A program made the position numbers and the translations under genes. Shown here piece by piece: positions 1 to 32,000 of a DNA stretch of 32,000 nucleotides. The stretch lies in contig CP065004.1 of assembly GCA_016700135.1 (NCBI GenBank), positions 570,001 to 602,000 on the forward strand. The letters run 5' to 3'. The notes under the pieces were generated by a model that worked only from the letters and a program-made list of their open reading frames with translations, had not been told where the DNA came from and did no database searches. The DNA is from Candidatus Saccharimonadota bacterium. Its GTDB lineage: Bacteria; Patescibacteriota; Microgenomatia; UBA1406; GWC2-37-13. The number at the start of each line of letters is the position of its first letter. Position 1 is the first letter of the stretch.

Positions 1-1
1 A

Positions 2-979
2 TGGGAACTGTCTTTACTGAGAGGTATGGGTGTGAAGGAGCTTCCCGTTTTTATTACGGAGACAGGCTGGAATGGTGATGTGATACCAAGAGACCAAATA
101 GCTGAAAATTTTCGCTATGCATATCAGCAGATCTGGCTGCGTGATGACCGGGTTGTTGCGGTGACGCCGTTTGTCCTGAATTATCAGGGAGAGCCTTTTC
201 TCAAATTTTCATGGGTACAGCTGAATAATGTTGGGGTATATCCCGAGTTTGAGACGGTACAAGATATGGAAAAACAACGAGGCAGGCCTGAAATCGACGA
301 AAAAGGCAGTATTGAGTTCGAACTTCCCCGGGAAATTGTCGAAAAATCAACGTATCATTTCCGTGTTGAGCTAAAAAATACCGGACAGGCAATCTGGAGT
401 GAAGAAAACGGGTATTCATTCATTTTACACGGTATCCCGAAAACACAGTATCTTGTGTCATCACTCGGTGAAATCAAACCGGATGATACCCGCCTTATTG
501 ATGTGTATTTCTCAACCGAGGAAGCAATCGGAGAATCACGGACGAAATTCGTTCTGAATAGAGATGACCAACCTGTTATTGAGAGCGGCAACTGGGATTA
601 TGAAGTAGTGCCGTTACCGTCACTTAGTATTGACGTATCGGTTTTTCCAAAACTTAAAACCACTGACGGTGATTTCGAAATACAGGTTTTTGACCAATAT
701 GAACAGATAGTTTTTAAGCAGAAAAATATCAAGGTGACTGACGGGGTAGGATATATCCCGAAAGTTGAGAACATTGCCTTAGGTGATACATACAGGGTTG
801 TATTGCTGAAAAAAAATTATCTTCCTCGACAGGAACATATCGTTTTCAAGAAGGGGAGTAATGAAATCGAATTTGAGAGGATGCTTCCGCTTGATTTTGA
901 TGGAGACGGTGCTTTTAGGTTCAAAGATATTCCTGCATTATTCAAAAACCTGAAGCTTCTCGGACTCTGGGCACCCTGA
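2..979 (+). CDS. 3' part of a secreted clan GH-A-like glycoside hydrolase (5' end off-window) with an Ig-like module and one dockerin-like Ca-loop
   Basis: The frame is open from position 2 with no upstream stop, so the gene is truncated by the window edge. 'PVFITETGW' resembles the nucleophile-Glu strand of TIM-barrel (clan A) glycosidases. The middle ('EFELPREIV..YHFRVELKNTGQAIW') looks like a beta-sandwich module. The C-terminal 'LDFDGDGAFRFKDIPALF' is an EF-hand/dockerin-like loop. Confidence 0.55.
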   Translation, partial: WELSLLRGMGVKELPVFITETGWNGDVIPRDQIAENFRYAYQQIWLRDDRVVAVTPFVLNYQGEPFLKFSWVQLNNVGVYPEFETVQDMEKQRGRPEIDEKGSIEFELPREIVEKSTYHFRVELKNTGQAIWSEENGYSFILHGIPKTQYLVSSLGEIKPDDTRLIDVYFSTEEAIGESRTKFVLNRDDQPVIESGNWDYEVVPLPSLSIDVSVFPKLKTTDGDFEIQVFDQYEQIVFKQKNIKVTDGVGYIPKVENIALGDTYRVVLLKKNYLPRQEHIVFKKGSNEIEFERMLPLDFDGDGAFRFKDIPALFKNLKLLGLWAP

Positions 980-1029
980 TAAGTCACTCTCCCCCGGGAA
1001 AAAGAGGGAAGAGAGGAGAGGTTTAAAAG

Positions 1030-1043
1030 ATTGTCATGACAAT
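1030..1043. promoter_or_regulatory. Perfect 14-bp palindrome ATTGTCATGACAAT in the long aclB upstream region (candidate operator)
   Basis: Read directly: positions 1030-1043 equal their own reverse complement. It lies in a 415-445 nt non-coding stretch. A palindrome of this length could occur by chance in 32 kb. Confidence 0.2.
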
Positions 1044-1424
1044 ATAAATCCTTTACAAGGTTATAAAAGGGAAGCAAAAAAGTACCTAAAAACGCGTCGT
1101 TTAATGTAATATTAGAGTGTTTTTTTGAAATTTTGACCTTGGCCGGAAATATTAATTTTTCTTCTAAATTTGTATTTTTTATAAAAATATTATTGTTTTT
1201 ATTCAAGATAAATTAATTTTTTCTTGACGGGGGAGAGGTTTTAGAATTTTATGGATTTGAAGAGAGGGTCTGAGGAAAGGGGGACGAAGATGGAAAGGAC
1301 TACTCTATCAGCCTGCCTTCTAATTTAGCTTATTATTAAGCCAAAATGCGAATGATATTCTCTGGCATATCGACTAAAATAGTAACCCGTAAGGGTGAGT
1401 ATTATTATTGATTCGAAATCTATT

Positions 1425-2618
1425 ATGTCACGTGTCAAGCTTACTGAATTTAAAGCAAAACAACTCCTTTTTCAAGAGTTAGGCAAAAATTATAAAGGAA
1501 TTGCAGTGACGAAAGAAGGTAAGTCTTACCGATTCTCCTCTTCTCTGTCCCAACTCTCTCCTAAAAAAGAGTACGCGGTAAAAGTAGATCAAGGAATCAA
1601 GGGCCGTATGAAAAAAGGGCTGGTGGCACTAAACGTTAAGAAATCGGATCTGCAGAATATATGTAACCTTTTTGCTCAGAAAGGCTTTACCCGATACCTT
1701 GTGGAAGAAATGCTGCCTCACGAGTCAGCTCAGGAAAAGTATATCTCACTTGAAAGAACCCGTGACGGAATTCTGGTGCGGTTTGCTGCTCAGGGCGGAA
1801 TTGATATTGAAAGTAATAAAGATAAGGTTCGGACTGTTGTGATAACTCATAATGCTCCTCTACCTGTACTGAAAGATCTTGGATTGAAGGCAGAAGAGTT
1901 TGAGGTAATGCGGGAATTATTCGAGAAAAATTATATTTCTTTCATGGAAATAAATCCGTTGGTCATCACTGAGTCAGGGATGCATGCTCTTGATTTAGCT
2001 GTTGAAGTGGATAGTACCGCTGAGTTTTTTGTTAAAAACGGGTGGACAGGTCAGGATGTTGTTGCTGAACAAACCAAATCTGAAGAAGAACAAAAAGTAA
2101 AAGAGCTGAATAGTAAAAGTCAGGCTGCTTTATCGTTTACTCTGTTGAATCAGGACGGATCGATTTGGTGTCTATTATCGGGAGGCGGTGCCAGTATTAC
2201 TCTTGCTGATGAGATTTACAATCTTGGCTATGGACAAGAGCTCGGGAATTACGGGGAGTACTCCGGTAATCCGAATCAGGAGGAAACCTATCTGTATACT
2301 ACATATGTTCTGCAGTCCATGCTGAAAAGTAACAATAAGAAGTTAGTATTGATTATCGGCGGCGGAGTTGCAAATTTTACCGATATCCGAACTACCTTTA
2401 AAGGAGTCCTTCAGGCTCTTGAGGAATATAGAACCCTGCTAAAAAAGCGCAATGTAAAGTTGTATGTTCGCCGCGGAGGTCCTCATCAGGAGGAAGGACT
2501 CGCAATGATTGAAAAGTGGTCACGGGAAAATAATTTGTATGGACATGTTTCAGGTCCGGAACTTCCCCTTCATGAAATTGTACGTCTTGCCGTTAAAACA
2601 TTACCAAAAAAGAAATAA
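1425..2618 (+). CDS. aclB: ATP-citrate lyase beta subunit (succinyl-CoA synthetase beta-like, ATP-grasp)
   Basis: The N-terminus 'MSRVKLTEFKAKQLLF' parallels the ACLY N-terminus (MSAKAISEQTGKELLYKF). At ~397 aa it matches the size of two-subunit AclB (~400 aa). aclA follows 2 nt downstream. The ORF track starts at GTG 1395; ATG 1425 fits homologs better. Confidence 0.8.
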   Translation: MSRVKLTEFKAKQLLFQELGKNYKGIAVTKEGKSYRFSSSLSQLSPKKEYAVKVDQGIKGRMKKGLVALNVKKSDLQNICNLFAQKGFTRYLVEEMLPHESAQEKYISLERTRDGILVRFAAQGGIDIESNKDKVRTVVITHNAPLPVLKDLGLKAEEFEVMRELFEKNYISFMEINPLVITESGMHALDLAVEVDSTAEFFVKNGWTGQDVVAEQTKSEEEQKVKELNSKSQAALSFTLLNQDGSIWCLLSGGGASITLADEIYNLGYGQELGNYGEYSGNPNQEETYLYTTYVLQSMLKSNNKKLVLIIGGGVANFTDIRTTFKGVLQALEEYRTLLKKRNVKLYVRRGGPHQEEGLAMIEKWSRENNLYGHVSGPELPLHEIVRLAVKTLPKKK

Positions 2619-2620
2619 GT

Positions 2621-4408
2621 ATGCTTGACCTCACCAAACTCAGAAATACTGATCATTCAATCATTGCTCTCGGTTCACATCCCGGGATCTTACAGTCAAT
2701 GATGGATTTTGATTATCTGTCAGGAAAACGCGTGCCCGACTTAAAGGCAATTGTTGCATCGGGTAAAAAGTATTTACGACTGTTTTGGGGCAGTCAGGAA
2801 GAAATGATACCGGTGTACGGAACGCTAGAAGATGTCCCTGAAAATATCAGAAACGATACTTCTCTGTTCCTGAATTTAACATCTGGAAGAAGATCAATGT
2901 CCTCTACTCTTGAGATTCTTACGGCACTACCCAATCTCATGGGCGGCACTCTCTTTGCAGAAAATATTCCGGAAAAAAATACTCTCGGTATTTATAATCA
3001 TATAAAGAAAAATCAGTTTGTTGTCGGTCCGGCATCTGTCGGACTGCTGATCCCGGGACATCTTAAACTCGGCGCAATAGGCGGGACTCAGGCAAAACAA
3101 CTACTGGGGGCAAACCTTTTCGAACAAGGCAAGGTTGCTGTGTTTTCATCATCCGGAGGCATGACCAATGAACTTATAAATCTGGTCACCGGAGCCGGTA
3201 AAGGGATTTCATTCAGTCTGTCATTCGGTGGTGATAGGTTTCCGCTGCTCACTCCGATAGATGCCTTTAGGGCTGCAGAAAAGGATAAAAACACTGAGGC
3301 GATAGTTTACTTCGGAGAGCTCGGAGGCTATGATGAGTATGATTTGGTTGAACTTATCAAGGCAAAGAAGATTACAAAAAAAATCATAACATATATCGGC
3401 GGGACGATCAGTGAAATGTTTGAGACGCCTCCCCAGTTTGGACATGCCAAGGCGATGGCCGCAAGGGGAGAGGAAACAGCGCAGGCAAAAACAGCTGCGT
3501 TAAAAGCTGTCGGAGTACATGCAACAAGTTCCTTTACGGAGTTTATCAAACTTGTCCAGTCTTTACCTGATACGAAGATGAATTCTAATAATGCACGTGA
3601 AAAAATGGCAAAAGGAATGTCACAGAGGAAAGCATCTTACTTTATTAACGGAATATCACACGATAAAGACGGTTCCGTTGAAATTGTCGGAAAAGATTTA
3701 CTATCTCTGGCCACAGAACACTCGTATGGATATGTTGTTGGATCAATGCTGTTGGGAAGACAGCTTAAATCCAAAAATACGGCCGAGTTTATTGATCTGG
3801 TGATGAAGCTGCTGGTTGACCATGGCCCGTATGTCTCAGGGGCCGTTAACACGATGATTTCAGCCCGTGCAGGCAAAGATCTGGTATCTTCTGTCGTATC
3901 CGGTCTGTTGACAATAGGACCGCGTTTTGGAGGTGCAATCAACCAGGCAGCGAAACACTGGCTTGAAGGTGTCGATACGCAGGTGTCACCTTACGATTAT
4001 GTCGAATCAATAGCAAAAAAAAGAGGCATTATTTCCGGCATAGGGCATAAAAAGTATCGTGTAGATGCGCCGGATCCGCGCGCGTCCTTGATACTCGAGT
4101 TTACCAAACAGATAAAACAGACATCCTATACAGATTTTGCAAAAGGGGTAGAAAAAATAACTACCGCAAAAAAAGGGAATCTTATTTTGAATGTAGATGG
4201 CGCGATTGCGGCAGTGCTGCTTGATTTGTTATCAGAAAAGGAAGGCCTCACGGTGCGGGAGTTACAGGAATTGATAGATGCTGAGTTCTTTAATGCTTTT
4301 TTTGTACTGTCACGTGCCGTTGGATTTACCGCACATTACCTGGATCAAAAGCGAAGAGATGAAGGATTGTTTAGATTGTCACCAAATGAAGTCGGGTTGA
4401 CAAAGTAA
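2621..4408 (+). CDS. aclA: ATP-citrate lyase alpha subunit (CoA-binding/SCS-alpha-like domain fused to a citrate-synthase-like citryl-CoA lyase domain)
   Basis: The phosphohistidine loop is 'PQFGHAKAM' (His codon 3443-3445; canonical GHAGA). The citrate-synthase signature is 'GIGHKKYRVDAPDPRA' (His codon 4046-4048). The C-terminal 'AHYLDQKRRDEGLFRL' closely mirrors ACLY 'GHYLDQKRLKQGLYRH'. At 595 aa it is close to the ~600 aa of AclA. Confidence 0.85.
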   Translation: MLDLTKLRNTDHSIIALGSHPGILQSMMDFDYLSGKRVPDLKAIVASGKKYLRLFWGSQEEMIPVYGTLEDVPENIRNDTSLFLNLTSGRRSMSSTLEILTALPNLMGGTLFAENIPEKNTLGIYNHIKKNQFVVGPASVGLLIPGHLKLGAIGGTQAKQLLGANLFEQGKVAVFSSSGGMTNELINLVTGAGKGISFSLSFGGDRFPLLTPIDAFRAAEKDKNTEAIVYFGELGGYDEYDLVELIKAKKITKKIITYIGGTISEMFETPPQFGHAKAMAARGEETAQAKTAALKAVGVHATSSFTEFIKLVQSLPDTKMNSNNAREKMAKGMSQRKASYFINGISHDKDGSVEIVGKDLLSLATEHSYGYVVGSMLLGRQLKSKNTAEFIDLVMKLLVDHGPYVSGAVNTMISARAGKDLVSSVVSGLLTIGPRFGGAINQAAKHWLEGVDTQVSPYDYVESIAKKRGIISGIGHKKYRVDAPDPRASLILEFTKQIKQTSYTDFAKGVEKITTAKKGNLILNVDGAIAAVLLDLLSEKEGLTVRELQELIDAEFFNAFFVLSRAVGFTAHYLDQKRRDEGLFRLSPNEVGLTK

Positions 4409-4445
4409 CTCTCTGAGATTATAATTCCAGTATTACTGAAAAACT

Positions 4446-4706
4446 ATGACAAGACTTGAAGTATTATCAGACTGTTGGGGAGCGCCTCCAAAGGAATATC
4501 CCGAAGATCTTCCGAGGTGTAATTATTGTTATGACGGGACTTGTGGGTCAGTATTTATTCATGTCCCAGCTGAAATTTATTCGGCTGTTATGTTCGGAGA
4601 AATGACTGTCGACCAACTTATTAAAGAGGGTTATCTATCGTCTTCGCCTCCACCGTGTGAGAAAACAGGAGCCAAAAGAATTCATACATCAACGACACTG
4701 GGATAA
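4446..4706 (+). CDS. Hypothetical small Cys-containing protein (86 aa)
   Basis: ORF only, with no recognisable motif. It does not share the start-proximal -10 architecture of neighbouring genes: the nearest TATAAT is 4420-4425, 20 nt upstream. Confidence 0.3.
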   Translation: MTRLEVLSDCWGAPPKEYPEDLPRCNYCYDGTCGSVFIHVPAEIYSAVMFGEMTVDQLIKEGYLSSSPPPCEKTGAKRIHTSTTLG

Positions 4707-4710
4707 AGAA

Positions 4711-6534
4711 TTATTCGTCGTATTTAAATGCAAGGGCATTAATAATGAGGGTATAATCCTGTGAGTCGACGACACCGTCAAAATTGATATCTCCGCGTGC
4801 GACAATATCAGGATCATTTCTACCGACAAAATTTCTCACATACGCGATATCCACCGCATCAACGATTCCGTTTTGAAGCGGTAGGTCACCTGAAAGCAAA
4901 ATAATATTGGTAAAGTCCAGTGTATTATCACCTTTTTTAAAGGTTATGTTTGAGTCTTTACAAAGATATGTTCCGCTGATGTTTTCACTGGGTGAATTGA
5001 CACAAACACGCTTCTGTATATGTTTCGGTCCCTTTATCAGGAACGAATATTTTTTATTTAGATAAATTTTCTCGTAGTTTGTATTAGCTACATATGCACC
5101 GTCAGCTTGAGGTGAGAACTCAACTTGTTTTGTATTTACAACCTTATTTCCCTCGACAAGCTTAATCTGAATAGAAACCGGTGAAGAGTTTTTAGGCTGA
5201 GATGTAATTCCCTGTAATTTTACTCGGAAATTCACGCCTACTTTATTTGCGCTGTCATCCGGGGTTTCCGTAGGATTTTTGTCCGGTGGGAGTGATACCT
5301 CATCAGGAGCCGGCGTGGTCTCGGACGGGAATGGGGAGTTATTATAGGAAAAACAGTATAATCTGTGCTCTTCAGTACAGCTTACACCATCGTATGATAC
5401 CCATGATTTATCTGTTGCATATAATGCGCCAATAATTGCTTTTCCTTCGTTTGAAGTCCAATTATTACAGCTGTTTTTTGTATCAGGATAAGGGTTTGTT
5501 GTCATATGAATGAGAGTACCGGTCCATGCATTAAGATCAGTAACACCTGAAGCAGGTGTTACTTTTGTATCGCTGGAGTTAGTGTCTGAAATAGCAAACA
5601 GGTTTTTACCTGTTTCATCCACGCCGATAGCAGATTGGATGCAATTTGTATCATTTCCATTACATGATCTTAACCGTTCAACATTTTCTGCGAGTAATTC
5701 ACCGTTAATTGTATAAATTGGAACATCAGTATGGTTAAATCTGTCAAATGCATTGCGGGAATATGTTTCTTCGGAGTTTGTTGTACTCAAAAATGCAAAC
5801 CAGTCGCCGTCAAGACCGGCATCGGCAGCATGCTTCATACAGATTGCATCAGCCCCTTCCAAGCCACCTAGAGAACTTGCAGTATATGAATCTGATGTAG
5901 CAAATCCTTTGTAGGTGTAAGGGGTCCCTTGCCCTTTTTCAACCGTGATATCTACTTTTTTAGGTTTGGGACCATCAAGTAGAGGGAAATAATTTCCCGC
6001 AGGGCCGGCAATATCAAAATTCCAACCCTCTACGGTGTCTGACTCAAATGTAATCTTTCCTTTACCTGCATCCTTTGTTGCAAAGAAAAGTCGTGCTACA
6101 CAGAATGCATTTTTTGGAAGATTTTCATCCGTTTTTTTGGATACACGTGTCAATATAATAGTATTGACATTATCCTGTCCGGATACATCCCGCACGTCAA
6201 CGGTTTCTTCAAGACCGTTGCACGATTCTACGATCTCAGATTTTGTTGTAGATTTATCGAAAACCAAGAGATTTCGCGGATACCGAATGAGAACTGTTGC
6301 TGCAGAAAGGGGTTGTATGCTTGTAGCATGAACATCTACGGTGACTTGTTGTACCTGACTTGTAGTTATTATGGAAGGCGTGAAATAAAACTCAACATTG
6401 TTTTCAATAGCTGCCCGCGAGCGTTCACTATAATCATAGAAAAACCCCAGAATTCCGACAGCAATAGCAATCCCCACAACAAGGAGTAAGACTTTTTTCA
6501 TTTTCGGCAAGAATGATGAGTGTTGTGTTTCCAT
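4711..6534 (-). CDS. Membrane-anchored/secreted modular protein: cohesin-like module + DUF1554-like (C-type-lectin-fold) module + Pro/Thr linker + beta-sandwich + duplicated-loop dockerin
   Basis: The N-terminal signal anchor is 'KKVLLLVVGIAIAVGILGFF'. The cohesin-like pattern is 'VTVDVHATSIQPLSAATVLIRYPRNLLVFD ... ARLFFATKDAGKGKITFES'. 'LGGLEGADAICMKHAADAGLDGDWFAFLS' matches the DUF1554 pattern. The C-terminus has two dockerin repeats, 'GDLPLQNGIVDAVDIAYVRNFVG' and 'GDINFDGVVDSQDYTLIINALA'. Confidence 0.75.
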   Translation of the reverse strand: METQHSSFLPKMKKVLLLVVGIAIAVGILGFFYDYSERSRAAIENNVEFYFTPSIITTSQVQQVTVDVHATSIQPLSAATVLIRYPRNLLVFDKSTTKSEIVESCNGLEETVDVRDVSGQDNVNTIILTRVSKKTDENLPKNAFCVARLFFATKDAGKGKITFESDTVEGWNFDIAGPAGNYFPLLDGPKPKKVDITVEKGQGTPYTYKGFATSDSYTASSLGGLEGADAICMKHAADAGLDGDWFAFLSTTNSEETYSRNAFDRFNHTDVPIYTINGELLAENVERLRSCNGNDTNCIQSAIGVDETGKNLFAISDTNSSDTKVTPASGVTDLNAWTGTLIHMTTNPYPDTKNSCNNWTSNEGKAIIGALYATDKSWVSYDGVSCTEEHRLYCFSYNNSPFPSETTPAPDEVSLPPDKNPTETPDDSANKVGVNFRVKLQGITSQPKNSSPVSIQIKLVEGNKVVNTKQVEFSPQADGAYVANTNYEKIYLNKKYSFLIKGPKHIQKRVCVNSPSENISGTYLCKDSNITFKKGDNTLDFTNIILLSGDLPLQNGIVDAVDIAYVRNFVGRNDPDIVARGDINFDGVVDSQDYTLIINALAFKYDE

Positions 6535-6536
6535 AG

Positions 6537-7757
6537 TTATTCGTCACGCTGACGTACTTCTTGATTTGTTCTCCAAATTTCAAAATCCTGGAGTGTCACT
6601 TTTTGATCATTACTAAAATCGGCATCTTTTGTGTTTCTTGTTCGGGTAAATTCACTTTTCCATATATCAAAGTCATCATTGTTTATATGACTATCACAGT
6701 TCGCATCTCCAAGATTTTTTTTCGGACATTCGTCAACAGTTTCGGTTGGTGAGGTTGTAGTTGTTGTTCCCGGTGTAATAGTAGTGTTTTTCCCTCCAAC
6801 AGTGAATGTAAAGGAATCGTAGGTGAGGATAGATGCTGGAATTGTAGCCTGGTAGCCTTCGGCAACCGATACCCTAACCTTATAAATTCCTGCAGGGAGA
6901 GGAGGAAGGGTTAGCGTCTGGGAAAAAGTATTCGTACCGGATGCCAGTTCAAACTCTTGATTTATTGATCCTAATTCATCATTGGCACCTGTCAGAGTTA
7001 ACTTAGCAACAGGGCTTCTTAATTTTTTACCGGAAACTGTCAACGTTCCTGACTGTCCTTCATTTAATGTAGATGGGGATAAAGAAGCTTTGTTTTGATA
7101 TGTTACCCAAAGATCATATAATACTGATGTATATGCTTTGCCGTTTATCTGAGATGTAATGGTCGGAAGAGATGCGTTTTTGGGTGTAGCGATTGCTTTA
7201 TATGTGTAGTTTGTTCCTTCCGTAAGCCCGCTACACTTATAAGCTTTCCTCGATGTAATTTCAGAGTCAGGTACACAATCCGTGACTTTTGTATTTGTGT
7301 TAGCCCGGTATGCAGCAATTTTCGGTGCGTTATATGTCGTTGGCAATTCATCGACTTCATTCAGACTTACGCGTGTGTAGTAGGCTGGTGCAGTTGGCGG
7401 ATCTCTAATAACCTGACAGCAGCTCGGAACAGTCGCGTTTCCATCGTAGATATCATCCATACAAGCGCGTTGATATACCAGGTTTTCTGTTGCACAGATT
7501 CCTAAAGCGTGCACAGGATCAGGAATAAGATTATCAATCAAAATACTGGACATAGAACAATTTAATCCACCTGAACAGGCAGTGTCTCCGTATTGGGGAT
7601 TACAAATTTGGCCGCAAGTCCGATTGGGAGGGACGGAAGTGGGAATTGGTGAGGCTGATGATTGAGCTTTAACAGGTGCGGGCATCTCTGCATGGGTCAG
7701 AAGGAGTAATGTTATGAAAAAAAATCCGAGTATGAGAAATAAATAATGCCTTTGCAT
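6537..7757 (-). CDS. Secreted Cys-rich protein with Ig-like middle region, Thr-rich linker and C-terminal dockerin
   Basis: The signal peptide is 'MQRHYLFLILGFFFITLLLLTHA'. A Cys-rich N-domain follows. The C-terminus carries two dockerin-like repeats, 'GDANCDSHINNDDFDIWKSEF' and 'ADFSNDQKVTLQDFEIWRTN'. I prefer ATG 7757 over the track's TTG 7796 because of the -10 box at 7768-7776. The stop lies 2 nt before the start of the next gene. Confidence 0.75.
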   Translation of the reverse strand: MQRHYLFLILGFFFITLLLLTHAEMPAPVKAQSSASPIPTSVPPNRTCGQICNPQYGDTACSGGLNCSMSSILIDNLIPDPVHALGICATENLVYQRACMDDIYDGNATVPSCCQVIRDPPTAPAYYTRVSLNEVDELPTTYNAPKIAAYRANTNTKVTDCVPDSEITSRKAYKCSGLTEGTNYTYKAIATPKNASLPTITSQINGKAYTSVLYDLWVTYQNKASLSPSTLNEGQSGTLTVSGKKLRSPVAKLTLTGANDELGSINQEFELASGTNTFSQTLTLPPLPAGIYKVRVSVAEGYQATIPASILTYDSFTFTVGGKNTTITPGTTTTTSPTETVDECPKKNLGDANCDSHINNDDFDIWKSEFTRTRNTKDADFSNDQKVTLQDFEIWRTNQEVRQRDE

Positions 7758-7767
7758 GTATGCTTTT

Positions 7768-7776
7768 ACTATAGCA
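7768..7776 (-). promoter_or_regulatory. Extended -10 promoter TGCTATAGT, 10 nt upstream of ATG 7757
   Basis: The minus strand reads gacTTGCTATAGTaaaagcatacATG. No GGAGG-like motif lies in between. Confidence 0.5.
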
Positions 7777-7801
7777 AGTCTTTCTGTAAACAGCAAGATA
7801 C

Positions 7802-7810
7802 TGTTATAAT
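7802..7810 (+). promoter_or_regulatory. Extended -10 promoter TGTTATAAT, 12 nt upstream of tgt ATG 7823
   Basis: The plus strand reads acTGTTATAATacttattccaatATG, with no Shine-Dalgarno. Confidence 0.5.
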
Positions 7811-7822
7811 ACTTATTCCAAT

Positions 7823-8998
7823 ATGTTCACCTTTGATATAACTGCCAGATTAGAAGGTACTAAAGCCCGATCAGGCATATTCCATACTCCTCACAGAGAG
7901 ATTCAGACACCTGAACTTGCTATTGTGGCAACTGAAGGAGAAATTCGTTCGGTCCCGAGGGAGCTGTGGAAGGATCTTCCGAACCAGTATTTTATCGTTA
8001 ACACATACCATACGCATACAAAAAAGCTTGTCGACACAATTCAAGCACAAGGCGGAGTGCACGGCTATATGGGGCTTGGAGATCGCGCATTCGCGACAGA
8101 TAGCGGAGGATTTCAAGTATTCTCGCTTGGTTTTGGTCAAAAGCACAATATCGGTAAGTTGGCTCGGGATTTTGCGCAAGATACTGCTTTTGCTGACGAT
8201 GATGAGAGTCCGCTTACAATTACCGAAGAAGGGGTATCATTTACTTTCGACGGTAAAGAAGTACGGTTGACCCCCGAATCCTCTATGGATATACAACACC
8301 AATTAGGAGCCGACATCATGTTTGCATTTGATGAGTGTACGTCGCCTCTTAATAGTGAAGAATATACCCGTCAATCTATGGAGCGAACGCATCGGTGGCT
8401 GAAAAGATGTATCAGTGCCCATCGTGAGCATGAAGAAAAGCAGGCATTATTCGGGATTGTACAGGGAGGAGAGTATCGATCGCTTCGTGAAGAATCCGCA
8501 CGGGTTGTGGGATCGATGGATGTCCCCGGATTCGGTTTGGGAGGAAGTCTGGGAAAATTCAAAGAAGACGTACATGCGATTCTCGACTGGATTATTCCTA
8601 TCCTGCCCGACGAGAAACCGCGTCACTTTTTGGGTATCGGACAGATACGTGACATTTTTGAAAGTGTTGAGCGAGGGGTTGATCTTTTTGATTGTGTCAT
8701 CCCGACAAGAGAAGCGAGACATCGTATGCTGTATACCGAACACGGAAGAGTTAGTATCAGAAAGATGCGGAATATTGATGAAGTCCCGGATAAAAACTGT
8801 TCCTGCTATGCATGCAAAAATGACAAAATTACCTATCCGAAACTGTGGGAACTTTTCCTTGCGCGGGATCCAAGGGCAGCTATGTATGCGACGATCCATA
8901 ATGTCTGGTTCTATGCTCAGTTGACCCAAAAGATACGGAATGCAATCGGGAATAAGACTTTTATAGATCTCAAAGAAGAAGTTTATAAGTATTATTAG
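7823..8998 (+). CDS. tgt: tRNA-guanine transglycosylase (queuine tRNA-ribosyltransferase)
   Basis: 'ATDSGGFQVFSL' holds the catalytic Asp motif and 'LGIGQIRDI' the nucleophile Asp region. The Zn site is 'CSCYACKN...IHN'. Length is 391 aa. Confidence 0.95.
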   Translation: MFTFDITARLEGTKARSGIFHTPHREIQTPELAIVATEGEIRSVPRELWKDLPNQYFIVNTYHTHTKKLVDTIQAQGGVHGYMGLGDRAFATDSGGFQVFSLGFGQKHNIGKLARDFAQDTAFADDDESPLTITEEGVSFTFDGKEVRLTPESSMDIQHQLGADIMFAFDECTSPLNSEEYTRQSMERTHRWLKRCISAHREHEEKQALFGIVQGGEYRSLREESARVVGSMDVPGFGLGGSLGKFKEDVHAILDWIIPILPDEKPRHFLGIGQIRDIFESVERGVDLFDCVIPTREARHRMLYTEHGRVSIRKMRNIDEVPDKNCSCYACKNDKITYPKLWELFLARDPRAAMYATIHNVWFYAQLTQKIRNAIGNKTFIDLKEEVYKYY

Positions 8999-9076
8999 AA
9001 CAAAGTAATCTTATAAAGTCTTCTTATTTCTTCTTCTGTATTTGGTCCAAGTAAAGGATAGGTAAGAAAGTATAGT

Positions 9077-9751
9077 TTATTGATCAAATTTCTTTAATTC
9101 ATTGATCCGTCGTTCCAAATCAGCACCTGCCTTTGTCAAATAACTTCCGATACATATAATATCCGGTTGATATGATTGTGAGGAAACGGTCGGTAGGGAA
9201 TTACTATTGACACCGCCATCGATCAGAATTTCGCCATTATAGCCCTGTGCTCTAAGCTGTTCTATTTTTTGGAGCATTTGGGGCAAAAAAGGTGACCCTT
9301 GAAAGCCGGGATTCACAGTCATAATTTGAATGCTGGGAACGTAGTCCAGATCATAATTGCGTGCCAAATTATCAATGCTGACATCGGGGAATACATCCAA
9401 GCCTATAGAAAAAGAGTAAGAGCTGTTCATCTCCCCAATGTTTACTTCATGTGAGGCATTGATGAGAACGGTATTCACCTGAATATTTTCTTCCTGAATT
9501 TTTACAATCTTTTCCAATTCCGCTTCATAATCTGAAACCATAAGATGAAAATCAAAGGTAATATTCGGAAAAATAGTTACCTGATTTGATGAAAATACGT
9601 CCAGCATTTCATTAATCTGGACTGTCGTATTGGGGACTAATTGTCCGTCTGCAATATCAAGCTGAATCCGGTCATAGTATCTCTGAAAAGTGTTCATCTG
9701 TGAAATGAATTCTTCAATGGTTGTGGTGAGAAGTGTGGGAACGGTTTTCAT
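9077..9751 (-). CDS. rpe: Ribulose-phosphate 3-epimerase family protein (divergent)
   Basis: 'FDFHLMV', 'IMTVNPGFQGSPFLP' and 'ILIDGGVN' align to Rpe motifs. The first metal-ligand motif reads 'IQLDIADG' (Gln) instead of 'HxDxxDG'. Confidence 0.7.
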   Translation of the reverse strand: MKTVPTLLTTTIEEFISQMNTFQRYYDRIQLDIADGQLVPNTTVQINEMLDVFSSNQVTIFPNITFDFHLMVSDYEAELEKIVKIQEENIQVNTVLINASHEVNIGEMNSSYSFSIGLDVFPDVSIDNLARNYDLDYVPSIQIMTVNPGFQGSPFLPQMLQKIEQLRAQGYNGEILIDGGVNSNSLPTVSSQSYQPDIICIGSYLTKAGADLERRINELKKFDQ

Positions 9752-9759
9752 ATGTATTT

Positions 9760-9768
9760 ATTATAGCA
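9760..9768 (-). promoter_or_regulatory. Extended -10 promoter TGCTATAAT, 8 nt upstream of rpe ATG 9751
   Basis: The minus strand reads gagctTGCTATAATaaatacatATG. Confidence 0.5.
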
Positions 9769-9796
9769 AGCTCGTACAACTTCGGAGAATGGCAGG

Positions 9797-9802
9797 TATA
9801 AT
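9797..9802 (+). promoter_or_regulatory. -10 box TATAAT, 5 nt upstream of ATG 9808 (leaderless-type)
   Basis: The plus strand reads ggcaggTATAATaccgtATG. The context is nearly identical to the PBP promoter (TATAATtaccgtATG). Confidence 0.5.
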
Positions 9803-9807
9803 ACCGT

Positions 9808-11145
9808 ATGACTAAACAAAATACCCTGAATGAATTGTCGGAGTTCATCAGTATAAGGTCCGTTTCAGCAGACAGGACTAAGCGACCTGAAATGCGCAAA
9901 GCAATCACTTTTTTAGTAAGAAAACTAAAAAAAATGGGTTTTTCTGTGGAAATCTTAAAAAGACAAGGGGCCCCGTCTGCAATTTTTGCTAAATACTCTA
10001 TACCAAATGCAAAAAAAACAGTCGGTATATACGGACATTATGATGTCCAGCCGGAAGACCCGGTCGAGGAATGGACTGTCAGGCCGTTTGCGCTCAGCAG
10101 ACAAAGCGGAAAGTTGTTCGGAAGAGGTGTGGCAGACAATAAAGGCCACATTATTCAAAATCTTGCAGCCGTTGATTATCTTATCAGTTCGGAAAGCCTT
10201 AAATCAAATATTATTTTCTTCATTGAAGGTGAAGAAGAGTGCGGCAGTGAAAGTTTTTATTCATATATACAGGAAAAGGAACGGGAGCTCAGCTCTCTGG
10301 ATGTTTTTTTCATAACGGATGTCGGGATGCATGCTAAATCGGTACCTCAGATTATTTATGCTTTGCGCGGACTGGTATATTTTGAACTCGAGATACGGAT
10401 AGGGAAGCGGGATCTTCACTCCGGGGTATACGGGAATGCAGTTTTGAATCCGGTACAAGTGCTTGCTGAGCTGTTGGCAAAAATGAAAGATACTAAGACA
10501 GGAGAAGTTCATATTCCCGGCTTCTATGATGATGTCCGTGCGCTAAATTCGGCTGAAATGAGGCTTCTGATGAAAGGAACGGTCGATGATAAAACATTCA
10601 GGAAAGAAGCGGGGACATTCACTGTTACGTCGATGAGAAATGTTCCTTCATTCCTGGCACCAAAAATATTTCCTTCTCTCGATGTGCACGGTATACAGTC
10701 AGGATTTACCGGGGAAGGTCCCAAAACAGTGATTCCTCATCGAGCCAGGGTGAAATTTTCCTGCCGTCTGGTAGAGTTCCAGAACGTTAAGAACACTGAA
10801 AAGCAGATCCGTCAATTTATCGAAACGAATCTTCCTGCAGGCGTCCAGTATGCATTGCAGACTTTTTCGTACGATGATCCTTTTTACACTTCAGTTGACG
10901 ATCCCTATATCAAGAAAACAGCAGAAATTCTCACTGTCCATTTCGGTCATGATACTGTTTTGATGAGAGAAGGAGGCTCAGTTCCTGCCGCTGAAATGAT
11001 GCAGAGGCTTTTTAAAACACCGGTTATCCTTACCGGTTTTGTGTTGCCGGACAGCAATCTCCATGCACCTGATGAAAATTTTGATGAAGAAATGTTTTTC
11101 GAAGGGATAGAAGCCTTAAAAAAAATATACGGAAGTATTGTTTAA
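9808..11145 (+). CDS. M20 family metallopeptidase (dipeptidase / ArgE-DapE-like)
   Basis: Metal-ligand motifs 'GIYGHYDVQP', 'GRGVADNKG' and 'EGEEECGS' are present. Length is 445 aa. Confidence 0.85.
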   Translation: MTKQNTLNELSEFISIRSVSADRTKRPEMRKAITFLVRKLKKMGFSVEILKRQGAPSAIFAKYSIPNAKKTVGIYGHYDVQPEDPVEEWTVRPFALSRQSGKLFGRGVADNKGHIIQNLAAVDYLISSESLKSNIIFFIEGEEECGSESFYSYIQEKERELSSLDVFFITDVGMHAKSVPQIIYALRGLVYFELEIRIGKRDLHSGVYGNAVLNPVQVLAELLAKMKDTKTGEVHIPGFYDDVRALNSAEMRLLMKGTVDDKTFRKEAGTFTVTSMRNVPSFLAPKIFPSLDVHGIQSGFTGEGPKTVIPHRARVKFSCRLVEFQNVKNTEKQIRQFIETNLPAGVQYALQTFSYDDPFYTSVDDPYIKKTAEILTVHFGHDTVLMREGGSVPAAEMMQRLFKTPVILTGFVLPDSNLHAPDENFDEEMFFEGIEALKKIYGSIV

Positions 11146-11183
11146 TATGCAGCTCCCTGAAAACCTTCACACTGTGATAAAGC

Positions 11184-11438
11184 TCATTTCAGGTATTCTT
11201 CGTTACATTCTTTCGACTCATTGTTCGGTTCGCAGTTGACCCATGCATTGGCCGGGCAGCGCCAGTCATTATCCATTGCCTGCTGCATGACATCTTTGTT
11301 GCTAACTTCTTCCTGAGGGGCGACTACCGTTTTACTTCGAAAAAAGAGAACGATAATTATGATAATAAGAAGGAAGAGAATGCCCAGAATATATTTTATG
11401 CGATCATACTTTTTTATGCTGTGGTGTATATGTTTCAT
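11184..11438 (-). CDS. Small single-pass membrane protein with Cys-containing ectodomain (84 aa)
   Basis: The TM segment is 'ILGILFLLIIIIIVLFF'. It starts 3 nt after the gpmA stop, and an AAGGAAAGG purine run lies 8 nt upstream. I recognise no homology. Confidence 0.45.
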   Translation of the reverse strand: MKHIHHSIKKYDRIKYILGILFLLIIIIIVLFFRSKTVVAPQEEVSNKDVMQQAMDNDWRCPANAWVNCEPNNESKECNEEYLK

Positions 11439-11441
11439 AGG

Positions 11442-12074
11442 TTAAACCTTTCCTTTTTTCGGATTGGATGATCGGATTTGTTTTTCTGTGATTTTTGCCT
11501 GATCATCCATTTGATACACATAGACTTCACCGGTACCGATTTCCAGTCCGGCAATTTCATTGTCAGGTATGTCTTCAAGATATTTCACGAGCGCTCTCAA
11601 ACTGTTCCCGCTTGCTGAGACAAGGATGTTTTTGCCGGACTTCAGTTCGGGTTCGATATGTTCTTTGTAATAAGGGAGCAGGCGTTCATATACATCTTTG
11701 AGTGATTCACCGTTCGGGATAGGTTCATCCCAACCCCGACGCCATTTTGTAAACTGTTCTTCACCATATTCTTCTTTGACCACCCACTTATTCTTTCCGG
11801 CAAGATCTCCATAGTTGCGTTCGCGTACTGCAGGAGTGATCACCGTCTCCATTTCGGACTTTCCCAACGCTTTCAAAATTGTTTTTGTTGTCTCTTTGGT
11901 TCTTTGAAGGTCTGCAGTATAGGCTTTATCAAGGGGGATGTCCTGTATAGATTCGGCCGCTTTTTTCGCTTCTTCATACCCTTCCGGGGAAAGTTCAGGA
12001 TCTTTCCATCCGGTCCAAAGGCCTAATTTGTTCCATTCCGAAATACCGTGACGAACGAGCACTAAGTATGACAT
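11442..12074 (-). CDS. gpmA: 2,3-bisphosphoglycerate-dependent phosphoglycerate mutase-like histidine phosphatase (short form)
   Basis: 'LVLVRHGISEWNKLGLWTGW', 'ERNYGDLAGKNK', 'FTKWRRGW' and 'GNSLRALVKYLE' align to dPGM. The normally invariant second His ('AAHGNSLRAL') is Ser here ('SASGNSLRAL', codon 11610-11612). Confidence 0.85.
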   Translation of the reverse strand: MSYLVLVRHGISEWNKLGLWTGWKDPELSPEGYEEAKKAAESIQDIPLDKAYTADLQRTKETTKTILKALGKSEMETVITPAVRERNYGDLAGKNKWVVKEEYGEEQFTKWRRGWDEPIPNGESLKDVYERLLPYYKEHIEPELKSGKNILVSASGNSLRALVKYLEDIPDNEIAGLEIGTGEVYVYQMDDQAKITEKQIRSSNPKKGKV

Positions 12075-12081
12075 ATCCTTA

Positions 12082-12087
12082 AGTATA
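12082..12087 (-). promoter_or_regulatory. -10 box TATACT, 7 nt upstream of gpmA ATG 12074
   Basis: The minus strand reads gatgTATACTtaaggatATG. The AAGGA lies only 1 nt from the ATG, which is too close for a typical SD. Confidence 0.4.
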
Positions 12088-12115
12088 CATCATCGGAAAA
12101 AGAGTATAAAGATAT

Positions 12116-13624
12116 TTACGGAGTCGGAGTATTCGTCGGGGTGTTGGTCGGAGTCGGCGTGTATGTCGGAGTCGGTGTGGAAGTCGGACATACTGCTGAG
12201 CCTGTTGACCAGGATGACACATGGTTCGTTTCGCCGTAGCCGTCTTCAGCACGGACCCGACAGGTAATAGGCATTCCGTCTCCCGGCATTGCCGCATTGT
12301 AACAGGGAAGATTCTGATAATGGTCGGTTGTGGTGGTATTACAGTACCAGAATGAGGTGCTGTTGAAAGCTCCATCATCAGTACACTGGAGGAAATAATG
12401 ATCAAATTTATTGCTACATCTTGGATCTTTCTGGTAGTCAAAGTCCCATATCCATGAAGTACAGCTATTACCCTGGACATAATCGATATTACAATCAGGG
12501 TCATCTCCGGTGATTCTGGGGCAAGAGGAACTGCTATATATCCAGTCTGTTGCATTCTCTGAACCTCCGTCTTCAGTCTCAGCGCGTACTCGACAGAATA
12601 CAGATTGACCGGGTGCCGGTGACGGAGCTGTCGCACAGGGAAGTGATAGTTGATTGGTTGTCATGGTCTCATTACAGTACCAGGTTGCAGGATCACTTGA
12701 TCCCCAGCTGGTACTTTTACACTGAACAAAATACTTAGTATAAGTGTCTTCGCATGTCTGGCTTTGTGTCAAAACATCATTCCAGATCCATGAGGAACAG
12801 CTGTTCGGCTGAAGGTAGCTCAATGAACAGGCATTTTTTGTCGCTGCACTTACCGGTGTTGCTGTGGGTGAAGTGGAGGGAGCCGCCGTCGGAGAAGTAT
12901 TTGCACCGATCAGACATTTGACATAATCCTGAGTTGTGCACTGGGTGCCCAATGATTTCAAAATAGAAGTACAATCCGTCGTTGCCTGACAGCTTGAGCC
13001 AGTTGTCGGAGGATAGGTTGTGATACTTCCTGACGGTGTTGCTTCAGGAGTCGGATAATAAGTCACTGATCCTGAAGGTGAAGCGGTCATAGTTGGTGTC
13101 GGTACAATTGAGGGAGACGAGGTGGCCGTCTTTGTCGGAGACAATGTTGCAGAACCTGTTCCGACTTCAATAGACGGAAGGGGAACGTCGGGATCTACTT
13201 CCGTTCCTTCTCCTGCCGGAGTGGTAAAGGTCCACGGTGAACCGCCGTCATCATATACATTTTCTCCGCTTCGGATACGGAAGTAATACGTTGTATTGGG
13301 TTGAAGTCCGCCGATTTGTATTGTATGTTCGGTTGCTTCCAGATCACCGAAGGAGACTTCTGTCATAGCATCCGGAGAAGTCCCGTACTCTACAACAGCG
13401 ATTGTTTCCTTGCCTGTTTGAAAAGTGACTTGCGCACTCTGACTGTCTACCGGTGAAGCGCTTACGTTTGAAGGAGCTTCTTCATTTGCTTCTGTTGCCG
13501 TGCCCTGAATCAGAAAAAAGGTCATAATAATAATTGCCAATAAGAGAGGAATCCCGACGGAAGCGGCGATAAGCATGATCTTTCGTTGAGATAGTTTATT
13601 TTTTAGTACGGTTGCAACTGGCAT
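12116..13624 (-). CDS. Membrane-anchored surface protein: FN3-like domain, Pro/Thr/Ser linkers, 4-Cys motif and two tandem ~102-aa 8-Cys modules
   Basis: The signal anchor is 'IMLIAASVGIPLLLAIIIMTFFLI'. The FN3-like stretch is 'VTFQTGKETIAVVEYGTSPD...LQPNTTYYFRI'. Repeats C266-C368 and C378-C479 have superimposable Cys spacing. The tail is 'TPTPTYTPTPTNTPTNTPTP'. Confidence 0.8.
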   Translation of the reverse strand: MPVATVLKNKLSQRKIMLIAASVGIPLLLAIIIMTFFLIQGTATEANEEAPSNVSASPVDSQSAQVTFQTGKETIAVVEYGTSPDAMTEVSFGDLEATEHTIQIGGLQPNTTYYFRIRSGENVYDDGGSPWTFTTPAGEGTEVDPDVPLPSIEVGTGSATLSPTKTATSSPSIVPTPTMTASPSGSVTYYPTPEATPSGSITTYPPTTGSSCQATTDCTSILKSLGTQCTTQDYVKCLIGANTSPTAAPSTSPTATPVSAATKNACSLSYLQPNSCSSWIWNDVLTQSQTCEDTYTKYFVQCKSTSWGSSDPATWYCNETMTTNQLSLPCATAPSPAPGQSVFCRVRAETEDGGSENATDWIYSSSSCPRITGDDPDCNIDYVQGNSCTSWIWDFDYQKDPRCSNKFDHYFLQCTDDGAFNSTSFWYCNTTTTDHYQNLPCYNAAMPGDGMPITCRVRAEDGYGETNHVSSWSTGSAVCPTSTPTPTYTPTPTNTPTNTPTP

Positions 13625-13626
13625 AA

Positions 13627-14235
13627 TTATTTTGTTTTAAGCTTAGTCATCAGTTTGCGGTATCTCATAAACAATACTGCTGTCAGAATAATCATCAACA
13701 GTGATACGATAACGTATCCCCAAGTCGGCTGCACTCCGTTGCCCACTGAGACTCCCAAGACTTCCTGACGATCATTAATTACTACGGAAGTGGAATGTGA
13801 ACGGGTACTGGTACAGTTGATAATATTTGAAAGCTCTTCATCATTACGGATAATTTGTGATGTTTGAGACATAAAAGGAACGCAGTCAAAACGCAGTTCA
13901 GTAGAGCCTTCCTTTTGAGCCTGAAAGTATATGGTCGCGATTTTCCCGTTTGTAACCTGTTTCAGATCAGCAGACGGATTGATTGCATATATATATAAAC
14001 TTCCCGGTTGAATAACTTTTGCATCCACACTTTGGAATAATTCACCCTTTTTCAGTTCAGGGTTCTGCGGAGATGCAATACTCAGGATAGAGGGATCATA
14101 TGAGATATAAATATCAGTTGAAATTACCGGGTCCGCTCCACTGTAAATCATCACATCCACGGGGATTATATCGCCTGCAGAAGCCGAAATGTTTACCGGT
14201 TCAAAAGAAAAGGAGGCAATTGCTGATTGTGACAT
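13627..14235 (-). CDS. Cohesin-like domain protein with C-terminal TM anchor and basic tail, no N-terminal signal peptide
   Basis: The cohesin-like pattern is 'FEPVNISASAGDIIPVDVMIYSGADPVISTDIYISYDPSILSI ... GKIATIYFQAQKEGSTELRF'. The C-terminus is 'VQPTWGYVIVSLLMIILTAVLFMRYRKLMTKLKTK'. The stop lies 2 nt before the start of the next gene. Confidence 0.7.
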   Translation of the reverse strand: MSQSAIASFSFEPVNISASAGDIIPVDVMIYSGADPVISTDIYISYDPSILSIASPQNPELKKGELFQSVDAKVIQPGSLYIYAINPSADLKQVTNGKIATIYFQAQKEGSTELRFDCVPFMSQTSQIIRNDEELSNIINCTSTRSHSTSVVINDRQEVLGVSVGNGVQPTWGYVIVSLLMIILTAVLFMRYRKLMTKLKTK

Positions 14236-14241
14236 ATTATT

Positions 14242-14247
14242 ATTTTA
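14242..14247 (-). promoter_or_regulatory. -10 box TAAAAT, 6 nt upstream of ATG 14235
   Basis: The minus strand reads ccgagTAAAATaataatATG. Confidence 0.35.
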
Positions 14248-14332
14248 CTCGGATACGTGGGAAGGATGCAAGGGATACTTTTCATGAATCTTATCATGAA
14301 GCCTCCAATCCCCATTTCTTCAATCCTTTAGT

Positions 14333-15586
14333 TCAGAACCCATTCTCAATCTCAACCAGTCGGTTGTACTTTGCCAGTCTTTCACTTCGTGACATTGAAC
14401 CGGTTTTTATAAACTCAGCTCCTGCTCCGTAAGCAAGATCCGCAATAAACGTATCTTCCGTTTCTCCTGATCGATGTGAAACAGCGACGTTCCATCCTGC
14501 CGCTTGAGTCATCTGAATGGCATCTATAGTTTCAGAGACCGAGCCAATTTGGTTGAGTTTGATAAGGACTGCATTTGAAGCCCCTTCGTCTATACCTTTT
14601 TGAATCCGTTTAGGATTTGTGACGAAGAGATCGTCTCCGACCACCTGAAATTGGAACTTTTCAGCCAATTCCGTAAATTTTGTAAAGGCGCTCCAATCAT
14701 CTTCGGCAAACGGGTCTTCAAATGACTGAATATTGTATTTCTGGCCGATCTCCTGATAATAAACGACCATTTCTTCTGATGATTTGGTTTGATTATTCTT
14801 TTTTAAGACATATGAGCCGTTTTCATAAAATTCCGTTGCGGCACAATCAACAGCAAACTCGAAATCTTTGTTGCGGGAGTATCCGAGGTTTTTAGCCGCT
14901 TCTTCGATGGTTTCAAAAACTTCTTCGTTGGATGATAATGCAGGAGAATACCCGCCTTCATCACCGACAAGTGTTGACAGTTTTCGCTTTTTAAGTACAT
15001 TTCCGAGCTCCGCGAAGATTTCAGCTGCAAGTCGTACGGATGCAGTCGGTTTATTGGAAATAGGCATCACCATAAATTCCTGAATATCGAAGTTCCATCC
15101 GGCGTGTTTGCCTCCGTTGACAACATTCACCATGAGTCTCGGGAAAGAAGGTTCAATCGTGTGATCACCTATAAAGTAGTAAGTATTGATAAACTTCCAA
15201 AGCGGCATATCTGCAGCATATGCTGCAGCCCGATGAAGAGCGAGAGAAACGGATAAAATTGCATTTGCTCCCAATTTTGATTTGTTTTCAGACCCATCCA
15301 TTTTGAGCATTATTTCATCCAGTTTTCTCGGATCAGCAATCTCCTGACCGACGAGCGTTTTTGCAATTTGGGAATTTACATTTTGTACTGCTTTTTGCAC
15401 TCCCTGACCAAGGAATTTTGAAGTATCACCATCGCGGAGCTCAAGGGCTTCATGTGTCCCTGTCGAAGCTCCAGAAGGAACTGATGCTTTGTGAACAGAA
15501 CCGTCATCCAAAGTTACAAATGCGCGAATGGTTGGTTTACCGCGAGAATCGAGTATCTCGAGGGCTTTGATTTCCTTGATTTTCAT
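14333..15586 (-). CDS. eno: Enolase (phosphopyruvate hydratase)
   Basis: 'ILDSRGKPTI', 'SVPSGASTGTHEALELRDGD' and 'SHRSGETEDTFIADLA' are present. Length is 417 aa. Confidence 0.97.
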   Translation of the reverse strand: MKIKEIKALEILDSRGKPTIRAFVTLDDGSVHKASVPSGASTGTHEALELRDGDTSKFLGQGVQKAVQNVNSQIAKTLVGQEIADPRKLDEIMLKMDGSENKSKLGANAILSVSLALHRAAAYAADMPLWKFINTYYFIGDHTIEPSFPRLMVNVVNGGKHAGWNFDIQEFMVMPISNKPTASVRLAAEIFAELGNVLKKRKLSTLVGDEGGYSPALSSNEEVFETIEEAAKNLGYSRNKDFEFAVDCAATEFYENGSYVLKKNNQTKSSEEMVVYYQEIGQKYNIQSFEDPFAEDDWSAFTKFTELAEKFQFQVVGDDLFVTNPKRIQKGIDEGASNAVLIKLNQIGSVSETIDAIQMTQAAGWNVAVSHRSGETEDTFIADLAYGAGAEFIKTGSMSRSERLAKYNRLVEIENGF

Positions 15587-15595
15587 AATGCTATC

Positions 15596-15604
15596 ATAAT
15601 ATCA
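15596..15604 (-). promoter_or_regulatory. Extended -10 promoter TGATATTAT, 9 nt upstream of eno ATG 15586
   Basis: The minus strand reads cttgTGATATTATgatagcattATG. Confidence 0.45.
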
Positions 15605-15629
15605 CAAGCTCAAGGAAATGTAAGACTGA

Positions 15630-15638
15630 TGTTATAAT
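15630..15638 (+). promoter_or_regulatory. Extended -10 promoter TGTTATAAT, 9 nt upstream of ATG 15648
   Basis: The plus strand reads gacTGATGTTATAATggatgatctATG. Confidence 0.5.
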
Positions 15639-15647
15639 GGATGATCT

Positions 15648-17216
15648 ATGAAACTGTTTTTAGTCCGTCACGGCGAGAGTATCGGAAACACAAAACAAGG
15701 CTTTATATCGGGTCAAACTGATCCTGACGGTTTATCTCCCAAAGGACGAATTCAGATTATCCGTACGGCATGGGAGTTGAAAAATGATCAATACGATCAA
15801 ATATATTCAAGCCCTGTCGCCCGTGCTCAGGAGACAGCGGCAATCCTAAAAAGTTATCTCGGTTCATCAGTGAAAACGGCAGATTGGCTTACCGAGCTTC
15901 ATCACGGAATATTTGAAGGGTACTATTGGTGGGAAGTAATTCATAAAATTCCGCCTTCCTGGCGTGCGAGAAGAGAGGATTTCCGAACGCCCTATCCAAA
16001 GGGGGAAAGTATGGAGCTTCTCATCAAACGTATCTCCGATGGTTTGAAAAAGTGGCTCACTACGTTAGACGAAAGCGGATCGTATATTGTAGTCAGTCAT
16101 CAGGTAGTCATCACGACTATACGATACTGCCTTGAGCATGGCGACGCTTCAACACTCGATACGCAACAATCTCAGCAGGATTTCCTGAAGTATCTGCATG
16201 AGGTTAAACTCGATAACGGATGTTTTGCCCAACTTACACTCAAGAACAATACATTGATTTCAACAAAGGAGGTCTCAGATTTCCCACCTCTCAAGCCGAA
16301 TAAAAACAATATTGCATTTTATTCGAAGGAACTGTTGCAACTCCGTAAAGAGCCTGAAACCGAGAGAATGGAAACCGCATCGGGTAATTCCGTGTATAAA
16401 CTCCAAATGTCAGCGCCAAAAATTATAAAAGTGGTACATGACAAGGACCATGAAGCATTTCAGAGGCAGATAGATCTATATCAATATCTGAATAGTAAAA
16501 AGATCTCGTCTCCGGTAGTTGAACGGGTAGATTCGAGTCAGGTCTTTTTTGGGTATGATGTACTTGTCCAGGATTACGTTGCCGGGGATGTTATAAAGAA
16601 ATGTTTTATTGACCACCCCCAAAAAGTGGACTTGCTTCTTGAAAAAGTGTATGAGGCTCTCGTGCAGATACACAGTCTCCCGGTGGATGAAGTACGACCG
16701 TTTTGGAAGCCTCCGCTTGAGGAGCAGTTTGTCCAGTGGAAAAATTATATGCTTCTCAACATCAATATGACTCTGCATATTGTTCAGGAGAAAAGCGTTA
16801 CAGATGCTACTTATAAAAAAATTGAAGAGGCACTTTCCTGCCTCAAAGATTATGTACGAGAGGAGAGATACGCACTGGAGCCGATACATGGGGATGTGGG
16901 CTCCGACAATATTATCGTACACCACAATACATCATGCAGATTTGTCCGCCTGATTGATTTTGAGTGGGCACGTATTGGAGACGGTTTATGGGATTTTGCT
17001 TATTTCTGGGGATGGCTGGAGAGGAACAATGAAGAAGTCTCTGAAAAGTGGGAAAGGATTTTGCGGAAATATTTCCCTGACCAGATGGTACAACTTGATT
17101 GGTATCGGATCCTTTTTCATGCATGGACTGTGCGTGATATGATGGATTACAAAGATCATCCTATACGGCTTCGTCGCGGCAGAAAGTCGATGGAGATACT
17201 GGAAATGCTTTCTTAA
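15648..17216 (+). CDS. Fusion protein: N-terminal histidine phosphatase (PGM-family) + C-terminal APH/choline-kinase-like phosphotransferase
   Basis: The N-domain has 'LVRHGESIGN', 'SSPVARAQETA' and 'VVSHQVV'. The C-domain has the Brenner motif 'HGDVGSDNIIV' (16887-16910) and 'LIDFEWARIGD' (Asp codon 16956-16958). It is a single uninterrupted 522-aa ORF. Confidence 0.8.
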   Translation: MKLFLVRHGESIGNTKQGFISGQTDPDGLSPKGRIQIIRTAWELKNDQYDQIYSSPVARAQETAAILKSYLGSSVKTADWLTELHHGIFEGYYWWEVIHKIPPSWRARREDFRTPYPKGESMELLIKRISDGLKKWLTTLDESGSYIVVSHQVVITTIRYCLEHGDASTLDTQQSQQDFLKYLHEVKLDNGCFAQLTLKNNTLISTKEVSDFPPLKPNKNNIAFYSKELLQLRKEPETERMETASGNSVYKLQMSAPKIIKVVHDKDHEAFQRQIDLYQYLNSKKISSPVVERVDSSQVFFGYDVLVQDYVAGDVIKKCFIDHPQKVDLLLEKVYEALVQIHSLPVDEVRPFWKPPLEEQFVQWKNYMLLNINMTLHIVQEKSVTDATYKKIEEALSCLKDYVREERYALEPIHGDVGSDNIIVHHNTSCRFVRLIDFEWARIGDGLWDFAYFWGWLERNNEEVSEKWERILRKYFPDQMVQLDWYRILFHAWTVRDMMDYKDHPIRLRRGRKSMEILEMLS

Positions 17217-17225
17217 TTAAGGATA

Positions 17226-17254
17226 TTGACAGAATAAACACCTACTGCAATAAT
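17226..17254 (+). promoter_or_regulatory. Sigma70-type promoter TTGACA-17 nt-(TGc)AATAAT, 6 nt upstream of GTG 17261
   Basis: TTGACA is at 17226-17231, the spacer is 17 nt, and TGcAATAAT is at 17246-17254. 'gaaatt' follows, then GTG. Confidence 0.5.
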
Positions 17255-17762
17255 GAAATTGTGAAACAGAAACTAATTCTTCATTTTTTCCTCTTCTTGC
17301 TTATTCTCTTCATGGGCATTGGTGTAAAAGCCTCAACTCAAGGTATGGCAATTATGCCTCCTGATTCGGATCCTTCAGGAATATTCGGTGAGGATCATTA
17401 TTATTCAGTTATTTTTCGCGGTAACGGCGATACTGTCGTAAATCTGAAGGCTATCTTTACAAATACGGAAGAGGCAACGGTATCTGCAGTAACGCTGCGA
17501 GCTCCCAAAGGTCCGTTAGAAGACATCGTGGCGTATCAGATTATCAGAGACCGCAGATGTCTTCGGTACGAAACAGTCAGGATAATGCCAACTCCCGGTG
17601 TTGTTGAAGATCGTTATGATCCCCCCAAATGCATACAGTATGAGAACCCGGACTTTTATGGATATTATTATTCCGGCAATACTAAGTATAAGAAGGCAAT
17701 AGTGAAAACAGAGGGGGATGTGATAACTCTTACCCTTCCTGAAGGTGTTTCTCCCGAATCAA

Positions 17763-17769
17763 ATGCCAG
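17763..17769. repeat. Target-site duplication ATGCCAG (left copy)
   Basis: An identical 7-mer directly abuts both IS ends (17763-17769 and 18485-18491). Confidence 0.8.
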
Positions 17770-17784
17770 GGCTCTAGACTAGCA
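17770..17784. repeat. IS terminal inverted repeat (left)
   Basis: GGCTCTAGACTAGCA is the exact reverse complement of 18470-18484. Confidence 0.85.
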
Positions 17785-18448
17785 CATTAACAATTTGTAA
17801 TAGTTCATTGTAAAGGATCGATGGGGATTTGCTCCATCTCCATTCACACTCTTTCAAGTGTAATGGAAAGTTTTTCTTTACACCATTGAACTTAACGAGA
17901 CGTCTTTTACAAAAGGACCAGAATGACTCTATGCCATTGATATGGACCCCTTTTGTATTTGAGAACTCATTTTTCTTGTGATTGATTCTCAAATGTTTGT
18001 CATACCCGACATCAACAAGTCCGTTGTATCCGCTCCACGAATCTGAATATACAGTACTGTTCAAGTCAATCTTTCCCTTCATAACAGCATGTAGCGTTCT
18101 TCTTTTACAGTTTGGAATGATACGAGTAAATACACGTCCTTGACGCTCATATATCCCAAATACTACCTGCTTAAATGACGTCCCACGACCTCTTTTACTT
18201 GACTTGCCTCTCATCCTTCGAGGTCCAAAGTATGATTCATCAATTTCTATCTCACCACCAACATATCGTTGCATCTGGTGCACTTGGTGATGATATATGA
18301 GTTGACGAATATTATTGTAATATTTGTTGACTGTATTGCGGTTGAGACCCAAAATACCAGAGGTCTGTGTAGCACTCAGATCGTGTGCAAAACACCATAG
18401 TATCTTTTTTCTCTTGTATTTTGATATCGGCCTATTGTTACAAACCAT
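17774..18448 (-). CDS. IS1595/ISXO2-like DDE transposase (224 aa)
   Basis: The N-terminal HTH is 'LSATQTSGILGLNRNTVNKYY'. The DDE-type region is 'EIDESYFG...VYSDSWSGY...HINGIESFWSFCKRRL', typical of the DDE_Tnp_IS1595 family. Confidence 0.85.
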   Translation of the reverse strand: MVCNNRPISKYKRKKILWCFAHDLSATQTSGILGLNRNTVNKYYNNIRQLIYHHQVHQMQRYVGGEIEIDESYFGPRRMRGKSSKRGRGTSFKQVVFGIYERQGRVFTRIIPNCKRRTLHAVMKGKIDLNSTVYSDSWSGYNGLVDVGYDKHLRINHKKNEFSNTKGVHINGIESFWSFCKRRLVKFNGVKKNFPLHLKECEWRWSKSPSILYNELLQIVNVLV

Positions 18449-18454
18449 ACCTCT

Positions 18455-18463
18455 AGTTTAGCA
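18455..18463 (-). promoter_or_regulatory. Extended -10 TGCTAAACT inside the IS, 6 nt upstream of transposase ATG 18448
   Basis: The minus strand reads gtagTGCTAAACTagaggtATG. Confidence 0.4.
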
Positions 18464-18469
18464 CTACTC

Positions 18470-18484
18470 TGCTAGTCTAGAGCC
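18470..18484. repeat. IS terminal inverted repeat (right)
   Basis: TGCTAGTCTAGAGCC. Confidence 0.85.
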
Positions 18485-18491
18485 ATGCCAG
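18485..18491. repeat. Target-site duplication ATGCCAG (right copy)
   Basis: See the left copy. Confidence 0.8.
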
Positions 18492-19406
18492 TTACATACT
18501 CTATTATCGTTCCAAAGCATATACTCAAAAGGATTTTGCCGGATCCTATTCATATATCTTTGAAACTCTCAAAACGGAATCACCGATCCGGACACTTCAG
18601 GTCGGAATTTCAACAGATATTGATCTGCGGCTGAAAGACGCGTCGTCTGATGTCAATTACGCCGATTCGTCATTAACAGAGCTTAAAGCTGCTCCGACTT
18701 TGGGTTCGGCAGGTATGTCAAACCAGGCGTTTGACCGATATTACCAGCAGATAGGTCAGGGGATGATTGTTGAACATGCTAGTTCCCTGCAGCCTCTTGA
18801 TACTTTTACAGTAGAAGGTTCTTATGCAAAATCACTCTGGCAGCTTCACGCAAAAACATTAGTTATTGTTGTCGTGATAGTGCTTGTCGTACTTGCCGGT
18901 ATCGGATATGGTTTATTCAGATTGTTTAAGCATCTCCGAAGAAAGTCGACAACTGTAGCCCCCGGCCCTCATTCCGGACTGCATACGGTTTTATGGATGG
19001 TCGGCAGCAGCTTCGGATCTTCCATTCTGACTGCCGGGTACACGGTTTTTCTGTTTATTCTCATGAATTTTGTAAGCGGATCTTTTTATATCGGTTATGA
19101 GTACAATTTGCTCGTTTCGCTTTTTGTAATGATTTTGTCTCTTGCGGTTTATCCGCTCTGCCTTTTTGTTCCGGCTATTGTAATGGGGGTCAAGAAAGGT
19201 CTTTGGTGGGGCATAGGTACCTTTGCAATGACAATTGCCTGGCTGTTAATATATCTCTTTGTTGTGTTCGGCTTTCTTGTAATGCTCAGAATGAACAGCT
19301 CATATCCCCGTCCCATGCCATACATCTACGGGACCACTGATAGTGTTGTCCCCGAAACTTCCGACGCAAAATAAGAACGAATTCTTCTGCATTTTTTAAC
19401 GGGATT

Positions 19407-19415
19407 TGCTAGGCT
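19407..19415 (+). promoter_or_regulatory. Extended -10-like TGCTAGGCT, 7 nt upstream of ATG 19423
   Basis: The plus strand reads gatTTGCTAGGCTatatagtATG. TAGGCT keeps the T1, A2 and T6 positions. Confidence 0.35.
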
Positions 19416-19422
19416 ATATAGT

Positions 19423-21099
19423 ATGGAAATATTTATTGAAATCAGTATTATCATCTTTGTGGCCATGATCGTTTCGATCGTGATGCGTCTTTTGAAGCAA
19501 CCGCTGATTGTCGGTTATATCCTTACCGGGATACTCATCGGTCCGTATGTCCTGAACCTCCTGCATAGCGGTGAAGTCCTGGAGCTTTTCTCAAAAATCG
19601 GGATAACTATTCTTCTGTTTATAGTAGGTCTGAATTTGAGTCCGAATGTCATCAAAGAAGTAGGCAAGGTATCTCTTTTTACGGGTCTGGGACAAGTGCT
19701 CTTTACGTCCATAATAGGATTTGTGATATCCCGTGCACTGGGTATAGACACAGTGGCAGCCATATTTGTTGCGATTGCCCTGACTTTTAGCAGTACGATC
19801 ATAATTCTTAAACTCCTTTCGGATAAGGGAGATTTGAATAAGCTATACGGAAAGATCGCAATTGGCTTTTTGCTGGTTCAGGATATTGTTGCAACGATTA
19901 TTTTATTGGTTACAACATCATTTGCAGCCGGTTCCGGTGGTAATGTCGCTGTTGAGGCGGTCGTAACTCTCGGGAAAGGAGCGTTACTAATAACAGCACT
20001 TATTGCTGTCAGTAATTATATTCTTCCAAAACTGAGTAAGTTTATAGCCTCTTCTCAGGAGCTTTTGTTTTTGTTTTCGATCAGTTGGGGCCTTGGAATG
20101 GCAACTCTTTTTAGCATCTTGGGATTTTCCGTTGAGATCGGTGCTCTTGTTGCGGGGGTTACGATGTCTATGACTCCGTATGCATTTGAAGCTGCATCGC
20201 GATTGCGTCCGTTGCGGGATTTCTTCATTTTGCTTTTCTTCATTCTTTTGGGTTCGGAGATGGTTTTGGACGGGATAGGATCATTGTTATTTCCGGCGGC
20301 GATTTTGTCCGTATTTGTTTTGATAGGGAACCCCATTATCGTCGTCATCATAATGAATCTGCTGGGATACAGTAAGAGAACCGGCTTCCAGGCAGGACTG
20401 ACAGTAGCACAGATTAGTGAGTTCTCATTGATTTTGGCAACACTGGGTTTTCAGATAGGATCATTGTCAAAAGAGGTCTTATCTCTTATCACTATTGTCG
20501 GACTGGTAACAATAGCAGGCTCAACGTATCTGATTTTATATGCGGACAATATTTATCCAAAAGTAGAAAAGCTTTTGTCATTTCTGGAACTGAAAAAGAA
20601 CAAACGTGAAAAATCAAGTGACCATGATTATGACTCATTGCTTTTCGGTTTCCAGAGAGTCGGGCAGGATTTTGTAAAATCATTTGAAAAGCTCGGGCTG
20701 CGGTTTATGATTATTGATTTCAATCCGGATTCTATTAAACTCGCTGAAGATATGGAGATTCCCTGTAAGTACGGGGATGCGAAAGATCCGGAGTTCATCG
20801 AAGAACTCAACATCAGAAAATTAAAATACGTTGTCACTACCATTCCCGAGTTTGAGACAAATCTGCACCTGGTTAAGAGAATCCGCTCGGTAAATAAGCG
20901 GGCGATTATTATTGCAATCTCTCACAATCGTGATGAGGCCCTCTCCTTATATGCAGAAGGCACTTCATATGTGATCATGCCTCACTATCTCGGAGCCGAG
21001 TATGCCGTGCGCATGATCAATAAACACGGACTTGAAAAAGGAGAGTATCAGCGTTCACGAGAGAAACATCTTCAGTATCTTGAGAACAGAATTATCTGA
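19423..21099 (+). CDS. CPA2-family cation:proton antiporter (Kef-type) with C-terminal RCK/TrkA-N domain
   Basis: About 12 hydrophobic helices of a Na+/H+-exchanger fold are followed by a soluble Rossmann-like domain ('LLFGFQRVGQDFVKSFEKLGLRFMIIDFNPD'). Confidence 0.85.
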   Translation: MEIFIEISIIIFVAMIVSIVMRLLKQPLIVGYILTGILIGPYVLNLLHSGEVLELFSKIGITILLFIVGLNLSPNVIKEVGKVSLFTGLGQVLFTSIIGFVISRALGIDTVAAIFVAIALTFSSTIIILKLLSDKGDLNKLYGKIAIGFLLVQDIVATIILLVTTSFAAGSGGNVAVEAVVTLGKGALLITALIAVSNYILPKLSKFIASSQELLFLFSISWGLGMATLFSILGFSVEIGALVAGVTMSMTPYAFEAASRLRPLRDFFILLFFILLGSEMVLDGIGSLLFPAAILSVFVLIGNPIIVVIIMNLLGYSKRTGFQAGLTVAQISEFSLILATLGFQIGSLSKEVLSLITIVGLVTIAGSTYLILYADNIYPKVEKLLSFLELKKNKREKSSDHDYDSLLFGFQRVGQDFVKSFEKLGLRFMIIDFNPDSIKLAEDMEIPCKYGDAKDPEFIEELNIRKLKYVVTTIPEFETNLHLVKRIRSVNKRAIIIAISHNRDEALSLYAEGTSYVIMPHYLGAEYAVRMINKHGLEKGEYQRSREKHLQYLENRII

Positions 21100-21105
21100 T
21101 GATCG

Positions 21106-23487
21106 TTAAGGCAGCTGGATACCCATCGTAGGTGAGGGGGTAGTTCCTGTTGCGGGCGTTGGGGTATTTGAAAGAATCGGGATGACTATTTGAGTAGGTG
21201 AGGGGCTTGGCGCTTTCGAAGGAGAAGGAGACGGTGAGGGTGTGTTTGTGGGAGGCTCATCAGTAGGTTGTCCCGTCGGTTCCTGGGAAGGACTGGGGGT
21301 CGGAGTTGCCGTGATCGCCGTACAATTTTCAACAGGCATGTATCTTTTAGAATAGTATTCACTGTAGGAATCTTCATCGCTGCAGAGACTACAATACGAA
21401 TTCGTTGCTTTACAGATCTTTACTTCAATAAGCGATGCCGGTCTTTCGAACTGTTTTACTTCGGTGCCGGCAAGTGCTTTTTGCATAAACCCATGCCAGA
21501 TTGGAGCTGCGGATTGTGATCCGTAGAGTCCGTTCATGGGTGTCCCGTCATTATTACCTACCCAAACACCGGCGACGAGATCAGGCGTGTATCCGATAGT
21601 CCATGCGTCCTTGTAATCGTTTGTCGTACCGGTTTTAGCAGCTGCAGGACGTCCGAGAGTGAGCCAGTTTTGCTCACCGAAGACATCTTTTCTTGCATTA
21701 TTGTCTGAGAGAATGGAAGTAATCATATATGCCGCCGCACTATCCAGGACATTTTCGGTTTTAGTACCGCCGATCAGCCGGTCTTCAAACGGTTCGTTGG
21801 GCTTTAGGAATGAGCTGAATAAGGAAGAAACGGAAAACTGTTCATCTTCAGTGACGGTGTTCGGGTGGTATCGGTATATTTCATTGCCGAATTTGTCGGT
21901 GATCGAAAGGATCGGATGTGACGGGACCAGTTTGCCGTTTGTAGCAAAAACACCGTATGCACGTGTTATCTCGAATAGCTCAACTTCACCGCCGCCCAGT
22001 ACGAGAGAAAGACCGTAGTCTTGATCCGGGTCGAGGGAAAGGACGCCCATTGTACGTGCCAAGTCAACCGCATCTTTCACGCCCGTAAATTCGAGTAATT
22101 TAACTGCAGGAATATTTAGTGAATTGCCCAGCGCGTATCTGATTGTGACATCTCCGCGGAACTGCCCGTCCGAATTTTTAGGCTGATATCCGTTGATATT
22201 GATCGGCTCGTCTTTAATAATGTCACTGGGGTGCTTTCCTTTTACAAAGGCTTCAGCGTATACAATCGGCTTGAATGTCGATCCGGGCTGACGTTTTGCA
22301 AATGCAATATTGTATTTCCCGAATTCTTCGTTACTCCAGTCAACGCTGCCAACCATTGTTAGAATTTCGCCTGTTTTGGGGTTAATCGCAACCAGGCCGG
22401 CGTTACTGGCATCCCGTCTTCCGAGATTGGCAATATGCTGTTTGACGAGCGTTTGTCCCGTCAGCTGCATATCACGATCAAGTGTTGTGACGACACGGAA
22501 CCCCAATCGATTCACATTTTCCTCTCCGTATTTCTGGTATAAATACTCTCTGAGCCAGACGGCAAAATGTGGAGCAATATCGCTTTGGGTTTCTTCTTCT
22601 TGTTCTGCAAACCTTACTTCGGACACGGTCTCAGGGTCTATGCCCATCTGTTCTAGAATGAGTTTTTGACGTGCAAACAGTCGTTCTCGATTTCCTCCGA
22701 AAGGAGTGAGCGCTGAAGGAGCTTTCGGAAGAGCAGCCAAAACAGCTGCCTCTTCGACGGTAAGAGCTGATACTTCCTTATCAAAATACGTTTGAGCTGC
22801 CGCCTCAATTCCATATGCTCCCGCTCCAAAGTAGATTGAGTTGAGGTACATCTCAAGTATTTCATCTTTGCTGTATCGACGCTCTACTTCCATGGAAAGA
22901 ATCAGTTCCTGATATTTCCGGCGGATTGTTTTTTCGGGTGATAGTAGTGCATTTTTGACAAGCTGCTGGGTTATTGTAGAACCTCCCTGCGCATATGATG
23001 TCTGTCTCACGTTCGCGACAACCGACCTCAGAATTCCACGAAGAGAGAATCCCGGATGCTCATAAAATTCATCATCTTCAATTGCAATAAATGCTTTCGG
23101 GACATACTCAGGCATGTTTTCAATGGGATAGATTTCAAGTTCACGTGCTTCAGCAGTACGAAAAAAAGGCTCTTCCTTTCGGTCCATAAGAATAAGTCCT
23201 GTATTATTCCGGTTCATCAATCGTTCGGGGGTGGCAAGGTCAGAGACAAAATAAATGTATGTTGCCACGCCTGAAATGATAAAGAGAATCATGACCAATG
23301 AAAATATCCCGATTATCATAGGGAGACTGAGATGTGTGATCCACATCCGGAATCGAGAGTAGCTTGAGGAGAGGCTGTTTCTCATATGTATTATAAATGG
23401 GCGTAATACTTCCATGAATTGGTGAACTTTCTTTTCAGCATCACGGTAATAGTGTTGTAAGCGGCCTTTCCATGACTTATACGTCAT
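21106..23487 (-). CDS. Class A penicillin-binding protein (PBP1A-type transglycosylase/transpeptidase) with Cys cluster and Pro/Ser/Thr-rich C-terminal tail
   Basis: GT51 motifs are 'EDDEFYEHPGFS', 'GGSTITQQLVKN' and 'RKYQE'. Transpeptidase motifs are 'STFKP', 'SLN' and 'KTGTT'. The tail is 'TPTPSPSQEPTGQPTDEPPTNTPSPSPSPSKAPSPSPT'. Confidence 0.95.
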   Translation of the reverse strand: MTYKSWKGRLQHYYRDAEKKVHQFMEVLRPFIIHMRNSLSSSYSRFRMWITHLSLPMIIGIFSLVMILFIISGVATYIYFVSDLATPERLMNRNNTGLILMDRKEEPFFRTAEARELEIYPIENMPEYVPKAFIAIEDDEFYEHPGFSLRGILRSVVANVRQTSYAQGGSTITQQLVKNALLSPEKTIRRKYQELILSMEVERRYSKDEILEMYLNSIYFGAGAYGIEAAAQTYFDKEVSALTVEEAAVLAALPKAPSALTPFGGNRERLFARQKLILEQMGIDPETVSEVRFAEQEEETQSDIAPHFAVWLREYLYQKYGEENVNRLGFRVVTTLDRDMQLTGQTLVKQHIANLGRRDASNAGLVAINPKTGEILTMVGSVDWSNEEFGKYNIAFAKRQPGSTFKPIVYAEAFVKGKHPSDIIKDEPININGYQPKNSDGQFRGDVTIRYALGNSLNIPAVKLLEFTGVKDAVDLARTMGVLSLDPDQDYGLSLVLGGGEVELFEITRAYGVFATNGKLVPSHPILSITDKFGNEIYRYHPNTVTEDEQFSVSSLFSSFLKPNEPFEDRLIGGTKTENVLDSAAAYMITSILSDNNARKDVFGEQNWLTLGRPAAAKTGTTNDYKDAWTIGYTPDLVAGVWVGNNDGTPMNGLYGSQSAAPIWHGFMQKALAGTEVKQFERPASLIEVKICKATNSYCSLCSDEDSYSEYYSKRYMPVENCTAITATPTPSPSQEPTGQPTDEPPTNTPSPSPSPSKAPSPSPTQIVIPILSNTPTPATGTTPSPTMGIQLP

Positions 23488-23493
23488 ACGGTA

Positions 23494-23502
23494 ATTATAA
23501 CA
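23494..23502 (-). promoter_or_regulatory. Extended -10 promoter TGTTATAAT, 6 nt upstream of PBP ATG 23487
   Basis: The minus strand reads gacTGTTATAATtaccgtATG. Confidence 0.5.
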
Positions 23503-23564
23503 GTCATAGAAGCTTGTAATTTATACAAAATTAATGTAAAAATTATGTAATAACATATCTAAAA

Positions 23565-24647
23565 ATGAGCAGAACAACTAAATATAGCCTCAGCTTTTCA
23601 TATACCTCCGGTGTCGGACCTACCAGATTTGATGCCTTACTTCAGGTATTCGGTACTGTACAGAAAGCATATCAGGCGTCACGCGACGAATTGGTACAAG
23701 TGATCGGTCCGCATTTTGCATCAGCATTTGTAACCGTACGTCAAACTTTAGATCCTGACCTTGAAATACGGCGGCTGGCTAATCAGGGAATTATGGTTAT
23801 TGACCGCGAAAATGTACTGTTTCCGAAGTGTTTACGCGAAATAAGTGATCCTCCAATCTGCCTTTATGTAAAAGGCGACATCTCCAGCTATGACTGGGAT
23901 ACAGATTTTTTATTTGCTGTAGTAGGTACCCGAAATCCGACTGAGTACGGGAAGATGATTACCACAAAATTCAGCAAAGAACTTGCAGAAAATAATGCCG
24001 TAATCGTCTCAGGCATGGCTATGGGAGTGGATGCTTTAGCTCATTGGGCCGCTATTCATGCCGGTTCCAGAACGATTGCGTTCCTCGGCTGCGGAGTAAA
24101 TATTGTTTATCCTGCCGTGAACAGTCATTTATACAAGGAAATTTTACGAAACAACGGTCTGATTATTTCTGAGTTCCCTCCGGACAACGGGACAATAAAA
24201 GGTCATTTTATAACACGAAACCGTCTTATTTCCGGCATATCCCAGGGAGTGCTTGTGGCTGAAGGTTTGATAGATTCCGGTTCACTGATCACGGCACGCT
24301 ATGCATTGGCGCAGGGGAAAGAGGTTTTTGCTCCGCCATCTCCTATCAACTCAGCATTCTCAAAGGCTCCGAACTTACTTCTGAAAGAAGGAGCGAAGCT
24401 TGTGACGGATGTAGAGGACATTCTTGAGGAGTTTCATATGCACAAGCTGACATCTGCAAAACAACCGGTTCTGGACGGTCTTGAAAAGCAGGTGTATGAT
24501 GTCCTTTCAAAAGAAGCATTTACCACAGATGATCTCTCGCGTGCTCTGAATATTCCCGTATTTCACGTTTTGCAGCTACTTTCAAGTCTGGAATTGTCAG
24601 GAATTATTGAAAAAAATGCAACGGGCAAGTATCAGGTTGTGATCTAG
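23565..24647 (+). CDS. dprA: DNA processing/protecting protein DprA (Smf)
   Basis: The Rossmann-like core 'VVGTRNPTEYG...VSGMAMGVDALAHWAA...TIAFLGCGVNIVYP' is present, with a C-terminal winged-helix-like region. Confidence 0.9.
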   Translation: MSRTTKYSLSFSYTSGVGPTRFDALLQVFGTVQKAYQASRDELVQVIGPHFASAFVTVRQTLDPDLEIRRLANQGIMVIDRENVLFPKCLREISDPPICLYVKGDISSYDWDTDFLFAVVGTRNPTEYGKMITTKFSKELAENNAVIVSGMAMGVDALAHWAAIHAGSRTIAFLGCGVNIVYPAVNSHLYKEILRNNGLIISEFPPDNGTIKGHFITRNRLISGISQGVLVAEGLIDSGSLITARYALAQGKEVFAPPSPINSAFSKAPNLLLKEGAKLVTDVEDILEEFHMHKLTSAKQPVLDGLEKQVYDVLSKEAFTTDDLSRALNIPVFHVLQLLSSLELSGIIEKNATGKYQVVI

Positions 24648-24650
24648 TAT

Positions 24651-25097
24651 TTATTGTCCTGACTGATCGATTTTATGAAGCCTGCGGAGATACTTTTCTT
24701 TCTTCAAAGGTTCTGTCTCAATAAAGATATCAACCAGTTCCTGTGCCTGTGGGGGCGATACCGAATCCGAAGGTAGCGCCAAGACATTAATATGGTCGTG
24801 TTCACGGGCACTTTTGACCTGATCTTTGTTAAATGCCAGACCGCAGTAAATACCTTTATAACGATTGGCAGATATACTTACTCCCACACCTGAACCGCAA
24901 ATCACTATTCCGAGAAATTCTTCCGGATTTTGCAGCACAGCCTCGGCAACTTTATGGGAGAAATCGGGGAAATCGTCTTCCGGGTTGTGCTCATAATTCC
25001 CCAGGTCTTCCACACGTATGTTTTTATTTTGAAGATACTCAATCAATTCATTTTTGAGGTGATATCCACGGTGGTCTGCGCCGATGAAGATAGTCAT
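24651..25097 (-). CDS. rpiB: Ribose-5-phosphate isomerase B
   Basis: 'IFIGADHRGYHLK' and 'ICGSGVGVSISANR' are present. Length is 148 aa. Confidence 0.9.
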   Translation of the reverse strand: MTIFIGADHRGYHLKNELIEYLQNKNIRVEDLGNYEHNPEDDFPDFSHKVAEAVLQNPEEFLGIVICGSGVGVSISANRYKGIYCGLAFNKDQVKSAREHDHINVLALPSDSVSPPQAQELVDIFIETEPLKKEKYLRRLHKIDQSGQ

Positions 25098-25103
25098 ATA
25101 TAT

Positions 25104-25109
25104 AGTATA
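25104..25109 (-). promoter_or_regulatory. -10 box TATACT, 6 nt upstream of rpiB ATG 25097
   Basis: The minus strand reads aatactaTATACTatatatATG. Confidence 0.4.
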
Positions 25110-25197
25110 TAGTATTCTGTATAGAGTATAAAGGGGAAACAGAGGAAATGTTGTCGCGTATGCTTGCTCACAGCTTTATACTAAATATTCAATACGT

Positions 25198-25203
25198 TAT
25201 ACT
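25198..25203 (+). promoter_or_regulatory. -10 box TATACT, 7 nt upstream of tatD ATG 25211
   Basis: The plus strand reads acgtTATACTaatcagcATG. Confidence 0.4.
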
Positions 25204-25210
25204 AATCAGC

Positions 25211-26035
25211 ATGTTTGATACACACTGTCATCTGAATTTTAAACGCTACAAAAAGACACTGTCTGATGTTATTAAAAACGCTCACGATAGTGGAGTTTCA
25301 TTAATAACCATACCGGGAACGGACGTTAAAACATCAAAAAAGGCAATAGAAATCGCCGAAGCATATGACTGGCTATTTGCTGCTGTCGGCATACACCCTC
25401 ACCATGTATACAACTTACTGAAACGGGAAGATATTACCGTTGAGAGTGAGTTGTCAGAGATAGAATTGCTGCTACAATCACACAAAGTGGTAGCTATCGG
25501 TGAAGTAGGAATGGACAGGCATGTTTATGAGGAGACAATATACAGGGAATACAATATATCTCCGGAATTTATATCTGTCCAAAAACGGTTACTCGGGTTG
25601 CAGATTGATCTTGCTGTTAAGCACAAAAAATCACTGATTCTTCATAATAGGGAGGCAAAAGAAGATTTGTTGCCGTTGCTTGAAGAGAAATGGACTCCTC
25701 AATTGGAAGGTAGAGCTGTTTTTCACTGTTGTGAGCCGGACCTTGACTTGCTTCAGTTTGCGCGTGATCACAACATCTTTATCGGTGTAGACGGAGATGT
25801 AACTTATGATACTGATAAGCAGCGTTTTATTCAGAAGGTTCCGCTTGAGATGCTCGTTATCGAGACTGACAGTCCGTATATACTTCCTGAACCTCTCCTT
25901 ACGGAAAAAAAATATCCGAATGAGCCGAAAAATATTGTGTACACTGCTGAAAAAGTAGCTTCCTTAAAAGGAATCTCGGCGGAAAATCTCATTCACGAAA
26001 CAACAAAAAACGGCAAAAGATTATTTGCTCTATAA
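25211..26035 (+). CDS. tatD: TatD-family metal-dependent hydrolase/DNase
   Basis: 'MFDTHCHLNF' is the canonical N-terminus, and 'IGEVGMD', 'ILHNREA' and 'IETDSPY' are present. The track's upstream start at 25148 would add 21 non-conserved residues and would overlap the -10 box. Confidence 0.85.
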   Translation: MFDTHCHLNFKRYKKTLSDVIKNAHDSGVSLITIPGTDVKTSKKAIEIAEAYDWLFAAVGIHPHHVYNLLKREDITVESELSEIELLLQSHKVVAIGEVGMDRHVYEETIYREYNISPEFISVQKRLLGLQIDLAVKHKKSLILHNREAKEDLLPLLEEKWTPQLEGRAVFHCCEPDLDLLQFARDHNIFIGVDGDVTYDTDKQRFIQKVPLEMLVIETDSPYILPEPLLTEKKYPNEPKNIVYTAEKVASLKGISAENLIHETTKNGKRLFAL

Positions 26036-26222
26036 TTCTTCTTTAATAAGAAATACGTCTGAGATATAAATAGTCTACTTTCGCCGGTCTGTTTTGGGAG
26101 CGCTAAAAAGTTCTGGTGCACGGTGTGTCATAAGGAAATATGTCTCTATATCAATCCATAATGAAATAATTGTTCACATTCATGGATGAAAGAATATTTC
26201 CCGATAAGAAGCCCTAATTCTC

Positions 26223-26432
26223 TTAATCTGCTCCTTTATTCCAGAACATAAGGTGCATAACGACTGCAAACACGAAGCCCGTGATGTAGGAATCCAAAGA
26301 AGATCCAATAAAGCCACCCAGCGAAAAAAGTGATATGGCCTGAAAGAAATGAAACTCACGGGTTGTAGAAAGAGCTAGATGCATTGTGAGGAGGTAAACT
26401 ATAGAAAGAAAAATATAGTAAAAAAGATCCAT
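26223..26432 (-). CDS. Hypothetical small membrane protein (69 aa)
   Basis: It has two to three hydrophobic segments and starts 4 nt after the glycosyltransferase stop. I recognise no homology. Confidence 0.35.
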   Translation of the reverse strand: MDLFYYIFLSIVYLLTMHLALSTTREFHFFQAISLFSLGGFIGSSLDSYITGFVFAVVMHLMFWNKGAD

Positions 26433-26436
26433 AGGA

Positions 26437-27636
26437 TCAGATTATTTGTAACAATCCCAGCCATTCTTTTTGAAAGCGGGAAGGATTATAGCTCTGTGCC
26501 CGATCAAATGCCCGGATGCTCAGTTTCTCATGCCGTACTTTATCATAAAAAAGTTCGCTCATTTTCTGCGCTATATCCTTCGGGTCCTGGGGATTAGCAA
26601 ATACGGCTGCCTCGCCGGCAATTTCACGGAAGATCGGGATATCGGCAAGGACACTCGGAGTACTCATATATCCTGCTTCCGCAAATGAATAACCGAATCC
26701 CTCATCATAAGACATCAACAGATTCATGCGGGCATTCGAATAAAGTAACAGTAGTTCCAAATCCGAGATGAAACCGGGGAAAATAAACCGTTTATCATTT
26801 TGTGCCAGCTGCAGAAATTCATAAAGTGATTTTTGCCAGGGATGCGGTTTCACCGATAGTTGTTTTACGTTTGCTTCGCTAAATACATTCCCGACAAATA
26901 CACAGGTAATGTTCGTCATTTTTAAAGCCCGTGCTAAGTTCGGGAGATTTTTATTCCAGGTAGCGTCTCCGACATAGATTGCAAAGTCTTTAAGATTTTT
27001 TAATAATTCATTCTTGGTGATCTGATCAAGCGGAAGTCTGCTGAATTCAGGGATTATTTGATTGTTTTCTTTGTGAAAAGGATGGTGATGTGCGGGTGAT
27101 TCTTCGGAAGTATCTAAATGAGGCAAAAACAGGCGGCTTACAGTTGGGTATATTACCCGAACTTTTTCCGCAGGGACTTTATACAATGTTACGATGTCTT
27201 TTTTACTAACCTCAGAGTCGGTGATAATGAGATCATATTTTTTTATTGCCCGTTTGTTTAAAAAGTTGTACCACCATCCGCGTAATCCAGTTGGATAATT
27301 TTTTTTGTATTTTAGCGGTATGAGATCATGAATAACTGCTAACTGTTTATGGGTTTTCTTTCCCGAAAATAAAGGCTTTTGTACCGGATTAAAAAAGGGA
27401 TTTAGAAAAATCATCTCAGGACGAAGAGATTTTAGTTCCGATAAGTAGTTGAAATAGAGATTGTCAGAAGGGTTTGCTGGCTGTTCTTGATACAGTGAAG
27501 GGTTAACATTTCCAACGGGATGTGGAGTAGAAATTGAGTTAAAGGTTTCTTTAAGCGTCTGAAAATAGCGACCTATACCCCGTACTCTGCTTTGCTGATC
27601 TGTAGCCGTAGGGTCATATACTGCAATAGTTTTCAT
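26437..27636 (-). CDS. Glycosyltransferase, GT4/group-1 family
   Basis: The C-terminal GT-B motif 'YDEGFGYSFAEAGYMSTPSVLADIPIFREIAGEAAVFANPQDP' is present. Confidence 0.85.
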   Translation of the reverse strand: MKTIAVYDPTATDQQSRVRGIGRYFQTLKETFNSISTPHPVGNVNPSLYQEQPANPSDNLYFNYLSELKSLRPEMIFLNPFFNPVQKPLFSGKKTHKQLAVIHDLIPLKYKKNYPTGLRGWWYNFLNKRAIKKYDLIITDSEVSKKDIVTLYKVPAEKVRVIYPTVSRLFLPHLDTSEESPAHHHPFHKENNQIIPEFSRLPLDQITKNELLKNLKDFAIYVGDATWNKNLPNLARALKMTNITCVFVGNVFSEANVKQLSVKPHPWQKSLYEFLQLAQNDKRFIFPGFISDLELLLLYSNARMNLLMSYDEGFGYSFAEAGYMSTPSVLADIPIFREIAGEAAVFANPQDPKDIAQKMSELFYDKVRHEKLSIRAFDRAQSYNPSRFQKEWLGLLQII

Positions 27637-27642
27637 AGGATT

Positions 27643-27651
27643 ATTGTAGCA
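27643..27651 (-). promoter_or_regulatory. Extended -10 promoter TGCTACAAT, 6 nt upstream of ATG 27636
   Basis: The minus strand reads attcTGCTACAATaatcctATG. Confidence 0.5.
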
Positions 27652-28009
27652 GAATACCTTGCAGGCTGTTATGGAGAGAGATTTTTGCTAAACAGAAGTG
27701 CTAAAAATTTTCTGTCATAAATTATGACATGCTACTATGAAAGCATAAAATACATAAATCAGTGTAGATATTTAAGAACAATATAAGATGAAATTGGTCG
27801 GTTTTTAGCAGTTATATGTATAAGTATGAAATCCTGTTCTGACAAGTAAGGCAAAGGCCGGATTTCTACCAAATCTTTTCAGTAGCAAAATTGAGTCAGA
27901 TACCTCTCTGGACAAAGTAAAGTGTCGAATATATTTGATCGGAAATAAGGCATAGAAAGATATATTAAGAGTTATTTAGTTACTATATGATATATAGTAT
28001 TTGTAGGTT

Positions 28010-28921
28010 CTATACCGCTACTTTTGCTTTTATCGGTGGATGTGGATTGTAGTTTTCAAGAGTAAAATCTTCAAAGGTAAAATCAAAAATCGATTTGACA
28101 TGAGAATTTAGTTTTATAGTAGGGAAGGGACGAATATCTCTTTTGAGTTGTTCTTTGACTTGATCAAGATGATTTTTGTATATATGGACATCTCCGAATG
28201 TGTGCACGAAGTCCCCGGGCTCTAAACCGGTTACTTGTGCTACCATCATCAAAAGTAAAGCATAGGACGCGATATTGAAAGGTACTCCCAGAAATACATC
28301 GGCGCTTCTTTGATACAGCTGACAGGAAAGCTTTCCGTCAACAACATAGAACTGAAACATAGTGTGGCAGGGAGGAAGTCCAGCTTTTGCCATCTCCTCA
28401 ATATCGGCTGCATTCCAGGCACTGACTATAAGCCGACGCGAGTTCGGATTTTTCTTAATTTCGTCAATCAATTTGGAAATTTGATCAATCTCTCCGCCTT
28501 CGGGTGTTTTCCAATGGCGCCATTGCACGCCATATACAGGTCCGAGCTCGCCCCACTTTTTAGCGAATATATCAGATTTTTTTATTTCTTCAATAAATTC
28601 CGTTTGAGTTAAAGGCTGTTTGTTTTCTTTCTCGACTGACTCTTTGTAAAATCGATATGGCCAGTCATCCCAGATATGTACGTTATTATCAACCAAATAT
28701 TTTATATTTGATTCTCCCTGTAAAAACCAAAGCAGCTCATGAATAATGCCTTTTAAGAAGACTTTTTTTGTAGTAAGTAGAGGAAACCCTTCCTGTAAGT
28801 TAAATCGAATTTGTCTACCAAACAGACTATAAGTACCGGTTCCTGTCCGATCGTCCTTGTAAATACCGTTTTCGAGGATGTCTTTCAAAAGGTTTAGATA
28901 TTGTTGTTCTGAGGTCTGCAT
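28010..28921 (-). CDS. thyA: Thymidylate synthase (ThyA type)
   Basis: '[12 protein letters not shown]', '[14 protein letters not shown]' and '[12 protein letters not shown]' (catalytic Cys) are present. Length is 303 aa. Confidence 0.97.
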
Positions 28922-28930
28922 GATGCAAAA

Positions 28931-28939
28931 ATTGAATCA
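28931..28939 (-). promoter_or_regulatory. Weak extended -10-like TGATTCAAT, 9 nt upstream of thyA ATG 28921
   Basis: The minus strand reads attgaTGATTCAATttttgcatcATG. The hexamer matches 4 of 6 positions. Confidence 0.3.
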
Positions 28940-28987
28940 TCAATTTTGATATATATAGATGTCTTTATATGCATTATGATTGGCTTA

Positions 28988-29419
28988 TTATCCGGTGCTT
29001 CCGAATCCTCCGCGTGATGTCTCTTTAATACTTTTGACTTCAACGAATGTCTCGACTTTAGCAATTTGGACTAGTAGTGCCTGGGCAATCCTTTCTCCTT
29101 TTTCGACAGTGACATTTTCCTTAGAAAAATTCAAAACCTGTATGCCGATTTCATCTTTATCTCCGTGATAATCTTGATCTATGACTCCAATACTATTTGC
29201 AATTATCAGGTTTTTTTTTATAGGTGTAGAGCTGCGACTGGCAAGCATTAAAAAATAACCTTCAGGTACTTCCACGATTATATTTGCAGGAATAATGGTA
29301 GGAGACCAGGGCTGAACGGTTGTTTTTTCACGAGCATACAAATCAAATGCAACGGAGCCTTCTGTCTGATATTCAGGTAATGGGAGAGAAGAATCAATTC
29401 GTTTTATGCGAATATTCAT
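28988..29419 (-). CDS. dut: dUTP diphosphatase (trimeric dUTPase)
   Basis: 'GSVAFDLYA', 'GVIDQDYHGD' and the C-terminal 'SRGGFGSTG' are present. I prefer ATG 29419 because the track's GTG 29425 directly abuts the -10 box. Confidence 0.9.
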   Translation of the reverse strand: MNIRIKRIDSSLPLPEYQTEGSVAFDLYAREKTTVQPWSPTIIPANIIVEVPEGYFLMLASRSSTPIKKNLIIANSIGVIDQDYHGDKDEIGIQVLNFSKENVTVEKGERIAQALLVQIAKVETFVEVKSIKETSRGGFGSTG

Positions 29420-29425
29420 AGACAC

Positions 29426-29434
29426 ATTCTAGCA
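29426..29434 (-). promoter_or_regulatory. Extended -10 promoter TGCTAGAAT, 6 nt upstream of dut ATG 29419
   Basis: The minus strand reads ttctgTGCTAGAATgtgtctATG. Confidence 0.5.
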
Positions 29435-30466
29435 CAGAAATTCATTTTAAGGGTAATAATGTCCCGAATTTTAAATAGATCATAATATATCATTTATTAT
29501 TAAATAATATACATCTTATACAGGTGTGTTTAACTCATGCGTAAAAACAGAAGCCGTTTAGTTATTACAGAATAAAGAACCTACTATTAAAGAGTTTATC
29601 AACGACGGACATCAAATAAACATTACTCTATTAAGAGCGAGAACCCAAGCAGGTAGACACTATTATAATCATTTCCCTTAACTTTCAAAAAATAAAGGTT
29701 CAAAACTTAAAAGTTCGCAAAGTATATTGGTTGTGGATAATTTGTGTATAAATTATTAACGCTATTGCGGGAATTATTTAGAGTAGAGAAATATCCCCAT
29801 ATACCATGGGGGAGTATAGTATGGATCATAGATACAATTATCAAAATAAAAAGCGACGTTTCAGAAATATAATTGACAACATTATTTTTGGTCATTTTGA
29901 CAACTTAACGGAACGTGCTCATGAAGAATTAATACTAAATATGGAGATGGAAAATAAATAAAAACCACATAAGAAACATTGGAATGCGGTGAATATTGTA
30001 AATAAATGAGATATCAGTGCCCTTTTTTAAGTGAGAGGTAGGTAATTCGGGCGATTTTGAGGATTTAGGCTCAATAGTAGGTGATAGAATACTTTTTGTA
30101 AGAAAATATTTATAAAACTCATTCTGTTTTAGCAAACATCTCTCACAACTGCCATTATTGTTGATTGTTCTTTAAGATTCCGTAGGAGCCATTTAGTTGC
30201 GATCTTAATTATTATAAAAACGGAAAAAGCTATTGCATACCGATGAAAAGAAAATCCATATATTTTTTAATGCCACTAAAAGCAGGAAGTAAGTAGAGGT
30301 TATCATAAAAATAACCAATATAGTAGCTTGTTTAACAACGAATAGAGCTTGGAGGAGCCAATAAAAGTTCTAAAAAGCAAAGTAAAATATATAGGCTCAA
30401 AAAAATAAGTATTACTATAACAATATACATATTTATAGGGCATTTATATGCCCTATCTAACTGATT
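29435..30466. other. ~1-kb very AT-rich region without a convincing ORF
   Basis: No ORF longer than 66 aa occurs on any frame. A hand count of 29461-29580 gives 31 G+C in 120 nt, clearly below the flanking coding DNA. Confidence 0.6.
29732..29751. promoter_or_regulatory. Two adjacent DnaA-box-like 9-mers: TGTGGATAA (perfect consensus) and TGTGTATAA (1 mismatch)
   Basis: Read directly: 29732-29740 and 29743-29751, same orientation, 2 nt apart, inside the AT-rich desert. Confidence 0.3.
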
Positions 30467-31426
30467 CTAGAAACAGTTATAGGCTTTATTAAATACTGAA
30501 AATTCTACAGCCCTTTTCCCTTCGAGTTGTACTTGGCGGAGTTGGGGAGTGTTATCTTCAAATGTCATATCTAGGAGTTTGAGCCGCTTTTCATTAGGAC
30601 CGACCTTGATGGTCGTCCAGACACCCGGCCAGGGATGAAGGCCCTGATATAGATGGTAGAGCACAGGGCCGGCGTCATAGTTTTTTTTTGGAGGGATATT
30701 ATTTTTTACGTGATACCGTTGCAGGATTTCAGGTAATTGCTCAAACGTGACATTTTTATTATTTAGCGCTTGAGAAATAAAAGTCTGAGTAATAAAGCCG
30801 TCTTTTTTCTTTAAAAGTCTCGTATAAGTAGCAAGATGTTCTTCCTGCTGCTTACTTTGGAGGGAATTCGTTTTAAGCAATGACAGAGCGTAAAAGATCT
30901 GTTGTTCCGCAAGTGCCACAAGCTTTTGCTCGATCTGCTCACGCTTATCTCTCGCTTTTATGGATACGGATGTTTGCATAAGTATGTCACCTTGGTCTAA
31001 TCCTTGATTCATTTGCATGAGCGTAGTTCCGGTTTCAGCTTCGCCAAGTATTAGTGGATATACAATCGGAGAAGGTCCGCGATATTTGGGTAATAAAGAA
31101 GGATGAACATTCCATATTCCGAAAGGGATGCTTTTCAACAGGCTTGTTGAAAGGATCTCACCATATGCGAACAAAATTCCCAAAGTAATTTTTTTTTCAC
31201 GGATAATAGAGAGTAATTCATCCTCGTATTTTTTTAGCGGTTTATCAAAGAATTCGATGTTGTGAACTACTGCATTGTTTTTTACTGCAGTAGCTGTTAT
31301 TTCCAACCTTTTTCCGGCTGGTTTGTCTGGCTGGGTTATAACGAGGCTTATCGGTAAGTTTTTTTCTAAAAGCCTATCTAAAAGTAATTCAGATAATTGC
31401 GGAGAACCAAAGTAAGCAATATTCAT
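30467..31426 (-). CDS. fmt: Methionyl-tRNA formyltransferase
   Basis: 'IAYFGSPQLS', 'NVHPSLLPKYRGPSPI' and a C-terminal tRNA-binding domain are present. Length is 319 aa. Confidence 0.92.
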   Translation of the reverse strand: MNIAYFGSPQLSELLLDRLLEKNLPISLVITQPDKPAGKRLEITATAVKNNAVVHNIEFFDKPLKKYEDELLSIIREKKITLGILFAYGEILSTSLLKSIPFGIWNVHPSLLPKYRGPSPIVYPLILGEAETGTTLMQMNQGLDQGDILMQTSVSIKARDKREQIEQKLVALAEQQIFYALSLLKTNSLQSKQQEEHLATYTRLLKKKDGFITQTFISQALNNKNVTFEQLPEILQRYHVKNNIPPKKNYDAGPVLYHLYQGLHPWPGVWTTIKVGPNEKRLKLLDMTFEDNTPQLRQVQLEGKRAVEFSVFNKAYNCF

Positions 31427-31430
31427 ATTT

Positions 31431-31925
31431 CTATTCCGTAAATATAAAAGTCCTTTCGACTAGAGTTCGATAGGCAATTTCGAACGTTATAGACAGGGTA
31501 GTCTCTCTAGTCGGATGTTCAATCCGTATAGTATTGGTATCGTTGCTTAGATATTCTATACCATCAACGTCATCAAGAGTAACGGAACTCGTTGCTTCTG
31601 ATACGACAGGCATTTCTTCATTACAAGTAAAACTCATTACTGAATTGCTGGTTTCGTCAATAAACGCTCCCGAGTTACTGCTGATTTTTTTCGTGCTTAA
31701 GCTTTCAGGGTACAACATTGAGAATCCGCATGTGGTACTGTCAAATAGTCGGAAAGAGGGGATTGGTTTTTGAGTCACAGGCAAAATGGATGGTGAGGGA
31801 GCAATGGTAAGTAACAGTTGCAAAGCTTCATCAGCTGTTTGAACACGCTTGCCGAATTGCATGCCCAAAATGAAAAAGAGAATTGTTATAAGAACGCCCA
31901 GCAAAATCAATGGCCCTTTTTTCAT
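31431..31925 (-). CDS. Hypothetical membrane-anchored protein
   Basis: The N-terminal TM is 'KKGPLILLGVLITILFFILGMQF'. The stop lies 4 nt before fmt. I chose ATG 31925 because of the -10 box at 31933-31941; the track start is 31958. Confidence 0.6.
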   Translation of the reverse strand: MKKGPLILLGVLITILFFILGMQFGKRVQTADEALQLLLTIAPSPSILPVTQKPIPSFRLFDSTTCGFSMLYPESLSTKKISSNSGAFIDETSNSVMSFTCNEEMPVVSEATSSVTLDDVDGIEYLSNDTNTIRIEHPTRETTLSITFEIAYRTLVERTFIFTE

Positions 31926-31932
31926 ACCCATG

Positions 31933-31941
31933 AGTATAACA
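31933..31941 (-). promoter_or_regulatory. Extended -10 promoter TGTTATACT, 7 nt upstream of ATG 31925
   Basis: The minus strand reads tatcTGTTATACTcatgggtATGaaaaaa. Confidence 0.45.
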
Positions 31942-32000
31942 GATAAAAAGAGTCTCACGGAGATTTCCTATTGTTATAGCACTGTAAGAAGGTATTCTCG

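Follow-up and report, generated by a model that had tools for sequence, protein, structure and literature searches.

A predicted heteromeric ATP-citrate lyase of a Patescibacteria-specific clade in a Candidatus Roizmanbacteria genome

The aclB-aclA locus and its neighbourhood

The window, that is, the whole 32-kb stretch of DNA that was analysed, comes from a genome of Candidatus Roizmanbacteria, a very small bacterium of reduced metabolism from the Candidate Phyla Radiation (CPR). Two complete, adjacent and co-directional ORFs were found at positions 1425-4408, where the preliminary description of this DNA had placed a complete two-subunit ATP-citrate lyase (ACL), aclB-aclA. The locus carries the following features.

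980..1424, + strand: AT-rich intergenic region 5' of aclB, presumed promoter region (ORF-free; sequence read directly)
1425..2618, + strand: aclB, ACL beta subunit, 397 aa, ATP-grasp and citrate-binding domains (Pfam, phmmer, orthologue length)
1437..2045, + strand: AclB ATP-grasp domain, aa 5-207, including K53/R61 and E175/N177/D190 (Pfam envelope)
2076..2597, + strand: AclB citrate-binding domain, aa 218-391, including the SGGGAS loop (aa 252-257), G281, N317, T319 and R350 (PF16114)
2621..4408, + strand: aclA, ACL alpha subunit, 595 aa, CoA-binding and phosphohistidine domains fused with a citryl-CoA lyase module
2621..2980, + strand: AclA N-terminal CoA-binding (Rossmann-type) domain, aa 1-120, including R91 and the catalytic E114 (human E599)
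3440..3454, + strand: AclA phosphohistidine loop GHAKA, aa 274-278; H275 corresponds to human H760 and K277 to human G762
3629..4381, + strand: AclA citryl-CoA lyase (citrate-synthase-like) module, aa ~337-587 (PF00285)

The start of aclB was assigned to the ATG at 1425 instead of the alternative GTG at 1395, which would give a protein of 407 aa, because the orthologues in the related loci L006 and L007 are 397 aa long. The TAA stop codon of aclB and the ATG of aclA are separated by 2 nt. No ORF was present between 980 and 1424 in the ORF list, and upstream of aclB the only sigma-70-like matches, both weak, lay at 1125-1153 and 1352-1380. Comparison of the pair with L006 and L007 gave dN/dS values of 0.06-0.13 (about 0.1); both genes are under purifying selection.

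Downstream of aclA lie genes for a protein of 607 aa with a dockerin and for another of 419 aa, the flanking genes already described. The absence of TCA-cycle context and the reduced, fermentative appearance of the segment, both pointed out earlier, agree with the source of the DNA and with the 32-kb window, in which no TCA-cycle gene was found, 2-oxoglutarate:ferredoxin oxidoreductase and fumarate reductase included. The comparison was extended to 81 loci. The two genes were adjacent in 75 of them, and no TCA-cycle genes, including those for aconitase and isocitrate dehydrogenase, were present among the recurrent neighbours. In 14 loci the gene directly upstream, in the same orientation, encoded a GNAT acetyltransferase; these GNATs formed two sequence clusters, unlinked under the criteria used, and their identification as GlcN-6-P acetyltransferase was not supported at the profile level. 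Five loci had GlmS directly downstream and nine had MurB, and 46 of the 81 loci had GNAT, GlmS or MurB within 10 kb. This signal is partly phylogenetic, as the MurB and GlmS loci belong to related genomes, and it is missing from the 32-kb window itself. None of the 81 loci had a member of a citrate transporter family within 10 kb of aclBA. The four Roizmanbacteria-type loci L006, L007, L008 and L050 have genes for an archaeal-type PEP carboxylase and an aminotransferase of class I/II 3-6 kb upstream, separated from aclBA by unrelated genes (dcd and the gene of a ~570-aa protein), and this linkage was limited to one lineage. A PEP carboxylase nearby supplies oxaloacetate and would fit the reverse direction of the ACL reaction equally well.

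Assignment of the subunits to ATP-citrate lyase

AclB scored 101.3 bits with PF24948, the model of the ATP-citrate synthase ATP-grasp domain (cut-off 83), and 193.5 bits with PF16114 (Citrate_bind), so that both ACL-specific models passed their thresholds. Its best relatives of solved structure were the N-terminal half of human ACLY (E=1e-62) and ACLY-A of M. concilii (2.8e-61), with weaker matches to Chlorobium limicola AclB (1.4e-39) and the citryl-CoA synthetase large subunit (2e-13). The ATP-grasp residues K53, R61, E175, N177 and D190 align with human K58, R66, E201, N203 and D216, where the human numbering of E201 and D216 is uncertain, and we take their roles to be those known from ACLY structures. 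All five were invariant in 72 CPR AclB sequences and were kept in 20-21 of 21 eukaryote-type sequences. The citrate contacts G281, N317, T319 and R350, equivalent to human G309, N346, T348 and R379, were likewise invariant (72/72).

The Pfam domains of AclA, Ligase_CoA (aa 176-299) and Citrate_synt (PF00285, aa 302-585), are carried by a single ORF of 595 aa. In phmmer searches the protein was closest, among solved relatives, to human ACLY 499-1087 (E=2e-104) and M. concilii ACLY-B (4e-102), followed by Chlorobium AclA (8e-70); the matches to succinyl-CoA synthetase (SCS) alpha (4e-24 or worse), citryl-CoA synthetase (CCS, 5e-20), citryl-CoA lyase (CCL, 1e-15) and citrate synthase (CS, 4e-9) were weaker. 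The Pfam CoA_binding model misses the N-terminal domain of AclA; on true ACLs it gave 26-33 bits for two and nothing for two others. The domain aligns with human ACLY from 499 to 604-620, and in the AF2 model it has a beta/alpha pattern with pLDDT >=90 and a TM of 0.85 to 5tdm_B. The model as a whole had a pLDDT of 81, with low values at aa 263-280, including the phosphohistidine loop. Its top Foldseek matches were 6hxi_B, 6hxh and 6hxj, and AclA aligns with 6hxi_B over the full length. The lyase module matched the human CCL module 6hxk with E=3.5e-55, and the folds of 6hxk and 6z2h with TM ~0.76.

H275 and E114 of AclA were invariant in 21 clade sequences and kept in 44-45 of 45 other ACLs. 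Invariant in the same 21 sequences were the six lyase residues H401, H476, R487, D526, R565 and R585, which correspond to human H900, H975, R986, D1026, R1065 and R1085. K477 stands in place of human R976, a position that varies between R and K across all ACLs. Besides GHAKA, the motifs that had been read from the sequence at the outset were each located in AclA: GIGHKKYR (aa 473-480), DPRA (485-488), HYLDQKR (572-578) and GLFR (582-585). Loss of catalytic residues, named earlier as a possible finding against the assignment, was not seen, since the mapped catalytic, ATP and citrate residues were kept in the 21 AclA and 72 AclB sequences of the clade.

In sequence searches, ACL structures outscored SCS, CCS, CCL and CS by 35-80 orders of magnitude, and they were also the best fold matches for AclA. 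The query fell inside a set of ACL representatives only, in a clade of its own at 200/200 in a tree other than an outgroup-rooted maximum-likelihood phylogeny. Identity as SCS (SucCD) was rejected: SucC models gave 59-64 bits (cut-offs 370-375) and SucD models 102-116 bits (cut-offs 336-353), and the additional Citrate_bind and Citrate_synt domains are present. A CCS/CCL system was rejected as well, as the lyase is fused within one ORF and not a separate polypeptide, and the NCBIfam CCL models reached 61-79 bits at cut-offs of 193-261. The architecture proposed at first, an SCS-beta-like ATP-grasp subunit with a fusion of SCS-alpha-like and citrate-synthase-like parts, is thus borne out by Pfam, phmmer, Foldseek and residue mapping. 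By homology, aclB-aclA is an intact ATP-citrate lyase of the heteromeric type, with predicted activity, and belongs to a clade specific to Patescibacteria.

Among known systems, the best sequence and fold matches were Methanosaeta ACL and human ACLY (6hxh/6qfb), with E values of about 1e-102 to 1e-104 for AclA and 1e-61 for AclB. The Methanosaeta/Methanothrix ACLY-A/B enzyme (6hxi/6znw) has the same domain order and two-subunit split as the query, whereas animal-type ACLY is one fused chain. All mapped catalytic residues are identical to those of the archaeal/eukaryote-type ACLs, but identity to these is only 33-36%, and they carry GHAGA where the query has GHAKA along with the clade-specific R91, Q160 and AclB S252. 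The Chlorobium limicola enzyme (6hxj; Kanao et al. 2001) is also heteromeric and shares the domains and catalytic residues of the query; it is a far weaker match, and the Chlorobiaceae enzyme in our set (P0187) is about 30% identical and groups apart. The domains of Hydrogenobacter thermophilus CCS/CCL (6hxq, 6hxp) are homologous and carry out the same overall chemistry in two steps, but the matches are far weaker and CCL there is a separate polypeptide.

The GHAKA loop, clade distribution and origin

Lys in place of Gly in the phosphohistidine loop had been noticed in the preliminary description. The substitution is real, but it is not the one-gene curiosity as which it was treated: GHAKA was found in 120 of 120 close homologues, and H275, A276, K277 and A278 were invariant in 33 clade members. 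At the position of K277, Lys occupied 20 of 21 clade sequences and Gly 43 of 45 other ACLs, which in general have a GHAGA or GHAGS loop. To our knowledge, the GHAGA loop is near-universal in the wider succinyl-CoA-synthetase superfamily. K277 is a signature residue, not one proven to be catalytic. Only five positions over both subunits were clade-specific, including K277, R91 and Q160 of AclA and S252 of AclB, the last replacing human A280 in 72 of 72 CPR sequences. At least two of the five, K277 and S252, presumably adjoin the phosphohistidine site, by homology to site I of SCS and ACLY. Together with R91, K277 and S252, which lies beside the GGG loop, may represent a lineage-specific remodelling around the phosphoryl/citrate site in which Lys277 would have a part. 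The canonical G-H-A-G-A/S signature, diagnostic in Sieber et al. 2019 (PMC6851277), is absent from AclA, and therefore kinetics, regulation or substrate of the enzyme may be altered.

A change in chemistry or control could take the form of another hydroxy-acid substrate, of changed phosphoryl transfer, or of acetylation of Lys277 by a GNAT as feedback by acetyl-CoA. The fixation of Lys in the clade, the position of at least two of the few clade-specific residues near the phosphohistidine site, as we take it, and the co-oriented GNAT upstream in 14 loci would fit such a change. However, a new substrate is made less likely by the citrate-contact and lyase residues, all of which are unchanged; linkage to a GNAT concerns a minority of loci, while the Lys is universal; and P0123, a member nested in the clade, has GHAGA and looks otherwise intact. 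We regard a change of this kind as rather doubtful. Equally doubtful is the broader proposal of a mechanistically distinct form, in which Lys277, AclB Ser252 and AclA Arg91 would alter phosphoryl carriage or switching, possibly with reversible acetylation of the Lys by the upstream GNAT as product feedback, and which would be the main source of acetyl-CoA for envelope N-acetylation in bacteria that obtain their citrate from their hosts.

The clade, supported by 200/200 bootstrap replicates, is Patescibacteria-wide: Microgenomates, Saccharimonadales and Paceibacterota-type lineages together contributed at least 80 species-level genomes that carry it. It appears to be a large, barely described branch of ACL, a variant of a known enzyme for which a CPR precedent exists in the two-gene ACL of Gracilibacterium (BD1-5), likewise without a TCA cycle (Sieber et al. 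2019, PMC6851277). According to its published description, the Gracilibacterium enzyme has the canonical GHAGA, is most similar to archaeal proteins, from which lateral transfer was inferred, and is accompanied by two putative citrate transporters (PMC6851277), in contrast to the GHAKA loop, the wide distribution and the lack of a transporter nearby in the clade studied here. Such a precedent, and an archaeal sequence among the nearest non-CPR relatives of the clade, could suggest that aclBA is foreign in this genome, whether through recent horizontal transfer, contamination during binning or chimeric assembly. Yet the GC content of the pair (0.41 and 0.44) lies within that of its neighbours (0.38-0.48), and GC3 and codon usage (RSCU distance) are mid-range, so that the comparison of composition proposed beforehand gave a match. 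L006 and L007 share the gene order without change over at least 14 kb and L008 shares most of it, the source contig measures 1.45 Mb, and the distribution of the clade tracks CPR lineages. In two further loci, L001 and L003, the pair is placed between fusA and tuf/S10. With native composition, conserved synteny and a clade at 200/200, neither recent transfer nor a chimeric contig, both raised earlier, finds support; a foreign pair is very improbable, and recent foreign origin is largely refuted. An ancient transfer involving archaea may have occurred, since the nearest non-CPR relatives include the archaeal sequence.

Direction and physiological role of the reaction

We consider it fairly likely that the pair encodes a functional ACL running in the cleavage direction, as in the eukaryotic cytosol, to give acetyl-CoA from citrate, with oxaloacetate for aspartate. 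By homology, the ATP-grasp domain of AclB would phosphorylate His275 of AclA, and a mobile loop would move the phosphate to the citrate site, which AclB helps to form and where citryl-phosphate and then citryl-CoA would be produced. Cleavage would be the most likely direction in these cells, in which ACL would offer the cheapest route to activated acetate from host- or environment-derived citrate. The acetyl-CoA would serve N-acetylation and the synthesis of cell-envelope amino sugars, in parallel to cytosolic ACLY of eukaryotes, with its acetyl-CoA supply outside a reductive TCA (rTCA) cycle. For the Gracilibacterium ACL, cleavage of scavenged citrate to acetyl-CoA and oxaloacetate has already been proposed (PMC6851277). 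The cleavage reading, which agrees with the use of scavenged citrate suggested at the outset, is favoured by the recurrent GNAT, GlmS and MurB neighbours, by the PEP carboxylase and aminotransferase of the four Roizmanbacteria-type loci and by the scarcity of TCA genes in CPR; the lack of a citrate transporter nearby and an ACL reaction close to equilibrium count against it.

The enzyme could also act as a citrate synthase that conserves ATP, with the reaction reversed (acetyl-CoA + oxaloacetate + ADP + Pi -> citrate + ATP + CoA), with oxaloacetate from PEP carboxylase and with citrate either entering a short oxidative branch to 2-oxoglutarate/glutamate or being exported. The ACL reaction is near equilibrium, so the reverse is thermodynamically possible, and Desulfobacter postgatei reportedly uses ACL for citrate synthesis with a gain of ATP, a finding attributed to Moeller et al. 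in 1987. The PEP carboxylase and aminotransferase upstream in four loci and the lack of citrate transporters near aclBA are consistent with this direction, and only about one in three CPR genomes has a pyruvate kinase, conversion of PEP to oxaloacetate having been suggested as another fate (PMC7304191). On the other hand, the PEP carboxylase linkage belongs to a single lineage, with unrelated genes between, and the recurrent neighbours use acetyl-CoA or make amino sugars. Neither the window nor the recurrent neighbours of the 81 loci showed aconitase or isocitrate dehydrogenase, and few if any TCA genes are reported for CPR genomes (PMC8407418). Conversion of PEP to oxaloacetate would, moreover, forgo the ATP of pyruvate kinase, and the reverse route would therefore bring no net energy gain. 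Citrate synthesis thus appears unlikely to us. Even though ACL is routinely taken as the key-enzyme marker of the rTCA cycle in metagenome pipelines, autotrophic CO2 fixation is extremely improbable here: the other genes of the cycle are missing from the window and are not recurrent in the 81 neighbourhoods, the genomes are small, and the clade stands apart from the Chlorobiaceae enzyme, whose counterpart in Chlorobium limicola acts in a complete cycle that is absent around the query. The pair probably serves to supply acetyl-CoA and not to fix carbon.

The clade bears on how ACL is read in genomes. As the enzyme is a standard rTCA marker, a large clade of it in Patescibacteria that are not autotrophs gives rise to false calls of autotrophy, and current annotation names ('hypothetical protein', 'citrate/2-methylcitrate synthase' or 'succinyl-CoA synthetase alpha') hide its members. 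The published description of ACL as 'rarely detected in CPR' (PMC6851277) needs revision because at least 80 species-level genomes carry the clade. With Lys fixed in a GHAGA-type loop, it also presents a natural experiment on the swinging-loop mechanism. The wide distribution of ACL points to eukaryote-like acquisition of acetyl-CoA in these bacteria and to citrate as a currency between episymbionts and their hosts.

Gene pair and family assignment

The preliminary description claimed a two-gene ATP-citrate lyase (ACL) pair, aclB-aclA, at 1425-4408, and two co-directional ORFs were indeed present there, with 2 nt between the aclB stop codon (TAA) and the aclA ATG. An alternative GTG start at 1395 would add 10 residues to AclB; its closest orthologues have 397 aa. 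The pair and the other features of interest are listed below, where L006 and L007 are homologous aclBA loci of the two closest genomes.

Features of the window
26-979: ORF with a glycoside-hydrolase-like 'ITETGW' motif, without a Pfam match
1425-2618, + strand: aclB, ORF of 397 aa
2621-4408, + strand: aclA, ORF of 595 aa
4397-4425, + strand: sigma-70 consensus (TTGACA, 17 nt, TATAAT; 12/12), overlapping the aclA stop codon and preceding the Cys-rich ORF
4446-4706, + strand: Cys-rich ORF of 86 aa, without a Pfam match, conserved in L006 and L007 only
4711-6534, - strand: dockerin-domain surface-type protein of 607 aa
among 12116-13624 and 13627-14235, - strand: surface-type proteins, fn3/purple-acid-phosphatase-N and cohesin-domain
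15648-17216, + strand: fusion protein of 522 aa, with a histidine-phosphatase (branch 1) domain and an APH-type phosphotransferase (kinase) domain
17774-18448, - strand: IS1595-family (ISXO2-like) DDE transposase, about 13 kb from aclBA

AclB fell into ACL-specific Pfam families (PF24948, 101 bits at a cut-off of 83; PF16114 Citrate_bind, 193 bits) and AclA contained Ligase_CoA and Citrate_synt, while the NCBIfam models for succinyl-CoA synthetase (SCS), citryl-CoA lyase and citrate synthase scored far under their cut-offs on the pair. Against all PDB sequences, AclA matched residues 499-1087 of human ACLY (E = 2e-104) and Methanosaeta concilii ACLY-B (4e-102); weaker matches were Chlorobium limicola AclA (8e-70), SCS-alpha (4e-24 or weaker), the citryl-CoA synthetase (CCS) small subunit (5e-20), citryl-CoA lyase (CCL; 1e-15) and citrate synthase (4e-9 or weaker). 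The corresponding values for AclB were 1e-62 (human), 2.8e-61 (M. concilii), 1.4e-39 (Chlorobium) and 2e-13 (CCS large subunit). The motifs ascribed to AclA were all found: GHAKA at 274-278, GIGHKKYR at 473-480, DPRA at 485-488, HYLDQKR at 572-578 and GLFR at 582-585. The pair has every ACL-defining feature that could be checked, apart from the canonical loop signature, and it is classed as ACL, as had been proposed.

An AlphaFold2 model of AclA had a mean pLDDT of 81, with low confidence in the phosphohistidine loop (263-280) and in segments 401-410 and 568-585. The best full-length Foldseek matches were, in order, Methanothrix/Methanosaeta ACL, human ACLY and Chlorobium ACL, and superposition on human ACLY gave a TM-score of 0.85 for the SCS-alpha-like half and about 0.76 for the lyase module. 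The Pfam CoA_binding model had no match on the N-terminus of AclA. This silence is uninformative, because the same model gave 26-33 bits on two of four genuine ACLs and nothing on the other two; since the N-terminal 120 residues also fold confidently (pLDDT 90 or above, Rossmann-type pattern), a degenerate N-terminus was rejected as the reading of the missing match.

Loss of catalytic residues was checked in an alignment containing human ACLY 499-1087. Eight AclA residues, E114, H275, H401, H476, R487, D526, R565 and R585 (human E599, H760, H900, H975, R986, D1026, R1065 and R1085), were invariant in 21/21 sequences of the clade described below. In AclB, the ATP-grasp residues K53, R61, E175, N177 and D190, the GGG loop, and G281, N317, T319 and R350 (human G309, N346, T348 and R379) were invariant in 72 sequences from the Patescibacteria (CPR). 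The roles of these residues in catalysis and in ATP or citrate contact are those we assume from the ACLY and SCS structure literature. None of the mapped residues was lost; K477 (human R976) was rejected as a catalytic loss, the position varying between Arg and Lys across all ACLs. The dN/dS values of aclB and aclA against the L006 and L007 orthologues were about 0.06-0.13, so selection on both genes is strongly purifying. The dS against L006 (7101-10086) was 0.36 for aclB and 1.29 for aclA, and about 1.8 for both against L007; the uneven values for L006 may reflect recombination or gene conversion at aclB.

A CPR branch of ACL with a GHAKA loop

When 1.84 billion cluster representatives were searched exhaustively, no more than 142 clusters reached E<=1e-30, and these are in essence the entire ACL family. 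Trees were made by neighbour-joining on full-length representatives. The query joined AclA homologues P0121-P0128, a Dojkabacteria sequence among them, in 200/200 bootstrap replicates. The trees comprised ACL sequences only, with no outgroup. With midpoint rooting the clade was sister to a mixed archaeal/eukaryote-type ACL group, with the Chlorobiaceae sequence P0187 outside both; one of the near relatives that have a name is from a Candidatus Norongarragalinales archaeon. Neither the root nor the order of the deep branches in the ACL tree is firmly established.

Scanning one genome for each GTDB species gave at least 585 ACL-like loci. The best 80 of these were 43-87% identical and almost all from Patescibacteria, including Roizman-, Levy-, Woese-, Magasanik- and Kaiserbacteria, Saccharimonadales, Paceibacterota and Minisyncoccia. 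CPR-type aclBA also occurred in many TPA MAG records titled 'uncultured Gammaproteobacteria' (L006-L010, L013, L017, L020, L024 and others), titles which look wrong because several of these records are colinear with Roizman- or Levybacteria loci. L069, titled 'Candidatus Dormiibacterota', carries a CPR-type pair with a Saccharimonadales-type GNAT neighbour, suggesting that it was mis-binned. Names given to CPR AclA in the source records include 'hypothetical protein', 'citrate/2-methylcitrate synthase' and 'succinyl-CoA synthetase alpha subunit' (P0026, P0039, P0055, P0071 and others).

The phosphohistidine loop of the clade reads GHAKA, where other ACLs have GHAGA or GHAGS. Lys277 did not vary in an alignment of 33 sequences with identities as low as 55%, and GHAKA was present in 120/120 close homologues. 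Among representatives at 50% identity, Lys at this position was confined to the clade, the 45 other ACLs having Gly (43), Trp (1) or Ala (1). The sole clade member with GHAGA was P0123 (L086, 1663-3477), from a 3.7-kb metagenome contig. It nests among Lys-bearing sequences, a Lys-only grouping that excludes it appearing in 0/200 bootstrap replicates, and its loop is most simply read as a K-to-G reversion. Its use to date the origin of the Lys was dropped, as the contig holds no taxonomic information. When a position was counted as clade-specific if >=90% of the clade shared one residue and >=80% of the other sequences shared a different one, only five were found: R91 (human S577), Q160 (N645) and K277 (G762) in AclA, and S252 (A280) and V315 (I344) in AclB. 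AclB S252 directly precedes the GGG loop. Homology to SCS and ACLY suggests that this loop and the His loop come together at the site of phosphoryl transfer to citrate, and at least two of the few clade-defining changes would then lie around it.

Genomic setting and residence

The AclA sequence is identical to IPM65_03210, a 'hypothetical protein' of 'Candidatus Roizmanbacteria bacterium' on a 1,448,136-bp contig. Among the housekeeping genes in the window are those for enolase, ribulose-phosphate epimerase, RpiB, two histidine-phosphatase-family (phosphoglycerate-mutase-like) proteins, TGT, PBP1, DprA, TatD, ThyA, dUTPase and a formyltransferase. No TCA-cycle gene was found in the 32 kb, and the remaining gene content is typical of a reduced fermenter, in keeping with the preliminary description. 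Together, the three surface-type proteins suggest that this Roizmanbacteria genome encodes a cohesin-dockerin surface assembly. The transposase was the sole mobile-element gene seen in the window. The Cys-rich ORF at 4446-4706 was ruled out as a conserved third ACL subunit, being present in L006 and L007 only.

Arrival by horizontal transfer had also been suggested. As a recent event this is opposed by composition, synteny and clade-wide distribution. The GC contents of aclB and aclA are 0.41 and 0.44, and GC, GC3 and codon usage lie inside the range of the neighbouring genes. Across at least 14 kb, L006 and L007 share the gene order of the window exactly and L008 for the most part; their AclA proteins are 87%, 82% and 68% identical to the window copy, respectively. 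In two lineages aclBA lies between fusA and the tuf/S10 operon, which indicates long residence in the genome. Because of the neighbour-like composition and the conserved synteny, neither recent transfer nor contamination or chimerism is supported. The two loci concerned, with the order fusA (EF-G), aclBA, tuf/S10 ribosomal-protein operon, are Levybacteria L001 (5391-21794) and L003 (5570-21785), of another lineage; the array is among the most conserved in bacteria, and an insertion there is unusual.

Neighbouring genes and proposed role

Gene context was compared within 10 kb on either side of each homologue in 81 loci (the window and 80 related loci), the counts not being phylogenetically independent. 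aclA was present in 81/81 and adjoined aclB in 75/81, most commonly with a 4-nt overlap; the other six were at contig ends or split by the ORF caller. Since no further gene was common to more than 16 loci, the pair is a self-contained two-gene unit. In 14 loci the gene immediately 5' of the pair, and co-directional with it, encodes a GNAT acetyltransferase; the spacing ranges from -29 to +23 nt, and L073 (8411-8845) offers an example of a co-encoded GNAT. These GNATs formed two clusters, unlinked under the criteria used, and in L068 (6779-7869) a cluster 4 and then a cluster 3 GNAT stand in tandem upstream of aclBA. Immediately downstream of the pair were GlmS in 5 loci and MurB in 9, and at least one of GNAT, GlmS and MurB occurred within 10 kb in 46/81, often with RmlA/RmlB. 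GNATs use up acetyl-CoA, and the UDP-GlcNAc/MurNAc pathway, of which GlmS and MurB are part, requires an acetyl-CoA-dependent N-acetylation step. One cluster 4 GNAT had PDB matches including 3fb3/3i3g, several of them labelled GlcN-6-P N-acetyltransferases. An 11-member profile ranked generic GNATs first and GNA1 structures far down, and NCBIfam gave only generic matches below threshold; the GNA1 identity was therefore dropped and only 'GNAT, acetyl-CoA-dependent' retained.

Four Roizmanbacteria-type loci (L006, L007, L008 and L050) have the order class I/II aminotransferase, archaeal-type PEP carboxylase, dcd, a protein of ~570 aa, aclB, aclA. Judged from the syntenic L006, L007 and L008, the PEP carboxylase is probably located just to the left of the window. 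A citrate transporter adjoining aclBA was looked for and rejected: in the 81 loci, the membrane proteins encoded up to 10 kb away included no citrate-transporter family, the recurrent ones being AI-2E family transporter, Wzy_C, Acyl_transf_3, EamA, PMT_2 and MFS proteins.

Occurrence of ACL in CPR and the idea of citrate cleavage are already published: Sieber et al. 2019 (PMC6851277) reported that a closed Gracilibacterium genome encodes a two-subunit ACL and proposed that this enzyme cleaves citrate taken up via two putative transporters. A 2025 study (PMC12577380) has aclAB in a list of genes enriched in Saccharimonadia MAGs, without discussion, and a 2022 preprint notes that CCS/CCL trees contain mis-annotated CPR sequences. 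The terms acetyl-CoA and TCA are absent from the main text of the main comparative analysis of CPR metabolism (PMC7304191). A 2024 paper (PMC11608272) credits CPR with a 'gltA citrate synthase' complementing partner genomes, which might stem from mis-annotation of AclA. In the literature searched, neither the size and coherence of the GHAKA clade, nor its invariant loop, nor its association with genes for acetyltransferases and amino sugars was described.

The recurrent GNAT, GlmS and MurB neighbours, together with the aminotransferase/PEP carboxylase loci, make citrate cleavage the most likely role of aclBA; we infer the direction of the reaction, where the citrate comes from and what becomes of the products. 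The main rival is the reverse reaction, ATP-conserving citrate synthesis, which is known for the ACL of Desulfobacter postgatei. It would agree with the PEP carboxylase close by and the lack of a transporter there, but no citrate-consuming enzyme is visible in the window or among the recurrent neighbours, and there would be no net energy gain where the oxaloacetate comes from PEP. In citrate cleavage, ACL would spend one ATP and gain activated acetate, where citrate lyase would give free acetate needing later activation. The acetyl-CoA so formed would serve acetylation and envelope synthesis, and the oxaloacetate would be available for aspartate.

Follow-up and report, generated by a model that had tools for sequence, protein, structure and literature searches.

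A two-gene cohesin–dockerin operon as candidate component of a non-cellulosomal surface display system in Microgenomates-like Patescibacteria

The two-gene operon at positions 4711..7757 (minus strand) of the 32,000-nucleotide stretch of DNA analyzed here (the window) probably, on balance, encodes two parts of a non-cellulosomal, two-tier cohesin–dockerin surface display system of Microgenomates-like Patescibacteria. The first gene, p419 (6537..7757, minus strand), encodes a secreted cargo protein of 406 residues when read from the ATG at 7757, the end coordinate used in an earlier note on this DNA, which opens the hydrophobic signal MQRHYLFLILGFFFITLLLL; an alternative TTG start at 7796 gives an ORF of 419 residues (6537-7796). 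The second gene, p607 (4711..6534, minus strand, ATG start), encodes a 607-residue adaptor-like protein composed of a signal/anchor segment, a cohesin, a lectin-like module, a beta-sandwich and a dockerin. Only 2 nt separate the stop of the first ORF from the start of the second, and their adjacency is kept in all orthologous loci (L001-L008), in agreement with the operon that the earlier note had described; the four loop strings it quoted are all found in the ORF translations. The small, non-clostridial genome it had assumed is likewise borne out by an orthologue on a 940,728-bp contig and by the enolase, whose relatives are named Microgenomates, Woesebacteria, Levyibacteriota, Roizmanbacteria and Patescibacteria. 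The window contains exactly two cohesins and two dockerins, two different types of each, and purifying selection acts on all parts for which dS is measurable (omega 0.02-0.26).

Structurally, p607 has the layout of an adaptor scaffoldin, as had been proposed: a lectin-like module lies between its cohesin and its dockerin, and Pfam, profile and structure searches found no catalytic domain in it. Its N-terminus (6436..6492, minus strand) reads as KMKK followed by ∼19 hydrophobic residues and RSRA↓A, a feature that recurs in 27 of 35 family representatives and could serve as a signal anchor or be cleaved off as a signal peptide, consistent with the signal/anchor noted earlier. The adjoining domain, CohN (residues 45-200; 5935..6402, minus strand), is a divergent cohesin identified by profile and by AlphaFold2, with a conserved Cys105/Cys145 pair and the motif LPxGxFCFG. 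Pfam Cohesin (PF00963) gives no match at E≤1 among the seven p607 orthologues; it does match 9 of 34 remote CohN relatives (best E 1.1e-8). All eight PDB matches of the 34-sequence CohN profile (A6) are cohesins (best 3l8q_A, E 6e-4), the A6 HMM matches p202, the second cohesin of the window, at E 3.6e-9, and hhalign pairs CohN with the Pfam-positive p202 cohesin family at 91.9% probability (E 7e-7). The AlphaFold2 model of CohN is confident and all-beta (pLDDT 95.5, pTM 0.89), and a Foldseek search of the PDB returns cohesins of types I, II and III as its top 39 matches (E 1.9e-7; TM 0.5-0.68 over the cohesin matches). CohN is thus predicted to have the cohesin-type beta-sandwich (jelly-roll) fold, and the cohesin-like N-terminus suspected earlier is upheld by profile, hhalign and structure model together.

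The middle of p607 (5335..5922, minus strand) is an endostatin-like/DUF1554 module, probably with a C-type-lectin-related fold, assigned by HMM and family profile. The DUF1554 assignment made in the earlier note holds in part: the module falls just below the cut-off of Pfam DUF1554 (PF07588; 26.6 against 27.5 bits) and further below that of Pfam Endostatin (20.3 against 29.4 bits), and its family profile aligns with endostatin structures over the whole domain (1koe_A, E 1.6e-8, residues 18-172). The ‘lec’ HMM built for it matches only L008 and L009 among 79 metagenomic loci, and the module is an insertion particular to the adaptor of this clade. It is followed by a beta-sandwich (4900..5241, minus strand, from profile and alignment) and a C-terminal dockerin, Doc607 (4714..4899, minus strand, from Pfam and alignment A9), which in this family always travel together as a single unit. 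Doc607 scores 28.8 bits against Pfam Dockerin_1 over residues 555-601, above the curated cut-off of this model (PF00404, 22.9 bits), which matches all seven p607 orthologues. Type I dockerins comprise two tandem F-hand repeats, with a helix after each loop and D-x-[DN]-x-[DN]-x-x-x-[DN]-x-x-D as the pattern of calcium ligands. The second loop of Doc607 is canonical (DINFDGVVDSQD). The first is atypical (GDLPLQNGIVDAVD); as DLPLQNGIVDAVD, it is one residue too long and has no canonical calcium ligand at position 1 or position 3, and it is invariant across relatives, as is the GDxPxQ motif in alignment A9. The model of full-length p607 is poor (pLDDT 39.9) and gives no confident structure for the endostatin-like module.

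The cargo protein p419 belongs to a very small family, with only 8 relatives among 5.8 billion clusters. Its N-terminus (7665..7757, minus strand), MQRH followed by 16 hydrophobic residues, is by sequence and alignment A2 a putative signal peptide with a conserved V-x-A↓QS cleavage-like site. The body matches nothing known: no family match was found for the Cys-rich module with its eight conserved cysteines (7407..7625, minus strand, from alignment), and the beta-rich middle region (6792..7379, minus strand) has no significant family match, with weak PPC/fn3/CBM_4_9-type hints in some orthologues only. The C-terminal dockerin, Doc419 (6561..6734, minus strand, from Pfam and subfamily profile A8), represents a Cys-stapled subfamily with the consensus CPxK..GDANCD..DFxIW..EF...ADFNxDxKVxxxDFEIWR. 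By eye, both of its loops, DANCDSHINNDD and DFSNDQKVTLQD, fit the calcium pattern, with S/T replacing N/D. Taken singly, p419 stays below the Dockerin_1 cut-off (13.2 bits, E 0.11); the Pfam model matches all eight members of the family (best E 2e-4), and a protein with the same type of tail (P0019) reaches 23.2 bits. The 16-sequence A8 profile spans both repeats in its matches to solved type I dockerins, best 5nrm_B (E 1.4e-5) and CelS (1.6e-4). Both proteins therefore end in dockerins, as had been claimed, p607 above the Pfam cut-off and p419 at the level of the subfamily profile only.

The second cohesin of the window, p202 (13627..14235, minus strand), is a single Pfam Cohesin domain (32.5 bits, cut-off 24.1) with a C-terminal TM segment and a basic tail, under purifying selection (dN/dS 0.04-0.08). 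Downstream lies p502 (12116..13624, minus strand; HMM), with a TM segment, an FN3/Pur_ac_phosph_N domain and two Cys-rich repeats. Both genes are ∼6 kb away from the operon, with housekeeping genes between. By sequence comparison, p202 is homologous to the small LPxSG-anchored cohesins found at the end of the gene cluster in relatives, and p502 to the FN3 protein that comes after the small cohesin in 26 loci. The relatives' small cohesins carry a signal peptide in 33 of 33 cases and a C-terminal hydrophobic segment in 29 of 33, and those with a complete C-terminus end in LP[KQER][ST]G, a TM segment and a basic tail, a sortase-type signal. In this lineage no signal peptide was found on p202 (a stop codon lies four codons upstream of its ATG), and QPTWG stands where the relatives have LPxSG, so that p202 has lost both elements and can only tentatively be assigned an external anchoring role. 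The anchored cohesin of the earlier note thus stands as a cohesin and not as one with a sortase-type anchor. The ORF at 2-979, described there as a glycosidase fragment with a dockerin-like loop, fared less well: neither dockerin nor beta-sandwich was matched by Pfam or home-made profiles, and its full-length orthologues match GH5/Glyco_hydro_cc below threshold only (E 0.01-0.04), which leaves a weak glycosidase-like similarity.

Genomic neighborhood analysis lends independent support to the proposed hierarchical assembly, through a gene order conserved in 79 metagenomic loci retrieved with the sandwich–dockerin unit as query. On one strand, these loci encode, in this order, a Doc419-type cargo protein, an adaptor running from CohN to sandwich-Doc607, a ∼200-residue weak cohesin, a p202-type cohesin and an FN3 protein. 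This gene cluster is conserved and so far undescribed, and looks like a non-cellulolytic counterpart of the modular surface scaffold of cellulosomes. Of the 28 tagged genes with CohN, 26 have a Doc419-type gene immediately upstream, against 1 of the 12 without it (Fisher p 3.8e-7, for loci that are related and so not independent, counted with narrow home-made HMMs, that of CohN iterated twice). The sandwich-Doc607 tag also occurs on a GH5 protein (L026, 103 bits) and on an M4 protease, and tagged genes adjoin the small cohesin at L059, L061 and L075, an arrangement that would fit that cohesin being the receptor of the tag. Mean identity is high for Doc607 (92%), the sandwich (85%) and the p202 cohesin (84%), compared with 72% for Doc419 and 67% for CohN. 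The cargo slot, flanked by conserved tgt and ATP-citrate-lyase-like genes, appears variable, holding lectin/Cys-rich proteins, S8 proteases, RHS, CBM or DUF2341 proteins across relatives, and the cargo/adaptor cassette is allelically replaced between strains 95% identical elsewhere. The expectation of lectin-like and Cys-rich cargo in place of cellulases holds for the window; relatives bear the same two tags on S8 and M4 proteases, a GH5, CBMs and an RHS protein.

In the proposed system, p607 would be exported through its N-terminal hydrophobic signal, then either tethered by it or released, and would present CohN, the endostatin-like lectin-fold module and the sandwich–dockerin unit. The secreted p419 would contribute its Cys-rich body and the second, Cys-stapled dockerin type; Doc419 would plug into CohN, and the sandwich–dockerin unit of p607 into a p202-type small cohesin bound to the cell, both presumably in a calcium-dependent manner. 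Each of these pairings is inferred from gene neighborhood and conservation. The resulting complex would expose lectin-like and Cys-rich binding modules at the surface, and its likely role, a guess drawn from the module types, would be to adhere to glycans carried by a host cell or substrate, or to recognize them.

The alternative that survives best, though we regard it as unlikely, is a self-assembling polymer, in which CohN of one p607 would bind the dockerin of another to give head-to-tail chains or a lattice, the relatives' CohN-Doc419 proteins would bind themselves, and the dockerin of p419 would go to the small cohesin. It would account for the union of cohesin and dockerin in one chain, seen in at least 19 of the 35 family representatives, including proteins with one or two CohN copies and a Doc419-type tail, and for a p202 that may not be exported in the window; it also has a precedent in R. 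bromii Amy4, which binds its own dockerin and for which multimerization was proposed, with similar pairs elsewhere (PMC4611034). However, the upstream Doc419 gene follows the presence of CohN and not the tag itself, Doc419 and Doc607 are clearly different subfamilies, and the tag occurs on enzymes without CohN beside small cohesins, which fits a separate receptor better than self-assembly.

Slightly more doubtful is the view that the folds are present without the partnership, the dockerins being calcium-binding stabilizers or wall/glycan-binding tails, CohN a structural beta-sandwich spacer, and the proteins independent adhesins that share an operon. The failure of Pfam to detect CohN and the degenerate first loop of Doc607 agree with it, and no cohesin partner is known for many of the dockerin proteins of organisms that do not produce cellulosomes. 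A cultivated Saccharibacterium also has an essential dockerin-domain envelope protein for which no cohesin partner is named (PMC10633639). Such a view sits poorly with the tight, repeated clustering of two cohesin and two dockerin types across diverse loci, with the strong conservation of Doc607 and the p202 cohesin, and with the sortase-type anchor of the relatives' small cohesins, which matches known anchoring scaffoldins. A true polysaccharide-degrading cellulosome, with the operon as scaffold for glycoside hydrolases such as that at 2-979, is very improbable: despite the weak GH5-like similarity of that ORF, the GH5 on the same tag at L026 and CBM96 or CBM_4_9 in some relatives' cargo, no dockerin-tagged enzyme was found within the window, the GH-like 2-979 included, each scaffold protein has one cohesin and not an enzyme-integrating array, and the relatives' cargo consists mainly of proteases, RHS and modules of no assigned family.

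Beyond this operon, the two-tier display reading leads to a tentative generalization, possible rather than probable: that Patescibacteria, at least the Microgenomates-like clade, possess a dedicated modular surface display made of a cell-bound small cohesin, a universal sandwich–dockerin tag and single-cohesin adaptors recruiting Cys-stapled dockerins, with a swappable cargo cassette exchanged by recombination between near-identical strains. Little is known of how the ultra-small CPR/Patescibacteria gain hold of other cells and exploit them, and annotation is lacking for most of their envelope proteins. If the generalization is true, the display system would be an attachment/attack toolkit setting the host or substrate range of these episymbionts. 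The cassette replacement between otherwise near-identical strains hints that the cassette determines host range or antigenicity. The locus suggests that the ‘plug-and-socket’ principle of the cellulosome has been reused for a compact two-tier display with interchangeable cargo. Two module subfamilies missed by standard HMMs, the Pfam-invisible CohN and the sub-threshold Cys-stapled dockerin, now have names, the conserved five-part gene cluster provides a searchable signature, and the four cohesin–dockerin module combinations with calcium are directly testable pairings; orthogonal small pairs of this kind could be useful as protein-engineering parts.

Among known systems, the R. flavefaciens cellulosome (base ScaE; adaptors ScaB/ScaC/ScaH) resembles the proposed one in its small single-cohesin base with an LPXTG-type signal, found here in relatives, and in its cohesin-plus-dockerin adaptors and two orthogonal pairs, which here are inferred from genes. 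Its cohesins 5lxv, 4n2o and 2zf9 are among the structural matches of CohN, the roles of its adaptor scaffoldins have been described (PMC12484212), and precedents exist both for proteins that join a cohesin to a dockerin and for single-cohesin bases anchored by sortase (PMC4611034, PMC12484212). Unlike R. flavefaciens, with its cohesin arrays and hydrolase battery, the present system has one cohesin per adaptor, lectin-like and Cys-rich cargo (in relatives proteases, RHS and CBMs), a CohN beyond Pfam detection with a conserved Cys pair, a Cys-stapled cargo dockerin, a base cohesin that in the window bears neither signal peptide nor sortase motif, and a ∼0.94-Mb Patescibacteria-like host genome.

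The R. bromii amylosome, in which Amy4 unites a single cohesin with a single dockerin and the Sca2 anchor is ScaE-like (PMC4611034), shares the non-cellulolytic use of these modules, one of each per protein; Amy4, however, is an enzyme that binds its own dockerin, whereas p607 is non-catalytic and its neighborhood points to a separate cargo dockerin. Archaeoglobus fulgidus, whose pair has been cited as likely multimerizing (PMC4611034), likewise has a cohesin and a dockerin without being a cellulose degrader, and the structure of its cohesin (2xdh) counts among the CohN fold matches (E 4.6e-6). That case is archaeal, with no assigned function. The A. fulgidus proteins are not known to be accompanied by a conserved multi-gene cluster of the present kind.

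SEML1_0315 of Southlakia epibionticum (Saccharibacteria), for which host-glycan targeting was speculated by its authors, is also a dockerin-bearing cell-envelope protein of a Patescibacterium, and an essential one; compared here by description only, it differs in that no cohesin partner or cluster is described (PMC10633639). The middle module of p607 recalls both endostatin (collagen XVIII/XV NC1), through its whole-domain alignment, and bacterial DUF1554 proteins (Leptospira lipoproteins), differing in its sub-cut-off DUF1554 score and in being embedded in a cohesin–dockerin protein. Finally, the type II X-module–dockerin dyads, such as the C. thermocellum CipA XDoc that binds SdbA-type cohesins on the cell and thereby attaches its scaffold, have complexes (5m0y, 4u3s, 2b59) among the CohN fold matches and, like p607, a beta-sandwich directly fused to and conserved with the dockerin, a likeness at the level of module arrangement.

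Two ORFs, both on the minus strand, occupy positions 4711-7796. The first encodes p419 (419 aa from a TTG at 7796), for which an alternative ATG at 7757, the end coordinate given in the earlier note, opens the hydrophobic leader MQRHYLFLILGFFFITLLLL; the second encodes p607 (4711-6534, 607 aa), which starts 2 bases downstream of the TAA stop of p419. This tightly coupled gene pair confirms the two-gene operon of dockerin-tagged exported proteins that the note had described, and the four loop strings it quoted are all found in the two translations. A sigma-70-like promoter (TTGCTG-17-TATAGT) spotted by eye 5' of the ATG at 7757 scored below the scanner threshold and is not claimed. The neighbors are housekeeping genes, among them a two-subunit ATP-citrate-lyase-like (ACL-like) pair, tgt, rpe, an M20 peptidase, enolase, a class A PBP, dprA and thyA. 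Convergent with p607 lies an 86-aa Cys-rich ORF (4446-4706, plus strand) with no family match, which is an annotated gene in two related loci (L004/L005) and missing from three others (L001-L003). Close orthologues of p607 are rare, only 7 among 5.8 billion protein clusters, and one sits on a single 940,728-bp contig (GCA_002329205.1). The nearest named relatives of the window's enolase belong to Microgenomates, Woesebacteria, Levyibacteriota, Roizmanbacteria and 'Patescibacteria group' (65-68% identity); together with that contig, they bear out the assignment to a small, non-clostridial genome.

Both operon proteins end in predicted dockerins, p607 by the Pfam cut-off and p419 at the level of a subfamily profile. 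Residues 555-601 of p607 match Dockerin_1 at 28.8 bits (curated cut-off 22.9), as do the tails of all seven orthologues (7/7). Loop 2, DINFDGVVDSQD, is canonical; in loop 1, GDLPLQNGIVDAVD, positions 1 and 3 do not carry the usual ligands, yet the loop is invariant even in distant relatives. The p419 sequence alone reaches only 13.2 bits against Dockerin_1, a model matched by 8/8 members of its family (best E 2e-4). Sixteen p419-type tails gathered from relatives share the consensus CPxK..GDANCD..DFxIW..EF...ADFNxDxKVxxxDFEIWR, including a conserved Cys pair, and their profile aligns to solved type I dockerins over both repeats (5nrm_B, E 1.4e-5; CelS, 1.6e-4). From these Pfam and profile matches, the tails of p607 and p419 (Doc607 and Doc419) are assigned to the dockerin family as two distinct subtypes.

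The N-terminal module of p607, CohN, is identified by profile matches and predicted structure as a divergent cohesin. No cohesin match was returned by Pfam or NCBIfam for this region, nor by Pfam for its orthologues, and a profile built from the seven orthologues had too little depth (6% hhalign probability, irrelevant PDB matches). Sufficient depth came only from searching 1.84 billion representatives exhaustively with HMMER, which yielded 36 relatives. Most of these are 200-450 aa long and have the module immediately after an N-terminal hydrophobic segment; three contain two tandem copies. Among 34 CohN relatives, nine match Pfam Cohesin (9/34) and 16 match Dockerin_1 (16/34). The 34-sequence alignment retrieves only cohesins from the PDB (8/8, best E 6e-4) and aligns with the family of p202, the window's Pfam-positive cohesin, at 91.9% probability (E 7e-7); an HMM derived from it recovers p202 itself at E 3.6e-9. 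Structurally, the AlphaFold2 model from this alignment is all-beta (pLDDT 95.5, pTM 0.89), and its top 39 Foldseek matches in the PDB are all cohesins, drawn from types I, II and III, one being the non-cellulosomal cohesin of Archaeoglobus. CohN is further distinguished by a family-specific Cys pair and an LPxGxFCFG motif. Thus, the cohesin-like signature noticed earlier in this region holds at the level of profile and predicted fold, though Pfam is blank.

The middle module of p607 falls just short of the Pfam DUF1554 cut-off (26.6 versus 27.5 bits). Because its family profile aligns with endostatin structures over the full domain (E 1.6e-8), the earlier 'lectin-fold' label appears reasonable. 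Residues 432-545, predicted as beta in a low-confidence full-length model, form the predicted sandwich that is the constant companion of the dockerin. That full-length AlphaFold2 prediction (7 sequences, pLDDT 39.9) gave no usable model of the lectin, sandwich or dockerin modules. Two orthologues, P0005 and P0006, carry a ∼60-aa insertion between the lectin module and the sandwich (columns ∼430-500 of the orthologue alignment A1); the inserted stretch contains four Cys and one more motif resembling a calcium loop, ADVNKDGKVNSDDINLI. The body of p419, an 8-Cys module with beta-rich regions, has no family match and is present, among related loci, in L008 only.

Genomic neighborhood analysis of 79 loci, fetched out of 186 sandwich-dockerin relatives in JGI metagenomes and scanned with HMMs built here, reveals a recurrent same-strand cluster. 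It comprises, in order, at least one protein with a p419-type dockerin, a CohN...sandwich-dockerin protein, a ∼200-aa protein with weak cohesin similarity, a p202-type small cohesin, and a ∼215-aa FN3/Pur_ac_phosph_N protein homologous to the N-terminal part of p502, the FN3 protein of the window. Of the distinct tagged genes whose flanks are long enough, 26/28 with CohN have a p419-type dockerin gene directly upstream, versus 1/12 without CohN (Fisher p 3.8e-7, an overstatement of independence since the loci are related). All small cohesins of these loci carry a signal peptide (33/33) and 29/33 a C-terminal hydrophobic segment; complete C-termini read LP[KQER][ST]G, hydrophobic stretch, basic tail, a predicted wall-anchoring signal of the sortase type, as in anchoring scaffoldins (PMC12484212). 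In 17 loci the adaptor still has the ACL-like gene after it (65-91% identity), and in 7 loci tgt comes ahead of the cluster; the cargo gene between these flanks differs among loci, a position that appears to behave as a variable cassette. A GH5 and an M4 protease also bear the sandwich-dockerin tag, and the p419-type tag is found on S8 proteases, an RHS protein, and CBM96, CBM_4_9 and DUF2341 proteins. With RHS, S8, M4 and GH5 proteins each bearing one or other of the two tags, the same display system would in other lineages carry cargo of a degradative or toxin-like kind. Examples of tagged RHS-repeat, S8 subtilase, M4 thermolysin-like and GH5 cargo lie at L013:321-2768, L014:7602-9725, L029:4242-6236, L059:9097-11547 and L026:5720-8545.

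The module identities, export signals, operon and conserved cluster observed here can be assembled into a putative surface complex. A small cell-bound cohesin would receive the sandwich-dockerin tag, and adaptors such as p607 would use CohN to recruit the product of the gene immediately upstream through its p419-type dockerin. The mean identities agree with this pairing, Doc607 (92%), the sandwich (85%) and the p202 cohesin (84%) forming a conserved set versus the jointly varying CohN (67%) and Doc419 (72%). All parts are under purifying selection wherever dS is measurable. For the adaptor-scaffoldin layout attributed to p607, the support comes from architecture and gene context. In this lineage the complex would expose an endostatin-like lectin-fold module together with a Cys-rich protein, which makes adhesion or recognition its most plausible function.

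Strain comparison points to allelic exchange at the operon. In L006, the closest relative, the DNA is ∼95% identical to the window on both flanks and only 60-78% identical over ∼3000-9400, a segment centered on the operon that reaches into the ends of the adjacent ACL-like gene and tgt. Values of dS are 0.24-0.34 for p202 and p502 and saturated for p607 and p419. Local positive selection was rejected as the cause on the saturated dS and low omega, which instead indicate an imported allele, acquired through allelic replacement by recombination.

Some features of the window's lineage fit the proposed assembly poorly. The cluster is split there: p202-p502 (14235-12116) lies apart from p419-p607 (7796-4711), with four housekeeping genes between. 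The p202 protein (13627-14235, minus strand) had been described as an anchored cohesin-like protein. Its Pfam cohesin, TM segment and very basic tail stand; its signal peptide is lost (a stop lies four codons 5' of the ATG, and the N-terminus aligns to the mature N-terminus of relatives), and QPTWG replaces LPxSG. It is strongly constrained (omega 0.04-0.08), and its export route and topology are left unexplained by the assembly. With its own N-terminal hydrophobic segment, p607 may not need to depend on p202 for tethering. p502 (12116-13624, minus strand) has an N-terminal TM, an FN3/purple-acid-phosphatase-N domain, Thr/Pro-rich linkers and two Cys-rich repeats (∼110 aa each, CxxxYxQxNSCxSWIW...) with no family match; its relatives consist only of the ∼215-aa FN3 part.

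The ORF at 2-979 (plus strand), proposed earlier as a glycosidase fragment with a dockerin-like loop, is the C-terminal part of a ∼563-aa protein (full length at L006:15730-17421). It is without a dockerin or sandwich match to Pfam or the HMMs built here, and its full-length orthologues show clan-A glycosidase (GH5/Glyco_hydro_cc) similarity at sub-threshold level only. A by-eye impression of a p607-type sandwich and half dockerin at its C-terminus was unsupported by the HMMs and dropped. The protein has an ETGW motif, a weak CARDB match and a single DFDGDG loop near its end, and in 6 loci the gene keeps its place next to the ACL-like pair. The ACL-like pair itself (1395-4408, plus strand; Citrate_bind at 193 bits with Citrate_synth_N, and Ligase_CoA with Citrate_synt) is unusual for the central carbon metabolism of a CPR bacterium; it adjoins the operon in 17 metagenomic loci, and an archaeal-type PEP carboxylase lies nearby in relatives. 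Elsewhere, an IS1595-family (ISXO2-like) transposase (17774-18448, minus strand, within 17261-19374) is flanked by ORFs at 17261-17782 and 18700-19374, both without a family match. tRNA and Rfam scans of the whole window gave no match, including in a ∼1-kb AT-rich stretch (29426-30466, GC ∼33%) with no ORF >66 aa.

The literature searched yielded no account of a cohesin-dockerin cluster in CPR, an absence that is not proof; in a cultivated Saccharibacterium, a dockerin-domain envelope protein is essential (PMC10633639). The known systems that come nearest are the R. flavefaciens cellulosome, with its sortase-anchored ScaE and adaptors, and the R. bromii amylosome, whose Amy4 bears both a cohesin and a dockerin (PMC4611034). 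Unlike these systems, the one described here combines single-cohesin adaptors, non-glycosidase cargo and two unrecognized module subfamilies in a Patescibacteria host.

Follow-up and report, generated by a model that had tools for sequence, protein, structure and literature searches.

We propose, at about even confidence, that two adjacent genes in the 32,000-nucleotide stretch of DNA analysed here (the window), which we call A and B, make up a two-gene module of the cell surface that is conserved in Roizmanbacteria-type CPR bacteria (Microgenomates) and whose cohesin domain would still be displayed outside the cell. Gene A (13627..14235; all annotated features given here lie on the minus strand) encodes a 202-aa single-cohesin protein that has a C-terminal membrane anchor and lacks a signal peptide, as judged from profiles, a structural model and homologues. 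Gene B (12116..13624) encodes a 502-aa protein, N-terminally anchored or carrying a long signal peptide, with three beta-sandwich domains (profiles, AlphaFold2, homologues). The relatives of A show that its ancestors were cohesin proteins with a signal peptide and an LPx[ST]G sortase signal as anchor and that its subfamily, on this comparison of homologues, has in place of the sortase signal an invariant VLG stalk motif, followed by a permanent transmembrane helix and a basic tail. They also show that ~20 signal-peptide codons are absent in the window's clade, where the protein is still under strong purifying selection. The pairing of a cohesin anchor with an FN3 protein emerges as a surface module that is widespread and strongly conserved in Microgenomates; most lineages anchor it by a sortase signal, others by a permanent helix. 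CPR bacteria are tiny, mostly uncultured and dependent on cell contact, and the organisation of their surface is little known; our literature search turned up no account of cohesin anchors in CPR or Patescibacteria.

An earlier note on this DNA described two tightly coupled same-strand genes, 2 nt apart, between eno and gpmA, and the coordinates and the junction bear this out: the minus-strand order is eno (14333..15586), A, B and gpmA (11442..12074), and the TAA of A is separated from the ATG of B by 2 nt (TAAttATG). The products of eno (enolase, 417 aa; TIGR01060, 530 bits; Pfam Enolase_N and Enolase_C) and gpmA (a dPGM-type phosphoglycerate mutase, 210 aa; TIGR01258, 195.7 bits) are identified concordantly by NCBIfam and Pfam. 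The same note had considered this placement unusual, a view that does not survive comparison with other genomes. The eno-A-B order is kept in ~30 related loci, that is, in every one with readable flanks, and eno is directly upstream of A wherever that flank is present; adjacency of gpmA is variable, since it adjoins B in L002, L006 and L016 and does not in L005, L024 and L029. The neighbourhood as a whole is collinear among related genomes (APH-fusion, eno, A, B, gpmA, M20 peptidase, Rpe, TGT). The constancy of eno-A-B across ~30 loci indicates that A-B is no insertion, and the setting, judged from gene order, is ordinary for a Roizmanbacteria-type Microgenomates lineage. A recent horizontal insertion was rejected on the same synteny and on the GC content of 0.445-0.472, against a window mean of ~0.42, the raised value being due to Pro and Thr codons.

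The conserved order could also be taken to mean that A and B are functionally linked to glycolysis, perhaps as a membrane tether for enolase and phosphoglycerate mutase or as a means of placing enolase on the surface, and in some lineages A does directly follow, or overlap, the eno stop. We regard such a tie as quite improbable: the entire neighbourhood is collinear, so that order need not reflect function, A usually has a promoter-like element of its own, gpmA comes and goes beside B, and the ancestor of A was an exported protein with a sortase signal. Conserved gene order without a metabolic role is the best explanation for the eno/gpmA neighbourhood of A-B, and one that we hold with middling confidence. 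The one thing out of the ordinary is the deletion, in this lineage, of the cohesin's export signal from a protein that nonetheless stayed under strong selection.

The cohesin-like domain that the earlier note had recognised in A was upheld both by profile and by predicted fold. A matches the Pfam Cohesin family PF00963 with 32.5 bits (cut-off 24.1) over residues 16-119, and the A-family profile matches PDB cohesins at E 4e-6; the domain as a whole (~residues 7-157; 13765..14217; PF00963 and Foldseek) includes the invariant Cys118 and Cys141. The AlphaFold2 (AF2) model of A, of moderate confidence only (pLDDT 68.5), contains 10 strand elements, and AF2 and Foldseek together point, at that moderate model confidence, to the nine-stranded beta-sandwich (jelly-roll) of cohesins. 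When the model was searched against the PDB with Foldseek, the best 40 matches were all cohesins, led by 6kgd_A (E 1.2e-7, TM 0.70; target-normalised TM up to 0.71 in the top 40), at identities of 7-18% to solved cohesins among the cohesin matches, and structure prediction gave no non-cohesin fold. C118 and C141 do not vary among 31 diverse family members and, with the glycine of VLG, are the sole invariant non-Met columns; their pairing is a putative disulfide only, AF2 pLDDT being below 50 at residues 122-139. Measured against the closest relative, dN/dS is 0.045 for A and 0.035 for B (eno 0.106, gpmA 0.069). Purifying selection acts strongly on A and B, and a pseudogene reading of either gene was rejected by these values.

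A resembles the single-cohesin anchoring scaffoldins Ruminococcus flavefaciens ScaE and Clostridium thermocellum OlpA/OlpC in being small, with one cohesin and a C-terminal surface tether, and ScaE (cohesin plus LPXTG; 2zf9) and OlpA (3ul4) are among its structural matches. The layout of ScaE (signal peptide, cohesin, LPx[ST]G) is exactly that of the wider relatives of A and, as with cellulosome scaffoldins, dockerin-bearing proteins are encoded near A. Unlike scaffoldins, A has no signal peptide, LPXTG or SLH domain, and its anchor is a permanent transmembrane helix followed by a basic tail; unlike cellulosome loci, the window contains no cellulases or other dockerin-bearing CAZymes, and the organism is a CPR bacterium. 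The same fold occurs outside a cellulolytic context in non-cellulosomal cohesins (Archaeoglobus fulgidus 2xdh and the Clostridium perfringens cohesin-like 2jh2 and 2vo8; Foldseek ranks 23, 28 and 35). These modules are found in secreted multidomain enzymes or soluble proteins and none, unlike A, is a tail-anchored mono-cohesin devoid of a signal peptide.

The C-terminal end of A consists of a 17-residue hydrophobic helix (residues 174-190, YVIVSLLMIILTAVLFM) followed by a basic tail (residues 191-202, RYRKLMTKLKTK), the two together occupying 13630..13716 (hydropathy; AF2). The helix has a mean Kyte-Doolittle hydropathy of 3.09 over 15 residues and is modelled by AF2 at 171-199, and the tail contains 6 K/R in 12 residues. 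Ahead of the helix lies the VLGVS stalk motif (residues 159-163; 13747..13761), a hallmark of the subfamily situated at the LPx[ST]G position of relatives, in a stretch that is probably unstructured (AF2 pLDDT below 50 at residues 158-170). As a conserved element of the form VLG[AVT][ST], placed 11-13 residues before the helix, it is found in 35 family representatives without LPXTG; in 31 members G161 never varies, and conservation is at least 90% at V159 and L160.

The earlier suggestion that this C-terminus is a sorting signal or a tail anchor stands as regards the anchor; the 'VQPTWG' on which the former relied is not conserved, LPXTG is absent, and no exosortase-type motif scored above threshold. 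Neither A nor any of the 35 VLG-type members has an LPXTG-type pentapeptide, and no exosortase, archaeosortase or rhombosortase sorting domain was detected in A at threshold, the only NCBIfam match being VPAMP-CTERM (13.8 bits versus 32; E 0.043). The hydrophobic segment and positive tail of sortase substrates are present in A, with a tail much longer than in LPXTG relatives (12.5 residues versus 2.8). The lack of a sortase in the window, also remarked upon previously, agrees with the absence of any sortase-family match among window ORFs of at least 100 aa, and the TLxTC sortase motif is absent from four unannotated ORFs (26-979, 17261-17782, 18700-19374 and 31431-31958).

A cleavable signal, read by a sortase, exosortase, rhombosortase or similar enzyme and perhaps through VLG itself, would leave A covalently bound to wall or lipid. 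To judge from the homologues, this idea has an evolutionary basis: the C-terminus of A occupies the position of LPx[ST]G in 85 wider relatives, it has a three-part layout (conserved motif, hydrophobic helix, basic tail), and VLG is invariant within an apparently unstructured stalk. We nevertheless consider it improbable. LPXTG, a sorting-domain match at threshold and a window sortase are all missing, the long basic tail is as expected of a permanent anchor, and a sortase works outside the cell, so an export route would still be needed. Moreover, in the window and in 17 loci (L001-L017) the VLG-helix-basic C-terminus was confined to the A family, and VLG as a shared sorting signal was rejected on that ground. 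Judged from its C-terminal motifs, A is most probably no sortase or exosortase substrate; without a signal peptide, and with a single helix within ~30 residues of the C-terminus, it has the layout of a tail-anchored protein.

The absence of an N-terminal signal peptide from A, likewise first noticed from the letters of the window, was confirmed. The protein begins MSQSAIASFSFEP, with no hydrophobic N-terminal stretch (maximal 10-residue N-terminal hydropathy 1.66, versus at least 2.3 in relatives), an in-frame TAA lies 4 codons upstream of the start, and the N-terminal Sec signal peptide of sortase substrates is missing. In-frame stops occur upstream of A in every signal-peptide-less locus examined, and these loci display three different junction layouts: a promoter-like element 6-7 nt before the ATG of A, an AAGGAG site 18 nt past the eno stop (L029/30), and an A start that overlaps the eno stop as ATGA (L016). 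The element in the window, TTGCAT-18 nt-TAAAAT (14242..14271), is the single match to this pattern there and ends 6 nt before the ATG of A, implying a leaderless or near-leaderless A-B transcript; no Shine-Dalgarno sequence precedes A. Across 8 diverged loci the blocks CTTGCA and GTA(A/C)AAT are invariant and the spacer is variable, and most related loci have a conserved promoter-like element of their own before A. We infer that 14242..14271 is a promoter, as predicted from this pattern, and that the A-B transcript is probably leaderless or nearly so.

That the signal peptide is missing through an artefact (a start overlooked upstream, a frameshift, a gap in the assembly or a pseudogene) is extremely improbable. 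Such a possibility was raised by P0229, a database variant of a signal-peptide-bearing orthologue that looked truncated (193 aa, equal to residues 19-211 of that orthologue except for a GTG-encoded start Met), and by an out-of-frame ORF upstream of A in the window. P0229 is, however, cut by a run of N in its scaffold, on which account it was also rejected as an intermediate of recent loss, and the upstream ORF (MIRFMKS...) is not signal-peptide-like and is broken by a stop in L008, a relative with 97.5% identity. In addition, at least 25 cluster representatives (50% identity level), from independent samples, lack the signal peptide, and the in-frame stops, the distinct junction layouts and the low dN/dS of A all argue against an error of annotation or assembly.

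A profile search returned 621 relatives of A. Among 150 classified representatives, 85 combine a signal peptide with LPx[ST]G and 35 carry VLGx[ST] instead, and signal-peptide loss is restricted to the VLG group. Canonical signal peptides are present in syntenic orthologues, and there only in the more distant ones (L006, L007 and L031-33). A rough neighbour-joining (NJ) tree of the short A mixed signal-peptide-bearing and signal-peptide-less loci, as several independent losses might do; an NJ tree of the longer B separated them in 99/100 bootstraps, so that one loss is enough, and repeated loss was rejected. From the reading frames and trees we conclude that the signal peptide is truly absent in the window's clade and that the deletion occurred, apparently once, in one clade. 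The A-B pair, on the evidence of gene content, is old, because in L015, which has an LPXTG-type relative of A, the next gene also encodes a transmembrane helix and an FN3 domain. A clade-wide deletion of the signal peptide, with all other constraints kept, amounts to a natural experiment in membrane-protein biogenesis.

Gene B begins with a basic N-tail (MPVATVLKNKLSQRK) and a hydrophobic helix of ~24 residues (13502..13624; homologues; AF2 helix 13-43), and the motif ATxLKKxLSKKQ followed by the helix is conserved in at least 30 B homologues. A conserved TxA|SEEAP is a candidate cleavage site. The first domain is an FN3 domain of the purple-acid-phosphatase N-terminal type (13220..13486; pLDDT ~90), which matches PF16656 (Pur_ac_phosph_N) with 40.3 bits (cut-off 30) and falls just below the cut-off of PF00041 (FN3; 24 versus 25); a profile search also reached PDB FN3 domains. 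It is followed by a disordered Pro/Thr/Ser-rich linker (residues 140-210; 12995..13207; pLDDT 30-38 and composition of the translation), a 4-Cys two-helix mini-module (residues 211-242; 12899..12994; C218, C229 and C237 invariant; AF2 helices 218-223 and 231-242) and two tandem ~105-residue 8-Cys modules (residues 258-370 and 375-480; 12185..12853) predicted to be FN3/Ig-like beta-sandwiches. The pLDDT of the 8-Cys modules lies at 86-96 over most of their length and drops at the module junction and the C-terminal end, and their 16 cysteines are invariant or nearly so; in B, 20 invariant cysteines fall into groups of 4 + 8 + 8. The description of B as a signal-anchored FN3 protein with novel Cys modules was largely correct: the N-terminal anchor and the FN3 domain are there, and the 8-Cys modules have no match in Pfam families or PDB sequences. 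Their predicted fold, FN3/Ig-like, is not new, and the whole B model aligns in Foldseek with triple-FN3 arrays over ~450 columns. B shares its first domain and this three-FN3 alignment with tandem FN3 surface arrays and PF16656 proteins; unlike them, it has no catalytic domain, sandwiches 2 and 3 carry 8 invariant Cys each, and a 4-Cys mini-module precedes them.

These features suggest a model in which A would be a single-cohesin membrane-anchored protein akin to an anchoring scaffoldin, and B, anchored by its N-terminal helix, a protein predicted to be disulfide-rich, with one FN3 module and two FN3-like 8-Cys modules. With a promoter-like element of their own right after eno, both would be made from a leaderless mRNA, B being translationally coupled to A. 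The acidic 170-residue N-domain of A (net -8) and its basic tail (+6) suggest that the C-terminal helix would act as a reverse signal anchor, yielding an N-out tail-anchored protein; more speculatively, co-translational insertion of B could tether the A-B mRNA at the membrane and help A export. Once outside, A is predicted to serve as the surface attachment for dockerin-bearing proteins or for B itself. Tat hitch-hiking of A on B was rejected, the N-region of B being conserved as SKKQ (SQRK in the window) with no twin-arginine motif; a KK pair is not known to be compatible with Tat export.

We hold only tentatively, at somewhat less than even confidence, that the cohesins of this clade are true N-out tail-anchored proteins, in which an acidic ~170-residue domain with a cysteine pair is exported without a signal peptide by a basic-tailed reverse signal-anchor helix, possibly with tethering of the A-B mRNA. 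The C-tail carries a mean of 5.1 K/R in signal-peptide-less members versus 2.6 in signal-peptide-bearing members of the subfamily, the compared groups being phylogenetically related and not independent. In signal-peptide-less members the N-flanks of the helix are neutral and the N-domains acidic; in A the charges are 0 on the N-flank and +6 on the C-tail. These flanking charges and the acidic N-domain predict a cohesin on the side opposite to the cytoplasm. Column conservation is correlated between the signal-peptide-less and signal-peptide-bearing groups (rho 0.68), and B and the dockerin-bearing proteins are extracytoplasmic; both points favour an outward cohesin. Against an outward cohesin, we know of no established bacterial route that exports a ~170-residue domain post-translationally by a C-terminal helix alone; in the best-known N-tail case, E. 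coli ProW, ~100 residues are translocated.

In lacking a signal peptide and having a single helix at the extreme C-terminus, A is like E. coli DjlC, Flk and SciP/TssL and S. coelicolor SCO2900. In the studied tail-anchored cases the helix suffices for membrane targeting (PMC3087755, PMC6794478), and SCO2900 is reported to be probably N-out. For S. coelicolor, an N-out topology is predicted for 6 of 20 tail-anchored candidates and SCO2900 is protease-accessible (PMC3087755); this evidence is preliminary. Most of the studied proteins are oriented towards the cytoplasm, with a very short tail translocated, which is opposite to the orientation predicted by the charges of A; unlike them, A has an N-domain derived from an exported, cysteine-pair-bearing surface domain.

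It is also conceivable, if rather doubtful, that A is a classical N-in tail-anchored protein whose cohesin was left in the cytoplasm after signal-peptide loss and took on a new intracellular scaffolding role, for example as a tether for a partner in the cytoplasm or for the tail of B on that side. Its single helix, ending 12 residues before the C-terminus of a protein without a signal peptide, is the defining tail-anchor layout, an N-domain of this kind has no known route of export, and characterised tail-anchored proteins, the well-studied ones without exception, face the cytoplasm (PMC6794478). In this orientation, however, a 12-residue tail with 6 K/R would cross the membrane, against the positive-inside rule, and the tail is more basic, not less, in signal-peptide-less members. 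The invariant cysteines and a conservation profile like that of exported relatives argue against a changed compartment or function. The unusually conserved basic cytoplasmic N-tail of B, which might serve such a cohesin, is found in signal-peptide-bearing lineages as well, and so predates the loss. Should the cohesin lie outside, A would be a tractable model substrate for bacterial N-out tail-anchor insertion, and a true N-out topology would make it a natural, evolutionarily stable case of an export mode barely documented in bacteria; should it lie inside, it would be a rare case of an extracellular docking module transferred to the cytoplasm. If neither holds, A-B is an ordinary lineage-specific surface-protein operon.

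For the predicted surface role of A, candidate partners are encoded ~6-7 kb away. The first is a 607-aa membrane-anchored protein (4711..6534) in which an N-terminal cohesin-like domain and a lectin-like region are combined with a type I dockerin at the C-terminus (Dockerin_1, 28.8 bits, cut-off 22.9; 31 bits on the C-terminal fragment); the A-family profile matches its residues 48-170 at E 3.6e-7, and the protein is conserved in L002-L004. The second is a 419-aa secreted Cys-rich protein (6537..7796) with a dockerin-like C-terminus, below threshold for Dockerin_1 (16 bits, E 0.014), the translation of which contains two DxNxD...DFxIW repeats. These dockerin genes are absent at this position in the signal-peptide-bearing L007. 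No glycoside hydrolase families were found among the window ORFs of at least 100 aa scanned, and in place of the dockerin-bearing glycoside hydrolases of cellulosomes the window's dockerin proteins carry lectin-like or Cys-rich regions. The A family also includes cohesin-dockerin and cohesin-anchor variants, which hint at a cellulosome-like docking network that does not serve cellulose degradation.

The locus is an ordinary, lineage-typical pair of surface-protein genes, and its one truly odd and stable feature is the loss of a signal peptide. Gene A, which encodes a 202-aa cohesin protein (13627–14235, minus strand), begins 97 nt after eno (14333–15586, minus), and gene B, which encodes a 502-aa FN3/Cys-module protein (12116–13624, minus), starts 2 nt past the A stop codon (TAAttATG). 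After a further 41 nt comes gpmA (11442–12074, minus), assigned like eno by both NCBIfam and Pfam, and then a gene for a small membrane/Cys protein. The placement of the pair between eno and gpmA had been called unusual in an earlier note; the order eno-A-B is, however, kept in all related loci with readable flanks (about 30, drawn from NCBI MAGs, JGI and ENA metagenomes and Logan assemblies, with A identity down to 34%). Collinearity among these loci extends to the wider neighbourhood, and the adjacency of gpmA to B differs between them. B homologues carry the labels Candidatus Roizmanbacteria or Woesebacteria, which places the organism among the Microgenomates, within the CPR. The A-B pair is old, since in L015, a locus with a distant LPXTG-type cohesin gene, the next gene likewise codes for a TM helix plus an FN3 domain. 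When the locus is compared with its closest relative, L008, dN/dS is low (A 0.045, B 0.035, eno 0.106, gpmA 0.069), and A and B are therefore both functional genes.

The cohesin-like domain recognized earlier in A was borne out. The protein scores 32.5 bits against Pfam Cohesin (cut-off 24.1), the top 40 PDB matches of an AlphaFold2 model built from 12 homologues (pLDDT 68.5) are cohesins only, including the anchoring scaffoldins ScaE and OlpA, and a profile from 31 family members matches solved cohesins by sequence (E 4e-6). The N-terminus, MSQSAIASFSFEP, lies at the first strand of the cohesin domain, and an in-frame TAA four codons upstream of the start upholds the earlier statement that no N-terminal signal peptide is present. 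At the C-terminus, a conserved VLGVS motif is separated by 11 residues from a 17-residue hydrophobic helix, which leads into the tail RYRKLMTKLKTK; the 'VQPTWG' element singled out in the earlier note is not conserved among homologues. Of the two readings offered there for this end, a sortase- or exosortase-type sorting signal had to be given up: unlike sortase substrates, A has neither a signal peptide nor LPXTG, and it reached none of the exosortase-type sorting models in NCBIfam. The tail anchor stands, in that A is formally a tail-anchored protein, although its charges predict an unusual orientation. Among known systems, A is most like a single-cohesin anchoring scaffoldin of the ScaE type. 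Homologues appear in public records only as 'cohesin domain-containing protein' or 'hypothetical protein', and a literature search returned nothing specific on cohesin anchors in CPR or Patescibacteria.

An exhaustive profile search yielded 621 relatives of A; the set classified comprised the listed representatives of at most 340 aa among the best 150 of these, plus 12 close homologues. In 85 classified relatives, the order is signal peptide, cohesin, linker of low complexity, LPx[ST]G, hydrophobic segment and a tail of 2–3 residues, the layout of a classical sortase substrate, as in ScaE. Another 35 lack LPXTG; in its stead they have VLGx[ST] and a helix, with a basic tail that is longer, and within the classified set the signal-peptide-less proteins are confined to this VLG group. 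Syntenic orthologues in L006, L007 and L031–L033 bear canonical signal peptides; in one, MKYIFVFLLVLLFSVPPVFA followed by APASLSFDP aligns to M..SAIASFSFEP of the window protein. As loci with and without a signal peptide fall apart in 99 of 100 bootstrap replicates of a neighbor-joining tree of the adjacent B proteins, a single deletion of signal-peptide codons is enough to explain the distribution.

An artefactual origin of the missing signal peptide was rejected, given its absence from at least 25 cluster representatives of independent samples and the three layouts of the junction with eno. In the first layout a promoter-like element, CTTGCA(T/A)-N18-GTA(A/C)AAT (14242–14271, minus; equivalents in L007–L014 and L018–L028), precedes the A ATG, stopping 6–7 nt ahead of it in signal-peptide-less loci. 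In L029/30 an AAGGAG site is present and the ATG lies 18 nt past the eno stop, and in L016 the A start overlaps the eno stop as ATGA. One apparent signal-peptide-less variant, P0229, was discarded because it stems from a 100-N scaffold gap (L033, 2860–2959) in which the last part of eno and the first part of the cohesin gene are missing. Among eight diverged loci the blocks CTTGCA and GTA(A/C)AAT never change, whereas the 18-nt spacer between them does, and no Shine-Dalgarno sequence was found upstream of A. We infer that A-B has a promoter of its own and is transcribed without a leader; the position of the promoter-like element, coupled with the lack of a Shine-Dalgarno sequence, suggests leaderless translation of A.

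Several features favor a cohesin domain of A that is still outside the cell over one that faces the cytoplasm. C-tails contain on average 5.1 K+R residues in signal-peptide-less proteins, 2.6 in signal-peptide-bearing VLG members and 0.8 in LPXTG members; the N-flanks of the helix are neutral in the signal-peptide-less proteins, and the N-domain of the window protein is acidic (net charge −8). Apart from Met, the only columns invariant across 31 diverse members with and without signal peptides are C118, C141 and G161. Per-column conservation correlates between the signal-peptide-bearing and -less groups (rho 0.68), which speaks against a shift in compartment or function, and both B and the dockerin-bearing proteins lie outside the cytoplasm. 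In favor of the cytoplasm, we know of no route by which a C-terminal helix alone could export a domain of ~170 residues. The tail-anchored proteins that have been studied well are oriented towards the cytoplasm, and only very short tails of theirs cross the membrane (PMC6794478). A preliminary precedent for the outward orientation exists in Streptomyces coelicolor, where 6 of 20 tail-anchored candidates were predicted to have the N-domain outside and SCO2900 was protease-accessible (PMC3087755). We regard a cytoplasmic cohesin as rather unlikely, while its location outside the cell would have close to an even chance; the remainder falls to other possibilities.

The partner protein B begins with a conserved basic tail (ATxLKKxLSKKQ) and a long hydrophobic helix, and TxA|SEEAP is a possible cleavage site. 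The FN3 domain that comes next belongs to the purple-acid-phosphatase N-terminal type (40.3 bits); behind it lie some 70 disordered residues rich in Pro and Thr, a two-helix mini-module with 4 Cys, two 8-Cys modules of ~105 residues each and a PT-rich tail. Across 33 homologues, 20 cysteines are invariant or nearly so. The Cys modules had been described as novel, and the 8-Cys modules have no match in Pfam or among solved sequences; the novelty probably does not extend to their fold. They are modeled with pLDDT mostly >85, which drops at their junction and towards the C-terminus, the whole-B model aligns with three-FN3 arrays, and we read the modules as probable disulfide-rich FN3/Ig-like sandwiches.

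Candidate partners for cohesins are encoded in the same window. A 607-aa exported protein (4711–6534, minus) contains an N-terminal membrane helix, a cohesin-like region matching the A-family profile (E 3.6e-7), a DUF1554/endostatin-like lectin-like segment and a C-terminal type I dockerin above threshold (28.8–31 bits). Its gene adjoins that of a 419-aa secreted Cys-rich protein (6537–7796, minus) with a C-terminal dockerin-like repeat that remains sub-threshold (16 bits). Together with the cohesin-dockerin fusions P0210 and P0222 of the wider A family, these proteins suggest a non-cellulolytic (non-cellulosomal) cohesin-dockerin docking network in a CPR genome.

Several further observations concern the window and its relatives. 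Divergent from eno, a 522-aa fusion of histidine-phosphatase (PGM-like) and APH-type kinase domains (15648–17216, plus) is kept at the same position in several relatives (L002–L006). Within 17261–19374, an IS1595-family transposase (PF12762, 96.7 bits; 17774–18448, minus) splits a gene whose L002 orthologue encodes a complete 473-aa membrane protein, the fragments at 17324–17767 and 18481–19347 matching residues 24–174 and 172–465. The small TM + 4-Cys protein after gpmA (11139–11438, minus) has an in-frame TGA at 11184–11186 where L001, L008, L014 and L018 have TGG (Trp), and the frame beyond is still intact (ALSQCEGFQGAAY, then a stop). Since TGA serves as the genuine stop of eno, a genetic-code change was rejected, and the codon reflects a nonsense change specific to this strain or else a sequencing error. 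The contigs of L008, L013 and L014, whose A proteins are 84–98% identical to that of this Roizmanbacteria-type locus, are titled 'uncultured Gammaproteobacteria bacterium' in public (GTDB genome) records, labels that are probably wrong. Two adjoining ATP-citrate-lyase-type genes (1395–4408, plus), encoding Citrate_bind with ATP-grasp and then CoA-ligase with citrate synthase, are notable for a reduced CPR genome and also occur in L007.
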